A DNA stretch of 59,151 nucleotides, filler included. It is 3 parts of 3 records of this genome, joined end to end, with 100 filler letters (N's around TTAATTAATTAA, not from the genome) between each part and the next. Parts side by side here need not be neighbours in the genome. Positions count along the whole stretch, not along the records: positions 45,059 to 59,151 come from SRR31156797_3080; 2 more parts are not named here. The stretch is one strand, 5' to 3'. The translations under genes and the position numbers were made by a program. Positions 1-59,151 of the stretch are shown here, in pieces. Each line of letters starts with the position of its first letter. Position 1 is the first letter of the stretch. Below the pieces are notes generated by a model. The model was not told the origin of the DNA. It did not search any database and was given only the letters and a program-made list of their open reading frames with translations.

Positions 1-816
1 ATTTTTAACAACAACCTCTGCCACAGCACTACCCATCCCACCTGCCGCCTGGTGTTCTTCTGCAGTCAGAATAGCCCCGGTTTCTTCTGCAGCCCGTATA
101 ATCATCGAATCATCAATGGGCTTGATGGTGTGCAGATTGATAACCCGTGCGGAAACATTTTCCTTTTCAAGCATTTTTGCCGCCTGAAGTGCTTCCCATA
201 CCATATGCCCGGTTGCAACAATTGATAGGTCGTTCCCGGGTTTCAGGATCTGGCCTCTACCTATTTCGAAACCCAGATCAGCAGCAGTAAAATCCGGAAC
301 AGCTTCCCGGCCAAAACGGATATAAACCGGGCCATCCAAATCCAAAATTGCTTTTTCTGTGGCGATTCTGGCTTGTGTCGCATCACAGGGTGAGATCACT
401 GTCATGTTTGGCAAAACCCGCATCATGGCAATATCTTCAAGCGCCTGGTGGGTGGCGCCATCCGGGCCAACCGAAATACCGGCATGCGCTCCTCCAATCA
501 CAACATGCACATTATTGTAGCAAACCGAAATCCTGATCTGATCGGTGGTTCGCATCGCCGAAAAAACAGCATAGGTAGCAAAAACAGGAATTTTTTCGGA
601 AAGCGCCATCCCGACGGCAGCAGCCATGCAATTCTGCTCGGCAATACCCATGGAAACAAACCTTTCGGGAAAAGCATCCGCAAATAAATCCATACTCACC
701 GATTTGGTGATATCGGCGCCAATGCCAACCACATGCGGATTTTGTCTGGCAGCATCCAAAACACCTTTTCCGAATCCTGCCTTTGTAGGTTTATCTCCTA
801 TATTTACAAACTTCAT
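1..816 (-). CDS. Transketolase C-terminal (pyrimidine-binding) subunit, 3' end outside the window
   Basis: Not in the ORF track; translated by hand from ATG at 816: MKFVNIGDKPTKAGFGKG...FPERFVSMGIAEQN. ATGA overlap with the stop of the upstream N-terminal subunit. Confidence 0.9.
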   Translation of the reverse strand, partial: MKFVNIGDKPTKAGFGKGVLDAARQNPHVVGIGADITKSVSMDLFADAFPERFVSMGIAEQNCMAAAVGMALSEKIPVFATYAVFSAMRTTDQIRISVCYNNVHVVIGGAHAGISVGPDGATHQALEDIAMMRVLPNMTVISPCDATQARIATEKAILDLDGPVYIRFGREAVPDFTAADLGFEIGRGQILKPGNDLSIVATGHMVWEALQAAKMLEKENVSARVINLHTIKPIDDSMIIRAAEETGAILTAEEHQAAGGMGSAVAEVVVKN

Positions 817-1670
817 GATTTTGTTTTTCCTGAATATTTCTGATCCAGTTCCTGAATAAATTGCTCAGCCTGTACTTTATCCGGCGCTTTACCATGCCAG
901 GCATAATCATTTTCGATGGCCTTAATCCCTTTGCCCATCAAAGTTTTGGCGATGATAACAGATGGTTTCCAGGTTACTTTTTCAACCTCCATAAATGTTT
1001 CGAGCAATGCACCAATGTCATTACCATCACAGGTAAAAACTTCCCAGCCAAAGGATTTCCATTTCTCTGTCAACGGTTCAATTTCCATGACACCCGAAAC
1101 TTCTCCATCAATTTGCAAATGGTTACGGTCAACTATCGCAACCAGGTTATCCAGATTATGATGTGATGCACTCATGGCGGCTTCCCAGATGCTCCCTTCC
1201 TGGAGTTCGCCATCACCATTCACACAGAAAATCCGTTGATTCTTTCTATCCATTTTTGCTGCGATCGCCATTCCTACAGCCACTGAAAGGCCCTGCCCCA
1301 AAGATCCTGCTGAAAGTTCCAAACCCGGTAATCCATGATCCCGGCCGGGATGTCCCTGAAGGCGGGAACCCAATTTTCGCAGGGTCAGCAGTTCTTCGCG
1401 AGGAAAATATCCTGCATTGGCCAAAGCAGCATATAGTACCGGTGCCACATGGCCTATGGAAAGTATCAGCCTGTCGCGATCCTCCCTGTCGGGATTTTGA
1501 GGATTATGATTCAGGATATTGAAATACAAAACTGCGAAAACATCGGCCAGCCCAAGGCTACCACCTGTGTGCCCGCTGCCGGATGCTGCAAGACTTTTGA
1601 TCACATCCTTCCGGATGGTGTTCGCGATTTCTTTTAACCGGGAAATATCTGCAATCTTTGGCGAAATCAT
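813..1670 (-). CDS. Transketolase N-terminal (TPP-binding) subunit
   Basis: GHTGGSLG, DRLILSIGH, LQGHP, GSLGQG and GDGELQEG TPP motif. Start moved to MISPKI (1670), which overlaps the yigZ stop. Confidence 0.92.
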   Translation of the reverse strand: MISPKIADISRLKEIANTIRKDVIKSLAASGSGHTGGSLGLADVFAVLYFNILNHNPQNPDREDRDRLILSIGHVAPVLYAALANAGYFPREELLTLRKLGSRLQGHPGRDHGLPGLELSAGSLGQGLSVAVGMAIAAKMDRKNQRIFCVNGDGELQEGSIWEAAMSASHHNLDNLVAIVDRNHLQIDGEVSGVMEIEPLTEKWKSFGWEVFTCDGNDIGALLETFMEVEKVTWKPSVIIAKTLMGKGIKAIENDYAWHGKAPDKVQAEQFIQELDQKYSGKTKS

Positions 1671-2272
1671 ATTTTGCTGATTTTCAATTTTCGCAGATCC
1701 ACAAAACGCTTTTCCACTTTCTCCGAAAATTTTTGGCGCACCGAAAACCGCAGCCTGCATGTCATTTGAAAATCCTGGGAAACAATTTCCAAATTCTCTT
1801 CCTTGATGATACGCATCACATCGTTCATATCCACATAATCAAAAACCACATCAAACTGGTCCTTCACAATACGCTCTTTGATGGAATTGTTGTTGATGGC
1901 ATCCAGGGCTGCAAACTTGTATGCATTGATCAAACCCCGCACCCCCAGTTTGGTGCCGCCAAAATAACGGATCACCACAATGAGGCTATCGGTGAGATCA
2001 TGCGAGAGAAGCTGCCCATGGATGGGTTTGCCAGCAGTTCCTGAAGGTTCGCCGTCGTCGTTGGCACGATATTCCTCTTTATCAAAACCCAGGATATAGG
2101 CATAGCAGTGATGGCGTGCATCGTAATACTGCTTTTTCAGTGCTTCGATCTCCTGCTTGATTTCGTCTTCGGAAGTAACGGGAATGGCGTGTGCGATGAA
2201 TTTGCTGCTCTTGTCCTTGAAAAGTCCTTCTGATCGTTTGCCCAGTGTTTTATAGGTGTCTCTTTTTTCCAT
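1667..2272 (-). CDS. yigZ: YigZ/IMPACT family protein
   Basis: KSSKFIA, ARHHCYAY, DDGEPSGTAGKP and RYFGGTKLG motifs. Confidence 0.9.
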   Translation of the reverse strand: MEKRDTYKTLGKRSEGLFKDKSSKFIAHAIPVTSEDEIKQEIEALKKQYYDARHHCYAYILGFDKEEYRANDDGEPSGTAGKPIHGQLLSHDLTDSLIVVIRYFGGTKLGVRGLINAYKFAALDAINNNSIKERIVKDQFDVVFDYVDMNDVMRIIKEENLEIVSQDFQMTCRLRFSVRQKFSEKVEKRFVDLRKLKISKI

Positions 2273-2280
2273 AACTGCAG

Positions 2281-2290
2281 GGCAAAGTTA
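2281..2290 (-). promoter_or_regulatory. Bacteroidota-type -7 promoter element (TAACTTTG) upstream of yigZ
   Basis: Matches TAnnTTTG. The same motif precedes recR (about 8821), glmM (about 12300), the TPR gene (about 12458), rnz (about 18565), rpsA (about 21460), 22448 and the PLD gene. Confidence 0.55.
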
Positions 2291-2431
2291 TGGATTATTG
2301 CCCATCCAGCAAATCGGGGCGGCGTTGCTCCTGTTTTAATCTTTGCAACATCCATTCGGTATATTAATCCATGAGTAACATTTGGACTCAAAATCGCCAT
2401 ACATTTACAATTATCTGATAAATTGTTATTT

Positions 2432-2535
2432 GTCCTTTCTCCTTGATGAGAAAGAACGAAAGAATCAAGAAAATCTGATCCGAACCTTCCCCGCAAGCCA
2501 CTTCCTGACACCGCAGATTTTCAGGCCACCGTGCA
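2432..2535. other. Intergenic structured element (pseudoknot-like plus 9-bp stem); possible dispersed repeat or ncRNA
   Basis: CTTTCTC(2435-41) pairs with GAGAAAG(2448-54). Loop CTTGAT is complementary to ATCAAG(2464-69). GAAAATCTG(2469-77) pairs with CAGATTTTC(2514-22). Confidence 0.4.
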
Positions 2536-2839
2536 AATACAAAACTTCAGAAACTCCCCGGGCTCTGGTAATCTATATAATTGATGCTTTTATTACCAAG
2601 TTTATTAAACAATTAATATTGCAAAATGACGAGACTTTGTCCTAAACGGGTCTAGTTTGAATAAAGTAACATCGTATATGTTATTATTTGAATCAACAAT
2701 TTAATTTCAATTCAAACATAAATTCGGGCATGGTTTCCGGAGACTCAGTATTTATTATGAAATTTTGTTTTGTCAACTCCTTTACGATTTTTGGATTGAT
2801 ACTTATTGACATCCCACGAATCAGGACTTCTATGTTTAG

Positions 2840-3520
2840 TTAGCTCTCATCCAGCAAATCGGGACGGCGTTGCTTTGTGCGCTCCAGGGATTTTTCGTGC
2901 AGCCATTCGGCGATTTTCTTTTCATTTCCGGAGAGCAGGATTTCAGGCACCTTCCAGCCTTTGTAATCGGCAGGCCGGGTATAAACCGGTGGGCTCAACA
3001 ATCCATCCTGGAAGGAATCAGAAAGGGCGGAAGTTTCATCACTGATCACTCCGGGAATAATTCTAATAATGCTGTCGGCAAGCACGGCAGCAGCCAGCTC
3101 ACCACCGGAAAGCACATAATCGCCAATGGAAATTTCCATGGTGATGTAATGCTCCCGCAGGCGCTCGTCGATGCCTTTGTAATGACCACATAAAAAAATC
3201 AGATTGCCTTTGGTGGAAAGATAATTTGCCCGTGTTTGGTTGAGTACTTCTCCGTCGGGGGTAAGAAAAATCACTTCATCATAATCGCGTTCAGATTTCA
3301 ACTTATCGATCAAATCGGCAATGGGTTGGATGGTCATCACCATGCCGGCACCGTGGCCAAAGGCATAGTCGTCCACCTTGCGGTGTTTGTTATCCGTGTA
3401 TTCGCGAATGTTGTGGATATGAATTTCTGCAAGCCCTTTGTCGACGGCGCGTTTCACGATAGAATGCGCAAAAGGCCCTTCAAACATTTCCGGGAATATG
3501 GTGAGTATGTCAATCCGCAT
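2840..3520 (-). CDS. trmD: tRNA (guanosine(37)-N1)-methyltransferase
   Basis: [60 protein letters not shown]. Confidence 0.97.
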
Positions 3521-3530
3521 CGGGAAGAAA

Positions 3531-3810
3531 GTTATTCGTTATTCGTTAATCGTTATTTGGTTAATTAGTTTATAAGTTATTTGTTGTCAGGGTTGTCATT
3601 GTTGTCGTTGTTGTCTTTATTGTGGATGGTTGTTTTATGATGTCAGTATGTTATCACTTTGCCGATTTCGCTATAGTCTCTTCTTTCGCTTCGTTCTCTT
3701 AAGTCGCTTCGTTCTCTTCGTTTGCTAAAGTCGCCTACTTCGCGTCGTTCGTTTCATTCTCTTCAGTCGCTTCGTTCTCTTCGTTCGCTTAAGTCGCTTC
3801 GTTCGCTTTA
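3531..3810. repeat. Stacked degenerate tandem repeats: 7-mer GTTATTC, 9-mer GTTGTCnnn, 9-mer KTCKCTTMR x16
   Basis: Read directly. 3531-3566 heptamers, 3583-3627 GTTGTC nonamers, 3667-3810 sixteen indel-free 9-bp units (e.g. GTCGCTTCG, TTCTCTTCG, TTCGCTTAA). Confidence 0.85.
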
Positions 3811-3829
3811 CTCTTCACCTCAACGCTCC

Positions 3830-5770
3830 CTACTTCACCAGATAAAACTCCTCAATCTTCTCCAGAGTATCAGGATTTAATACTTCAAGTTTAATTGACC
3901 CACCCTCAACATGGAAAAAGATAAGCGCAAACTGGGTTGAAAATTTTTCCACATGATCGCTCCATGGCAATTGTTGCTGTGCATAATAAGGTGCTCCTGC
4001 AGCTCCGTTGGTTAACTGCCAGAAAGTTCGTGAAACATTCAGTTTCTCATGCGGGTAGTCCTCAGGATAAATCTGAGTTTCGTTTGTAATTTTAGTCCGG
4101 CTGTAGTTGTGTTCATCGCCACAAAGCAATGCTACCGTTTTCTGACTTTGGTTAATGAGTAAATCCAGAATTTCATCCCGGCGTTCGATGATCCCTTTTT
4201 CAACAGGCTTTCCGGCAATGTATGGCCGCACCTCATTGTTCCCGTTGTACCACATGTCATCGTGAGCATGACCGCCATTGGGGAAAGCAGGCGTATGTAC
4301 CGTAACAAAAATATGATCGATGTCTGAATCTCTTTCCAATCTGAAAACTGTTTCTTTGAGCCATTCGAATTGGTTGTCCATGATATAAGCATGTGGATTT
4401 CCTGAAGTCAGCGGAATTGATTCATGGGAAGGTGCATACCAGTAATCCGAATTGAGCACCACCATGGCCAGGTTCCCGTATGTGTAGTAAAAAACAGATT
4501 CTCCGTACGACGGAAAATCGATCGTTTTTGGATCGGGATCATATTTGGAGCCGTCCTCACTCTTGAGGTCACTTACCGGGTTAGCCACCACTTCAGCAAA
4601 TACTGATTCTGAAGATTCGGTTGCCCATGGGAATTTATCAATGGATGCTATTATTTTATTATCGCCAATAAAATTGATATTCAGCGCCTCATGGTTACCC
4701 ATACCGATAATAAACGGAATTCTGTGCGCAAAGGGTTCTATGCCACGCATAAAGTTTTGATACTGCAGCAGCATGTAGTCGCGATCGGTGGCATAGCCAT
4801 TGATCAGGTCGCCGGTATATTGGATAAAATCCGCACCATTTGCCAGCGTCAGAGCTGCCATTTTTTTGATGATATAAACGTTTGACCCATATAGATTACG
4901 TTCCCCTCCACCCTTTCCAGCACGGCTGTCGCTGGCAAAAGCAAAAGTAAATGCTTCACGCGATCCCTTCTCAGGAGCTGTTTTAAACCAGGATTCGCGC
5001 TGGTAATCATCCACATTGATGGTATAATCATATTTCGTTGCAGGGTTTAAACCTTCTACCAGAATCTCATGAGTTGTCTTTTTCCCCCGGCTCTTAAATG
5101 TTTCACCATTGATTTCAATACTGGAGCGGGCATCCATATTTGTGGTAAAAGATATGATGGCCGAGTTGGGCCCAACCTGATTAAGATACGGACCATTAAT
5201 AATTGTGGCAGCAGTCTTAAACGGGAAAAGTCCTTTTAGCCTGACTCTACTGTCATAAATCAGGGTTCCGTCTTCAAAAACAACACGGTATCCCAGAAGT
5301 GTTTTGCCGGAATCTTCCCACTCGATAAAATCATATTTACCCCTGAGTGCCGCCATGGGTATTACAGCCTTGCCACCTTGAATCACGGCTGGTTTCTTAA
5401 AAAATACCGGCTGGGGGTAATCCAGGTTTTGCTCATCCACAAGCCCGTAGTAAATCAAGCCACTAAAGCCGGGGGCCTGGAAATCGAACTCAATTCCGGC
5501 TGCAGTCCCAACCGGGTTGATCTGAAATCTGCTATAACTGAATTCGGGAATATCAGCGGCATAATAACGCTTGTTAGTTTCGGGGTGCTGAAAGTAAATA
5601 TTTCCTGTATCGTCCAGAAAAATGTTGGAATATGATTTCGGAATATCTTCCAGTGGCATGACCCTTTGCAACATATCCTGCGGAAGGGCGATCACTTTTT
5701 CTTTTAGCAGAAATCCGGTAAACAATAAAAACACGGAAAGTGTAGCGAGTAAAACAGTACTTTTCTTCAT
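3830..5770 (-). CDS. Secreted metallophosphoesterase (purple acid phosphatase-like, FN3-like N-domain)
   Basis: Signal peptide; GPYL...EGLNPATKYDY FN3-like segment; DSRAG, GDLING, GNHE, HTPAF and GDEHNY metal motifs. Confidence 0.8.
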   Translation of the reverse strand: MKKSTVLLATLSVFLLFTGFLLKEKVIALPQDMLQRVMPLEDIPKSYSNIFLDDTGNIYFQHPETNKRYYAADIPEFSYSRFQINPVGTAAGIEFDFQAPGFSGLIYYGLVDEQNLDYPQPVFFKKPAVIQGGKAVIPMAALRGKYDFIEWEDSGKTLLGYRVVFEDGTLIYDSRVRLKGLFPFKTAATIINGPYLNQVGPNSAIISFTTNMDARSSIEINGETFKSRGKKTTHEILVEGLNPATKYDYTINVDDYQRESWFKTAPEKGSREAFTFAFASDSRAGKGGGERNLYGSNVYIIKKMAALTLANGADFIQYTGDLINGYATDRDYMLLQYQNFMRGIEPFAHRIPFIIGMGNHEALNINFIGDNKIIASIDKFPWATESSESVFAEVVANPVSDLKSEDGSKYDPDPKTIDFPSYGESVFYYTYGNLAMVVLNSDYWYAPSHESIPLTSGNPHAYIMDNQFEWLKETVFRLERDSDIDHIFVTVHTPAFPNGGHAHDDMWYNGNNEVRPYIAGKPVEKGIIERRDEILDLLINQSQKTVALLCGDEHNYSRTKITNETQIYPEDYPHEKLNVSRTFWQLTNGAAGAPYYAQQQLPWSDHVEKFSTQFALIFFHVEGGSIKLEVLNPDTLEKIEEFYLVK

Positions 5771-5833
5771 TTTAAAGCATTAAAATTGGTAAACTGAACG
5801 CTGTTTTTTCGGGAGCAAAGATGTGACATTTTT

Positions 5834-7195
5834 TTATTTTCCCACCCAGATGGTTTTGATATTTACAAATTCCCTGATGCCATAATGCGAAAGTTCCCGG
5901 CCATATCCTGAACGTTTTATGCCTCCAAACGGCAATCGCGGATCTGATTTGGTCATACCATTAACAAACACAGCACCCGACTCAACCTGTCTTGCCAAAC
6001 GGGTTCCTTTTTCCAGATTATTTGTCCATAAACATCCTCCGAGACCATAGTTGCTGTTATTTGCCAATCGGATTGCATCATCTTCATTTTCAGCTTTGAT
6101 TATTGCCAGCGCCGGGCCGAAGGTTTCCTGGCTGAACAATGGCATTTTGGGTGTTACTTCGCTGATTACGGCAGGTTCATAATAGAAACCAGGGCGATTT
6201 ATTCGCTTCCCGCCAATATGTAATTTAGCACCCCTGGCAACAGATTTTTTAACCTGCTCATCCAGGTCTTCAAGCAGGTCGAGCCGGGCCAGCGGCCCAA
6301 AGTCAGTGTCTGGATTTTCGGGATCACCGGGTTTCAGGGCTTTCATTTTCTCGACTATCATTTCCACAAATTCATCATGAACTTCCTTTACAACGATAAA
6401 TCGCTTGGCTGCAATACAGCTTTGCCCATCGTTGATCATGCGGGCTGTGACTGCCGTCGAAGCCGCTTTTTCAAGGTCAGCATCAGCCAAAACGATGAAG
6501 GGATCGGAGCCACCCAGTTCCAACACTGTTTTTTTAAGCTGTTTGCCACAGGCTTCAGCAACTTTACTCCCGGCAAATTCGCTGCCTGTGAGCGTAGCCG
6601 CCCGGATTCTTTCATCCTGGATCAATGCCTCAACCTGGTTGCTACCAATTAAAAGGGTCCGGAACAGGTTTTTGGGGAATCCGGCTTCAATAAATATTTC
6701 TTCTATCGCCAGCGCACACCCCGGAACATTGGAAGCATGTTTTAAAATGCCGGCGTTTCCCGCCATCAGGGCCGGGGCAGCAAACCTGAACACCTGCCAG
6801 AATGGAAAATTCCAGGGCATCACCGCCAAAACCGGGCCGATGGGTTCGAAAGCCACAAAGCTTTTCTCAGCATCAGTTTCGATGATTTCATCAGCCAGAA
6901 ATTGCGCTGCATTTTCAGCATAATACCTGCAAACCCATGCCGATTTCTCCACCTCAGCTTTTGATTCCTTGACCAACTTGCCCATTTCGCGGGTCATCAA
7001 CATGGCAAATTCAACCTTTCTTTTTTCAAGCACTCCTGCTGCATTCAGCATCAGTTTAGTCCGATGTTCAAAAGATGTTTTTTTCCATGATTGCCATGCC
7101 TCAAAAACCTGAACAGTAATTTCCTTACAGGCTTCCTGGCTGTATGTTTGATAAGTCTTGATGACCTCCCCTGTGGCCGGATTGATACTTTTCAT
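5834..7195 (-). CDS. NAD(P)-dependent succinate-semialdehyde dehydrogenase (aldehyde dehydrogenase family)
   Basis: MPWNFPFWQ, LTGS, LELGGSDP, GQSCIAAKR, ETFGP, PFGGIKRSGYGRE. Confidence 0.88.
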   Translation of the reverse strand: MKSINPATGEVIKTYQTYSQEACKEITVQVFEAWQSWKKTSFEHRTKLMLNAAGVLEKRKVEFAMLMTREMGKLVKESKAEVEKSAWVCRYYAENAAQFLADEIIETDAEKSFVAFEPIGPVLAVMPWNFPFWQVFRFAAPALMAGNAGILKHASNVPGCALAIEEIFIEAGFPKNLFRTLLIGSNQVEALIQDERIRAATLTGSEFAGSKVAEACGKQLKKTVLELGGSDPFIVLADADLEKAASTAVTARMINDGQSCIAAKRFIVVKEVHDEFVEMIVEKMKALKPGDPENPDTDFGPLARLDLLEDLDEQVKKSVARGAKLHIGGKRINRPGFYYEPAVISEVTPKMPLFSQETFGPALAIIKAENEDDAIRLANNSNYGLGGCLWTNNLEKGTRLARQVESGAVFVNGMTKSDPRLPFGGIKRSGYGRELSHYGIREFVNIKTIWVGK

Positions 7196-7350
7196 TAGTT
7201 AAAGGTTTATATTTTTGCGAATTTACAAATTAATGTCAGTTCGAAATATGTACCCAAAACAATATTGGAATCCGTATTGATTTCAATATCCAAATCAGGC
7301 CTATTATTGAATCCGGGTTGTTACAACTATAATCACCGCAAAAAAAATAT

Positions 7351-7995
7351 ATGAACATAAAAAAAGTGCAGGCTGTACTGTGGGACTGGAATGGCACGCT
7401 ACTCCATGATCCTGAGGTAAGTATCAGGGCTATGAACAATATGCTTGTAAAGCGCAATATTCCAGAGCTAACCGAAGCGCGCTATCGCGAAATTTTCACT
7501 TTTCCGGTGAAGGACTATTATGTAAAAGCAGGCATAAATTTCGGAGTACACGAATGGGATGAGGTGGCGATGGAGTTTATCAACAACTACAGGAAATTGG
7601 TACCGAAAGCCATACTAAATACTGATGCTTTGGCAGCGCTTGGCTTTTTACATAAAAAAGGCATTCGGCAGTTTATCCTTTCGGCGATGGAACAGGGCTT
7701 CCTTAAAGAAACCATTGAGGAAAGAATGGATACAAATATCTTTGAAGAGATTGTAGGCCTGAACAATCATTATGCACACACCAAGGTGGAAAATGCAATA
7801 CTTCTTGTTGATAAACTGAACCTGCCTAATGATGCTGTTTTAATGATTGGCGACACACTTCACGACCAAGAGGTGGCAACCGCCGCAGGTATTAATTGCA
7901 TACTTTATAGTGGTGGGCATCAATCGCGGGCAAGGCTGGAAAAATCCGGAGCAACGGTAATAGATAATTTGATACAGATTAAGGAATTATTCTGA
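7351..7995 (+). CDS. HAD-superfamily hydrolase (phosphoglycolate phosphatase-like)
   Basis: WDWNGTL motif I, ILSA motif II, IGDTLHD motif IV. Confidence 0.85.
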   Translation: MNIKKVQAVLWDWNGTLLHDPEVSIRAMNNMLVKRNIPELTEARYREIFTFPVKDYYVKAGINFGVHEWDEVAMEFINNYRKLVPKAILNTDALAALGFLHKKGIRQFILSAMEQGFLKETIEERMDTNIFEEIVGLNNHYAHTKVENAILLVDKLNLPNDAVLMIGDTLHDQEVATAAGINCILYSGGHQSRARLEKSGATVIDNLIQIKELF

Positions 7996-8739
7996 ACCGG
8001 ATTTTGGAATATCATCCTTCCGGAACTCAATCACTGTCTCCTGGCCGGTTTTAACGCCGTTGTCAAAATACTCAATCAATTCTAATTTCCCCTGCTCGTT
8101 GAAATGTTTCCATGTGCCATGGCTCAAACCCATTTTATAAGTTCCGGTCATCATCACGCGGCCGTTTTTATGGTAAAATGTAATCGGGCCATCCAGCGTA
8201 TCATTTACATAATTGCCATCCGTCTTTTTACGATCACCTTTGTAAAACTGCTTCCAGGGACCATGTTTCAGACCATTACTGTAATACAGAATTTCGGTTG
8301 TATCCCCGCTTTGGTAAAAGGTTACGAATTTTCCATTGTGAATTTCCTGATCGTAAGTCTCTGTCGTAAGCACCTGTCCGTAAACATCGTAAAATGCCCA
8401 GACACTGTCCTTCAATTGGTTTTTGTATGCTCCCTCCGACATCTTCCTGCCGTTTTTGTGATAGGTAATTGTCCAGGAATCCCTGCCATCATTTTTTAAT
8501 TCGGAACGCGCTTTGATCTTGCCATTATCATAATAGTAAACAAACTCGCCATAAGGCACGTCATCCTTAAACTGTCCCTCATAAACCATACTGCCATATT
8601 TATCTTTCTTGATCCATGCCCCCTGCTTCAGTCCATTTTCGTCGGTCAGGTTAAGGGTATCGGCAGTTTGGGCCAGCAATGATGCTGATAACAAAAAAAT
8701 AAATTGAAGTAAAATTGAAATTCTGAGATTCATTACCAT
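7987..8739 (-). CDS. Exported MORN-variant repeat protein (YwqK-like)
   Basis: Signal peptide and repeated G.WxxYY.NG..xxEG.Y units. Confidence 0.8.
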   Translation of the reverse strand: MVMNLRISILLQFIFLLSASLLAQTADTLNLTDENGLKQGAWIKKDKYGSMVYEGQFKDDVPYGEFVYYYDNGKIKARSELKNDGRDSWTITYHKNGRKMSEGAYKNQLKDSVWAFYDVYGQVLTTETYDQEIHNGKFVTFYQSGDTTEILYYSNGLKHGPWKQFYKGDRKKTDGNYVNDTLDGPITFYHKNGRVMMTGTYKMGLSHGTWKHFNEQGKLELIEYFDNGVKTGQETVIEFRKDDIPKSGSE

Positions 8740-8855
8740 TCAGGAAAAATTGTCAACTGTGCTTGTAACAATTGACTTAACGTTTGATTTATTCATTCAT
8801 TTTAAAGATCGGAAAACCATTACTTTTGCAAAGATAATCTACTACCTGAATTACT

Positions 8856-9479
8856 TTGAACAACTATTCATCTAAACTTTTAGAACAGGCTGTTGATGAG
8901 CTTTCCCGGCTTCCGGGCATTGGCCGTCGTACCGCCCTCAGGCTGGCATTGCACCTGCTGCGCGAAGATAAAAGCAACGTGGAAGGGCTGGGCAATGCGC
9001 TTATCAAAATGCGCAACGAGATCAATTACTGCAGGGTTTGTTACAATCTTTCCGATACCGATGTTTGCAGTATTTGCAATGATCCCAGGCGCGACAATTC
9101 CATTATTTGTGTTGTGGAAGATATCCGCGATGTACTGGCCATCGAAAAAACCTCGCAGTATCGCGGGCTGTATCATGTGCTGGGTGGAATTATTTCTCCC
9201 ATGGAAGGCATTGGGCCTAAAGATCTCTCCATAGATCAACTGGTTGAAAGAATAAGGGAACATGACCCAACAGAGATCGTTTTTGCGCTGGCAGCAACCA
9301 TTGAAGGCGACACCACAAATTTTTACATCTACAAAAAGATCAGGGAACTTGACGTCAGGGTTACAACAATAGCACGCGGTGTTTCCGTTGGGGATGAGTT
9401 GGAATATGCCGATGAGATAACACTTGGCCGCTCCATTCTAACCAGAACTCCTTATGACAACGCCATGCAGGGGAAATAA
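8856..9479 (+). CDS. recR: Recombination mediator RecR
   Basis: LPGIGRRTA HhH, CxxC-x8-CxxC zinc finger, YHVLGG and [24 protein letters not shown] start. Confidence 0.96.
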
Positions 9480-9480
9480 T

Positions 9481-9816
9481 TCAATCACCAAATTTCATCA
9501 CCTGCTGGCCATCAACTTTTTTCTCTATGGGTTCCGCCCGAACGAATTCATCATTCAACCGCTTACCATTCATCTCTTCAAGAGCCTGGGCCTCAATGAA
9601 AAGGTCGAGTTGATTTTCGGTGGTCGGGACTTTAGGAGGAGTCACATCCAACGGTAGGGAGGTAAATGTTTCAATAGATCGTTTGATCAGCTTTAATGGC
9701 GTGGTATTTCTTGCCTTGCTGTATTTATCCAACGATTTCTTTTGCCGCTCTGTAAGCTTGAAGGTCACGGTTTTAAATTTCCGCTTTTTTGGTCTTTTCT
9801 TACTTTTTCGAGGCAT
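9481..9816 (-). CDS. Small basic protein with predicted ribbon-helix-helix-like N-domain and QLDLF motif
   Basis: Fills the gap convergent to recR. Beta-alpha-alpha pattern TVTFKL-TERQKKSLDKYSKAR-NTT-PLKLIKRSIETF; QLDLF at residues 69-73. Confidence 0.6.
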   Translation of the reverse strand: MPRKSKKRPKKRKFKTVTFKLTERQKKSLDKYSKARNTTPLKLIKRSIETFTSLPLDVTPPKVPTTENQLDLFIEAQALEEMNGKRLNDEFVRAEPIEKKVDGQQVMKFGD

Positions 9817-9982
9817 AATCTATTGAGGTTCAATGCGGGGGTAAAAGTAGGTCATAAATGGTTTTTACCCCTTTGTTTCTACCGTGAGTTTTCCACATAT
9901 TCAAATATTTGTTAACAAACGATTGAGAGATTAAACTACATACGGCCATTAGAGTTTACTTAACCAACCAATCAACACTACA

Positions 9983-10900
9983 ATGAAACTACAAAAGCTG
10001 ATTATTTTAATTGCTATTTTTGCCTTTCCCGGGATTTTTGTAAATGGCCAGGGCTGTAGCGATGCCGGTGTCTGTACTTCCGGTATTATGTCAGAAACAG
10101 GAAATGAAAACACAAATGCTTTCGACATAAGTTTGGGATTTCATTTTGCACAGGGTGATGCCAGCACCAACATCAATTCGATACTACTGGAAGCAGCATA
10201 CTTTATCAACCCTTCTTCGTTCATTCAGGCCAAAATTCCTTACCAGATGATCAGTGGCAAACTTGCAAAAACATCAGGGGTTGGAGACATCACGATCAGC
10301 ATAAACAGAAGGTTTATTAATGAAAATGGCCATACTGTGGATGGATTCCTGGGGACAAGAATTGCTTCCGGAAAGGCAGACTTTACTGAAAACGGATTGC
10401 CACTACCTATGGTTTATCAAACCTCGCTTGGAACCACAGACCTGCTAATTGGTGGAAAGTGGAGCTACAAAGGCTGGATTGCTTCACTTGGTTATCAGCA
10501 GCCATTGGCTCAAAATAATGAAAATGGATTCCTGGAAAGCCTGTGGGGCGATAATGATGATGCAAACAATTATCATGATTCCAAAAACATTGAACGATCC
10601 GGTGACCTTGTGGTCCGGCTGGAAAAAACTATTCCTGCCGGAAATTTTTCGTTTACCGGAGGTTTAGTTCCGATCTACCACCTGAGTGAGGACAGTTATT
10701 TGAATGAAAACAATGAAAGGGTTGACATTGCAGGTTCAGATGGCCTGACACTCAATCTGGCATTATCAGGGAATTACAATCTGAATGAAAACGTTTATAT
10801 CAGTGCATTTTACGGCATGCCACTGGTTACCAGAGATGTTCAGCCTGCCGGGCTTGCCCGGAAATATGCCGCAGGGATTTCTGCCGGTTTCAGGTTCTAG
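9983..10900 (+). CDS. Putative outer-membrane beta-barrel protein with N-terminal CSDAGVC motif
   Basis: Signal peptide, amphipathic beta-strands, C-terminal Phe (AGFRF), SLGTTDL motif. Confidence 0.65.
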   Translation: MKLQKLIILIAIFAFPGIFVNGQGCSDAGVCTSGIMSETGNENTNAFDISLGFHFAQGDASTNINSILLEAAYFINPSSFIQAKIPYQMISGKLAKTSGVGDITISINRRFINENGHTVDGFLGTRIASGKADFTENGLPLPMVYQTSLGTTDLLIGGKWSYKGWIASLGYQQPLAQNNENGFLESLWGDNDDANNYHDSKNIERSGDLVVRLEKTIPAGNFSFTGGLVPIYHLSEDSYLNENNERVDIAGSDGLTLNLALSGNYNLNENVYISAFYGMPLVTRDVQPAGLARKYAAGISAGFRF

Positions 10901-12282
10901 ATCAGGGTTTTGATCTCAACAATTACCCGTTCAGCCAATTGTTGAGCCATTTCCTCCGACTTGCTTTCAGCATAGATACGGATAATGGGTTCGGTGTTTG
11001 ATTTGCGCAGATGGAACCATCCATCAGCCAGATCAACCTTTACGCCATCAATTGTGTTCACCTCTTCACCACGGTATTTTTCAGCCATTTTCACCAAAAT
11101 GCCATCTACATCCATTCCGGGTTGCAGTTTAATATTGTTTTTGGAAATAAAATAATTGGGATACATTTTCCTGATTTCTGAACATGTTTTTCCGGTTTTT
11201 GCCATGTATGTGAGAAATAGCGCAATCCCCACAAGAGCATCCCGGCCATAATGCGATGCAGGATAAATCACGCCTCCATTGCCTTCGCCACCAATCACAG
11301 CATTGCTTGCTTTCATCATTTCAACCACATTCACCTCCCCAACAGCAGAAGCCTTATAGGTACTTCCGGCCTTTTCCGTTACATCGCGCAAAGCACGTGT
11401 AGATGATAAATTGGAGGTAGTATTACCGGGTTTATTTTGCAGAATATAATCCGCAACCGCCACCAGGGTGTATTCTTCACCAAACATTTCGCCGTCTTCA
11501 CGAATGATGGCCAGACGGTCCACATCCGGATCTACCACAAAACCAACATCACACCTTTTGGCTTTAACCAGTGCTGAGATTTCTTTCAGGTTTTCAGGAA
11601 GGGGCTCAGGATTGTGTGGAAAATAACCCGTTGGATCACAGTATAATTTTTCAATCTCTTCAACGCCCAGTGCTTCCAGGAGTTTTGGAATGGCGATTCC
11701 TCCCGTTGAGTTTACTGCATCTACGGCCACTTTAAATCCGGCTTTTTTCACCGCTGCGGCATCCACAAGTTCCAGATCCAGCACATGCTGAATGTGTTTT
11801 TCGATGTAGGTATCATCCTGTTCAATATGGCCAAGCTCATCCACCTCAGCAAAAACAACACTTTCTGATTCGGCGATTTCAAGGATTTTTTCACCTTCGG
11901 CAGCAGATAGGAATTCGCCTTTTTCGTTGAGCAATTTCAGCGCATTCCATTGTTTTGGATTGTGACTGGCAGTAAGGATAATTCCACCATCAGCTTTAAC
12001 ATCGGGAACAGCCACCTCAACTGTTGGTGTGGTTGAAAGTCCCAGATCCACAACATCAGCACCCATGCCAATGAGTGTTCCGGTAACCAATCGGTTTACC
12101 ATCTCACCCGAAATCCGGGCATCACGGCCGACTACGATTTTGATTTTTTCAGCCTCGGATTTCTCCTTTATAAAAGCTGCATAAGCAGATGTAAATTTCA
12201 CAACATCAACAGGCGAAAGGCCTTCGCCCTGCTTTCCGCCAATTGTACCGCGGATTCCTGAAATTGATTTGATTAAGGTCAT
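10897..12282 (-). CDS. glmM: Phosphoglucosamine mutase
   Basis: SISGIRG, ILTASHNP phosphoserine loop, DPDVDR metal loop, GGEGNGG, RKSNTEP. Confidence 0.9.
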   Translation of the reverse strand: MTLIKSISGIRGTIGGKQGEGLSPVDVVKFTSAYAAFIKEKSEAEKIKIVVGRDARISGEMVNRLVTGTLIGMGADVVDLGLSTTPTVEVAVPDVKADGGIILTASHNPKQWNALKLLNEKGEFLSAAEGEKILEIAESESVVFAEVDELGHIEQDDTYIEKHIQHVLDLELVDAAAVKKAGFKVAVDAVNSTGGIAIPKLLEALGVEEIEKLYCDPTGYFPHNPEPLPENLKEISALVKAKRCDVGFVVDPDVDRLAIIREDGEMFGEEYTLVAVADYILQNKPGNTTSNLSSTRALRDVTEKAGSTYKASAVGEVNVVEMMKASNAVIGGEGNGGVIYPASHYGRDALVGIALFLTYMAKTGKTCSEIRKMYPNYFISKNNIKLQPGMDVDGILVKMAEKYRGEEVNTIDGVKVDLADGWFHLRKSNTEPIIRIYAESKSEEMAQQLAERVIVEIKTLI

Positions 12283-12487
12283 AGTTACCGGTTTTTCGGC
12301 AAAAGTATATTCTTTTTCCTATTGCATTAACATTCCCTGTCATGTAATCCAAAATTGTGTTTTTTAACCTGTTAAAAATTACCTAAACCACATGTTATCA
12401 AATTATTAACTTGTTGCTAAATATTTTTTAAAAAAATTGCAGAAAAAAAATATTGACTAATTTTGCCGTGTTTTAAAAAGATTATTT

Positions 12488-13894
12488 ATGATAGATGATT
12501 TTGATCCTTTCGGCAGCGAATCTAATGAACTGGTGGGGCGGTTTGATGAAATGATCAGCCAAAATAAAATGTATTTTTTTGATGTAGAGGAATTCGAAGA
12601 GATCATCGATTTTTACCTTGAACGTAACATTCCCAAAAAAGCCAGGACAGCCATCGATTATGCCATGCGGCAACATCCTTCATCGAGTACCTTCATGCTT
12701 AGGAAGGCCCAGTATTTTGCCGGTGTAAACAATTCTATAAAAGCCCTTGATCTTCTTGGGCGCCTTGAAGTGCTTGAACCCAAAAACCCCGATATTTTTA
12801 TCACCAAGGGAGCGGTATTCAGCAAATTGAAGAAATTTGCCGATGCCATCAGGGCGTATGAAATTGCAGCCAGCTATGCCGAGGATAAAGATGATATTTA
12901 TACACGCATAGCCTTTGAATACGAGGAGCTTAAAAACTACGATAAAGCGATTGAAACACTGATAAAAGCCATCGATTTTAATCCCGGAAATCAGGCTGTT
13001 ATTTATGAGCTTGCCTTTTGTTATGAAATGGCCGGACGGGAGGAAGAAAGTGTGGAGTTTTTCCAAAAATTCCTGGACAAGCACCCATATTCCGATATTG
13101 GCTGGTTTAACCTCGGCATTGCCTGGTCGAACCTGCAATTGTTCGAGAAGTCGATTGATGCTTACGAATTTGCCATCGCCATTACACCCGAATTTTCATC
13201 CGCATATTTTAATAAAGCCAATGCACTGGCCAACATCGGCAAATATTCGGAAGCCATAAAATGCTACGCTGAAACGCTGGAACTGGAAGAACCTGACGGG
13301 CTTACACACTACTATATTGGTGAATGCTACGAAAAAATTGAAGACTACGAAAAAGCTTACATCAGTTATAAAAGCGCACTGAAACTCAATCCTGACATGG
13401 CCGATGCCTGGATGGGCCTGGGCATCATCAACGACAAAACCGGCAACGAAAAAGCCGCCATCAATCACATGAAGAAGGCCCTAAAGCTTGACAGCACCAA
13501 CGTGGACAACTGGCTGTATTTTGCCGATGCATTGTTCAGATATGATTTATTTGAAAAGGCCGAAGAAGCATACGAACAAGCTTCAACATCCGACCCTAAC
13601 AACCCGGATGTCTGGCTTGACTATTCATCCATTTATGCTGACAGGGAAGACTTTTCGCAGGCTATCGGGATCATAATGCGCGGCATCGAAGCGCAATCGC
13701 AAAATCATGAACTCTTTTACCGATTTGCTGCCTACCTGGCAAAAAAGGGCCGTAGGAAAGAAGCCTACGAGAATTTTGAGATTGCCCTGCAACTCAATCC
13801 TTATGATTATCACCAATTTTTTGAAGCCTACCCGGAGTTGAGGGGCGACATCAATTTTATCAACCTCATCGACATATATAAAAAGGAATCCTGA
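12488..13894 (+). CDS. Tetratricopeptide repeat protein
   Basis: About ten TPR units (e.g. AYFNKANALANIGKYSEAIKCY, AWMGLG). Confidence 0.88.
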   Translation: MIDDFDPFGSESNELVGRFDEMISQNKMYFFDVEEFEEIIDFYLERNIPKKARTAIDYAMRQHPSSSTFMLRKAQYFAGVNNSIKALDLLGRLEVLEPKNPDIFITKGAVFSKLKKFADAIRAYEIAASYAEDKDDIYTRIAFEYEELKNYDKAIETLIKAIDFNPGNQAVIYELAFCYEMAGREEESVEFFQKFLDKHPYSDIGWFNLGIAWSNLQLFEKSIDAYEFAIAITPEFSSAYFNKANALANIGKYSEAIKCYAETLELEEPDGLTHYYIGECYEKIEDYEKAYISYKSALKLNPDMADAWMGLGIINDKTGNEKAAINHMKKALKLDSTNVDNWLYFADALFRYDLFEKAEEAYEQASTSDPNNPDVWLDYSSIYADREDFSQAIGIIMRGIEAQSQNHELFYRFAAYLAKKGRRKEAYENFEIALQLNPYDYHQFFEAYPELRGDINFINLIDIYKKES

Positions 13895-13986
13895 TTCCTG
13901 AAAAATCATTCATCTTATGCTCCATGGCTTTTTTGGCAGACCGGGGTGGATGCCACAATATTTTATCTTTACCACAAATTAAAATC

Positions 13987-14904
13987 ATGAAAAAATATCT
14001 CATTCTGATTCTTAAAGGCATGGGCATGGGTGCAGCAGATGTGGTACCTGGCGTTAGTGGCGGAACCATAGCTTTCATTACAGGCATTTACGAGGAACTG
14101 ATCAATTCCATCAAATCAGTAAATCACAAAACACTCAAACTGCTTTTTACCGGTAAGATTGCTGCGTTTTGGAAAGCGATCAATGCCAACTTTTTAATGG
14201 CCCTGGTTATCGGAATTGGAATTAGTGTTATATCCCTGGCAAAACTACTGAAATACATCCTGGAAAACCATCCTGAGTTGATCTGGTCGTTTTTCTTTGG
14301 ATTGATAATCGCATCGGCTATTTATGTGGCCAAACAGATCAACAAATGGAATGCCTCGTCCATTATTTCGATTATTGCAGGTATTGCCGTAGCTTACTTC
14401 ATTACGGAAATCACACCTGCCGAAACCACCAATGCCTACTGGTTTATTTTTATTTCGGGGGCCATAGCCATTTGCGCCATGATCCTTCCCGGCATCTCAG
14501 GCAGTTTTATATTGCTTTTACTTGGAAAATACGAATACATCATTGGAGCGATCAGTGAATTCAAATTGATTATTCTTGGTGTTTTTCTTTCAGGAGCGGC
14601 AGTTGGTATCATCAGTTTTTCGAATATCCTTTCGTGGCTGCTTAAAAAATTCCACAACCAGACTATCGCTGTACTTGCAGGCTTTATGGTAGGTTCGTTG
14701 AATAAAGTGTGGCCATGGAAAAATACCCTCGAAACATTTATTGATCGTCACGGAGAAATTAAACCACTGGTACAGGAAAATGTGCTCCCGGCAACTTATG
14801 AGGGTGACCCACATCTGGTTTCGGCGATAATACTTGCCATAGTTGGTTTCATCCTGATTTTCGTTATCGAGCGTATAGCCACAGCCACATCAAAAGCATC
14901 ATGA
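13987..14904 (+). CDS. DUF368 family membrane protein (undecaprenyl-phosphate translocase family)
   Basis: GAADVVPGVSGGTIAF and AMILPGISGS repeats, multiple TM helices. Start at MKKYLIL. Confidence 0.88.
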   Translation: MKKYLILILKGMGMGAADVVPGVSGGTIAFITGIYEELINSIKSVNHKTLKLLFTGKIAAFWKAINANFLMALVIGIGISVISLAKLLKYILENHPELIWSFFFGLIIASAIYVAKQINKWNASSIISIIAGIAVAYFITEITPAETTNAYWFIFISGAIAICAMILPGISGSFILLLLGKYEYIIGAISEFKLIILGVFLSGAAVGIISFSNILSWLLKKFHNQTIAVLAGFMVGSLNKVWPWKNTLETFIDRHGEIKPLVQENVLPATYEGDPHLVSAIILAIVGFILIFVIERIATATSKAS

Positions 14905-15641
14905 GGGTTTTCGGGCTCATAGGAAAAACGCTCGGACACTCTTTCTCCCCCGGTTTTTTTGAAGAAAAATTCTGGCGGGAAAATCTACCTGAATGTACCT
15001 ATAAACTCTTCCCTCTTGAGGAAATAAGCGGTATTTCTGATCTCGTAAACCTCAACCCTGAGATTAAGGGATTCAATGTAACCATTCCATATAAACAGGA
15101 TGTTATCCCTTTTCTTAGCGATATCTCGCCAGACGCAAAGAAATTGGGTGCCGTAAATACAATTAAAATCATACGGGCGCAAAACCAGGTAAAGTTAATC
15201 GGATTCAACACCGATACTTTCGGATTTCAGCATGCATGTACTGCGCTCAGATTCAGGCATCCGGCGCTAATTCTTGGTACAGGTGGTTCAGCCCGGGCCG
15301 TAAAATTTGTATTGGATAATTTCCAAATTCCTTACCTTTCTGTTTCAAGAAACCCCGGAGAAATTGGTGAAATCGGTTACGATGAAATCGATGATAAAAT
15401 ATTGAAAAAATACCACTTAATTATCAATACCACCCCATCGGGGATGTTTCCGCAAGTGAATGACTGCCCGGAAATCCCGTACAACAAACTGACTGATCAT
15501 CACTTTTTATTTGACCTGATCTATAACCCACCTGAAACCACATTTCTGAAACATGGCCGCGAAGCCGGAGCTCACATACAAAACGGGCAACTTATGCTTG
15601 AACTGCAAGCTGAGCGGTCGTGGGAAATCTGGAACAGCTAA
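14901..15641 (+). CDS. aroE: Shikimate dehydrogenase
   Basis: GLIG..LGHSFSP, NVTIPYK, GAVNT, NTD, GTGG, INTTP, DLIYNP. Confidence 0.92.
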   Translation: MRVFGLIGKTLGHSFSPGFFEEKFWRENLPECTYKLFPLEEISGISDLVNLNPEIKGFNVTIPYKQDVIPFLSDISPDAKKLGAVNTIKIIRAQNQVKLIGFNTDTFGFQHACTALRFRHPALILGTGGSARAVKFVLDNFQIPYLSVSRNPGEIGEIGYDEIDDKILKKYHLIINTTPSGMFPQVNDCPEIPYNKLTDHHFLFDLIYNPPETTFLKHGREAGAHIQNGQLMLELQAERSWEIWNS

Positions 15642-15696
15642 AGCAAACAATTCTGTACGTGCGTTTGTTACAAAGTAGAATTCAAAACAACAAACC

Positions 15697-17073
15697 ATGA
15701 AACAGTACCTTTTTATCATAACATTTATCCTCCTTACTTTTTGTGTTCCCTACCAAATGAAATCGCAGGTTTCCATCGACGAAACAGTTGTTGACACCAA
15801 TACGGTGATCACCGGCCTTGATATCCCCTGGGAAATTTTATACGGTCCTGATGGCTGGCTTTGGGTTACCGAGCGTTTTGGCCGGGTTTCACGGGTTCAC
15901 CCGGAAACCGGTGAACATGACATCATTCTGGATCATTCTGATGCTGTGACACAGCAAGGTGAATCGGGCATGTTGGGAATGGCCCTTCACCCTGATTTCC
16001 CAAACGATCAGCGCGTTTATATTGTTTACACCTATTCTCAGGGTGGAATCAGGGAAAAACTGGTCCATTTTACCTGGAATGGCCAGGCGTTAGTCGATGA
16101 AACGGTTTTGATAGAAGGTATTCAGGGCAACAGCACCCATGATGGATCCAGGTTGATCTTTGCGCCCGATGGCAAATTATTGATGACAACCGGTGATGCC
16201 CAAAACCTGTCAGCTCCCCAAAATATTGAGATACTGAATGGTAAGATTCTGCGGATTAATCCGGATGGGACGATCCCTGAGGACAATCCGTTCCCGGACA
16301 ATTATGTTTTTACTTTTGGGCACCGCAATGCCCAGGGGCTCAATTTTGGTCCCGACGGTACATTATACAGTTCGGAGCATGGCCCTTCCTCGGATGATGA
16401 AATTAACATTATTGAAGCAGGTAGAAATTACGGATGGCCTGAGGTACTCGGCTTTTGCAATACACCGGCAGAAATCACCTTTTGCGATCAGAATAATGTA
16501 AAAGAGCCGCTGATTAACTGGACGCCAACAATTGCACCGTCGGACATTATATATTACGACGATGATATGATCCCGGAATGGACAGGCTCAATCCTGCTTA
16601 CCGTCCTCAAAAACAAAAGGGTAATCGAGTTAGAGCTTTCGGAAGATGGCCAGGAAATCACTGCCGAAAACCATTATTTCCTCAATTTCTGGGGGAGGCT
16701 CAGGGATATCTGCGCAGGACCTGATGGAGAAATCTACCTGGCTACTAGTGGGGATTCATGGAGTAACAACGATCCATTTTCGCACAGCATCATCAGGCTT
16801 AAAGTGGATGAGTCGACAGGAACGACGGGGCATAGCGATGATCCAGATGTCAACGTCATCATGTCCGGACCCGATCATCCCCTGATCGTACAATCTGATC
16901 CATCATTCATCGGATCGAGCTGGTATATTTTTGACGTACGGGGAAGGCTGCTGGATTCAGGCAAACTCAAATCGTCCAGGATGAACATAAATCATCGTTA
17001 CGATCAGGGGATTTATCTGTTGCGGATCCAATCACCGAATAATGAAATCGTTGTAAAGAAGTTTTCAATTTGA
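15697..17073 (+). CDS. PQQ-dependent sugar (glucose/sorbosone) dehydrogenase family, T9SS-secreted
   Basis: HDGSRL, TGD, GKILR, GHRNAQG, SEHGP, DEIN, NYGWP, GRLRD; C-terminal IFDVRGR...GIYLLRI...KKF sorting domain. Confidence 0.85.
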   Translation: MKQYLFIITFILLTFCVPYQMKSQVSIDETVVDTNTVITGLDIPWEILYGPDGWLWVTERFGRVSRVHPETGEHDIILDHSDAVTQQGESGMLGMALHPDFPNDQRVYIVYTYSQGGIREKLVHFTWNGQALVDETVLIEGIQGNSTHDGSRLIFAPDGKLLMTTGDAQNLSAPQNIEILNGKILRINPDGTIPEDNPFPDNYVFTFGHRNAQGLNFGPDGTLYSSEHGPSSDDEINIIEAGRNYGWPEVLGFCNTPAEITFCDQNNVKEPLINWTPTIAPSDIIYYDDDMIPEWTGSILLTVLKNKRVIELELSEDGQEITAENHYFLNFWGRLRDICAGPDGEIYLATSGDSWSNNDPFSHSIIRLKVDESTGTTGHSDDPDVNVIMSGPDHPLIVQSDPSFIGSSWYIFDVRGRLLDSGKLKSSRMNINHRYDQGIYLLRIQSPNNEIVVKKFSI

Positions 17074-17111
17074 GCATTATGATTTTTTTGACAAAAAATA
17101 GTCCTGAAAAA

Positions 17112-17141
17112 TTTGGCAAATCAAATATTTATGTACTTTTG
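17112..17141 (+). promoter_or_regulatory. Bacteroidota sigma-A promoter for rplS (-33 TTTG / -7 TACTTTTG)
   Basis: TTTG at 17112-15 and TACTTTTG at 17134-41, about 30 nt before the start codon. Confidence 0.65.
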
Positions 17142-17173
17142 CACTCCTTTTTCAGACAATAAAAGCTAGAACA

Positions 17174-17527
17174 ATGAGTAAGAAAGACTTGATATCTTTG
17201 GTAGAAAGCCAGGTTGCTATAACAGAGATGCCTGATTTTAAGGCAGGAGACACCATTACCGTAACATATAAAATTAAAGAAGGTAATAAAGAACGTTTGC
17301 AGAAATTTCAGGGTGTTGTCTTGCAACGCAAGGGACATGGACCAGCTGCAACATTTACTGTAAGAAAAATCTCGAATAACATTGGTGTTGAACGTATCTT
17401 TCCGGTATCCTCCCCATTTATCGATGATATTAAAGTGAACAAGGTTGGTGTGGTTCGCCGTTCCAGGATTTTCTACCTGAGAGGATTACGTGGTAAAAAA
17501 GCACGTATCAAAGAGAAAAGAGTTTAA
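17174..17527 (+). CDS. rplS: 50S ribosomal protein L19
   Basis: PDFKAGDT, EGNKERLQKFQG, TFTVRKIS, GVERIFP, VRRSRIFYLR. Confidence 0.98.
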   Translation: MSKKDLISLVESQVAITEMPDFKAGDTITVTYKIKEGNKERLQKFQGVVLQRKGHGPAATFTVRKISNNIGVERIFPVSSPFIDDIKVNKVGVVRRSRIFYLRGLRGKKARIKEKRV

Positions 17528-17555
17528 GATTTTGTTTTTCATAATGTTTGTGTTC

Positions 17556-17582
17556 AAAACCCGGTTCTTAGCCGGGTTTTTT
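17556..17582 (+). terminator. Intrinsic terminator after rplS (possibly bidirectional)
   Basis: AAAACCCGGTT-ctt-AGCCGGGTTTTTT. Confidence 0.8.
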
Positions 17583-17630
17583 CGTTTGTCTCTATTTTTG
17601 GAGATAATCAGGCATTAGCAACCCTACCAA

Positions 17631-18548
17631 CTAATTGATCTCATAGCGGATACCATCAAGTGCCAGTTCGGTTTCCGGAAAGACTTTCCTGGCTTCTTCG
17701 AGCAACTCATCCAGCTCGCGGTAACGCGCAGAAAAATGCCCCAGCAACAATTTTTTCACTTCCGCTTTCTTTGCAATCAGCGCAGCCTGGCCGGCCGTTG
17801 AATGAAACTTTTCTGTAGCAACCGCTTTCATGGTTTCCATAAATGTTGCCTCATGATAGAGCAGGTCGGCTCCCTTTACCACCTCAATAACCGGCTCGTG
17901 GTATCGTGTATCGGAACAATAGGCAAATCTGGCAGGAACCGGTGGGTCTTCTGTAATCTCATCATTTTTATACACCTTCCCTGATTTTGATGTGAAGTCC
18001 CCGCCATCTTTGATCTTCAGAATATCTTCCACTGAGATCTCTTCATCAAAGAATAAAAATGACTTTTTAACCTTCCTCGGCTTTAGTTTTTCACCAAAAA
18101 GAAATCCGGTTGTATCGATCCTGTGATCGAGCGGAAAACTTTTTACATAATGCTCATCGGTCTCAAAAATGATCTCAGGTGAATTTGGATTGGTAACATG
18201 AAAATTAATGGGGAATATCAGCTCCGTTTGAGAAGCTTTGAGCTGCATTTCGATGATTGCCTGTAATGGCTGAGGACCGTAAATATTCAGCTCCTCCGAC
18301 CGACCAAGCAGATGAAAAGTTGATACCAGGCCAACAAGCCCAAAAAAATGATCACCATGCATATGACTGATAAAGATGTGCTTGATCCGCTGAAGCTTGA
18401 GCCGAAGCCTTCTAAGCTGCATTTGCGTTCCCTCACCACAATCCATCAGGTAGTAGGTGTAGTCCATATTCACCAGAATAGAAGAAGGATTTCGTTTTGA
18501 AGTTGGGGTAGCTGCACTGCTGCCTAAGATCGTCACACTAAAAGCCAT
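17631..18548 (-). CDS. rnz: Ribonuclease Z
   Basis: LGSSAATP, DCGEGTQ, SHMHGDH, CSDT, HEATF, HST, GHFSARY. Confidence 0.95.
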   Translation of the reverse strand: MAFSVTILGSSAATPTSKRNPSSILVNMDYTYYLMDCGEGTQMQLRRLRLKLQRIKHIFISHMHGDHFFGLVGLVSTFHLLGRSEELNIYGPQPLQAIIEMQLKASQTELIFPINFHVTNPNSPEIIFETDEHYVKSFPLDHRIDTTGFLFGEKLKPRKVKKSFLFFDEEISVEDILKIKDGGDFTSKSGKVYKNDEITEDPPVPARFAYCSDTRYHEPVIEVVKGADLLYHEATFMETMKAVATEKFHSTAGQAALIAKKAEVKKLLLGHFSARYRELDELLEEARKVFPETELALDGIRYEIN

Positions 18549-18604
18549 AGGAAATTTGTTTGTGCAAAGATAATTTTTGCTGGTTTGCAGGTAAGGGATT
18601 CAAT

Positions 18605-18640
18605 AAAAAAAGGCTGAAATGCATTTACAAATCAGCCTTT
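18605..18640 (-). terminator. Intrinsic terminator after rpsA
   Basis: Minus strand AAAGGCTGA...TCAGCCTTTTTTT. Confidence 0.75.
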
Positions 18641-18665
18641 AATTTATGATGAAGAAATCACCAGA

Positions 18666-21350
18666 TTATTTGGTTTCTTTCTTATCGTCTTCACTTTTCG
18701 CCTCGGCGTCGTCATCTTTCTTCTCTTCAGTACCTTCTTCTTCCTTCTTCGCTTTGGCGGTTTTGGTTTCCTTTTTAGGTTTAGCGGCTTTCTCCTCAGC
18801 TGGTTTTTCTTCAGCTTTCTCTTCCTTCTTCTCAGCTACCTTATTCTCTTCTTTGGCTGCTTTCGGCTCTTCTTTCTTGTCAGCTTTCTTCTCAGCCTTG
18901 GGCTTTTCCGCTTTCTCTGCCTTTTCTTCCTTCTTAGCTTCTGCTTTTGGTTTCTCTTCCTTTTCAGCCTTTTCTTCCTTCTTAGCTTCCGCTTTAGGTT
19001 TTTCCTCTTTCTTAGCTTCTGCCTTCGGCTCTTCTACTTTGTCAGCTTTTTTAGCTTCTCCTTTAGGCTCTTCTGCCTTTTCAGCTTTTTTGGCTTCTGC
19101 TTTTTTGGGCTCTTCTACTTTTTCCTCAGTGGCAGCAGCTTCTTCTTTAACCTCTTTGGCCGTTTTCTTCTCTTCCTGCTTCTTGGCATAAGTTTCAAGC
19201 TTTTCACGAGCTTCCTGCTCCATTTCGCTCTTTAGCTGAGCAAGGCCATCAATATCACCAAGGGTAGTCCTTTCAAGGTTATCCTTGATTTTCTTAACGG
19301 TTTTTTGGGTAACGCGTGCCTGAACTTGTTGTTCTTTATCCACTTTGGCTTTTTCAGCATACTGAACATCCTGGTAGACACGTGCGTGTGACAGGATGAT
19401 CTTCTTGTTTTCTTTGGAGAACTCGATCACTTTAAAATCGAGGGTTTCATCAACTTTTGCCATTTGGCCGGTCTCCTTCTGAAGATGGCGTGTTGGGGCA
19501 AAGCCTTCAACACCATAAGGTAGTGTAACTACCATACCTTTATCGCTGGCGTTGGCGATGGTACCTTTATGAATGGATCCTACAGTAAATACCGTTTCGA
19601 AAACATCCCACGGATTTTCTTCGAGCTGCTTGTGACCGAGGCTCAAACGACGATTTTCTTCGTCCACGTCGAGAACGATCACTTCAATCGGATCATTAAT
19701 CTTCGTAAATTCAGCAGGGTGCTTGATCTTCTTCGACCACGACAGGTCAGAGATGTGGATCAGGCCGTCAACACCTTCTTCTAGTTCAACAAAAATACCG
19801 AAGTTGGTGAAGTTACGTACGGTAGCTGAATGCTTGGAGCTAACCGGATATTTGGTTTTGATATTTTCCCATGGATCCGGAATAAGTTGCTTCATACCCA
19901 GTGACATTTTACGCTCTTCGCGGTCGAGGGTAAGGATAACGGCTTCTACCTCGTCGCCAACCTTCAGGAAGTCCTGGGCTGTGCGCAGGTGTTGTGACCA
20001 TGACATTTCCGATACGTGGATCAGGCCTTCAACGCCGGTTGCAATCTCGATGAATGCGCCGTAATCTGCGATAACAACAACTTTGCCTTTAACCTTGTCG
20101 CCCACCTTGAGATTTTCGTCAAGTGCATCCCACGGATGAGGTGTAAGTTGCTTAAGGCCAAGTGCAATACGCTTTTTGTTATCATCAAAGTCGAGGATTA
20201 CCACCTTGATTTTCTGGTCGAGTTCAACGATCTCTTCTGGATGGTTGATACGTCCCCATGAAAGGTCGGTGATATGGATAAGACCGTCAACACCACCAAG
20301 GTCAACAAATACACCATAGGAAGTAATATTTTTAACGGTTCCTTCGAGTACCTGTCCTTTTTCAAGTTTGGCGATGATCTCAGCTTTTTGCTGCTCAAGT
20401 TCACGCTCGATAAGCGCTTTATGAGAAACAACCACATTTTTGTATTCGTGATTGATTTTCACCACTTTGAATTCCATCACCTTATCAACATAAATATCAT
20501 AGTCGCGGATTGGCTTCACATCAATTTGTGATCCGGGGAGGAAGGCCTCAATACCGAATACATCCACAATCAAACCACCTTTGGTACGGCTTTTCACATA
20601 ACCCTGGATGATCTCATCATCTTCGTATGCTTTGTTCACACGTTCCCATGATTTGAGAATTCTAGCTTTTTTGTGTGAAAGAATAAGCTGACCGGTGGTA
20701 TCTTCCTGGCTTTCTACATAAACTTCAATTTCGTCGCCCACTTTAAAATCAGGATTATACCTGATTTCAGCTCTTGGGATAACACCGTCGGATTTGAAAT
20801 TTATATTAACAACAGCTTCACGGTCGGTGAGTGCTGCGATGGTTCCGTTTACCACTTCGTGCTCGGCAACCGAATTGAAAGTTTTGTTGTACAAATCTTC
20901 CAGTTTACCGCGTTCTTCAGCTGTGTAGCTATCTTCTTTTTTACCTACTGAATCCCAGTCGAATTCGCCGGGAACTGCAGGTTTGTACTCAGAAACTACG
21001 GGCGTTTCTTCAGTTTCAGCTTTTAACTCAGCGGGCTTTTCCTCAGCTTCAGCAGGTTTTTCCTCAACAGGCATTTCTTCTTCCGCTTTTACCTCAGCCG
21101 GCTTTTCTTCAGCTTCAGCCGGCTTTTCTTTTTCGGCTTTCACTTCTTCAGTTTTTTCTTCCTGTTTTGGCTCAGCTTCAACTTTTTCAGTTACCTCTTC
21201 AGGCTTAGTTTCAGCAACAGGTTCTTCAGTTTTTTCTGTTGTTGATTCCTCAGCTTGTCCAGAAGCCTTAACTTCTTCCTTCTTCTCAACGTTTTCACCA
21301 GCAGGGGCTTCCTGAGGTTCCTGATTTAATTTTTCGTTTTCGTTAGACAT
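18666..21350 (-). CDS. rpsA: 30S ribosomal protein S1 with long low-complexity N- and C-terminal extensions
   Basis: Six S1 domains (AFLPGSQID, YGVFVDLGGVDGLIHITDLSW, EGLIHVSEMSW, DGLIHISDLSW) flanked by E/K/A/P-rich tails. Confidence 0.95.
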   Translation of the reverse strand: MSNENEKLNQEPQEAPAGENVEKKEEVKASGQAEESTTEKTEEPVAETKPEEVTEKVEAEPKQEEKTEEVKAEKEKPAEAEEKPAEVKAEEEMPVEEKPAEAEEKPAELKAETEETPVVSEYKPAVPGEFDWDSVGKKEDSYTAEERGKLEDLYNKTFNSVAEHEVVNGTIAALTDREAVVNINFKSDGVIPRAEIRYNPDFKVGDEIEVYVESQEDTTGQLILSHKKARILKSWERVNKAYEDDEIIQGYVKSRTKGGLIVDVFGIEAFLPGSQIDVKPIRDYDIYVDKVMEFKVVKINHEYKNVVVSHKALIERELEQQKAEIIAKLEKGQVLEGTVKNITSYGVFVDLGGVDGLIHITDLSWGRINHPEEIVELDQKIKVVILDFDDNKKRIALGLKQLTPHPWDALDENLKVGDKVKGKVVVIADYGAFIEIATGVEGLIHVSEMSWSQHLRTAQDFLKVGDEVEAVILTLDREERKMSLGMKQLIPDPWENIKTKYPVSSKHSATVRNFTNFGIFVELEEGVDGLIHISDLSWSKKIKHPAEFTKINDPIEVIVLDVDEENRRLSLGHKQLEENPWDVFETVFTVGSIHKGTIANASDKGMVVTLPYGVEGFAPTRHLQKETGQMAKVDETLDFKVIEFSKENKKIILSHARVYQDVQYAEKAKVDKEQQVQARVTQKTVKKIKDNLERTTLGDIDGLAQLKSEMEQEAREKLETYAKKQEEKKTAKEVKEEAAATEEKVEEPKKAEAKKAEKAEEPKGEAKKADKVEEPKAEAKKEEKPKAEAKKEEKAEKEEKPKAEAKKEEKAEKAEKPKAEKKADKKEEPKAAKEENKVAEKKEEKAEEKPAEEKAAKPKKETKTAKAKKEEEGTEEKKDDDAEAKSEDDKKETK

Positions 21351-21736
21351 TAAAATGAATTTCGTTTTGGATGCCGCCTTATCACCCGGGTTAATAATTT
21401 TAAATGTAATGCAAGTGCATGATTTTTAGGCGATAAAACCTGCATTTGCAAAATGGGGTGCAAAAATAGATAAATATTTTTAAATGGGAAATCTTATGGA
21501 TTAATTTTCAGGGATTTAATTGAAACACAACGATCAATACCTTAGTCAAGGATACATCTTACCGCAAAACTGTAATGTACTATAATTTCACTTAGGGAAG
21601 CGGGGTTATTCAACACTGAATAGCGCGCTACAAAAGATGAATTGTTCCGGATGAGAAGGTTATGGAAATAATGTCTATTCTAAAACAGATCTAAAAAATT
21701 CTAATTTAGACTCATAACCGACGGTTCATTGCTCAA

Positions 21737-22396
21737 CTAATCAATGATATAATCCAATTCGGCATTGAGGTATTTTGGTTTACGAACTTCCTCCTCCATG
21801 TTCTTTAATGTTTCGAAAGGGCCCCTGTGGCTCACCATGTTTATTAACCAGGCCGGCAGGCTTCCACCTAAATTCATTTTTATTTCCAGGGTAACTAAAA
21901 CACTATCTGAACCAACCGGCTCAAGTGTCCAGACTGACCGGCATTCCGGTACCCTTACCACACCATCCTTTTCTGGAAGCAATTCCGGGTTGCAATTGCC
22001 TTCATTTGTCACAACTTTGGTTTTTGGGTCCTGCGAAAGGTGTGCGTTGATTACCATATCGCGATCCTGCACTGGCCATGGTGCATTGGAGTAACCATAA
22101 AAAACCCAGGCAAACTCATTTTGCCGTTCAATCACTTCTGCCTTTTTGTTGGCATAAGTCCAATTTTTATGATTGTCCACATCCTTCATCAGGGCAACCA
22201 AAGATGAAAGGTCAGTCTTCATCATGTTTTGCACCCTGATTTCCTTTATGGGCGAGTCGGCAGATTTACGCGAAAAAACCTCGATACCATCTTCACCCCT
22301 TAAAAATTCCCATTCACCAGTCTGTCCATCTAAATCAGCAATAAGGACCACCATGATAAACATTAATAACAAACTTCGCATACCCATCCAACGCAA
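21737..22396 (-). CDS. Exported START-domain (lipid-binding) protein
   Basis: Signal peptide, W....EDGIEVF, PWPVQDRD, LGGSLPAWLIN. Confidence 0.8.
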   Translation of the reverse strand: MRWMGMRSLLLMFIMVVLIADLDGQTGEWEFLRGEDGIEVFSRKSADSPIKEIRVQNMMKTDLSSLVALMKDVDNHKNWTYANKKAEVIERQNEFAWVFYGYSNAPWPVQDRDMVINAHLSQDPKTKVVTNEGNCNPELLPEKDGVVRVPECRSVWTLEPVGSDSVLVTLEIKMNLGGSLPAWLINMVSHRGPFETLKNMEEEVRKPKYLNAELDYIID

Positions 22397-22447
22397 TTAA
22401 AATGGTTTTTGTTTGAATATTGCTGAAAGCAATACTTTTGCAATACA

Positions 22448-23422
22448 ATGCATGCAAAGTTAAAAAAACAACTTGAGGATTTAAATCCGGTGGATTATGA
22501 TCACTTCCTGAAACCCTTGCGTAATTGCAGGTTATGTCCCCGAAACTGCGGGGTTGACCGGTTTAGCAACAAACCGGGATATTGCAAAAGCGACACATCC
22601 TTCTATATTTCATCTATTTGTATTCATCGGGGAGAAGAGCCGCCCATTAGTGGTCCTCATGGCATTTGCAACATTTTTTTCGGGCACTGCAACCTGCAAT
22701 GTGTCTATTGCCAAAATCATCAAATCAGTGACAATCATGACGCTTTTGCGGCACGCAGACGCAGCCTGAAAGACGTTTTGTATGAAATCATCAATTGCCT
22801 GGATGCCGGCTGCAAGGGCGTGGGATTTGTTTCTCCTTCGCATTTTGTGCCGCAGGTAAAGATTATTGTTTCCGCCCTGCATGATCTTGGCCTAAACCCG
22901 CCTATCGTATATAACTCCAATGGATATGATTCTGTAGAGACGCTCAGGGAGATGGAAAACCTGATAGATATCTGGTTGCCGGACTTCAAATATATGGATT
23001 CGATATTTTCGAAGAAATACTCTGATGCCAATGATTACCCAGAAATTGCCGGTAAAGCGCTTAAAGAGATGTACAGGCAAAAAGGCAGTTCGTTGGTTAC
23101 TGATAATGATGGCGTGGCTGAACGTGGCATCCTGATCAGGCATTTGGTGCTGCCGGGCCATACACAAAACAGCATTGATGTGCTGCGATTTATTGCTGAG
23201 GAAATCTCAACCTCCATACATATCTCGCTGATGTCCCAGTATCACCCGACTTTTTCAGTCAATGACGAACCACCGCTAAACCGGCCACTTTACAAGGAGG
23301 AGTATTTCCGGGTGGTGGATGAATTTTACCGGTTGGGTTTCCGGAATGGGTTTATCCAGGACCTGGAAAGTTATGAAAGTTATCGCCCCGATTTTGATCA
23401 GGAGCATCCTTTTGAAGGCTAA
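22448..23422 (+). CDS. Radical SAM protein, PflX-like
   Basis: CRLCPRNCGVDR, HRGEEPPISG, CNLQCVYCQN (CxxxCxxC), PDFKY, IRHLVLPG, SLMSQYHP. Confidence 0.85.
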   Translation: MHAKLKKQLEDLNPVDYDHFLKPLRNCRLCPRNCGVDRFSNKPGYCKSDTSFYISSICIHRGEEPPISGPHGICNIFFGHCNLQCVYCQNHQISDNHDAFAARRRSLKDVLYEIINCLDAGCKGVGFVSPSHFVPQVKIIVSALHDLGLNPPIVYNSNGYDSVETLREMENLIDIWLPDFKYMDSIFSKKYSDANDYPEIAGKALKEMYRQKGSSLVTDNDGVAERGILIRHLVLPGHTQNSIDVLRFIAEEISTSIHISLMSQYHPTFSVNDEPPLNRPLYKEEYFRVVDEFYRLGFRNGFIQDLESYESYRPDFDQEHPFEG

Positions 23423-23434
23423 TTTTAAATTGAC

Positions 23435-25900
23435 CTACCGAATAAAAACCTTACGGACTTTCCGGTTATGTTCTGTTATGATCTCCATAAAACATACGCC
23501 TGTGGGTAGATTTTGCTGAATAGTATATTTATTTTCGCCAAAGTGCAGGATATAATTTTCTAGTTGAAGAAGCCTGCCAAGCTGGTCAAAAATCCGGATT
23601 GTTGCTTCAGCAGGATTGGCCGTAAAAACGCTGACATCAATGGCTTGCGTTCCAGGCTGCGCAAATACACTGAAACTGAAATCATTTCCAGCCAGTCCTT
23701 CAATGCCAACATTTCCCACCTTAATTTTTACCCAGGCCGTATCAGCAAGTGCCTGATTCGATTCATTTACCAACCTGTAGCTAAGGCTGTCAAAACCATT
23801 GTAATCACCTTCAGGTATGTAATCAATAAAACCACCAGAAAATGACGCTACACCATGCTGTGGAATAACTATAATTTCACTGTTTACAGTAACATCCTCA
23901 GGAATAAAGTCATTGATCAGGTATTCGATCATCACAGCTGTATTTGCGGGAGTAACGGTATCGTCATACATAACCACCGGTGTAAGTTGATCATTTATCC
24001 GTTTTGTAAATTCCTGGTGGAACTGGTTGGCCAGGTTCAGGTTGTGAATGATCAACGTATTTTCATCATTGATGGATTCGGCTGAGGCTGACCAGTTATG
24101 GCTTCCGGTAACCAGCACAGCATTTTGTGATCCCTCTTCAAAATCAGTGATCAGATATTTATGGTGAAAAACCGGCCCGTCAGGCCAGGAGGTTCCATCC
24201 GGGTTCACATAATCACGAACATACACCCCATTGGATTTCAGGTATTCGTATTCGCTGCCGTTGTACTCCACATAATCGATGATTCCGGTAACATCCAATC
24301 CACGCTGATGAGCATCCAAAATGGCATCTCCCAACGCATTTTCTGTAAATACCATAATCCCGAATTCAACGCTGCTTTGCGCCTCGTTGAGCACATCTAC
24401 AAGCTCTCCGGTGGTTCCGTCCGAAGGAGAAAAATAGAGTTCCACGTCTACCCCGTCAATCAGAAATTTATGTGGTGTGTTGTCGGTTTTTTCGGATCCG
24501 AATCTTGATGATGCTTCATCATACATCGGCCCGTCCGAGCCCCACATCTCCTCAAATTCAAGCGTAAAGGCCTCCGCAAGCGACTGGTCCTGAACGCAAA
24601 TTACATTGTTAAAATCCCAGCCCAGATTGTTGTGCGTATGGTTGAGCGAGCCTGTCATCACCCAACAATTCAGTTCATCAGCCACATCCATCACAATGAA
24701 CTTATTGTGCATGATAGCTTCCGTATTTCCAAAAAGCACGGGGATGTTTGGATTCAGGTTTTCCAATGCCGGATTGGTTCCGATATCATCCGTAATATAT
24801 CTGATCTGCACGCCACGGTCATAGGCATCGTTGATGGCCTGAACGATTTCGTCGGATTCCTGCTCATACATGGTGATGTCAAGGGTTTGCTGGGCCAAAT
24901 CCAAAAAAGCAATTACCGAATCGGCTATGCTGGGCGTCCAGGCCGCCAGCACATCAATGGACTCGCTATGATCCACATCGTGGTTAAAAAGCACTTTCAT
25001 TTCTCCTGTGGACCCCGAAATCAATGCGCAGGTCATCAGCTTGTAATTGGTGGTATCCTCGCCGCTGACTGAAAAAGGACGCACATAATTGATCAGTTGC
25101 CCAAAGAACATAGGTATCTCGACTTCATGATTGATGGAATCTCCCGGAGGTACGGAAATAGAACTTTGCATATCGTCAGGTGAAACTCCAAAAAATGCTT
25201 CCGTAGTTGCCGGTTCATTTGTTTTCCAGACCAAGGTCACATGATCTTCGCCAACTTCCGTCTGTTCCGGCCCCTCCACAAAATAGAGGCTCTCAAGAAT
25301 CTGAATATCATCCTCATCACGTGGCAGAATTTTATAATCTTCAAAGGAATAATACAATGGCCCGGTAACCGCGTAACTGATTCCCAGCTCCGCTTCGTAA
25401 ACGATTCCAAGATCATCTACCCTGCAGGGGCCGGTTCCGTCATCAAGTTCCCATTCACCATAACCCAAATCGGGGTTGGTGCAGATGGCCGACTCAATTT
25501 GAACAAGCACCCCCTCCAGCGATTCATCGTTCACATCCCATGTTCCTGACAAATAGGGTTCCGGAAGCGGGTTTCCCGATGAATTGATTTCGAGGTTGCT
25601 AACGCTGTTAATCTCCGTTAAATCATAGTACTCAACCACTTCTCCGGTGAGGGTTACATCATCACCCACCGATACAGATTCGGTGGCATAAACATAAACA
25701 CCGGTCCATTCGCCTTCCCCATCCTGGATAAAAAATCCGGGGCTATAAACTGCAGTAACTATCCCGCTTGTGGTAATTACCTGGCCTTCATAAGGGGAAT
25801 GTTCCTGCTGCCCCTGAATCTGATAAATAGTAACATTTTGCTGGGCTATGGTTGCAATCACCAGCATCAAGCCTGAAATAATTAAAGTGATTTTTTTCAT
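23435..25900 (-). CDS. T9SS-secreted multidomain protein: OB-fold(s), FN3-like, two phospholipase D (HKD) domains, Ig-like
   Basis: TIYQIQG...SPYEGQ...GFFIQD OB-fold; MHNKFIVMD and FHHKYLITD HKD motifs; TGSHNWS...NDEN; IFDQLGR...RKVFIR sorting signal. Start at MKKITLI. Confidence 0.8.
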   Translation of the reverse strand: MKKITLIISGLMLVIATIAQQNVTIYQIQGQQEHSPYEGQVITTSGIVTAVYSPGFFIQDGEGEWTGVYVYATESVSVGDDVTLTGEVVEYYDLTEINSVSNLEINSSGNPLPEPYLSGTWDVNDESLEGVLVQIESAICTNPDLGYGEWELDDGTGPCRVDDLGIVYEAELGISYAVTGPLYYSFEDYKILPRDEDDIQILESLYFVEGPEQTEVGEDHVTLVWKTNEPATTEAFFGVSPDDMQSSISVPPGDSINHEVEIPMFFGQLINYVRPFSVSGEDTTNYKLMTCALISGSTGEMKVLFNHDVDHSESIDVLAAWTPSIADSVIAFLDLAQQTLDITMYEQESDEIVQAINDAYDRGVQIRYITDDIGTNPALENLNPNIPVLFGNTEAIMHNKFIVMDVADELNCWVMTGSLNHTHNNLGWDFNNVICVQDQSLAEAFTLEFEEMWGSDGPMYDEASSRFGSEKTDNTPHKFLIDGVDVELYFSPSDGTTGELVDVLNEAQSSVEFGIMVFTENALGDAILDAHQRGLDVTGIIDYVEYNGSEYEYLKSNGVYVRDYVNPDGTSWPDGPVFHHKYLITDFEEGSQNAVLVTGSHNWSASAESINDENTLIIHNLNLANQFHQEFTKRINDQLTPVVMYDDTVTPANTAVMIEYLINDFIPEDVTVNSEIIVIPQHGVASFSGGFIDYIPEGDYNGFDSLSYRLVNESNQALADTAWVKIKVGNVGIEGLAGNDFSFSVFAQPGTQAIDVSVFTANPAEATIRIFDQLGRLLQLENYILHFGENKYTIQQNLPTGVCFMEIITEHNRKVRKVFIR

Positions 25901-25975
25901 GATATTTGATTTTGATGCAAAGATAATCCATCTCTGCAAGCAAAACTTTTGTTTATTTTGTGAGTTATTAAATCC

Positions 25976-26866
25976 ATGTTTTTCAATCCGATCACATACG
26001 ATGAACCACTTTTCAGGCCACCCAGTGAGGCCAGGTCATTGATATTCCAGATTACTACAGGATGCTCATGGAACAAGTGTGCCTTTTGTGAGATGTACAC
26101 TTCAAAAAAATTCAGGGTTAAACCCGAAGAAAAGGTTTTCGAGGAAATCAGCCTGGCTGCCCAATATTATCCGGATACCCGAAAAGTATTCCTGGCCGAT
26201 GGAAATGCACTGGTGCTGAGCACGGAAAAATTGCTCAGAATTCTCAAAAAACTGCAGTTCACTTTTCCAAAGCTGGTGCGGATTTCGGCTTATGCCATCC
26301 CGAAGGACCTGAAAAATAAATCGGTTGATGAGTTGAAAAAACTAAGGAAAGCCGGTCTGATACTGATTTATGTGGGCATAGAAAGTGGTGATGATGAATT
26401 ACTTCGATTGATCAGCAAAGGTGAAACTGGCGAATCAACCATCCAGTCGATGGTAAAGGCAAAGGAAGCAGGGATAAAAAGCTCGGTGATGATCATCAAT
26501 GGTTTGGGCGGTTCAAAATTTTCGGAGCAACATGCAGAAAATTCCGCAAAGGTGATCAATGCCATTCAACCGGAATTTTTATCTACACTTGTGCTGAGTT
26601 TTCCTTATGGTGTTGAGCATTTTAAGGAACGGTTTTCAGGAACTTTTGCAGAATTGAATATTTTGGGGCTATTGATTGAACAGCACAATTTTATTGAAAA
26701 GCTGGAACTTCGGGAAACGGTTTTTAGGAGTGATCATGCATCGAATTACCTGGTTTTAAAAGGTATCTTGAACAGAGATAAAGACAGGTTATTAACAGAT
26801 TTGAAATTTGCAATAAAGGCCCCTGAGATGGCCGGTTTAAGGGAAGAGTGGATGAGGGGGTTGTAG
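25976..26866 (+). CDS. Radical SAM protein
   Basis: RPPSEA, GCSWNKCAFC, FLADGNAL, GIESG, FRSDHASNY. Confidence 0.88.
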   Translation: MFFNPITYDEPLFRPPSEARSLIFQITTGCSWNKCAFCEMYTSKKFRVKPEEKVFEEISLAAQYYPDTRKVFLADGNALVLSTEKLLRILKKLQFTFPKLVRISAYAIPKDLKNKSVDELKKLRKAGLILIYVGIESGDDELLRLISKGETGESTIQSMVKAKEAGIKSSVMIINGLGGSKFSEQHAENSAKVINAIQPEFLSTLVLSFPYGVEHFKERFSGTFAELNILGLLIEQHNFIEKLELRETVFRSDHASNYLVLKGILNRDKDRLLTDLKFAIKAPEMAGLREEWMRGL

Positions 26867-27098
26867 GAATTTTGAATTACGATGTAGAATTTTGAATTAC
26901 GAATTTAGAATTACGAATTTAGAATTACGAATTTAGAGTTTGGAATGTAGATTTTAGAATTACGAATTTGGAGTTTAGAATTTGGAGTTTAGAATTTTAG
27001 AGGGGTAAAGGAGGCATAGCGCAAAGCGCGAAGGCAAAGGAGAATGATGCGACTGAAGCGGACGAAGTGACTTGAGAGACTGAAGCGACTTAAGCGTA
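26867..27098. repeat. Stacked tandem repeats: about 19 x GAATTWV-type heptamer, short GCAWAGC heptamers, then 9-mer YKAAGCGAC units running into the contig end
   Basis: Read directly. 26867-26998 heptamers start 1 nt after the stop codon. The 27045-27098 nonamers are the reverse complement of the 3667-3810 array. Confidence 0.85.
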
Positions 27099-27198
27099 NN
27101 NNNNNNNNNNNNNNNNNNNNNNNNNNNNNNNNNNNNNNNNNNTTAATTAATTAANNNNNNNNNNNNNNNNNNNNNNNNNNNNNNNNNNNNNNNNNNNN
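27099..27198. other. Artificial contig linker (44N-TTAATTAATTAA-44N)
   Basis: N runs around an all-frame-stop palindrome. Composition and taxonomic signals change across it. Confidence 0.97.
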
Positions 27199-27800
27199 GG
27201 GTTGTTGATCTCATGGGCGATGCCGGCGGCCATCCGGCCCAGGGACGATCTTTTTTCCACCTGGGTGGCCAGATGGTCGAATTGTGATTGCTGATTTTCC
27301 ATGAGCTGCACCCGCTTAATCACGCAGGCGCAGTGCATGGCGACGGTTTTGATGAAATCCAGCTCATCGTCTGAAAATGTGTGTTGTTCCGTAAAGTAGA
27401 TCCTGATAAGGCCCATGGGTTTATCGATGCCAAGGGGCATATCGATCATCATACGGACCCCTTCATCCCAGGTTTCTTGGGGGTATTCAATTCTGGGAGC
27501 ATTCCAGATGTCCGTGATAATGGAAATTTTATCCGGTTCAGATAAGGTGGAGAGCAGGGTTTGGGTGCTGGCCGGCCCTTTTTTCAGGTATCGCTCGCCC
27601 AATCCACAGGCTGCACGCACCTCAAACTGGTTGTTTTCCTTGTTGAGAATCCTGAGCAGGGCGCCTTTAGCGTCCAGGGCCCCGGTGGTTTTTGTGACCA
27701 CCATATCCAGTACTCCCTGTAGATCGGTGATGGAATGCATCGCCCGGATCACGTCCTTTAAAACGTGAAAATAGTTTTCAAACTTTGTTGCGGAGGTCAT
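27199..27800 (-). CDS. GAF-domain sensor histidine kinase, truncated at the contig end
   Basis: GAF (LDMVVTKT...AACGL...FSDDELDFIKTVA) followed by H-box SSLGRMAAGIAHEINN at the break. Start at MTSATKF. Confidence 0.85.
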
Positions 27801-27912
27801 GTAATCTTTACCTTTCACCCTGGTTGAGCCGTTCAGCAATGCTCATATTTCCGTCCGGTTACAATTTCGAGAGAAAAATACCGGGATCCATAATCGAAAC
27901 ATATCATCACGA

Positions 27913-28605
27913 TTACCATGCCTCCCGCTCCAGGCGTTTGTAAATGAACATCAATTGTTTCTGGGTAAGCTCTCCCACATTCTCATTGATCCATTTCAAA
28001 TCGCCCGATGCAATGGCAGCTCTTGCCTCGCTTGAAAGGTTATAGCTTTCCAGGGCCATGGTTCCGTTTTCCATCAGGTCACGCCAGAAATCCCAGTCTT
28101 CAGCCGTCCGGTTTAATGCCTGAATGACCTCCCGTTTCTGAATAAGCTTTCTTTCCGCTTCTCCGGTTTCCCGGTTGGGAATTGCATCCATCCTTGGCTC
28201 ATGTTGGTCTTTCAGCGCATCATCAATACTGGTTTTGATCTGCTCTTCAGTAAAGGGTTTGGGCAAAAAATCACGGGCGCCCAGTTTCATGGCCTTCACC
28301 GCTTTTGAAGTGGTGCCGTACCCGGTAATGACAATGACTTCCGTTTCAGGCTTTTCCGTCTTGACCTTTTTGATTACCTCCATGCCGTCCATGTCGGGCA
28401 GCCTCAGGTCCGCCACCAGCAGATCATAGCGTTTCTGCTTGAAAGCCTCCAGAGCCAGCGCGCCCGTGCCCGCCAGATTGACGGCATACCCTTCTTCGGT
28501 CAGTACCATCTCAAGGCCCTTGGCCACGTTGACGTCATCTTCCATCACCAGGATGTGGGGCGGTAATTTTTCCTGGGTCGATCTGATTTCCTGTAATTGT
28601 TCCAT
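27913..28605 (-). CDS. Response regulator: receiver domain plus non-canonical helical C-terminal domain
   Basis: ILVMEDD, DLRLPDMDG, ITGY, FLPKPF; the C-terminal ~75 aa lack an HTH. Confidence 0.85.
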   Translation of the reverse strand: MEQLQEIRSTQEKLPPHILVMEDDVNVAKGLEMVLTEEGYAVNLAGTGALALEAFKQKRYDLLVADLRLPDMDGMEVIKKVKTEKPETEVIVITGYGTTSKAVKAMKLGARDFLPKPFTEEQIKTSIDDALKDQHEPRMDAIPNRETGEAERKLIQKREVIQALNRTAEDWDFWRDLMENGTMALESYNLSSEARAAIASGDLKWINENVGELTQKQLMFIYKRLEREAW

Positions 28606-28683
28606 GGTCTGTCTCTCCTAGTGCTGGTTTCTGAAAGTTTTGCCTTTTAAAATTGCATTTACGGCTGTTTCATATGCTAACAG

Positions 28684-28700
28684 AGCAAAAGTCGTGCCAA
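28684..28700 (-). promoter_or_regulatory. Sigma54 (-24/-12) promoter
   Basis: Minus strand TTGGCACGACTTTTGCT matches TGGCAC-N5-TTGC, about 80 nt upstream of the response regulator and downstream of a bEBP gene. Confidence 0.85.
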
Positions 28701-28866
28701 AACAATTAGGCTATCCCAGAGCTGAAAATTATTTATAATATTAGGTATTTGTGGCGTATTATGGAAAAAGTGGGTGTGACCGGTAAAATGATTGGGTGAA
28801 TAAATATATATATGGACCGAATGATGATTATATGGTTTACTTGTTTTATTTTAAATGGTTATATGC

Positions 28867-28890
28867 GTATAAAAAAATATACGGCCGTAT
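28867..28890. promoter_or_regulatory. Candidate upstream activator site for the bEBP
   Basis: Palindromes GTATA-N6-TATAC (28867-82) and ATACGGCCGTAT (28879-90), about 170 bp upstream of the sigma54 site, with AT-rich DNA in between. Confidence 0.35.
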
Positions 28891-28896
28891 GGGGTG

Positions 28897-30318
28897 TTAT
28901 ACAGGGTCCTTGGTTCGCTCAGGTGCACTTGCAGAGAGGTGATGTTTTTTCATGAGGGCTGAAAAATTTGACCTTTGCATTCCCACGCGTTTAGATGCCC
29001 GGGTGATGTTCCCCTGAGCATCTGAAAGGGCTTTTTGAAGAAAAGCACGTTCAATTTGACCGAACTGCTTTTCCAGCAAATCCTGTTTGGCGGATTTGAG
29101 CTCGTCCAGTGTTTCGGGAATTGCGCTGTGGCTCGGATTCCGATCTGCCTCCAGATGATCCGTGAGGCTTCCATACCCCAGAATTTTGTCATCGGCCATA
29201 ATGACCAGACGTTCCACCACATTCTTGATCTGGCGGACATTGCCGGGCCAGTCATGGTTTATCAAATATGCGAGGGCATCGTCTGAAAAGCCGTCGATTT
29301 GCTTTTCAACCTGGTGACAGTACATTCTCAGAAAGTGATAGAGTAATCTCGGGATATCATCTTTTCTCTCTCGAAGCGGTGGAATAAAGATGGGGAAGAC
29401 ATTTAAGCGATAAAAAAAATCTTCCCGGAATTGGCCGTGGTCAACCATTGTTTTAAGGTCCCGATTGGTGGCGCCGATGATCCGGACATCCGATTTCTTC
29501 AAACGGTTGCCTCCCACCGGCTTATACTCATGGGTTTCCAGGGCCCTTAGAAGTTTGGCTTGAGTGGTCATGTCCAGGTTTGCCACCTCATCGAGGAAAA
29601 GGGACCCGTGGTTGGCCATCTCGAAAATGCCCGCCTTATCTTTGACGGCCCCGGTAAAGGCGCCTTTCACATGCCCGAACAGTTCACTTTCCAAAAGGGA
29701 TGAAGAGAATGTACTGCAGTCTACGGCCACAAAACGGGCGGCGGCTCTTTTGCTGTGTGCATGAATGGCTCTGGCAAAGAGTTCTTTTCCCGTTCCGCTC
29801 TCCCCATACAGGAGTACCGTGCTGTTGGTGGGGGCTACTTTCTCAATCCCTTCAAATATTCTGAGGATTTTACTGTTTTCTCCGATGATGTTGCTGAAGT
29901 TGAAGCGCTCTGAAAGCTGTTGACGCAGAGAGAGGTTTTCCTCTTTTAAGCGTTTGCTCTCCAGGGCTTTTGACACAGCAATGGAAAGTTCATCGTCGGA
30001 GAAAGGTTTTGTCAGGTAATCGAATGCGCCTGACTTCATGGCCTCAACGGCGTTTTGCACGGAAAAATGCCCTGTCATGACAATAATGTGCTCGCCCGGT
30101 TTTTCCTTTGCAACTTCCTTCAGGATCTCCATGCCGCCCAGATCCGGCAGCTTCATGTCCAGCAGGACCACATCGTAATTACCTTTCAGGATAGCATCGA
30201 GTCCTGACCTGCCGTTCATGCAGATATCAACGGAATAGTCTTCATCCATGAGCGCCGTACGACACCCGTTGCAGATGACCCTTTCGTCGTCGATAATCAG
30301 GATATTAACAGGTTCCAT
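28897..30318 (-). CDS. Sigma54-dependent transcriptional activator (NtrC/AtoC family: REC, AAA+, HTH)
   Basis: REC domain, GESGTGKE, ESELFGHVKGAFTGA, LFLDEV, FREDFFYRLNV, WPGNVRQ, C-terminal HTH. Start could be TTG at 30342. Confidence 0.93.
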   Translation of the reverse strand: MEPVNILIIDDERVICNGCRTALMDEDYSVDICMNGRSGLDAILKGNYDVVLLDMKLPDLGGMEILKEVAKEKPGEHIIVMTGHFSVQNAVEAMKSGAFDYLTKPFSDDELSIAVSKALESKRLKEENLSLRQQLSERFNFSNIIGENSKILRIFEGIEKVAPTNSTVLLYGESGTGKELFARAIHAHSKRAAARFVAVDCSTFSSSLLESELFGHVKGAFTGAVKDKAGIFEMANHGSLFLDEVANLDMTTQAKLLRALETHEYKPVGGNRLKKSDVRIIGATNRDLKTMVDHGQFREDFFYRLNVFPIFIPPLRERKDDIPRLLYHFLRMYCHQVEKQIDGFSDDALAYLINHDWPGNVRQIKNVVERLVIMADDKILGYGSLTDHLEADRNPSHSAIPETLDELKSAKQDLLEKQFGQIERAFLQKALSDAQGNITRASKRVGMQRSNFSALMKKHHLSASAPERTKDPV

Positions 30319-30448
30319 TATTTTGTCTTTCCGTTTCGACAACAGAAACGAAACAATGTGTTCGGTGCACTATTTAAAGGCTGCCTGTCTCTTTATGCCT
30401 CTGATTTGCCTGAAATGGGCGCTTTAGCTGACACCTTTTTATTGATTA

Positions 30449-30622
30449 TCAAGCCAGATATTGCTCAAGTTTCTCGCTCAGGGAAACGGGCCAGATTTCT
30501 TCGAATAGAAAAGCCTGGATCTCTTCTTTGTTAAGACTTCGCATAATATCCGCCGGCAGATCCCTCAATACTTCCATTCGGCCGGGAAGCGGTTCTTTAT
30601 TTACTGGTTTTTTCTCTTCCAC
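30449..30622 (-). CDS. Small hypothetical protein (57 aa), not in the ORF track
   Basis: GAGGAG RBS then GTG; MEEKKPVNKEPLPGRMEVLRDLPADIMRSLNKEEIQAFLFEEIWPVSLSEKLEQYLA. Co-oriented with its neighbours. Confidence 0.6.
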   Translation of the reverse strand: MEEKKPVNKEPLPGRMEVLRDLPADIMRSLNKEEIQAFLFEEIWPVSLSEKLEQYLA

Positions 30623-30690
30623 TATGTCGATTTCTCCTCGTTATCCATATTTTTAATTCAAAGTCGGACGTTCCATGTTCAACGTTCATC

Positions 30691-31392
30691 CTAACCCAGA
30701 TAGGCCTCCTTGACCCTCGGGTTCTTCAGCAAATCACAGCTTTTGTCCTCAAGGACCACCCGGCCCGTTTCAATGACGTAGCCGTAGTCTCCCAGTTCGA
30801 GAGCGGCGTTTGCATTTTGCTCCACCAGAAGGATGGTCAACCCTTCGTCCCGTATTTGACGGATAATGGCCATGATCTGTTCCACCACCAACGGCGCCAG
30901 CCCCAGTGAAGGCTCATCCAGCAGTAGCAACCCGGGGGAAGCCATCAGGGCCCGGGCGATGGCCAGCATCTGTTGTTCCCCTCCCGAGAGGGTACCGCCG
31001 CTCTGCTCCCGTCGCTCCTTCAAAATGGGAAAAAGGGTAAAGGCCTTTTCCATCAATGCTGAAATTTTTCTCCTGTCCCTGTGCAGGTAGGCGCCCAGGA
31101 TCAGGTTTTCCATGACCGTGAGATCCGGAAATATGCGGCGTCCTTCAGGCACCTGCACGACGCCCCGCTTAACGATCTCTTCCGGCGGCAGTTTCTGAAT
31201 GAAATCTCCCCGGAGGATGATGTTTCCCTCCCGGATGCCCTGAATGCCGCTGATGGCCATGAGGGTGGTCGATTTCCCCGCGCCGTTCGCCCCGATCAGG
31301 CAACAGATGCTTTTTTCTTTTACATGGAGGGATATGCCTTTGAGTGCATGGATTTTTCGATAATAACTGTGCACATTTTCAAGCTTCAGCAT
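30691..31392 (-). CDS. livF: Branched-chain amino acid ABC transporter ATPase LivF
   Basis: GANGAGKST, QVPEGRRIF, LSGGEQQML, LLDEPSLGLAP, VEQN, EAYLG. Confidence 0.93.
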   Translation of the reverse strand: MLKLENVHSYYRKIHALKGISLHVKEKSICCLIGANGAGKSTTLMAISGIQGIREGNIILRGDFIQKLPPEEIVKRGVVQVPEGRRIFPDLTVMENLILGAYLHRDRRKISALMEKAFTLFPILKERREQSGGTLSGGEQQMLAIARALMASPGLLLLDEPSLGLAPLVVEQIMAIIRQIRDEGLTILLVEQNANAALELGDYGYVIETGRVVLEDKSCDLLKNPRVKEAYLG

Positions 31393-32567
31393 ACGCCCGA
31401 GTCCCCTCCGAGGTAGGCGTCAATGACTTTTTTGTTCTCTCGAACCGCATCGGGTGTCCCTTCGGCAATCAGTCTGCCATAATCAAATACATAGATGTAA
31501 TCCGTTAAATTCATCATGACCTTCATGTCATGTTCAATAATAAGTACGGCGATGCCGTTTTCCCGTATTTTTCGGACCAAACGGATAAGTTTTTCCGATT
31601 CCTTGGCGTTCATGCCAGCCGCCGGTTCATCCAGGAGGAGAAGTTTCGGTCCGGAAGCCAGGGCCCGGGCGATTTCCAATCGGCGCTGTTCGCCGTAAGC
31701 CAGGGTATCGGCAAGATCAAAGGCCCGATGTTCAAGGCCCACAAAGCGGAGAAAATGAAGCCCCTTCTTTTCGGCCGATGCCTCTTCTTCTTTCTGAAAC
31801 CGGGTTCTAAAGAGTGTTTTCCCTAGTCCGGAGTGCATCCGGCCATGGCGACCGATCTTTACATTGTCCAGCACGCTCAGGTTGAAAAAGAGGCGTATGT
31901 TCTGAAATGTCCTTGCGATCCCCATTCGGCAAACCGCATCGGGACCCGTTCGGAAGCCATAAATCGTGCGCACCTTTTGCGTGCACAGCAGGCCTAGGAA
32001 ATAGAGGCTTAAGAGACCTGCGGCCACTCCCCATGGCATGGTAAAATAATAGAGCGGCATATGGGTCAGAACAAGCATATCCGATGGATTTTTAAGGGTG
32101 ATAAAGCAAAGGGCAAAACACAAATCGGACAGGAGAAAAATAAACATGAGCCCCCATGCCCAGATCTCATGGCGCAAGAGTCCTCGAACCAGCAGAAATC
32201 GAATGGAGAGGACAAAAATCCCCAGCAAAAACAATTCGACTTTGAAAAAAGTCTGAGGCAGGAAAAAGGACCAGAAAAGGGGGATTCGAATCAAACCTAA
32301 GATTAAGAATATCAAAGCGAAAACGCGGATTCGCTTTTTTGTGATGTTTGAAATGCGGGCAGCCAGCGGAATGTTCTTAAATTGGATGAGTCCGCCGGTG
32401 GGATGATACAGACAGGAGAGACAATTAAAAAAGGTGGTTTTTCCGGCGCCGTTGGGGCCTATGATACCGACGATCTGTTCCGGTTCCACCTTCAGGGTGA
32501 TCTCTTTCAAAGCCAGCAGCCCGCCAAAGGATTTGGATAGATTCTTAACCTTGAGAAGTGTGTCCAT
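31386..32567 (-). CDS. livG: Branched-chain amino acid ABC transporter ATPase LivG with internal four-TM insertion
   Basis: GPNGAGKTT, GIARTFQNIRLF, LAYGEQRRLEIARALA, LLDEPAAG, IEHDM, AYLG; about 138-aa hydrophobic insert. Confidence 0.88.
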   Translation of the reverse strand: MDTLLKVKNLSKSFGGLLALKEITLKVEPEQIVGIIGPNGAGKTTFFNCLSCLYHPTGGLIQFKNIPLAARISNITKKRIRVFALIFLILGLIRIPLFWSFFLPQTFFKVELFLLGIFVLSIRFLLVRGLLRHEIWAWGLMFIFLLSDLCFALCFITLKNPSDMLVLTHMPLYYFTMPWGVAAGLLSLYFLGLLCTQKVRTIYGFRTGPDAVCRMGIARTFQNIRLFFNLSVLDNVKIGRHGRMHSGLGKTLFRTRFQKEEEASAEKKGLHFLRFVGLEHRAFDLADTLAYGEQRRLEIARALASGPKLLLLDEPAAGMNAKESEKLIRLVRKIRENGIAVLIIEHDMKVMMNLTDYIYVFDYGRLIAEGTPDAVRENKKVIDAYLGGDSGVC

Positions 32568-32574
32568 GTGACAT

Positions 32575-33576
32575 CTACTCCCCGTTGCCCAGCAAACGGG
32601 CTTTTGCCTGCTCGGCCTTACCGCTTCTGGATAGCTGGAACGGTATAAGCCCTTCGGGCCGCAGCCGCATCATCAGGACCAGAAGCAATCCATAAATCAG
32701 ATAGCGGGCATTGAACATGCCCTGGGGCAGAACAGCGCGCAATATTTCACTCAGGGGGATCAGGATCAGGGCCCCCAGCATGGTGCCGGCGATACTCCCC
32801 ATGCCCCCGAATACGATAAGGCAAAGGATCAGAATGGATTCCCAGAACTTGAACATATCCGGATGGATAAAACGGAACCACTTGGCATAAAAGGCGCCGC
32901 CCATGGCGCCGATGGCGGCGCTGGCGGCAAATGCCAACACCTTGTAGCGGATCAGGCTGATGCCGCAGCACTGGGCTGCGATTTCGTCCTCCCGAATGGC
33001 GAACCAGGCCCTCCCGAGCCGCGAGTTCTCAAGGCGTACCACCACCGCCAGAACAATCGCCAGGAGAAACAACGCCAAATAGAAATACTGCCAGTCGCGG
33101 GTAAACGCATGACCGAAAACGGCGGGCGGCGGAATGCCCGGCAACCCCATGGGGCCGCGGGTGAGCCAGAGTTCATTACGAAGGAGCAGGACCACCAGTT
33201 CGGAAAACCCGAATGTCACGATGGCGAAATAATCCCCTGTCAGACGAAGGGTGGGCGCTCCCAGCAGCAAGCCCCAGAGAGCGCCGTTGGCCGCTGCAAG
33301 GGGCAGAATAACCCACAGACTGAGATCGTAATGGATGGCCAGCAGTCCGGATGTGTAAGCGCCGATGCCATAAAACCCCACATAGCCCAGGTCCAGCAGG
33401 CCGGTGAACCCGGGAACGATATTGAGGCCCAGCGCCAGGATCATATACAAGACTGCGGTGGTCAGTACCCTCAACAGATAACTACCGGACGGCCCAAAGG
33501 GAATCCATGGCAGGAGCACCGCCAGAACCAGCAGCCCTAGAAAAAGAGTTCGGGGGTTTTTGGAGAAAAGAATCAT
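32575..33576 (-). CDS. livM: Branched-chain amino acid ABC transporter permease LivM
   Basis: GLLDLGYVGFYGIGAY, LRLTGDYFAIVT, SRLGRAWFAIREDEIAA. Confidence 0.92.
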   Translation of the reverse strand: MILFSKNPRTLFLGLLVLAVLLPWIPFGPSGSYLLRVLTTAVLYMILALGLNIVPGFTGLLDLGYVGFYGIGAYTSGLLAIHYDLSLWVILPLAAANGALWGLLLGAPTLRLTGDYFAIVTFGFSELVVLLLRNELWLTRGPMGLPGIPPPAVFGHAFTRDWQYFYLALFLLAIVLAVVVRLENSRLGRAWFAIREDEIAAQCCGISLIRYKVLAFAASAAIGAMGGAFYAKWFRFIHPDMFKFWESILILCLIVFGGMGSIAGTMLGALILIPLSEILRAVLPQGMFNARYLIYGLLLVLMMRLRPEGLIPFQLSRSGKAEQAKARLLGNGE

Positions 33577-34490
33577 TACACTTTCTCCCCCACCTGCTTC
33601 CCGATAAGGCCAGAGGGCTTAAAAAGGATGACGGCTATCATGACGGCATAGGAAATACCATCCCGGTATTCGGAGGAAATGTATCCGGCGCCCATCACTT
33701 CGGCAATCCCCAACACGCCGCCGCCCAACATGGCGCCGGGAACGCTGCCGATACCGCCCAGAACCGCTGCGGCAAACGCTTTGATGCCGGCAACGTAACC
33801 CATGGTGGGAAAAATGGCATTATAATAAAGTCCCACCAGAATCCCCGCCATGCCGCCCATGGCCGAACCGATGGCAAAAGTGAAACTGATAACGCGATTT
33901 ACCCCGATGCCCATGAGAGCGGATGCGGTCTTGTCCTGTGAAATGGCGCGCATGGCCATGCCGATTCTGGTTTTATGGATCGTGAGATGAAGGATGATCA
34001 TGGACAGAAGGGTAACGGCCAGAATAAAGAGTTGAAGCCAGGATAAGGATACATCTCCAAAGGTTATGGCGGATTCGGAAAAGAATGCCGGTAAAATATC
34101 CCTGGGGTATGATTTGATCTGGCTTCCCCAGATGAGCAGCGCCATGTTCTGCAGAAATATGGACATCCCGATGGCGGTGATCAAGGCCGCCAGCCGGGGC
34201 GCTTTTCTTAAAGGGCGATAGGCCACAAAATCGAGAATAATACCCAAGATGGCGCAGATCAAAAGGGTCAGGATAAATGCCGGAAAAAACGGCATCCCCA
34301 GAACAGCCACCAGGGTGTAGGCGAGAAAGGCGCCCAGCATATAGATTTCCCCGTGGGCGAAGTTGATCAGCTGAATGACCCCGTAAACCATGGTGTAGCC
34401 CACGGCAATAAGGGCGTAGACGCCTCCCAGGGTGATGCCGTTCACCAGTTGCTGCAAAAAAAGGCCGGACTGATCCAGGAGGCTTTCCAA
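33576..34490 (-). CDS. livH: Branched-chain amino acid ABC transporter permease LivH
   Basis: YALIAVGYTMVYGVIQLINFAHGE, KAFAAAVLGGIG; TTG start. Confidence 0.93.
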   Translation of the reverse strand: MESLLDQSGLFLQQLVNGITLGGVYALIAVGYTMVYGVIQLINFAHGEIYMLGAFLAYTLVAVLGMPFFPAFILTLLICAILGIILDFVAYRPLRKAPRLAALITAIGMSIFLQNMALLIWGSQIKSYPRDILPAFFSESAITFGDVSLSWLQLFILAVTLLSMIILHLTIHKTRIGMAMRAISQDKTASALMGIGVNRVISFTFAIGSAMGGMAGILVGLYYNAIFPTMGYVAGIKAFAAAVLGGIGSVPGAMLGGGVLGIAEVMGAGYISSEYRDGISYAVMIAVILFKPSGLIGKQVGEKV

Positions 34491-34500
34491 CTGTCATGCC

Positions 34501-35634
34501 TTACTGAAGCTGTTTTTCCGCCCCGATCCATTTTCCGTTCTTAATCTCTTTGACAAAGGCCTCTTTGAGGCAATCCCCGTTTTTATCGAAATAGGTTTTG
34601 CCCGCCACCCCGTCATAGGCTTTTGCTTTGGTGTCAACGGAGGCCAGGTATTCCCGGACCTTTTCCCTGTCCTGACCGGCCGCGGCGATGGCGGCGGCTG
34701 CAATGCCGACAGCATCATAGGTGTTGGCGGCGAACCAGTTGGGGTCTATCCCGAATTTTTTTTGGTAAGCTTTGATGAAACCGGCGGCTTTCGGTCCGGC
34801 TTTGTCGGGAATGAAAGGGGTTGTTACAAAAAGACCTTCCGCGTCCGGATTTTTCAACATGAGATTGTCATCTAGGCCATCGGCGCCCAGAAAATCCACA
34901 TTTTTCATGCCCAGACCTCTGGCCTGGCTAATGATCAAGGTCCCTTGAGGGGCGTATCCGGGAATAAAGACGGCATCCGGTTTCATCATTTTGAATTTGG
35001 TGAGCTGAGGTTTGAAATCGGTGGTATGGGCGGTGTAGGCCTCTTTTCCCAAGATTCTGATGCCGCTTTTCTTAGCCTGTTCCATAAAGGCTTCCATTAA
35101 CCCAATGGAATAGTCATTCATTTCATAAAATATGGCGACCTTTTTGTAACCTTTGACCCCCTTGGCATACTTGGCCAGGAAGAGCCCCTGAAAGTCATCC
35201 TTATAGACGTTCCTGAAATAGTAGGGGCTTGATTTTCCAAGGCTGATGTTGGTGGAAGCCGGAGAAATGGCGGGAAGTTTGGCTTCCTTGTAAATGGGAA
35301 GGGCCGCCAGCGACGCCGAGCTGCAGAGATGCCCAACAACCACCGATACACGGGGATCCCCGGCCAGTTTGGTGGCCACCGTGGCTGCCTCTTTGGGATC
35401 GCACAGTTCATCTTCCAGAATAATTTCAACCTTCTGTCCGTTGATACCGCCTGCCGCGTTGATTTCTTCGGCTTTAAGCAGAGCGCCGTTTTTCATGCCT
35501 TCCCCAAAAGAGGCCAGGGGCCCCGTAAATGGCGCAGCCAGGGGAATTTTGATGGAATCCGCCCATGAAGGGGAGGTTAGCCCCAGGAACTGCAATAAAA
35601 CCCAGAAACATAGGAAAAAGCCCAGTCTTTTCAT
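34501..35634 (-). CDS. Branched-chain amino acid ABC transporter substrate-binding protein (LivJ/K family)
   Basis: Signal peptide, EINAAGGING, GHLCSS, ISPAST, YDAV; AGGAGG RBS before MKRLGFF. Confidence 0.9.
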   Translation of the reverse strand: MKRLGFFLCFWVLLQFLGLTSPSWADSIKIPLAAPFTGPLASFGEGMKNGALLKAEEINAAGGINGQKVEIILEDELCDPKEAATVATKLAGDPRVSVVVGHLCSSASLAALPIYKEAKLPAISPASTNISLGKSSPYYFRNVYKDDFQGLFLAKYAKGVKGYKKVAIFYEMNDYSIGLMEAFMEQAKKSGIRILGKEAYTAHTTDFKPQLTKFKMMKPDAVFIPGYAPQGTLIISQARGLGMKNVDFLGADGLDDNLMLKNPDAEGLFVTTPFIPDKAGPKAAGFIKAYQKKFGIDPNWFAANTYDAVGIAAAAIAAAGQDREKVREYLASVDTKAKAYDGVAGKTYFDKNGDCLKEAFVKEIKNGKWIGAEKQLQ

Positions 35635-35656
35635 AATTACCCTCCTTAAAAATGGT

Positions 35657-37288
35657 TTATTTTCTGAGGACACTGTCCTTGATCCGCTTGATATGGCCGC
35701 GTCCCATCCCTTTCACTTCGCAGCCCAGTTCGAAATACCGCCGGATTTTTTGATCATCCAGAATGCCGAAACAATCCACCACGGCCAAGGGACCGCCGGC
35801 CATTTTTACCACCTCATCGGGCGAAAGGTCCAAGTAAGGGCGATGGCGAACGGCCAGGATGACCGCGTCCGCGCCTTTTAATGCTTCCGTTAGATCTTTC
35901 GTCATTTCAAAGTCGGAAAAGTGGTCCTGGTTACGGAAAAACCGGGCCCAGCCGGCGCCCACGGCCGGATAGGAATCCTGCTTTTCCAGCTCCCACCAGT
36001 GCTGCACGTAAGGGTCGTGGGCCTTAATTTCGGCCCCCATTTCGGTCAGCTTTCGAGCGATAATCTCGCTGCCGCTGTACCGGGTATCCCCCACGTCCTC
36101 CCGGTAGGATGCGCCCAGCAGGGTGATCTGGGATGCGGCCACGATACGGCCCATGTTTCTCAAGGCATCGCGCACCAGTTGGGCTGCGTGCAGTGCCCGG
36201 GTATCGTTGATATTGATGGCTTCGGGGGTAATTTTGAAAATATCGTTTTCAAAGCCCATGAGATGTTTGTAGGCCCACAGGCCCAACCCCCCGTCTTTGG
36301 GAAGGCAGTACCCCCCGATGCCGGGTCCGGGGAAAAGGATATTGCTGTGGGTGGGTCGTACTTTAATGGCGTCGATGACCTTGACGATATCAACCCCGTT
36401 GGTTTCGGAAAAAAGGCTCCATTCGTTCAGAAAAGCCAGGATGGTGGCCCGATAGCTGTTTTCCACGATTTTGCAGGTTTCGCTCTCAATGGGTCGATCC
36501 AGTACGGTCAGGGGGTAATCCCCGGTATTGAGCACCTGGGACAGAAACCGGGTTACTTTTTCCCGGCTCTCCGGGTTGATGCCGCTGCAAACCCGCCAGA
36601 AATCCCGTACCGAGCGAACATATTCCTTTCCCGGCATGACCCTTTCATAACTGTGCGCCAACAGGGGATCCGCTTCGATGTCCCGTGCCTTGAACCCCTT
36701 TTTAATCAGCGGATAGGCCACATATTCGGTGGTTCCCGGCGGCACGGTGGTTTCGATCAAAACAAGGCAATGGGGGGATATCTTTTGGCCGATGATTTTG
36801 AAACTCTCCTCCAGGGCGCCGATCTCCGCAAACCCCGTTTTCAGGTTGCCCAGGTCTTGTTTTAAAAAATCACACTGCACATCCACCACCAGGATGTCCG
36901 CAAGAGCGAGAGCATCATGGGTAAATGTGGCCGTAAGGGTCTTTTTCCGTATGACACACCGTTCGATCAAAGGCGCCACTTCCGGGTCTTCCGCCTTGAT
37001 GGGCGATACGCCGCGGTTGAAGAGGGGAATTTTCCAGAAGCTTCGCGTGCTGGGCCGCTGCATGCCGATGACAAACTTATTGGGATCACCGGTTTTCGGG
37101 TCAACGGAGTCCGCCACAACACCGGCCATGACAGCCCCCACAAATCCCAGGCCCATGACCACCACAATTTCCCGGCCCCGGTCGCGGTGTTCCCGTGCCA
37201 GACGTTTTAATCTGTCAAATTCCCGCACGTGATCTTCTTCACTTGGGAGAATAAACTTTTCACCTTCGGGACTGCTTGAATATTCCAT
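35657..37288 (-). CDS. Nucleotide-sugar dehydrogenase (UDP-glucose/GDP-mannose dehydrogenase family)
   Basis: GLGFVG Rossmann fold, ETTVPPGTT, ERVMPG, KIVENSYR, GPGIGGYCLPKD, DTRYS. Confidence 0.9.
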   Translation of the reverse strand: MEYSSSPEGEKFILPSEEDHVREFDRLKRLAREHRDRGREIVVVMGLGFVGAVMAGVVADSVDPKTGDPNKFVIGMQRPSTRSFWKIPLFNRGVSPIKAEDPEVAPLIERCVIRKKTLTATFTHDALALADILVVDVQCDFLKQDLGNLKTGFAEIGALEESFKIIGQKISPHCLVLIETTVPPGTTEYVAYPLIKKGFKARDIEADPLLAHSYERVMPGKEYVRSVRDFWRVCSGINPESREKVTRFLSQVLNTGDYPLTVLDRPIESETCKIVENSYRATILAFLNEWSLFSETNGVDIVKVIDAIKVRPTHSNILFPGPGIGGYCLPKDGGLGLWAYKHLMGFENDIFKITPEAININDTRALHAAQLVRDALRNMGRIVAASQITLLGASYREDVGDTRYSGSEIIARKLTEMGAEIKAHDPYVQHWWELEKQDSYPAVGAGWARFFRNQDHFSDFEMTKDLTEALKGADAVILAVRHRPYLDLSPDEVVKMAGGPLAVVDCFGILDDQKIRRYFELGCEVKGMGRGHIKRIKDSVLRK

Positions 37289-37379
37289 ATGGAATTCGCC
37301 TTAATTCAAATATTTATGCAATTTTCGGGTATTCCAAAACCATGGGAAGCGTCTGAATGAAAAAATCGAAATATTTCAA

Positions 37380-37480
37380 TAGATAATTGAGATACCGAAG
37401 AATGTCAAGCAGAAGGGTGTGGTGGGGTGGCTGGAAAAAAAACTTGACAATCCCTTGAAAATCCTATTTATTAGTATATT
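37380..37480. promoter_or_regulatory. Divergent sigma70-like -35 boxes
   Basis: TTGACA on the minus strand (37408-37403) and on the plus strand (37444-37449); the -10 boxes are only weakly consensus. Confidence 0.35.
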
Positions 37481-37520
37481 CGCGTTTGATTGTAGAAAGA
37501 TGTCTGATTGAAACATACAA

Positions 37521-37745
37521 AAAACGGGCGCTGTCGGCCGTTATGGTCGCGGTGGACAAGACAGTCAGGCATCCTCCTGATAAGACGTTAAAAATGCATA
37601 CCGGGCCATGGGTTTAATCTAACCCCGGCCGATCTTCTCGTCTTCAAGATTTCGATGAATCTCGAGCATCAGGAACTTCCGGCGCTGCCGGCCTTTCATT
37701 TAGGGGCCGCGGACGTCGATATAACACCAGCCGCCGCCCCGTTTT
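37521..37745 (+). other. Candidate structured leader RNA upstream of the AbfD-like operon
   Basis: Closing stem AAAACGGG/CCCGTTTT plus GCTG/CAGC, GTTAT/ATAAC and GACGT/ACGTC, enclosing four hairpins. Confidence 0.4.
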
Positions 37746-37799
37746 CGTGCGTTGCTGAAAACATAGACCCACAACATTTTACAGGGAAAAGGAGGAGTT

Positions 37800-39236
37800 A
37801 TGGGTATTAAAACAAAAGATGAGTATATTGAATCTCTGCGGCAGATGAATCCGGTGGCCTATATGTTTGGTGAACGCATCACCAACGTGGTGGACAACCC
37901 GCGCCTTCGTGCGGGCATCGAAGCCACGGGCGCCACCTATGAAATTGCTGAAAAAGATGAATACCGGGACATGGTTGTCACCGAAAGCCCGCTGATCAAT
38001 GAGAAGGTCAACCGTTTTACGCTCCCCCCTTCCACTGTCGAGGATCTGGTGGCGCGGGTAAAAGTCAACCGGAACCTGGGAAGTTACGTGGGCACCTGCC
38101 ACCAGCGGTGTACCGGTCTCGACTGTTTGTGCACCCTCTCCATCGTCTGTTATGATATCGACCAGAAATATGGGACCCATTACCACGACAATTTCAAAAC
38201 GTTTCTCAAATATGTTCAGGAGAACGATCTCACCTGCAACGCCGGTGTCACCGACGTCAAAGGTGATCGTTCCAAAGGTCCCAAGGACCAGGATGACCAG
38301 GACATGTACCTGAGAATCGTGGAAAAAAGGGATGACGGCATTGTGGTTCGCGGCGCCAAGGCCCATCAGACCGGATCCCTCTCGGCCCACGAAATTATTG
38401 TGCTGCCCACCCGGGCCATGAGAAAAGGCGACGAAGATTATGCGGTTTCCTTTGCCATTCCCGCGGATACCAAAGGGTTGATCCATGTGGTGGGGAGATC
38501 CAGCCTCGACGCCCGGGAACTGGACGGATGCGATACGGGCAACCAGTTCTATTCCAAGTATTGCCCCACCCTGATTTTTGATGACGTATTCGTGCCATGG
38601 GATCGGGTGTTCATGTGCGGAGAGGTGGAATTCGCCGTGGATATGGTGGTCAAATTTTCGTCCTTTCACCGCCAGAGCCATGGGGGCTGTAAGTCGGGGA
38701 AAATCGACTGTATGATCGGTACGGCCCTGAACATGATGGAGTATAACGGCACCACCCGGCCGAGCCACTTGAAGCAGAAGGTCATTGATATGATCCACCG
38801 GGCCGAGACCCTGTACGGATGCTGCCTTGCCTCTTCCTACGAGGGGAGTGCCCAGCCGTCCGGCACCTATTTTATCGACACGGTCCTGGCCAATGCCTCC
38901 AAAATTCATGAAGGCAAGGAAATGGCCGAAGCCACCCGGTTGATGATCGATGTCTGTGGCGGATTTGTTTCGGACCTTCCTTCGGACCGCGACTTCGACA
39001 ACCCGGAAGTGGGGCATCTTCTCAAAAAATATATGAAAGGCGCCGACGGTGTTCCCGTGGAAAAGAGGGTCAAAATGTACCGCCTGGCGGAAAAACTGGC
39101 CATGGAAAGCGCGGATACCATCTCCGATATCCATGGGGGCGGTTCTCCGGAAGCCCATCGGGTGACCATTTTCCGGGAAACCAACGTGGATCAAAAGAAG
39201 AAGGCCTCACAGCGGTTGGCCGGCATTGAAGACTAA
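37800..39236 (+). CDS. 4-hydroxybutyryl-CoA dehydratase-like (AbfD / HpaB family) FAD, [4Fe-4S] enzyme
   Basis: C100-HQR-C104, TDVKGDRS, RGAKAHQTG, H290-RQSHGG-C297, HGGGSP; GGAGGA RBS. Confidence 0.85.
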   Translation: MGIKTKDEYIESLRQMNPVAYMFGERITNVVDNPRLRAGIEATGATYEIAEKDEYRDMVVTESPLINEKVNRFTLPPSTVEDLVARVKVNRNLGSYVGTCHQRCTGLDCLCTLSIVCYDIDQKYGTHYHDNFKTFLKYVQENDLTCNAGVTDVKGDRSKGPKDQDDQDMYLRIVEKRDDGIVVRGAKAHQTGSLSAHEIIVLPTRAMRKGDEDYAVSFAIPADTKGLIHVVGRSSLDARELDGCDTGNQFYSKYCPTLIFDDVFVPWDRVFMCGEVEFAVDMVVKFSSFHRQSHGGCKSGKIDCMIGTALNMMEYNGTTRPSHLKQKVIDMIHRAETLYGCCLASSYEGSAQPSGTYFIDTVLANASKIHEGKEMAEATRLMIDVCGGFVSDLPSDRDFDNPEVGHLLKKYMKGADGVPVEKRVKMYRLAEKLAMESADTISDIHGGGSPEAHRVTIFRETNVDQKKKASQRLAGIED

Positions 39237-40699
39237 TGACAACAAACCTTTATGATGTTCTGATTGTTGGGGCGGGCGTTGTGGGAAACGCCATTGCAAG
39301 GGAGCTGTCCCGTTACCGGTTAAACGTCGGGGTCCTGGAAAAAGACCTGGATGTGGGCATGGGCACCAGCTCCCGAAACAGCGGGGTCCTGCACTCGGGC
39401 ATCCACTACAAACCCGGCACCCTGCGGGCCCGCTTGAATGTTCAAGGCAACGAACTCATGAAGGGGCTCTGCCGGGACCTGAAGGTCAAGATTCAATACA
39501 TCGGTAAGCTCACGGTGGCCCAGGACCGGGTGGATATTGAAACCCTGGAGGCCTTGAAGGGACAGGGGGAAGCCAATGGCGTTCCCGGTCTTGAAATCAT
39601 TGATGTGGAGCGGATGCAGCAGATCCAGCCGGGTGTGGGCGGCATTCGCGCCCTTTATTCCCCCACCACCGGTATTATCTGCCCCTACGGCCTGACCATT
39701 GCCCTGGCCGATAACGCCCGGGAAAACGGGGTGGATTTTCACCTGGGTTCCCAAGTCACCGGTATTTTAAAGACCGGATACGGCTTTCAAGTGAAAACAG
39801 CCGGGGGTGGGGCATTTGAAACCAAGATGCTCATCAATGCCGCCGGCCTCTATAGCGATGCCATCTGCAAAATGGTGGGCCTGACCGAGTATGCCATCTA
39901 TCCCTGCAGGGGCGAATATCTGATCCTGGACAAACGCTTAAACGGCAGTCTCTCCACCTTGATATATCCGGCCCCCAGAAAGGGCGGGGCGGGTCTGGGC
40001 ATTCATTTGACCAACACCGTGGACGGTAATATCCTCATCGGGCCCAGCAACGAATATGTGGACCGGGCTGATGATTATGCCTGCACCGCCCACATTATCG
40101 ACCAGCTCAAAAAGGAAGGCCGGGCCCTATTGCCGGCCATCAGCACCTCTGATTTTATCCGGGGATTTTCAGGATTGCGTCCCAAACAGACTCCGCCTTC
40201 GGTGAAGGGTTTCAAAGACTTCGTCATCGAAGCCCGGAAAGACATTCCCGGTTTTATCAACCTGGTGGGCATTGAAAGCCCGGGGTTGACCTGCTCCCCG
40301 GCCATCGCACTCATGGTTCGGGATATGGTGGGTGAAAAGCTGCCCCTTGAGGAGAAGGGGCACTTTGTTGGGGAACGTAACGGTTTTCCGGGATCATTCC
40401 ACGACCTGCCCGAGGAGGAGAAATCGGACCTGGTGGCGCAGGATCCCGACTACGGCGAGATTGTCTGCCGTTGTGAGCAGATCACCAAGCGGGAGATTCT
40501 TCAGGCAATCGAAAACCCTTTGGGCAGCAGGACCATGGCCGGAATCAAGTATCGGTCCAGGGCCATGATGGGTCGGTGCCAGGGGGGATTCTGTATGCCC
40601 AGAATCGTTCAGATATTGGAGAGGGATTTCGGTTACCGGCCTGAAGACTATCGGCTGTACAGTCCTGATTCCTATTTATTTACGGGACACGTGCGTTAG
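39236..40699 (+). CDS. FAD-dependent oxidoreductase (GlpA/LhgO family) with C-terminal BFD-like [2Fe-2S] domain
   Basis: GAGVVG, TSSRNSGVLHSG, INAAGLY, RGEY, GIESPGL, CRCEQIT and GRCQGGFC. Confidence 0.88.
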   Translation: MTTNLYDVLIVGAGVVGNAIARELSRYRLNVGVLEKDLDVGMGTSSRNSGVLHSGIHYKPGTLRARLNVQGNELMKGLCRDLKVKIQYIGKLTVAQDRVDIETLEALKGQGEANGVPGLEIIDVERMQQIQPGVGGIRALYSPTTGIICPYGLTIALADNARENGVDFHLGSQVTGILKTGYGFQVKTAGGGAFETKMLINAAGLYSDAICKMVGLTEYAIYPCRGEYLILDKRLNGSLSTLIYPAPRKGGAGLGIHLTNTVDGNILIGPSNEYVDRADDYACTAHIIDQLKKEGRALLPAISTSDFIRGFSGLRPKQTPPSVKGFKDFVIEARKDIPGFINLVGIESPGLTCSPAIALMVRDMVGEKLPLEEKGHFVGERNGFPGSFHDLPEEEKSDLVAQDPDYGEIVCRCEQITKREILQAIENPLGSRTMAGIKYRSRAMMGRCQGGFCMPRIVQILERDFGYRPEDYRLYSPDSYLFTGHVR

Positions 40700-40712
40700 G
40701 AATTATTGAAGT

Positions 40713-41951
40713 ATGCATGAAATAAAACGTGATTTAGTGATTATCGGCGGTGGACCCGCGGGGCTTTCCGCCGCGGCCGCGGCCCGGCAGGCCGGATGCG
40801 AAGATGTCCTTTTGATTGAACGGGACAGGATACTGGGAGGCATTCTCAACCAGTGCATCCATGACGGTTTCGGGTTGCACCGGTTCGGCCAGGCGCTTAC
40901 GGGTCCTGAGTACGCTCAGCGACATATTGATGAAGTAAAGGATCTGAATATTGAGACCCTTCTGGGAACCATCGTGCTTTCCATGGACCGGGACCGCAAC
41001 CTCACCGTGAGCTCCAGGAAGGGCTACACCCGTATCCATGCCGGGGCCGTGGTCCTGGCCATGGGATGCCGGGAAAGAACGGCCGGCGCCATATCCCTGC
41101 CCGGGACCCGTCCTTCGGGCATCTACACGGCGGGGGCCGCCCAGAATTTTATCAATCTGCAGAACATCATGGTGGGCCGCCGTGCGGTCATCCTGGGTTC
41201 CGGCGATATCGGGCTCATCATGGCCAGAAGAATGACCCTTGAAGGGGCAAAGGTGGAAGCGGTTTTTGAAATTCTGCCCTATGCCAGCGGACTGCCTCGA
41301 AATATTCAGCAGTGTCTCAATGATTATGATATTCCGTTGTATCTCGGTACATCGGTGACCCGTGTGCACGGAAAGGATCGTCTGAATGGTGTCACCGTGG
41401 CGGAAATGAACAACTTTCAGCCGGTACCCGGTACCGATCGGTTTGTGCCCTGCGACACCCTGCTCCTTTCCGTGGGGCTCATTCCTGAAAATGAACTGTC
41501 CGCCGGGGCATCCGTCAAAATGGAGTCCAGAACCAGCGGCGCCTCCGTTGACGATACCTTCATGACCAGCATTCCCGGCGTATTTTCCTGCGGTAATGTG
41601 CTGCACGTTCATGATCTGGTGGATCACGTTTCCGAGGAGGCGGCCCTGGCGGGGGAATTTGCATGCCGATATCTTAATGGCGGTATTTCACACGGGGCCG
41701 GATCAATTGATATAGAACCCCGGGACGGCGTCAGATACGTCCTGCCGCAACATGTATCGGGACAATCGGATTTTACCCTGTCGCTCCGTGTGACCGAACC
41801 TTCGCGGGACCGCGCCATATGGGTTCGGGACGGGGATCGAAAAGTGGCCCGAAAGAAGCTTGTCCGGTTACACCCGGCTGAAATGATACGGATTAAAGTC
41901 AAGAAAGAAAAACTGGAAAACACTGGAAAACTGGAAGTGAGTGTGGAATGA
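40713..41951 (+). CDS. NAD(P)/FAD-dependent oxidoreductase (TrxB/HcnB-like)
   Basis: GGGPAGL, GGILNQCIHDGFG, AMGCRER, GSGDIG, CDTLLLSVGLIPENEL, GNVLHVHDLVD. Confidence 0.88.
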   Translation: MHEIKRDLVIIGGGPAGLSAAAAARQAGCEDVLLIERDRILGGILNQCIHDGFGLHRFGQALTGPEYAQRHIDEVKDLNIETLLGTIVLSMDRDRNLTVSSRKGYTRIHAGAVVLAMGCRERTAGAISLPGTRPSGIYTAGAAQNFINLQNIMVGRRAVILGSGDIGLIMARRMTLEGAKVEAVFEILPYASGLPRNIQQCLNDYDIPLYLGTSVTRVHGKDRLNGVTVAEMNNFQPVPGTDRFVPCDTLLLSVGLIPENELSAGASVKMESRTSGASVDDTFMTSIPGVFSCGNVLHVHDLVDHVSEEAALAGEFACRYLNGGISHGAGSIDIEPRDGVRYVLPQHVSGQSDFTLSLRVTEPSRDRAIWVRDGDRKVARKKLVRLHPAEMIRIKVKKEKLENTGKLEVSVE

Positions 41952-42322
41952 AACAAAAAGAACTCACCTGTATCGTGTGTCCCAATGGATGCCCGCTGGA
42001 AATCGATTTTGAAGAAGAACCATTCATCCAGGTCGTCCAAATCGAGGGGCATACCTGCGATAAGGGACCCAAGTGGGCGGAACAGGAATTGACCCGGCCC
42101 ATGAGGACCATCGCCGGCAATATCAAAGTGGAAAACGGAGATTTTCCGCTTGTGAGCGTTCGAACGGACGCGGCCATACCCAAAAACAGCATCTTTCAGG
42201 TCATGAATGAGATTCAATCCATTACCGTCAACGCCCCCGTATCCATCGGCGAGGCGCTCATCAGAAATCCCGCGGGTACGGACTGCAATATCATTGCCAC
42301 CCGCCATGTGAATCCCGCTTAG
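41948..42322 (+). CDS. DUF1667 family small metal-binding protein
   Basis: CIVCPNGC...GHTC.KG, P.RT, VSVRT..IPK, APV.IG; ATGA overlap with the upstream gene. Confidence 0.85.
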   Translation: MKQKELTCIVCPNGCPLEIDFEEEPFIQVVQIEGHTCDKGPKWAEQELTRPMRTIAGNIKVENGDFPLVSVRTDAAIPKNSIFQVMNEIQSITVNAPVSIGEALIRNPAGTDCNIIATRHVNPA

Positions 42323-42452
42323 CCCCTCACTTCCAAAGAATGTAATCGATAAGAGCGTGCGGTTGTCAGGGTGCAGAAAAATCAGCTTCAACTTTTATCC
42401 TGCCCCCTGACAACTGTCCCCTGCCCCCTTTCAGACAGATTCCTCAATTTTG

Positions 42453-42482
42453 TTGAACATCTTTCCATGGTTCTGGTATGCT
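42453..42482 (+). promoter_or_regulatory. Sigma70-like promoter for the FIST/kinase pair
   Basis: TTGAAC-N18-TATGCT with extended -10 TG. Confidence 0.45.
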
Positions 42483-42512
42483 GCCGGAAAATCGGAACAT
42501 GAGAGTGGGGGA

Positions 42513-43706
42513 ATGAGTATTATGGTTACAAAAGCCGGCGTGGGAATGAGCCATCATCGCAATCCGGTGATGGCCGGTCGCGAGGCGGTGGAGATGGCTT
42601 TAAAAGATGGTGGCATTGAAAAACCGGACTTTGTTTTCATGTTTGCCACAGTGGGCTATAATCAGCAGCTTCTCCTCAATTCCGTAAGGGAAGCCAGCGG
42701 CGGGGTGCCCCTTAGCGGGTGTTCGGGTGAGGGCACCATGATCAGGGGCGAGGTGGATGAATCCAATTTTTCCCTGGTGATAATGGCCATCAGCTCGGAT
42801 CAACTGCGCTTTGTTAACGGAATGGGCACGGGTCTTAAAACCGATTCAGAGGGTGTGGGTCGGAATGTGGCCAAAACCGTGGTGCCCGAGATGAATCCGG
42901 ATGCCTTGGCACTTTTTTTGTTTGCGGACGGCCTCACTTTCAACTTCGATCGATTCCTCGGCGGTCTTGAAGGAACACTGAACCTGGAACGTTTTCTGCC
43001 CCTGGTGGGTGGTGCCGCCGGAGACAACTGGCAGCTTGCGCGGACTTACCAGTATTGTAACGACAAGGTTTTCTCCGATGGTGTTTCCTGGGCATTGCTT
43101 TCAGGCGATGCCCGCATTGCCTGGGCCGTCAATCACGGCTGTGTCCCCACCGGCGTAGAACATCGGATCACCCGTTGCAAGGAGAACACCATCCATGAGA
43201 TTGACGGCCGACCGGCCCTCGAGGTCCTTAAAGAGTATCTGACCGACGATGAAATCGTCGATTGGGCCAAGGCGGTTATTCACCTGACCCTTGGCTTCGA
43301 GACGCCGGGGCATATGGAAGGGTATGATGATTACATGATTCGATTCATGCCCACCAAAGATGATGACAAAGGTTCCTTTACCATTCCCACGGAGGTAGTT
43401 GAGGGAACCAGCATCTGGATGACCCGCAGGGATTATGAAAAAGTGACCCGGGGTATTGATCATTTGGCGGCCCGGATCAACCATCAGCTGGGGGAAAACC
43501 CCCCCAGGCTGGTGTTTCAGTTTGACTGTTGCGGCCGGGGCAAAGTGTTTCTGCGTGAACACCAGAAAACCGCGCTTCAGGAACGTCTGCAGCAACAGAT
43601 ACCCGAGGCCCCGTGGGTCGGTTTTTATACTCTGGGAGAAATCGGTCCCGTGGGGAAGTTCAATTGCTTTCATAATTACACCGCCGTCATCGCAGCGGTT
43701 TATTAA
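42513..43706 (+). CDS. FIST/FIST_C signal transduction protein (NosP-like)
   Basis: GCSGEG, LFADGL, GGAAGD, HGCVP, EIDGRPA, DCCGR, GFYTLGEIGP, FHNYT. Start at 42513 or 42522. Confidence 0.88.
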   Translation: MSIMVTKAGVGMSHHRNPVMAGREAVEMALKDGGIEKPDFVFMFATVGYNQQLLLNSVREASGGVPLSGCSGEGTMIRGEVDESNFSLVIMAISSDQLRFVNGMGTGLKTDSEGVGRNVAKTVVPEMNPDALALFLFADGLTFNFDRFLGGLEGTLNLERFLPLVGGAAGDNWQLARTYQYCNDKVFSDGVSWALLSGDARIAWAVNHGCVPTGVEHRITRCKENTIHEIDGRPALEVLKEYLTDDEIVDWAKAVIHLTLGFETPGHMEGYDDYMIRFMPTKDDDKGSFTIPTEVVEGTSIWMTRRDYEKVTRGIDHLAARINHQLGENPPRLVFQFDCCGRGKVFLREHQKTALQERLQQQIPEAPWVGFYTLGEIGPVGKFNCFHNYTAVIAAVY

Positions 43707-43743
43707 CCCTTCGAACGCAGAACCCCCAAAGAGGTTTCCCGTC

Positions 43744-44958
43744 ATGACCGCAATGGATCATCCCGAAAAGGCGTTGGCGGTGCTTCGGTCTCAGTATGAG
43801 GAGGCCATGGGCCGCATTGAAGAACTTCGGAAAGAAAACCGGCAACTGAGCGGGCAGGTGAAACGCCTGAGCAAGACGGAGGTTGAACTTTACGGCATCC
43901 AGGGGCAATTGGATTCCCAGATGCAGTTTTATCATCAGCTCTATGAAGTGGGCAAGCGGTTCACCACCACCACCGAGTTGTCCGAAATCCTTCAGATCAC
44001 CCTTCAGTTCGTCCTCTATGAACTCAATTTCGAGCGCTGTCTCATCTTCATGCATGATGCACAGGAAAAGGTGTTCCGGGTTCAGGCCATGGACGGATAC
44101 TACGATGAAGAGAAACGTCCGGCCGTGGAAGCCCTGACCCTTCCGGAAGATGATCCCGTTCTTGTGCGGTTGCGGGATGCACCGCAACGGGTCATCTGCA
44201 CCGAAACCAGCCATGAGGAATCGTTAAAATTGCTGGGCCGCAAACTGAATATGGACGATTATGTTCTGCTGCCCCTGGGCGGAGAACCGGAAGACCCGCT
44301 GGGCCTTCTGGCGGCGGGCAATACCGCCGGCATGCGGTCATTTCAGGCCACCATTGAGGCGGAAAGCGATGCCGACGTTGGGCTTACCCGGATGGTGAGT
44401 CACACGTCCGCCGCCATCAATAGTGTGAATTTCTATCAAGCCCTGCGCGAAAACGAGCAGAAATATCGTACCCTCTTTGAAGATTCCCGGGACGCCATAT
44501 TCATCTGTGATCGCACCGGTGAAATGATGGATGCCAATCAGGCCATGCTGGACCTTTTTGGTTATACCCGATCCGAGATGATGCGGATGAACGTCTGGGA
44601 TACCAATATGGATCGGGAAGACGTGGACAGATTTGTAGGGGCCACCGACCAGACCGGATCGGTCAGGGATTTTGAGGTGAGGGTTCGAAAAAAGCATGGC
44701 GAACAAATGATCTGTCTGGTCACGGCCACATGCCGGCGGACCGATGCCGGCCATATCCTGGTTTACCAGGGGATTGTAAGGGACATCACCGAACAAAAAC
44801 GGGCGGAAGCGGATTTAAGGCAGTATCAGGCGCATCTCAAGGAATTGGTGGAGGAACGCACGGCCGAACTGGCGGAAGCAACCCGGGAGGCCCAGCAGGC
44901 CCGGGAAGCGGCCGATGACGCCAATGAAGCCAAGAGCAGCTTTCTGGCCAATATGAGC
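43744..44958 (+). CDS. GAF-PAS sensor histidine kinase (probably hybrid), truncated at the contig end
   Basis: Coiled coil, GAF, PAS (KYRTLFE...NQAMLDLFGY...RDITEQK), ANEAKSSFLANMS H-box at the break. Confidence 0.85.
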
Positions 44959-45058
44959 NNNNNNNNNNNNNNNNNNNNNNNNNNNNNNNNNNNNNNNNNN
45001 NNTTAATTAATTAANNNNNNNNNNNNNNNNNNNNNNNNNNNNNNNNNNNNNNNNNNNN
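44959..45058. other. Artificial contig linker (44N-TTAATTAATTAA-44N)
   Basis: Identical to the linker at 27099-27198. Confidence 0.97.
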
Positions 45059-45178
45059 ATCAGGATTAGCTAACAGCCCACCCCAATAATTAAGTCCACC
45101 CGCGGCAGCTTCTCGCCCAAAAAGAGTTTTGTATCTATCGTTTATGGCGCTGTCGAATTGTCCGTTGTATTCTGCCAT
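45059..45178 (-). CDS. Phage protein N-terminus with DUF4214-like motif, truncated
   Basis: Hand-translated MAEYNGQFDSAINDRYKTLFGREAAAGGLNYWGGLLANPD; AAGG RBS. Confidence 0.55.
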
Positions 45179-45189
45179 TGCTTACCTTT

Positions 45190-45672
45190 TTATTCAGGCC
45201 ATCCGGTTGTGATATCGGTTTCAAGATCCTTGCCAAGAGCCACGATCAATTCCTTCTCCCTGGTGTGGCAGGCCTGGACGTGTGCAAAGAGGGCTTTCCC
45301 GATGGAAATCATTGTTTCTGCGTCAAGTTGCACATAGCCATCAGCGCCTTTGAAATTAATGGTGGCGGTCGGGTCAAGCTGAACACCTAAAACAGCGCCA
45401 TCTATTTTTCTCTGGTCTTCTTGGTCTGTGCAGATAAATGTGCCGTCAGGGAGAGTGAAGCCGCCGAATTCTTTTTGTTGTCTGATGTTTTTGAGTTCAG
45501 CAAGCCTGGATTCTAACGTTACAGGCTCCATTGGAGTTTCCCATATGGTCCCGTTAAAGACGTCTTGTGGTGTGCTGGGTTTAAGTTCCGTAGCCTGGGG
45601 CGGGACTGTGGCGGATACCCCATGTCCGGTATATTTCCCGCCTTCATTATAATAATATACTTTTTTGTTCAT
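45190..45672 (-). CDS. Tail fibre assembly/chaperone protein (DUF4376-like)
   Basis: VPPQATELKP, R..KEFGGF, TDQEDQ..I.GA, FKGADG, HVQAC..RE; directly follows the fibre gene. Confidence 0.7.
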   Translation of the reverse strand: MNKKVYYYNEGGKYTGHGVSATVPPQATELKPSTPQDVFNGTIWETPMEPVTLESRLAELKNIRQQKEFGGFTLPDGTFICTDQEDQRKIDGAVLGVQLDPTATINFKGADGYVQLDAETMISIGKALFAHVQACHTREKELIVALGKDLETDITTGWPE

Positions 45673-45679
45673 GCCGCTC

Positions 45680-46657
45680 CTATGCCTTCATGATATACGC
45701 CAGGGCGTAATAAGGAGGTAGATTCGCATCTGTACCACTGACGCCAGTTGAAAAAATTCCCCCGTTTAATGTATGTGAGTGTGATCCGGCTGAGTCTGTC
45801 GTTGCAGTGCCAAGGGAGGTGGTGTCCCCTGATCTAACGCCATCATTTGCAGTAGAACTACCTCCGGTGATAGTATGGGTATGGGCCCCAGCCGAAACAA
45901 TAGAGAAGTTATCCCCGTGATTATGCGAGACAACAACCGCATCAGCACTTCCGCCTGTATCATCCACAGAATAAGAGTCTCCCGCACCAATAACGAAACG
46001 GTCTGTCAAATCTGGGGTCCCGTTTGATCCGTCGCACAAATACCACCCGGATGGGGTTGTTGCTATTGATCCGGACCACATTACTATAATGCCGGATGGG
46101 ATGTTTGCTGGCCCTACTTCGCCCTGCGGCCCCCGGCTACCGGAAATAGACAGTGCCCAGTCTGCAAAAGTTCCAGCGCCGCCAATATCCGTGACGTCAA
46201 CGATCAGTGTGGTCCCTGAATAGCTCGTCACCGTCCCGTGCATATAATTGGTATGATCCGCTGCGCTTACGGCTGAAACAAACTGCCCTGCCGTGAAGTT
46301 TTTTCCGGCCTGGGTGGTGAATGTTTTTGAATCTTCCTCGATCAAAAGACTGGTGGTGCTGGTAGACATCATTGCCGCTGCGTAGTTGTTCGCATCCAGG
46401 GCGCTTTGGGCTGACTCATCTGCACTTCCCGCAGCTTCATCCGCTGACCCGGATGCTTCGTTTGCTGATTCAGCGGCCGCTGATGCACTATTTCCGGCAT
46501 TGGTTTCTGCTGTTGTAATGGTATCCACATATCCATCAAGCGCAGCCTCAACAGCGTCGAATCCGGCCTCAACAGAATCCTTAAGTTCATTAATCTGGAT
46601 CGCCTTCGCCCTGGAAACCGCCGGGATATCAGCAGGTGGGGTGTAAAAATCACTCAT
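45680..46657 (-). CDS. Tail fibre protein with tail-collar domain
   Basis: Ala/Ser-rich shaft, IPSGIIVMWSG...PSGWYLCDGSNGTPDL.DRFVIGAG, H-x-H repeats, LPPYYALAYIMK. Confidence 0.85.
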   Translation of the reverse strand: MSDFYTPPADIPAVSRAKAIQINELKDSVEAGFDAVEAALDGYVDTITTAETNAGNSASAAAESANEASGSADEAAGSADESAQSALDANNYAAAMMSTSTTSLLIEEDSKTFTTQAGKNFTAGQFVSAVSAADHTNYMHGTVTSYSGTTLIVDVTDIGGAGTFADWALSISGSRGPQGEVGPANIPSGIIVMWSGSIATTPSGWYLCDGSNGTPDLTDRFVIGAGDSYSVDDTGGSADAVVVSHNHGDNFSIVSAGAHTHTITGGSSTANDGVRSGDTTSLGTATTDSAGSHSHTLNGGIFSTGVSGTDANLPPYYALAYIMKA

Positions 46658-48690
46658 CGGTTAATCCTTCTCGGGGTGTAATGCAACAACGCCCCATCAA
46701 TTTTGTGTCCGGCGTCAATGGCGCTTTTGCTGTAGACCATGAGCCCGACATTGACCCCAGTGCCTTCAAGTGGAATTGAAGGGCTTGCCACCACAGATGC
46801 GCCGTAAAAAAATTCCTCCCATTGATCGATGTCCCAATACCCGCCATCGCCTTGGATTTCTATATCGTCAGCGAAATGAGACGGGATGTTCGGGTCACTG
46901 TATGAAAAGTCCGTGGACATCCGAATCAACGAATATTGCTCGGCTGTCATTTCAATTGTGGCTTTGCGGTATGTTTTAAGCACTGACGGGGACTTGGAGT
47001 TGTTGAATTGCAACATCAAATACGCCTCGATCTCCTGTCCGTCAAAAGAAGTCCCTTTATCTGCCTGATAAACCATGCCTTCGTCTGACCCGAAAAATAC
47101 GACATCCTTTCCGGTTGAATCTTCCCCGGAGATCGCGCATGCCACATTGTCAGGGTATAAAAACTCCGTGAATGCGACGCCCTTCTTTAAAACTGTCATA
47201 CAAAGGCCGCGACCATTATCGCAAAAAATACGATACTGATTTTTGGCCTTATATGTCGCAGATGCCACAACGGTCCCTCGAATAGAGTCTATAAGCGGCT
47301 GAATATGACGGCTTACTACGCCCTGGTCAAAGTTCCCATAGGTATCCGTTGGATAGACCTTAATCAGGCCCCGGTCATCCAAACAATATGCATAGCCAAG
47401 TTTCTGGGCAGTTCTTGGGATACATCCAACTTCATCAGAAATTGAATCAAGCTCGAAGTCGTCAACCGACGTCCCAACCAGCTTATTTGTGGTGTTCCTT
47501 GAAAAAATAGCCAGGGCCTCGCCGGTCAAACTAAGGTATCCGGTTATTGTGTCCCCAAGGCCAATTTCTGCGGCACCTGATAATGCAGTCCATGAATAAG
47601 GAGTGCCAATTCCTGAATTCTGTAAAGACCCGTGAAATGAGAAAAAAAGCTGCTTTTGATGCGCGAAGACATATTCCGGGGTGTCTGTGTCCATACCGGT
47701 ATTTATTGGGATATAAACCTCACCATCAAATTCGAACCCACGGTTTACACCGTCACATCCGTAGACCCTTTTTGTGTCCGCAGTCCCTTTGAAATTATAC
47801 GCAATAGTTTCATATCGACCACCCGGCAGAATTGTGATCTGGATAGGCTCGCTTGCCGCCGTGACTTTTGTCGTAGATGCGACCTGTATTTCACCAGAGC
47901 TATTGAACGAGCCTGTTATATCATCCAAGATCAACCGGCCTGCGGCATCAGAGCCCCACGCTCCGGACTCAAGCACTGTTCTTTTTACTGTGGCTGTTGC
48001 CCCTGTGCCAACCTGGGTGATACTGACACCATCCGCAATTTCTTCTACTCCGGACTCAAAATCCATTTCAAGGTAAAGCTCGATATCCTGCCACCCAGCT
48101 GATGTGGCCTTGAATATTCTACCGGCTGTCCCGGCTGTATTGTCCCTAAACGCAAATAAAATCCCATTTAATATTGCCAGCCCACGGATCGGACCGGACC
48201 CGGTTGGCGCCTGGATGTCATCCCGGTATAAATCAGCAGCATCGCTTTTGGCTTGAGCGTGATCTTCTCCAAGGTCTTCGCCATTTTCTATGACCATGGT
48301 TATGGTTCCGGTATCAGATCCTCCGACGTTAAAGATTTCTTCTTGGAATATGCCGGACACCTTGGAAACCCTAAACCGATCGGTATCAATTGAAATTACT
48401 GTACCCTGGGCTGCGCTGTCATTACCGACAACAATGTCACCGACAGACAGTGCTCCGGTGACTGCGGCAAACAAGACACAATAACTGGCAGACGATGGAG
48501 CGGATTGCCCATCATATCTTTCGTACCCATCGATGCGACGATACCCGCCGTTGTAATTGGCCTCATAGTTCCGGCAAGAGAACAACGCGCCTGGAGATAC
48601 CGATAAAGCAGGAGACTCAAGATCAAGCCCACTCTGAAATTTGACATACTCTGTCTTGGTATCTACTTTTGCAATGCGCCGTCGCCTCAT
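46654..48690 (-). CDS. Tail nozzle / head-stabilisation protein (beta-propeller type)
   Basis: Position after the adaptor; GGYRRIDGYERYDG, beta-rich. Start MRRRRIAK overlaps the adaptor stop (ATGA). Confidence 0.65.
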   Translation of the reverse strand: MRRRRIAKVDTKTEYVKFQSGLDLESPALSVSPGALFSCRNYEANYNGGYRRIDGYERYDGQSAPSSASYCVLFAAVTGALSVGDIVVGNDSAAQGTVISIDTDRFRVSKVSGIFQEEIFNVGGSDTGTITMVIENGEDLGEDHAQAKSDAADLYRDDIQAPTGSGPIRGLAILNGILFAFRDNTAGTAGRIFKATSAGWQDIELYLEMDFESGVEEIADGVSITQVGTGATATVKRTVLESGAWGSDAAGRLILDDITGSFNSSGEIQVASTTKVTAASEPIQITILPGGRYETIAYNFKGTADTKRVYGCDGVNRGFEFDGEVYIPINTGMDTDTPEYVFAHQKQLFFSFHGSLQNSGIGTPYSWTALSGAAEIGLGDTITGYLSLTGEALAIFSRNTTNKLVGTSVDDFELDSISDEVGCIPRTAQKLGYAYCLDDRGLIKVYPTDTYGNFDQGVVSRHIQPLIDSIRGTVVASATYKAKNQYRIFCDNGRGLCMTVLKKGVAFTEFLYPDNVACAISGEDSTGKDVVFFGSDEGMVYQADKGTSFDGQEIEAYLMLQFNNSKSPSVLKTYRKATIEMTAEQYSLIRMSTDFSYSDPNIPSHFADDIEIQGDGGYWDIDQWEEFFYGASVVASPSIPLEGTGVNVGLMVYSKSAIDAGHKIDGALLHYTPRRINR

Positions 48691-49364
48691 GCCAGTGGTC
48701 CCCCCCATGTTATTTCAGGCATTCTATCAAGTTCTAAAGCACCGAGCAGGCGATGGTATTCATTCTGCCCATGGGTATATTTTTCGTTTGCGGCATCATA
48801 GGCACCATAAAAGGTCAGCGCCCGCCATACAGCAATCATGTGATATTCGGATGGATATAGCGGCTCGTCGGTGTTTCCAGTCAGTGATTTTGCTTTCCGG
48901 AAGTATTCGCCTGCAATATTGTATTCCGCATCCGGAATGGGATATAAAGCCATGGACTTATCGGGCTTAATTGCAAAAAACTGCGGTCGGCCGGAAATAG
49001 CCCGAGAAGCCCCATTTAGATAAGTTCGCTTGAATTCTCTCCATGATAATGGAACCATAAACTGCTCATCGCTGTATTCAATCCGACATGAAACCTGGTC
49101 GTAGTCGTTAGTCTTCCATTTATTCAAGTCGGAGACGCCGGCATCAGTAGGCGTATATACCTGCTGACTGATCGTTGTCGTGAAATCAAATTCACGAACG
49201 AGGAACTCCCAGTCAGAATGAAGATTTTGCACGTCCTCATCGGCCGACCGAACCCAGTCCACAACCTTTTTTTGCATGCCGGTTTGATTAAGGACAGAAG
49301 CCGGGCCAGTTCCGGACAACCCGGCCTCGCTCCTTAACCTTTGACACATCGAAAGAAAATTCAT
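48687..49364 (-). CDS. Head-tail adaptor protein
   Basis: MNFLSMCQRLR, W.FL, GRPQ, LYPIPD.EY, P.EYH..IVWRAL pattern; position after the head genes. Confidence 0.7.
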   Translation of the reverse strand: MNFLSMCQRLRSEAGLSGTGPASVLNQTGMQKKVVDWVRSADEDVQNLHSDWEFLVREFDFTTTISQQVYTPTDAGVSDLNKWKTNDYDQVSCRIEYSDEQFMVPLSWREFKRTYLNGASRAISGRPQFFAIKPDKSMALYPIPDAEYNIAGEYFRKAKSLTGNTDEPLYPSEYHMIAVWRALTFYGAYDAANEKYTHGQNEYHRLLGALELDRMPEITWGGPLA

Positions 49365-49816
49365 TACAGTGATGCCGTGATAGATTCCAGCCAGGCAAAC
49401 CCGTTTGGATGCGGGTCCTTAATCACCGTAAACGGATATTTAGGGACAGTGTGTTCAACCATCTGAATTTTATCCGGCTGAGAAGGGTCTTTTATCTGCT
49501 GTTCGTACCGCGTATCAGTACACCTGGCCAGGGCTTCAACGTACTTTCTTTTTATAGTGGTTTGCCTTCCCCTTACAACCGGTTGATTGATTCCGTTTAC
49601 ATTTGGGGTAATAACCGGCAAATCTTCTTTATTCGTAGAAGGGGACACGATTATGGTGACCGGCATATTCATAAAAGCCTCCATCTCGGCGGCATCGACA
49701 AAATCATTTTCGGTTACCTGTTCCAGGCCCGTGGCAGTGCCTATCTCTCCAATACTAAAATCATCTTTTTTGGGGACGCTGCTCTCATCAACGTCTACTT
49801 TTTTTCTTGTAGCCAT
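49364..49816 (-). CDS. Phage hypothetical protein (head/tail junction region)
   Basis: GGAG RBS; EAFMN.PV.I, VNG...RG....KRKYVEALAR, YPF.VI.DP.P.G..WL. Confidence 0.6.
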   Translation of the reverse strand: MATRKKVDVDESSVPKKDDFSIGEIGTATGLEQVTENDFVDAAEMEAFMNMPVTIIVSPSTNKEDLPVITPNVNGINQPVVRGRQTTIKRKYVEALARCTDTRYEQQIKDPSQPDKIQMVEHTVPKYPFTVIKDPHPNGFAWLESITASL

Positions 49817-49825
49817 CTATTCTCC

Positions 49826-49850
49826 AAAAAGGAGGGGCCGAAACCCCTCC
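49826..49850 (-). terminator. Intrinsic terminator closing the head-gene block
   Basis: Minus strand GGAGGGGT-TTCG-GCCCCTCC-TTTTT. Confidence 0.8.
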
Positions 49851-49856
49851 AGTTCT

Positions 49857-50312
49857 TTACGTTAAGGGTTGGGGCGGTATTGCGAACAGATCATAAAATG
49901 TTGCCGTAATGCTCGTGGCGTCAAGAAGCGTTGTGCCACCTGTGAACACAGAGGCGGATGCATTCTTGACCTTGATCGCTCCAATAGGGCAGGTGTTTGC
50001 CGTCGGTTCGGGCCAAGGGATAACGGCGTTTCCTGCCGTTAGGTCGTCATTGCTAACTTCATCACTCTTAACAACGGTGATTGTCCCCGCAGCATTAACA
50101 ACAACAAGGAACAGCGCTGTATAGGCTGCGGAGACGGTGTTTCCGTCAAGCTTAACGTCGCCATCCCCGCTGGTGAGTGTGTATGACAATCCATCTATGG
50201 CATACGGGAAGTCGGCAAGGGTCTCCGCATCGGCTTTGCCAGAGGCATCAATCCCGAGACCTGCACAACCAAGGCAAATTGTCCCGCCTCTTGGGTTATC
50301 ATTGAGGTTCAT
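49857..50312 (-). CDS. Putative capsid decoration/cement protein
   Basis: Small beta-rich Ala/Thr/Gly protein after the MCP and before the terminator; AAGGA RBS. Confidence 0.55.
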   Translation of the reverse strand: MNLNDNPRGGTICLGCAGLGIDASGKADAETLADFPYAIDGLSYTLTSGDGDVKLDGNTVSAAYTALFLVVVNAAGTITVVKSDEVSNDDLTAGNAVIPWPEPTANTCPIGAIKVKNASASVFTGGTTLLDATSITATFYDLFAIPPQPLT

Positions 50313-50323
50313 TTAAAAAATCC

Positions 50324-50530
50324 TTATGGATTAAGAGTTAAATCGTCGGCCACTTCATAGTCGGTATCCGTGACGCCTGTGTCAGCATTAAGCTGAGTTG
50401 CCATATTATCAACAGCATCCTTGATTGCGGCCAGGTCCGTGTATATGGCGTCCAGTAATGGTCGGATCTCTTTAACATCCGCCTTATTACTCATGGCCTG
50501 CAATCTGTTTTTAATGCTTGTATTAGCCAT
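50324..50530 (-). CDS. Small virion-associated protein (head fibre-like)
   Basis: AAGGA RBS; helical DLAAIK...QLNADTGVTDTDY; directly follows the MCP. Confidence 0.6.
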   Translation of the reverse strand: MANTSIKNRLQAMSNKADVKEIRPLLDAIYTDLAAIKDAVDNMATQLNADTGVTDTDYEVADDLTLNP

Positions 50531-50569
50531 TTTTATCCTTTTTGGGCGGAGGTGGCCCCCCGCCTCAAG

Positions 50570-51637
50570 TTAATTGGACACGTCAGTCGCGCAGGTCTCG
50601 ATACGAGTCATCCAGTTTTCATTCAAGCGGACAGGGGCATACCAGAAATCAGCGCCGACATACCCGAACATGCCGGATGGGTTGGCGTGGTTGATTTGAC
50701 TCGTGGGAACGAGTCGCGGGGTAATGCCCGTCTTGGCCGCATTTTTTGTTCCCGGGATTCGTTCCCCCTTAAGACTGACATGGCCCCAGGCGTCTTCAGC
50801 AATGATAATTGCAGGATAAACGTCACAATTTACACTGCCCGCACTCACCATCCCGGTACCGGTTACCGATGCGCCGGCAGCCAGAAACGGACGGAATAAC
50901 GGCGATGTTACAAACCGGAATTCTTCACATGCCCCAATTTCCCGGGAGTGAACGGCTTTGATTGCCGTTCCGTATTCTACGCGCTTGGTAAAACCAGGAA
51001 GATCACGGACATCTGAACTTAAGTCCGTGTGAATAAAAACCACATAGGCAGGTTCGACGGCAGAAGTACCGAAGGCTGCACCGGGAGAGATGTGGCTGGT
51101 CACATGCATTCCACGGTTATTTTCCATGGCCCGGGCGGCTGCCCTGAGATTATTAAGGGAGATTGTGTTGTTGACTCCAGCCCTGGTGCTACCATTGGCA
51201 TAAATAACACTGGACCCTGCTTTCACTGCACCATACGAAACGAGTTCCGCAACTTCACCCAGGGTTTCCCCTGTCAATTTCTGCATGTCACCAGGGATAT
51301 CATCCTCATACATCAATTCCGACTTGGATGAGTATTTAAAGAGGATGGCGTATTGCTCCAGCGTGACTGACACGTCGGTGTAATCAATCGTGTTTGCCGT
51401 AGGAGTGGTGCCCTCGGCGGTGACAAAGTTTGTAGGGTCAATATTTGCGACTTCGTTGGAGTCCGCATTAAACGGTTTAAGTCGTCGAAAAACAACGGTG
51501 TCTGTTTTCCGTTTGGGGTGTTTTTTCTGTACACCGAACCCACCAAGTACCATCACGGGTTCAGCGTGTTTCAACATCTCACCTTCGGCGCGGATTAAAT
51601 TCCGCGAAGGGACTGTTGAATAATTCTGCATTGGCAT
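50570..51637 (-). CDS. Major capsid protein (N4-gp56-like, HK97 fold)
   Basis: TVVFRR, EG.TP...I...DVSVTLEQY, YVVFIH.D...DVR.LPGF..VE.YG, EIG.CE.FRFV.SP, NPSG.FGYVG, LNENWM.RIE. Confidence 0.88.
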   Translation of the reverse strand: MPMQNYSTVPSRNLIRAEGEMLKHAEPVMVLGGFGVQKKHPKRKTDTVVFRRLKPFNADSNEVANIDPTNFVTAEGTTPTANTIDYTDVSVTLEQYAILFKYSSKSELMYEDDIPGDMQKLTGETLGEVAELVSYGAVKAGSSVIYANGSTRAGVNNTISLNNLRAAARAMENNRGMHVTSHISPGAAFGTSAVEPAYVVFIHTDLSSDVRDLPGFTKRVEYGTAIKAVHSREIGACEEFRFVTSPLFRPFLAAGASVTGTGMVSAGSVNCDVYPAIIIAEDAWGHVSLKGERIPGTKNAAKTGITPRLVPTSQINHANPSGMFGYVGADFWYAPVRLNENWMTRIETCATDVSN

Positions 51638-51655
51638 TTTTATACCTTCCTGGGG

Positions 51656-52579
51656 CTACCCCCATATTTTTCCAAATTCAAGCTCCCTGATTTCATCTTC
51701 AGACATGTCCGCTTCTGATTTCTGGGGCGTTTGCCGCTTCCCGCCTGATATTTTGGTTTCAGCTTGTTCCAGGCGTTTTTTACGGGCGGCGGCAATTGCT
51801 TGTGGCGATTTCTTGTTTGATTGAAACTCTCCGAACCGGTCAAGGACGAAGACTGCATCATCTGCGGTCTTCCCCAAAAAATGTTTGTCTCGAATTTCTT
51901 TGGGTTGTTCTTTTAACCAGGATTGATATTCTTCGGTTCCCACAGTTGTTTTCCAATCCGGATACTTGAACGACAGCAACCGCCCTTCAAGGATATCGCT
52001 GGAAATAAACTCACCCTGCTTTTCACGGATATCGTTTAATCCGCTTCGAAGGTCAGAAACATCGGGCAGCTTTTTTGACAGCTCGGCGCTCGTTGCGGCA
52101 AGCTTGTTCTCTATTGCATCCGCCCATTCGGGGTATTCTTCCTTAAGATCTTCCCAAGCCCCTGCATTTTTGGCTGCGTCAGCCATTTCCTTTTCGGTCG
52201 GTGCGGTCTGTTTTTCTTCCGCAGCGGCCTGCCTGGCTGCATGGAATTCATTTTGTATGGAACCAATCCTGCGCTCGGTCTGTTTCAATCTTTCTTCAAT
52301 GGCACCCAGGGTGTTAAGTCTGCTTGAAATCCCATCGATAGTTTCTCTCAGGGCGGGAGGTATCCCGGCCATTGGGTCTTCTATTTCTGGTTCTTGTTCT
52401 TCGTCGACTTCTTCCGAATGTCCCGGGTTTTGCCCTGACTTGTCGTCTGGGTCTACAATCTCGTTGTCAAGCTCTGCGGCGGGTCCCGGCGCATCACCAT
52501 CAAACACTTCTGCAAACACCTCTTCCCTTAGAGACTGTTCCTCGTCACTCATCTCAGGGCTATTGTCTTCATCTTCCAT
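51656..52579 (-). CDS. Capsid scaffolding protein
   Basis: Acidic N-terminus, coiled coil, LKEEYPEW, PDW...V...YQ.WL..QP; immediately upstream of the MCP. Start at MEDEDN after an AAGGA RBS. Confidence 0.75.
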   Translation of the reverse strand: MEDEDNSPEMSDEEQSLREEVFAEVFDGDAPGPAAELDNEIVDPDDKSGQNPGHSEEVDEEQEPEIEDPMAGIPPALRETIDGISSRLNTLGAIEERLKQTERRIGSIQNEFHAARQAAAEEKQTAPTEKEMADAAKNAGAWEDLKEEYPEWADAIENKLAATSAELSKKLPDVSDLRSGLNDIREKQGEFISSDILEGRLLSFKYPDWKTTVGTEEYQSWLKEQPKEIRDKHFLGKTADDAVFVLDRFGEFQSNKKSPQAIAAARKKRLEQAETKISGGKRQTPQKSEADMSEDEIRELEFGKIWG

Positions 52580-52650
52580 ATTCTTTTCCTTAAACCGGCT
52601 TATGGCGGTTGATCTTGAGGCGGTTGCCCGGCTCTGTTTTTTTTTGGGAG

Positions 52651-52763
52651 TTGGAGCATAAAAAAAGGGAAGACAAATACGATGGTTTACGGCACCGTAA
52701 CTGCCTTCCCTTTTTAAATTTTGCATTATCGTTTGGCCTGGCCGGGCCTCAGATAAGCTCCAA
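52651..52763 (-). promoter_or_regulatory. Structured intergenic element (terminator-like with alternative pairings) upstream of scaffold/MCP
   Basis: TTGGAGC/GCTCCAA outer stem; AAAAAGGGAAGGCAG/TTGTCTTCCCTTTTT inner stem followed by a U run. Confidence 0.5.
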
Positions 52764-52768
52764 GTTTT

Positions 52769-53068
52769 CTATATATTTAGGAGTCCACTACCTCCGGTTT
52801 GTTTTTCCTCGGCCTCTGGTAGCGCAAGGATCTTTTTTAAAAACCTAATTTCTGCACGATAGACCGTTGTTTGCTGCTCGGACGCCTTAAGACTGTCGTT
52901 CTTCTTTCTCAACGTCTCGATTTCTTTTTTTGCCCATGTCTCGATAAAAACCCATGTAGCAGATGTTGGCTCGATTTTACCGACCGATGGCACAGGGCCA
53001 GCAACAACGAATTCCCTTTGGGATTTTTCCCGTCTCCGGAATAATTTTTTAATTAGAGCGAGCACCAT
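52769..53068 (-). CDS. Phage head-module hypothetical protein (helical)
   Basis: SATW..IE.WA..EI..LR..ND...T..YRAEIR.LK.ILAL pattern, as often seen in small genes between portal and scaffold. Confidence 0.6.
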   Translation of the reverse strand: MVLALIKKLFRRREKSQREFVVAGPVPSVGKIEPTSATWVFIETWAKKEIETLRKKNDSLKASEQQTTVYRAEIRFLKKILALPEAEEKQTGGSGLLNI

Positions 53069-53291
53069 TGAACTCCATGAGCCATTCGTCTTTTCCGATC
53101 TCTACCCAACGTTCGTGCAGGTCTGCTGCATCAGCAGTGATACAGCTTATTGCGTGCCCGGTGTGGTCTGTTTCTTCCACAACGAGCATTGTGTCCCATT
53201 TATAAGTTTTGACCTCATCTAGGACAGCAATACACCTGCCGTTTTCGTGTTTATAGAACTTGTCTTTTTCGAGCTTTAGAGGCATTCGCAA
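53049..53291 (-). CDS. Phage hypothetical protein
   Basis: Co-oriented and overlapping both neighbours; start could be MPLKLEK (53285). Confidence 0.55.
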   Translation of the reverse strand: MRMPLKLEKDKFYKHENGRCIAVLDEVKTYKWDTMLVVEETDHTGHAISCITADAADLHERWVEIGKDEWLMEFNGARSN

Positions 53292-53479
53292 TCCTTTCTT
53301 GCAGGAAAAACAGTTGCACGGAACGGTTTCAGTCGCCTAAATGTGACCACTTCCCCATTCGGAATTGTTTTGTTGGTTTTTGATGTCTTGGGCTCGCAAG
53401 GTTTAATAAAAAAATCATGGCAGGCTCTTCCCAGATGTGCCCAACATTCTCTTTCGATAGATTCTATCGTCTTACTCAT
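53276..53479 (-). CDS. Small Cys-rich protein sharing the capsid motif FRRLKPFxA (candidate mini-capsid paralogue)
   Basis: AGGGG RBS; residues 47-55 FRRLKPFRA versus MCP 50-58 FRRLKPFNA; upstream L.RA...K..EP also shared. Confidence 0.6.
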   Translation of the reverse strand: MSKTIESIERECWAHLGRACHDFFIKPCEPKTSKTNKTIPNGEVVTFRRLKPFRATVFPARKDCECL

Positions 53480-53482
53480 TGC

Positions 53483-53539
53483 TCAACCCCTATTCATGGG
53501 CCGTGCTTCAATCATTTTTGTTCCGATATATCTTTTCAA
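53483..53539 (-). pseudogene. 18-codon ORF MKRYIGTKMIEARPMNRG, probable gene remnant or leader peptide
   Basis: Perfect AGGAGG RBS 5 nt before TTG; stops at TGA, 3 nt before and in frame with the 67-aa ORF. Confidence 0.5.
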
Positions 53540-53549
53540 AATTTCCTCC

Positions 53550-53846
53550 TTATGATGAATGAGCCCCGCTAAGCATATATTGTCGATAAACACAGCTTTC
53601 TGTCATATTCGGAATACTTTTGACCGGGGCACTTGCATATGCAAACAAGCCGTTTGATGTGGCTTCAAATTTTGTTATAAAAATACCTGCTGTAGCCATC
53701 CATGAGACAAAGTCAGTAATTGGGTCATGGTATATTTGATCACGCCACTCACAATCGATCTTGCCGCTTGCATTTTTAATCCTTGCACCAACACGCCTTC
53801 TCTCTGTGCAGAAAAACACTTGTATTTTTGCGGATTCTTCACTCAT
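53550..53846 (-). CDS. Phage hypothetical protein
   Basis: ATGA overlap with the portal stop; co-oriented. Confidence 0.55.
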   Translation of the reverse strand: MSEESAKIQVFFCTERRRVGARIKNASGKIDCEWRDQIYHDPITDFVSWMATAGIFITKFEATSNGLFAYASAPVKSIPNMTESCVYRQYMLSGAHSS

Positions 53847-56092
53847 GCTTGGTAAGCCATTCCTTCAGGCGCCCGACCTTCAGGTTCAACAACCGGAGTA
53901 GCCACTTGTGGCCCCTTCCGGTCAGGCCCAGCCATAGTCACCTGCGTTTTAAGTTTCATTGCATCCCGGGAAAGCTCAGACTTAATCTTTTCCAGGGAAA
54001 TTCCCTTCGTATTTGCCAGCTCCATCATTTTGATGTTTTGGTCCATCTCCTTCATGGCCCGCTCGTGCTGCCGTTGACGCTCCTGTTCCTGAGCATCAAA
54101 ATTTAATTTTTCCACGGCAGCCTGTTGTGTAAGCTGAGCCTTTTTCAACTCCGTATCGCTTCGAATCTTGGCCGCCATCAATGTAGGATCTTGCGGGGCA
54201 GATGCCGCTTTCTTCCGCTGTTCCTTCGCCGCGTTAAAATCCTCTTCGGTCTTGGCAATATCCAACCGCAAAGAGGAGAGAACCTGGTCAACAGCCTTGT
54301 CCCAATCCACCTTGAGATTAAAATCCGGATCTTGCTTCATGGCCATAACCTGCATCAGGGTTCTGGCCTGCTGGTCTTTTTCATAAAGAACCGACGTTCC
54401 CCGGGCGTCAACGCTGAAGTCCCCCTTGATCTCAGGGTCGTCATTGTATTGCATGTTCCAGTCATAATACCGGGTCAGGTGAGGTTTTGTGATACAATCG
54501 TCAAATAGCTTTACCCTGGATCTGAGGGCGATATTCGCAGAATCCACCATGATGTTTGTGGCGCCCAAAGTTTCTGGGGCCTCGGATTTTTCTCCCTGGA
54601 ACAACATGGGCATGGCGGTTTCCATATCCACAAACTTAAGGGCTATATCAATGATGGCTTGGAGTTGGGCTTGGTTGTTCCCGATCTGGAATTGTGCAAA
54701 AGCCTTGCGGACATCGTCCTCGGCAATATCATCTGAATCCAGCATCTTCCATATTTTTTTACCCGTGATTTCCCACTTGCCATCTGCCGGCTTCAACCGA
54801 TTAGATAAAACAATATTGGCCCCGGAAGAATCACCGGCATTGTCCATCATAGCCCGCCAAGCAGCGGTAATGATCCGCTGCAACCAGAAAAGAATCCTTG
54901 GGACACCTATCCCCCAGGGAGAACCTGCAACTGTCGTCCATGGAAAAAAATCATAAGGCAACTCGCCAGTGTCCAAGACATTGAGCATCACCTTTATGGG
55001 GACCTCATTTACAAACACCACGCAAGCCGAGAAAGACTGGGTAACATCATCGTGGGAAATATCAACATCAAGGGCTTCAAGATCTTCTCGGTCGAGATCC
55101 CCGTAATACTCCCACTTTTCAAAGAGGTTCCCGCTGCCTGCTGTGGATTGCAGAACTCTATGGCGACTTTCCTTGTCGTTATAACCAACTCTCGTCCTAA
55201 CCGGTTCCTGCCTGAGAATTTCCTTTATCTGGTCCTCAAAATACCCATCAACACCGACAAGGTCCCGTAGTTCCCTGGGAAGGATCATGTCTCTTTCCCA
55301 AATGTACGAAGCCCGACGAATATCCTCTCCGCAGTCAGGGTCAGGATAAACATTCCAACAAGAAACGTCTTTTGACGCAGGGGATTTTTCTTCGATCACG
55401 GCCAGAGCAAAAACACCGTCACCCTGATCCTGCCACTTTTTATGTACCCTTTTTACAACATTCGGGCCTTTTAAGATGCCAGTCCCAAGCCTGACACCTC
55501 CCCGAACAACCTTTCGATTTTCTGCATTGTATCCGCACTCAACGAGCTGATCCTCAACAACATTTTCCATGCCGCTCATCTTTTTACGGATACCGTCCAA
55601 GTCCTTTTTTGCGACATCGGAGATCGTGCTTTGTGACCCATCTTCATTGATAACAGGGTGACCCATGACTGCTGCAGGTGTTTTGTTCTGCATAGCTTCC
55701 TGGATCATCGGATCAGGAGTAATGTCCAGGCCCCAATTTTTATCATCTGTGGGAAACATGATTTCTGAAAATCGGCCTTCTGCCACCTCGCACTTGCCCC
55801 GGATAATATTTACGATCACTTTTGACCGCTTCGGACCTTTTTCCTTAACCGGCGCAGTGCCTGTTGCATAGTCAATCATTGACGTGCCACCAGGGCTATC
55901 CGGATCGATACCGTCAAAGAGGGCTTCATCCTCACGCCATCTGCGCTCGACGCCTGAAGCTGCCCGAAAAGCAACAGCCTCATCCCTTTTTTGAAGCAGT
56001 GCGCTTGCCAGCTTAAGCAAAACTTCGCGTTCCCCTTGACCTTCCTGCGAGTCAGCTTCAAGCCCTTCTGTTTGTCCGGTATATTCGTCCAT
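53843..56092 (-). CDS. Portal (head-tail connector) protein
   Basis: Follows TerL; GTGILKGP, WNVYPDP, PWGIGVP, AAWRAMMDN, ETLGATNI, IKGDF.VDARG; Gln-rich coiled-coil barrel. Confidence 0.85.
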   Translation of the reverse strand: MDEYTGQTEGLEADSQEGQGEREVLLKLASALLQKRDEAVAFRAASGVERRWREDEALFDGIDPDSPGGTSMIDYATGTAPVKEKGPKRSKVIVNIIRGKCEVAEGRFSEIMFPTDDKNWGLDITPDPMIQEAMQNKTPAAVMGHPVINEDGSQSTISDVAKKDLDGIRKKMSGMENVVEDQLVECGYNAENRKVVRGGVRLGTGILKGPNVVKRVHKKWQDQGDGVFALAVIEEKSPASKDVSCWNVYPDPDCGEDIRRASYIWERDMILPRELRDLVGVDGYFEDQIKEILRQEPVRTRVGYNDKESRHRVLQSTAGSGNLFEKWEYYGDLDREDLEALDVDISHDDVTQSFSACVVFVNEVPIKVMLNVLDTGELPYDFFPWTTVAGSPWGIGVPRILFWLQRIITAAWRAMMDNAGDSSGANIVLSNRLKPADGKWEITGKKIWKMLDSDDIAEDDVRKAFAQFQIGNNQAQLQAIIDIALKFVDMETAMPMLFQGEKSEAPETLGATNIMVDSANIALRSRVKLFDDCITKPHLTRYYDWNMQYNDDPEIKGDFSVDARGTSVLYEKDQQARTLMQVMAMKQDPDFNLKVDWDKAVDQVLSSLRLDIAKTEEDFNAAKEQRKKAASAPQDPTLMAAKIRSDTELKKAQLTQQAAVEKLNFDAQEQERQRQHERAMKEMDQNIKMMELANTKGISLEKIKSELSRDAMKLKTQVTMAGPDRKGPQVATPVVEPEGRAPEGMAYQA

Positions 56093-57378
56093 TAATATCC
56101 CACCACTGAATCCATTGCGCTGTAGCCTACGTGCATGACTTGCTGCTGCCTGATCTCATCGTTTTTCATCCTGTCTGCGTTCACCGATATGTATCTGATA
56201 TTGTCTGCTCCATGGGAATATTCATCATGAACCGGGGACCCGGGTTCGCTTGTCTGTTTATTGATGTGTCTGCGGTATCTCTTGATGCATTCCACCAGGC
56301 GCTTACAATTTGTTTCGTCAATAGCCATTCTGCCCATGGCCATGCGAGTGACTTTAATACCCTCCTCAACCCCGAGTTCAACAATTTGTTCTCGCTTCGG
56401 GACTTTCCAACCAAGCTTTCTGAGAATTTGAGCCGTTGTTTTTCCGGTTTTAAAATCTCCGGCGTATCCATCATGGGGAAGCCAGACCTTTCCCCAATTT
56501 AGGTTCATTTTCTTCAACTCGGCGCTGTACCAGTCCAGGGTTTTGTGTGACTCTTCGATATATTTAATGATCCTAATTTCTGAAATATGCCGCTGAACAA
56601 TGGATATGGACATAGAGTCGTTCCAGCCCAGGTCAAAAACGACATGTGCTTTAAGCATGGGATCATATGGAACCCGGCAAATGCGCTGTTCGGACTCCAT
56701 CTTTTCTACTTCATCGTGATAGATAGCCCCGGCGACTGCTGGCCGGCACTTACCCTCCCAGATATTCGGGTATCCTTTTGGGTCAGTTTTCTTACAATGC
56801 AACCTTTCTTTTTCCATCACATCATTGAACCATGGATTATCAATATAGTTCATGGTTACAACAACGGCATCCTCCGGCTGATTAATTACAAACCGAACGT
56901 GTGTAGGATCAGTCTCAAGTTCCGGGTTATACGATACCCAAACTTCTGAATTCTCTTTTCTGATTGTCGGGAGTAAAATTTCCCAGGATCGGTTAGAAAT
57001 AACCTGCCCTTCCTCCACCCACACAATATCAACACCCTCAAATGATTTTATGGATTCGTTTGTTTGGTCTGAGAGCCCAGAGAAAAAGATACCAGTGCCG
57101 TTACTGCCTCTTATTTCAGTCGCAAGAACGGTGTATTTGGCCCCAAGCCCAAGAAGCTGGATTTGATCCTTAAGCAGCTTATGAACAGAATCCTTAATTG
57201 ACTTCTGGACTTCCCTGGTGCAAAGAATCCGGATGGGTTTCATCGCCCCCAAAATCAATAGAGCCCGAGCGAACCCCCACGACTTTCCAGACCCCCTACC
57301 ACCCTTGGCAACTTTGTACCGGGCTGGCTGGAACAGAAAATCTAATTTTTCGGGAAATTGAACTTTGGGTTTTGCCAT
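56092..57378 (-). CDS. Terminase large subunit (PBSX/XtmB family)
   Basis: GGRGSGKS Walker A, REVQKSIKDS, WVEEGQ Walker B, PTIRK..SE, DNPW, FDLGWND, HD.YSHGAD..RY. Confidence 0.95.
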   Translation of the reverse strand: MAKPKVQFPEKLDFLFQPARYKVAKGGRGSGKSWGFARALLILGAMKPIRILCTREVQKSIKDSVHKLLKDQIQLLGLGAKYTVLATEIRGSNGTGIFFSGLSDQTNESIKSFEGVDIVWVEEGQVISNRSWEILLPTIRKENSEVWVSYNPELETDPTHVRFVINQPEDAVVVTMNYIDNPWFNDVMEKERLHCKKTDPKGYPNIWEGKCRPAVAGAIYHDEVEKMESEQRICRVPYDPMLKAHVVFDLGWNDSMSISIVQRHISEIRIIKYIEESHKTLDWYSAELKKMNLNWGKVWLPHDGYAGDFKTGKTTAQILRKLGWKVPKREQIVELGVEEGIKVTRMAMGRMAIDETNCKRLVECIKRYRRHINKQTSEPGSPVHDEYSHGADNIRYISVNADRMKNDEIRQQQVMHVGYSAMDSVVGY

Positions 57379-57382
57379 CTAC

Positions 57383-57964
57383 TTACGCCTTAATAAACTC
57401 TATTTGTATACCGTCAACGTCGTCTGCAGCGGATGATTCGTCTAAATTATACGCCTCACGCTCCAAAGCGATTCTCTGCGCCCGGACCTGAGACAATGCC
57501 TTTAAGGTCTCAGCTTTTTCCTTCACGGTGAGACTCAGCTTGGTTTCCGTAACATCCCCTTGATAACTCGACACATGTACTTTTTGGGGGTCTCCGCCTA
57601 AATCCTCGAGCAGCTTGTCCTCATGAGTAATGAGTGCCGCGATCTCTTTCCGGTGCCGCAAAACCACATTACTGCCGGTCTCTGCAGCATGGTGAACAAC
57701 CTCCTCATCGGACATGTTCGCGTGCGCACCACCACTGCGCACTAAGTTCTCGCGCACCCGGTTTTTTACCCGGTCGGCCAGGTTCTTTTTCCAACCCTTG
57801 ATTCTTGCCTGCTTGCGGATAACCGCCTCAGATATCGACGTTTTCCACGTTTCCGAATCTTTGTGCACCTCACCATACTGGGCCGCAATTTCATAATTTG
57901 AGAGCGCACCAACCCGGTATAACGGCTCGATATAATCCCAGTTTATGAGTTTGCGGCCTGCCAT
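57383..57964 (-). CDS. Terminase small subunit
   Basis: INWDYIE..YR.G.LS..EIA...ISEAVIRK.A...GW HTH pattern; LEREAYNLD; directly upstream of TerL. Start at MAGRKL. Confidence 0.75.
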   Translation of the reverse strand: MAGRKLINWDYIEPLYRVGALSNYEIAAQYGEVHKDSETWKTSISEAVIRKQARIKGWKKNLADRVKNRVRENLVRSGGAHANMSDEEVVHHAAETGSNVVLRHRKEIAALITHEDKLLEDLGGDPQKVHVSSYQGDVTETKLSLTVKEKAETLKALSQVRAQRIALEREAYNLDESSAADDVDGIQIEFIKA

Positions 57965-57968
57965 ATGA

Positions 57969-58367
57969 TTATTTTTCCGGACCCTTACACTCAGCAGGTT
58001 TTTCCCACCAATTTTTAAACTCAGACTTTCCGTTATCATCAAGGGGAGGCATTCTGGTTCGCAGGCCATTCCACACGGAAAACGATAATTTTTCCCGTCC
58101 ACCATCTGGATATCGCAGATAAACCCCCCGGGTTTTTGCACTAAGGGAAAACACGTAACGCTCAATCACCGCATCAACCCACACGCCCGTTGCGCCGTTC
58201 ATGATTTGCACGACATCTTCCGTGTACGGATTCCCGTCGATATCAAATTTCCGAAGGCGGTAAAGATTGTAAGCCGTTAATATTTTCCCAATTTCTTTTT
58301 TAAAAAACGCGATGGTGGCAGGGATCATTACTACAGCAAACACCCAGTTGTTTAATATTTCATTCAT
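57969..58367 (-). CDS. Phage membrane-anchored hypothetical protein
   Basis: N-terminal TM segment (WVFAVVMIPATIAFF); co-oriented. Confidence 0.55.
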   Translation of the reverse strand: MNEILNNWVFAVVMIPATIAFFKKEIGKILTAYNLYRLRKFDIDGNPYTEDVVQIMNGATGVWVDAVIERYVFSLSAKTRGVYLRYPDGGREKLSFSVWNGLRTRMPPLDDNGKSEFKNWWEKPAECKGPEK

Positions 58368-58434
58368 GATTCTTCTCTCATTCTATATAGATAAAAAAGG
58401 GGTAACAGCACGGCCAGGAGACAAAACCGTTTCA

Positions 58435-58647
58435 TCACTGCGCCCCCGTAAACAATCGTTTAAAAAAGCTTTTCTTTGGTTCGCGCACCCGGCCGGCCGA
58501 CTTAGCCCGCTGGATTATCCGGGCAAGCTGAGCCTCTGTGATATATCCGTCCATCTCCACACCGTTTTTATTGATCACCGTTACCGGTACGTGCGGTGGA
58601 TATCCCTCTGTGTGGATTGTTTCTGATAGGTAGATTTTGTTTTTCAC
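58435..58647 (-). CDS. Phage hypothetical protein
   Basis: GTG start overlapping the upstream stop; GAGGGG RBS. Confidence 0.5.
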   Translation of the reverse strand: MKNKIYLSETIHTEGYPPHVPVTVINKNGVEMDGYITEAQLARIIQRAKSAGRVREPKKSFFKRLFTGAQ

Positions 58648-59009
58648 TGCTCTATCCCCTCTTTTTTACCCATAAGCCTCTCGTCATGACGGGTTAAAAT
58701 ATCTTGGTGCCGTTCAGTCCGGGCATACAACTCTTTGATGTGGTTCGATGTGCCGGTTTTATCCGCAAAGCGATCAGCCAGTGTCTCCCGGCAGGACGTC
58801 TGCCTGGATAAATACTCTTTTTGATTGTTAAGGATGTCGGCCAGCATCTTTTTACCGAGCCATGACACAATCGTTAGGAGTACGGTGATAACGCCAAACC
58901 CGATAGTGATGAGAACAGCCTCAGGGGTCCAAGGAGTAGAAGCCCCGGGTGCCTGCACCTGCGCCTGGGGGATAGTGGCAATAAGAGAAGCGAAGGCAAT
59001 CAATAACAT
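58644..59009 (-). CDS. Phage membrane protein (holin-like or lysis-region), start uncertain
   Basis: TM segment VLITIGFGVITVLLTIVSWL followed by a coiled coil; located upstream of TerS. Confidence 0.45.
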   Translation of the reverse strand: MLLIAFASLIATIPQAQVQAPGASTPWTPEAVLITIGFGVITVLLTIVSWLGKKMLADILNNQKEYLSRQTSCRETLADRFADKTGTSNHIKELYARTERHQDILTRHDERLMGKKEGIEQ

Positions 59010-59151
59010 ACTGCAACCAAGTCAAAAGATTTAGGCACCCGGGGAAAATAAGTCATCTCATCAATCCTTAAAAGGTCATCATGCTTTGCGTATGGAGCCG
59101 CGTACAATTAACGTTTATATGATACACCCGATTTTAGGCCTCCACGGAAAA

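Follow-up and report, generated by a model that had tools for sequence, protein, structure and literature searches.

In phage T4, the internal proteins IPI-III and Alt are unrelated small proteins that are directed into the prohead by a short peptide that they share, the capsid targeting sequence. This peptide is an N-terminal leader common to the passengers and is cut off by the prohead protease. The PICI Ccm-type capsid paralogues of satellites, which redirect capsid size, are capsid-derived proteins with a full-length HK97 fold that intervene in the assembly of the helper capsid. Capsid proteins can also trigger host defences (CapRel, Lit/Gol). How accessory proteins are addressed to the prohead, and how the contacts of the N-terminal arm (N-arm) of the major capsid protein (MCP) are policed, is understood in a few model phages only.

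Contacts of the N-arm and of the E-loop are described for several tailed-phage heads. According to excerpts of the published reports, the SPP1 scaffold binds the N-terminal helix of the MCP and the N-arm passes beneath the E-loop of its neighbour (PMC6813328), the 80alpha scaffold uses its C-terminal helix-and-hook to bind chiefly the MCP N-arm (PMC5644958), and in N4 and DEV a 46-residue N-arm (residues 1-46) that reaches the adjacent MCP is retained in the virion (PMC11768535; PMC11445570). Here, we describe a 67-residue open reading frame, orf67, that may be a real but young accessory gene of a late head-assembly operon in an uncultured phage, and whose only recognizable feature would be a free-standing copy of the MCP block DT-x-V-FRRL-x-PF, which forms the first strand of the E-loop base. 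Literature searches found no described equivalent of capsid copies of the orf67 type.

The window (the whole stretch of DNA that was analysed, 59,151 nucleotides with filler included) consists of three pieces with separators (paired 44-N runs) at 27099-27198 and 44959-45058; the GC contents of the pieces are, in order, 43, 53 and 48%. The first two pieces (the first 45 kb) have ordinary bacterial gene content, with genes for ribosomal protein S1, ABC ATPases, a PLD-like protein with a type-IX secretion sorting domain and others. Part of a phage genome makes up the third piece (45059-59151), a separate contig of 14,093 nt that was binned with the bacterial contigs. A prophage was considered and dropped, as the phage piece is a contig separate from the bacterial pieces and the GC content differs between the pieces. 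Among public runs, the DNA of 45059-59151 was found in the probable source sample only, as a single contig with no differences, and no public RNA data set is listed as containing it. A tRNA search of 40000-59151 found none.

The head module lies on the minus strand of the phage piece, in the order terminase large subunit, portal, orf98, a remnant ORF of 18 codons, orf67, orf80, orf99, scaffold-like protein and MCP. The features are as follows.

56092-57378, minus strand: terminase large subunit (PF04466)
53843-56092, minus strand: portal protein (phrog_332 and phrog_1216)
53550-53846, minus strand: orf98, an orphan ORF directly 3' of the portal gene, with no homologue among the loci of relatives
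53483-53539, minus strand: remnant ORF of 18 codons with a TTG start, LKRYIGTKMIEARPMNRG then stop
53276-53479, minus strand: orf67, a 67-residue orphan ORF (open frame, ATG start)
53309-53353, minus strand: MCP-like block of orf67, residues 43-57, EVVTFRRLKPFRATV (BLASTP, hhalign and HMM)
53321-53341, minus strand: exact FRRLKPF of orf67, residues 47-53
53049-53285, minus strand: orf80 family gene, conserved (16 of 73 loci, counted over the first 73)
52769-53068, minus strand: orf99 family gene, a conserved small head-module gene
51656-52726, minus strand: scaffold-like protein, longest ORF, putatively assigned by position and composition
50570-51637, minus strand: MCP, 355 residues, HK97 fold, N4-gp56 type (phrog_1357, E = 1.6e-45)
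51470-51490, minus strand: FRRLKPF of the MCP (residues 50-56), lying in the E-loop-base strand (48-53)

The orf99 family gave 47 tblastn matches in the first 73 loci, a count in which one locus can appear more than once. The product of 51656-52726 has no Pfam or PHROG family match, and its position and composition suggest that it is the scaffold; by comparison with the closest relative, L001, its likely start is the ATG at 52579. Its C-terminus is conserved and acidic (K-S-E-x-D-M-S/T-x-x-E-L/Y-R). No prohead protease gene was recognized in the portal-to-MCP gene stretch.

The AF2 model of the MCP (pLDDT of 82.9) contains an N-arm helix (residues 12-25), a strand (48-53) that opens the E-loop, paired elements (86-103) and a spine helix (116-139). 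The best Foldseek matches of the model are the capsid proteins of N4, Shigella B2/Moo19 and Pseudomonas phage DEV (E = 3e-20 and a TM score of about 0.6 for N4, 9lbz), and the sequence has matches in the PDB in 9e99 and 9d7z. The FRRLKPF motif (context TVVFRRLKPFNA; the F50 codon begins at 51490) belongs to the most conserved N-terminal block of the protein: a set of 37 MCPs shows no variation at D46, R52 and P55 and almost none at T45, T47, V49, F50 and R51. Residues 37-56 include eight Lys/Arg. The first-pass annotation placed FRRLKPF in the probable E-loop region, which is plausible given that in the model the 48-53 strand is followed by the 86-103 elements and the spine helix at 116-139.

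orf67 lies on the same strand as the portal, scaffold-like and MCP genes. Its ATG is 3 nt past the TGA of the remnant ORF and in frame with that stop, and its end overlaps the ATG of orf80 at 53285 (ATGCCTCTAA). The Shine-Dalgarno sequence of the remnant ORF (AAGGAGG, 5 nt before the TTG) is the strongest of the region. A promoter and terminator scan around orf67 gave nothing above chance (five promoter-like sites versus 2.7 expected). The predicted protein begins MSKTIESIE and has a pI of 9.2, with 13 Lys and Arg versus eight Asp and Glu, five Cys and two His; its C-terminal tail is TVFPARKDCECL and is not polybasic. Neither Pfam (E <= 0.01) nor PHROG has a family for it, and in an ESM Atlas look-up recognition was below the mark, the nearest clusters being hypothetical proteins.

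The likeness to the MCP resides in the segment VVTFRRLKPFRA of orf67, in which the block reads EVVTFRRLKPF. The open frame and a BLASTP match with nine of 13 identities (E = 2e-4, for a single comparison) bear out the first-pass annotation, which had reported a 67-residue ORF at 53276-53479 with FRRLKPF in common with the MCP. It had also noted four DNA differences in the motif, all of them synonymous, and a synonymous Ala codon after it; our codon comparison agrees (four of 21 nucleotides, in AGG/CGA, CTG/CTT and TTC/TTT, followed by GCA versus GCG). Its view that the likeness is at the protein level and does not reflect a recent DNA copy holds as well, since blastn-short found no similarity between orf67 and the MCP DNA outside the motif. 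The probability that four random substitutions would all be synonymous is 0.0025, a statistic that is biased by ascertainment because the motif was noticed only for being identical. The likeness is short: hhalign aligns orf67 with the MCP profile over 15 columns only (MCP 46-60, E = 2.8e-4, probability of 41%). Further parallels had been proposed upstream of the motif, between HLGRACHDFFIKPCEP and NLIRAEGEMLKHAEP and between KTIPNG and KKHPKR. These were not upheld: residues 1-42 of orf67 score -2.2 bits against the profile of MCP 1-45, a score equalled by 1053 of 2000 shuffles, and the hhalign alignment takes in nothing before MCP residue 46.

In a pairwise test, one of 3000 shuffles of orf67 scored as high against the MCP, ungapped, as orf67 itself (Gumbel p = 2.5e-4). 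Across the six-frame ORFs of at least 50 residues in the window (n = 306), five 7-mers free of X are shared, versus a mean of 2.0 and a maximum of six in 100 shuffles; a shared 7-mer is therefore unremarkable within the window, and the window by itself does not lift the match above chance. It is credible because relatives carry copies of the MCP arm, and its statistical weight comes from these relatives and not from the window.

For the comparison with relatives, a profile covering roughly the 70 N-terminal residues was built from 59 related MCPs and used to search the small frames of related loci. The 59 loci, including the window, yield 49 distinct complete portal-to-MCP intervals. Across these 49 distinct phages the interval ranges in size from 1121 to 5847 nt. 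The clade shows two kinds of copy, one of the first 13 MCP residues with a basic tail added (type 1) and one of the N-arm helix and the block at the base of the E-loop (type 2).

Besides orf67, two proteins of relatives are type-2 copies. In L029/L025, an ORF of 112 residues directly 3' of the portal gene contains NTIKFRRLKPF, and its upstream segment KMLLKKSDPRMVFQSFGG resembles KMLKHAEPIQVLTKFG of the MCP. In L003, an ORF of 126 residues in the same slot contains DTITFRRPYPF and MEKELLLQARPMMILSSSG. Among 1426 slot frames, the HMM of MCP N-termini gives E = 1.2e-5 for L029/L025, 1.7e-4 for L003 and 0.0042 for orf67; at the same threshold, it finds no match in 1426 reversed frames or in the 14,260 control frames of ten shuffles. 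The alignments made with hhalign place the L029 protein on MCP 21-60 (E = 2.4e-5) and the L003 protein on MCP 4-60 (E = 2.2e-5); both alignments contain an insertion, of 27 or 28 residues. Judged by these comparisons the two are true arm copies, because the parts that precede the motif match the MCP arm on their own (the score was reached by three of 2000 shuffles for L029 and by none of 2000 for L003), and, although heavily diverged, they have kept long frames (112 and 126 codons). The L029 motif differs from that of its own MCP at three of 21 nucleotides, all synonymous. A homologue search with the L029 protein returned itself only. The L003 protein has one homologue, P0003 (87% identity), from which it differs by 16 aligned substitutions and a seven-residue insertion; eight of the substitutions fall in the linker (residues 49-66) and none in the motif block (residues 76-96). 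An AF2 model of the L003 protein from a three-sequence alignment has a pLDDT of 41.

Type-2 copies are rare. They occur in four of the 49 distinct intervals and represent three different proteins, orf67 included; 80 further metagenome loci contained the same two proteins again and no new kind, and 24 genome loci contained none. The portal-to-MCP intervals of two cultured or deposited distant relatives, Pseudoalteromonas phage vB_Pun_Y3 and MW202426, hold no arm copies by these profiles. orf67 has the type-2 block D/N-T-x-x-FRR-x-x-PF (MCP 46-56) and the type-2 position, past the portal gene and ahead of the orf80-family gene, on the coding strand. It does not have the collinear similarity to the MCP arm upstream of the block (MCP about 10-36). 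Its parts before and after the motif are not similar to those of the L029 and L003 proteins (1344, 855, 1595 and 388 of 2000 shuffles reached the four scores), so orf67 may not share an origin with them.

The type-1 ORFs encode 33-58 residues, of which the first 13 (M-A-x-Q-x-Y-G-T-x-P-x-R-N) copy the start of the MCP and the C-terminal part is a tail rich in Pro, Lys and Arg. They are found in 12 of the 49 distinct intervals, and in further partial loci, either just 3' of the portal gene or in the gap that separates the scaffold and MCP genes. At the DNA level, the type-1 start differs from the MCP start at synonymous sites. The residue between Q and Y is that of the phage's own MCP in seven of 14 distinct pairs, a comparison in which relatedness is uncontrolled. 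Regular-expression and HMM scans found no type-1 ORF in the window. A similar protein is present in T4, where residues 2-38 of gp61.1 (NP_049649.1, 54 residues, annotated 'hypothetical protein') resemble residues 57-93 of the capsid protein gp23 with 46% identity (E = 6e-9) and are followed by a Lys-rich C-terminal tail.

In contrast to its motif, orf67 as a whole had no homologue in the collections searched. The first-pass annotation had named a lack of intact homologues elsewhere as grounds for refuting its proposal, and none was found in IMG/VR (25 pattern matches, none confirmed) or in the other collections: there was no match at E <= 1e-3 in 1.84 billion cluster representatives, no candidate in a set of 5.8 billion proteins, none confirmed of 494 pattern matches in JGI metagenome contigs and none in GenBank phages. 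A tblastn match of orf67 residues 12-29 to another related locus (L070 7919-7972, E = 0.19) was rejected as chance, as it lies off-frame inside a repetitive gene of 710 residues.

The closest relative, L001 (MCP 90% and portal 84% identical), has homologues of orf80 and orf99 and lacks orf67; assembly in this lineage can therefore do without orf67, which is not essential. In the same slot, L001 has a gene for a 164-residue protein with a Tad2-like domain (PF11195, E = 8.5e-24, 84.3 bits). DNA homology between the window and L001 covers only the ribosome-binding site and some 17 initial codons of this Tad2-like gene and resumes at the ATG of orf80, while the body of orf67 has no similarity to the L001 gene. 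From the DNA alignment with L001, a phmmer comparison of orf36 with L001_3598 and Pfam, the 18-codon remnant ORF is identified as the leftover 5' end of an L001-type Tad2-like gene. The orf67 body is, as read from the sequence, a replacement cassette that is placed well for coupled translation.

We consider that orf67 is probably a real mimic of the MCP motif, as judged from the sequence comparisons above, and tentatively favour a role as an accessory late protein, in which the copied strand occupies the site that this strand contacts in head assembly. By such interface mimicry, the copied strand would let a small basic protein sit where the MCP's own strand is contacted. By analogy with other phages, one candidate for this site is the neighbouring capsid subunit, the N-arm of which would pass under the E-loop; the other is the acidic scaffold. 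In either case orf67 might ride into the procapsid or tune its assembly. The proposed docking of the strand is suggested by the basic character of MCP 37-56, the acidic C-terminus of the scaffold-like protein and the N-arm contacts known elsewhere; the charges of MCP 37-56 and of orf67 on the one side and of the scaffold C-terminus on the other may be complementary. On this reading, orf67 would be translated, would bind a partner of this kind and would affect assembly. A BLASTP comparison of orf67 with the 356-residue scaffold-like protein gave E = 0.10, with the match not at the scaffold C-terminus. Complex prediction for the MCP, the scaffold (residues 120-356) and orf67, run without alignments or controls, scored 0.00 in both runs, which speaks neither for binding nor against it, and in the single-sequence models from this prediction the fold of orf67 is uncertain (pLDDT under 50).

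The mimicry reading draws support from the gene-like setting, from the conservation of the block that is copied and from the recurrence of arm copies in relatives and in T4. Counting against it are the orphan status of orf67, its absence from L001, the restriction of the likeness to 13-15 residues and the rarity of type-2 copies.

These last points also bear on a different and somewhat unlikely account, in which the 190-nt body of orf67 is recombination debris in a hypervariable slot, for instance a piece of an old partial duplication of the MCP 5' end or of a foreign MCP gene, which is still open by happenstance and would yield no useful amount of protein. The slot has certainly been rearranged, with the homology to L001 stopping after about 17 codons and resuming at the orf80 ATG, and the stop of the upstream leftover ORF is in frame with orf67. 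The ORF is a complete orphan from one sample, type-2 copies are sporadic, and the models with a pLDDT under 50 give no definite fold. By our estimate, an open frame of 67 codons has a chance of about 4% per frame in random sequence, and its openness is thus weak coding evidence. Neutral decay, however, should erase motif and flanks alike, yet seven identical residues survive between flanks that have decayed beyond recognition. The nucleotide differences in the motif are synonymous in four cases out of four (with the ascertainment bias noted above), and the start and stop of orf67 are neatly coupled to the neighbouring genes. The analogous L003 and L029 genes also speak against debris, as they keep frames of 126 and 112 codons and, in L003, a block that is invariant in the homologue.

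A role in decoy or interference, with orf67 presenting a conserved capsid epitope to a host immune sensor or to the capsids of competing phages, is in our judgement unlikely. The protein would either titrate a capsid-recognizing sensor without triggering it or poison the assembling capsids of related competitors. Such a role would suit the slot, which is an accessory region of fast turnover (intervals of 1121 to 5847 nt) and which in L001 holds a Tad2-like gene of anti-Thoeris type, the 5' remnant of which precedes orf67, although this evidence is circumstantial. It would also suit the three type-2 proteins, all of which are lineage-specific orphans or near-orphans, as genes in an arms race would be, and the copied block, since a sensor of conserved capsid features could take this part of the MCP arm as its target. 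A free trigger epitope could, however, equally activate the sensor. The gene is part of the late structural operon, no promoter or terminator that would serve it alone exceeded chance, and literature searches found no described phage-encoded capsid decoy.

That orf67 is an unrelated small ORF that happens to hold an MCP 7-mer is very improbable: the five shared 7-mers among 306 window ORFs (2.0 expected, up to six when shuffled), the scanning of the whole window for such matches and the lack of likeness outside 13-15 residues would all allow it, but what is matched is the most conserved block of the MCP arm, and the ORF belongs to the head operon, on its strand, and lies in the slot where relatives have arm copies; the HMM E value is 0.0042 among 1426 slot frames, with no match in 15,686 control frames, and the pairwise shuffle p is about 3e-4.

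Returning to mimicry of the MCP strand, orf67 is best regarded as a minimal, uncertain instance of a phage habit, recurrent but undescribed, of making small copies of the phage's own capsid arm. A broader and doubtful proposal is that free-standing N-arm copies make up a class of small phage proteins that is so far undescribed, has evolved recurrently and uses interface peptides as address labels or decoys, with orf67 as the minimal case. Within such a class, orf67 would be reduced to one strand, FRRLKPF, carried by an unrelated body that is basic and rich in Cys; it would either dock to the procapsid lattice as a passenger or regulator or, from an anti-defence slot, serve as a decoy for a host defence that senses capsids. 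If phages do repeatedly spin off genes that imitate the arm, a new head-assembly or anti-defence class would lie among the mini-ORFs annotated as 'hypothetical'. Its members could be found by a sequence rule, the comparison of small ORFs to the phage's own MCP N-terminus, and the proposal would be directly testable in T4 through gene 61.1. The value of orf67 in this setting is as one more, unusually minimal, instance, and one that reveals the part of the arm that stays while the rest is free to change.

Compared with the described systems, the proposed action of orf67 has a counterpart in the pairing of SaPI1 CpmB with the 80alpha scaffold, in which, as far as the excerpts of the report describe it, a small protein with a copied head-assembly interface peptide engages the partner of the protein that it imitates, at an interface that involves the MCP N-arm (PMC5644958). 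CpmB, according to the same excerpts, copies the C-terminal helix-and-hook of the scaffold and binds the MCP, whereas orf67 copies the MCP itself and so would bind whatever binds the MCP strand; CpmB is also a protein of a satellite, while orf67 is the phage's own. The address-tag function of the T4 capsid targeting sequence is the function proposed for orf67, but the T4 tag is not a copy of a capsid protein, whereas the orf67 block is internal and copies one. Ccm is a full-length paralogue with the HK97 fold, in contrast to the 67 residues of orf67, of which 13-15 are capsid-like. The Tad2-like anti-Thoeris protein (PF11195) is related by location, as it holds the identical slot in L001 and the remnant of its gene precedes orf67; orf67 itself has no Tad2-like domain (no Pfam match).

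T4 gp61.1 has in common with orf67 that it is small and free-standing and that it copies, at the protein level, a part of the MCP of the phage that encodes it. The two differ in genome position, gene 61.1 lying among early and middle genes beside the primase gene and orf67 in the head operon, and in the part that is copied. gp61.1 and the type-1 ORFs copy the extreme (mature) N-terminus, residue 65 of gp23 being presumably the protease cut site, whereas the block in orf67 corresponds to the base of the E-loop, some 45 residues further in. gp61.1 and the type-1 ORFs also have basic tails, while orf67 has neither a polybasic tail nor the type-1 start. The design of gp61.1 thus matches that of the type-1 mini-ORFs found in the clade to which orf67 belongs.

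The window does not represent a single molecule but consists of binned contigs joined end to end. Its three pieces differ in GC content (43%, 53% and 48% in order) and are divided by two paired runs of N:

27099-27198, two 44-N runs with 12 bases between them, dividing piece 1 from piece 2
44959-45058, two 44-N runs with 12 bases between them, dividing piece 2 from piece 3

Pieces 1 and 2 carry bacterial genes (S1, ABC ATPases, UDP-glucose dehydrogenase, FIST and a PLD-like protein carrying a Por secretion tail), and piece 3 is a phage contig of 14,093 nt.

In the closest related phage locus, L001, the slot between the portal gene and orf80, a small gene of the head operon, is occupied by a gene whose product has a Tad2-like domain of the anti-Thoeris type. 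Of this gene, the window retains no more than the ribosome-binding site and approximately 17 codons, followed by a stop just ahead of orf67, the 67-residue ORF that shares a motif with the major capsid protein (MCP).

L001 3598-4092, (+), Tad2-like domain gene, 164 aa
window 53483-53539, (-), remnant of the L001-type gene, directly before orf67
window 53550-53846, (-), orf98, immediately downstream of the portal gene

Like orf67, orf98 is an orphan: no homologue was found in the related loci (best E values 0.18-0.4). The orf80 family is conserved, and in some relatives the protein is extended at the C-terminus by a zinc-ribbon-like region, which the window's orf80 lacks.

L029 3041-3481, extended orf80-family gene (DUF2175, E = 1.2e-5)
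L003 4110-4445, extended orf80-family gene

Distant relatives of the window's MCP (35-38% identity) were found within large bacterial contigs, a Vibrio litoralis DSM 17657 scaffold (L216; 706 kb) and a Roseovarius MAG contig (L215; 1.99 Mb), and some members of the wider MCP group are therefore probably temperate and resident in a cultured host. In three other loci the MCP frame stays open for just 119-187 codons past the start, which could be explained by a frameshift, by an intervening sequence or by misassembly.

L089 10181-10744, short MCP frame
L126 197-556, short MCP frame
L219 4518-4934, short MCP frame

A family of ORFs of 33-58 residues begins with a copy of the first 13 residues of the MCP and ends in a Lys/Arg/Pro-rich tail. 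These ORFs occupy one of two positions: immediately downstream of the portal gene, or in the gap that separates the scaffold gene from the MCP gene.

L009 4083-4184
L010 3617-3727
L012 3754-3867
L015 4444-4566
L029 2701-2805
L026 809-985
L033 4071-4226
L043 5861-6004
further members in L045-47, L051, L053, L068, L079, L082, L086, L087 and L103

T4 gp61.1, a partial copy of the capsid protein gp23, has the same design, an N-terminal capsid-protein copy followed by a basic tail.
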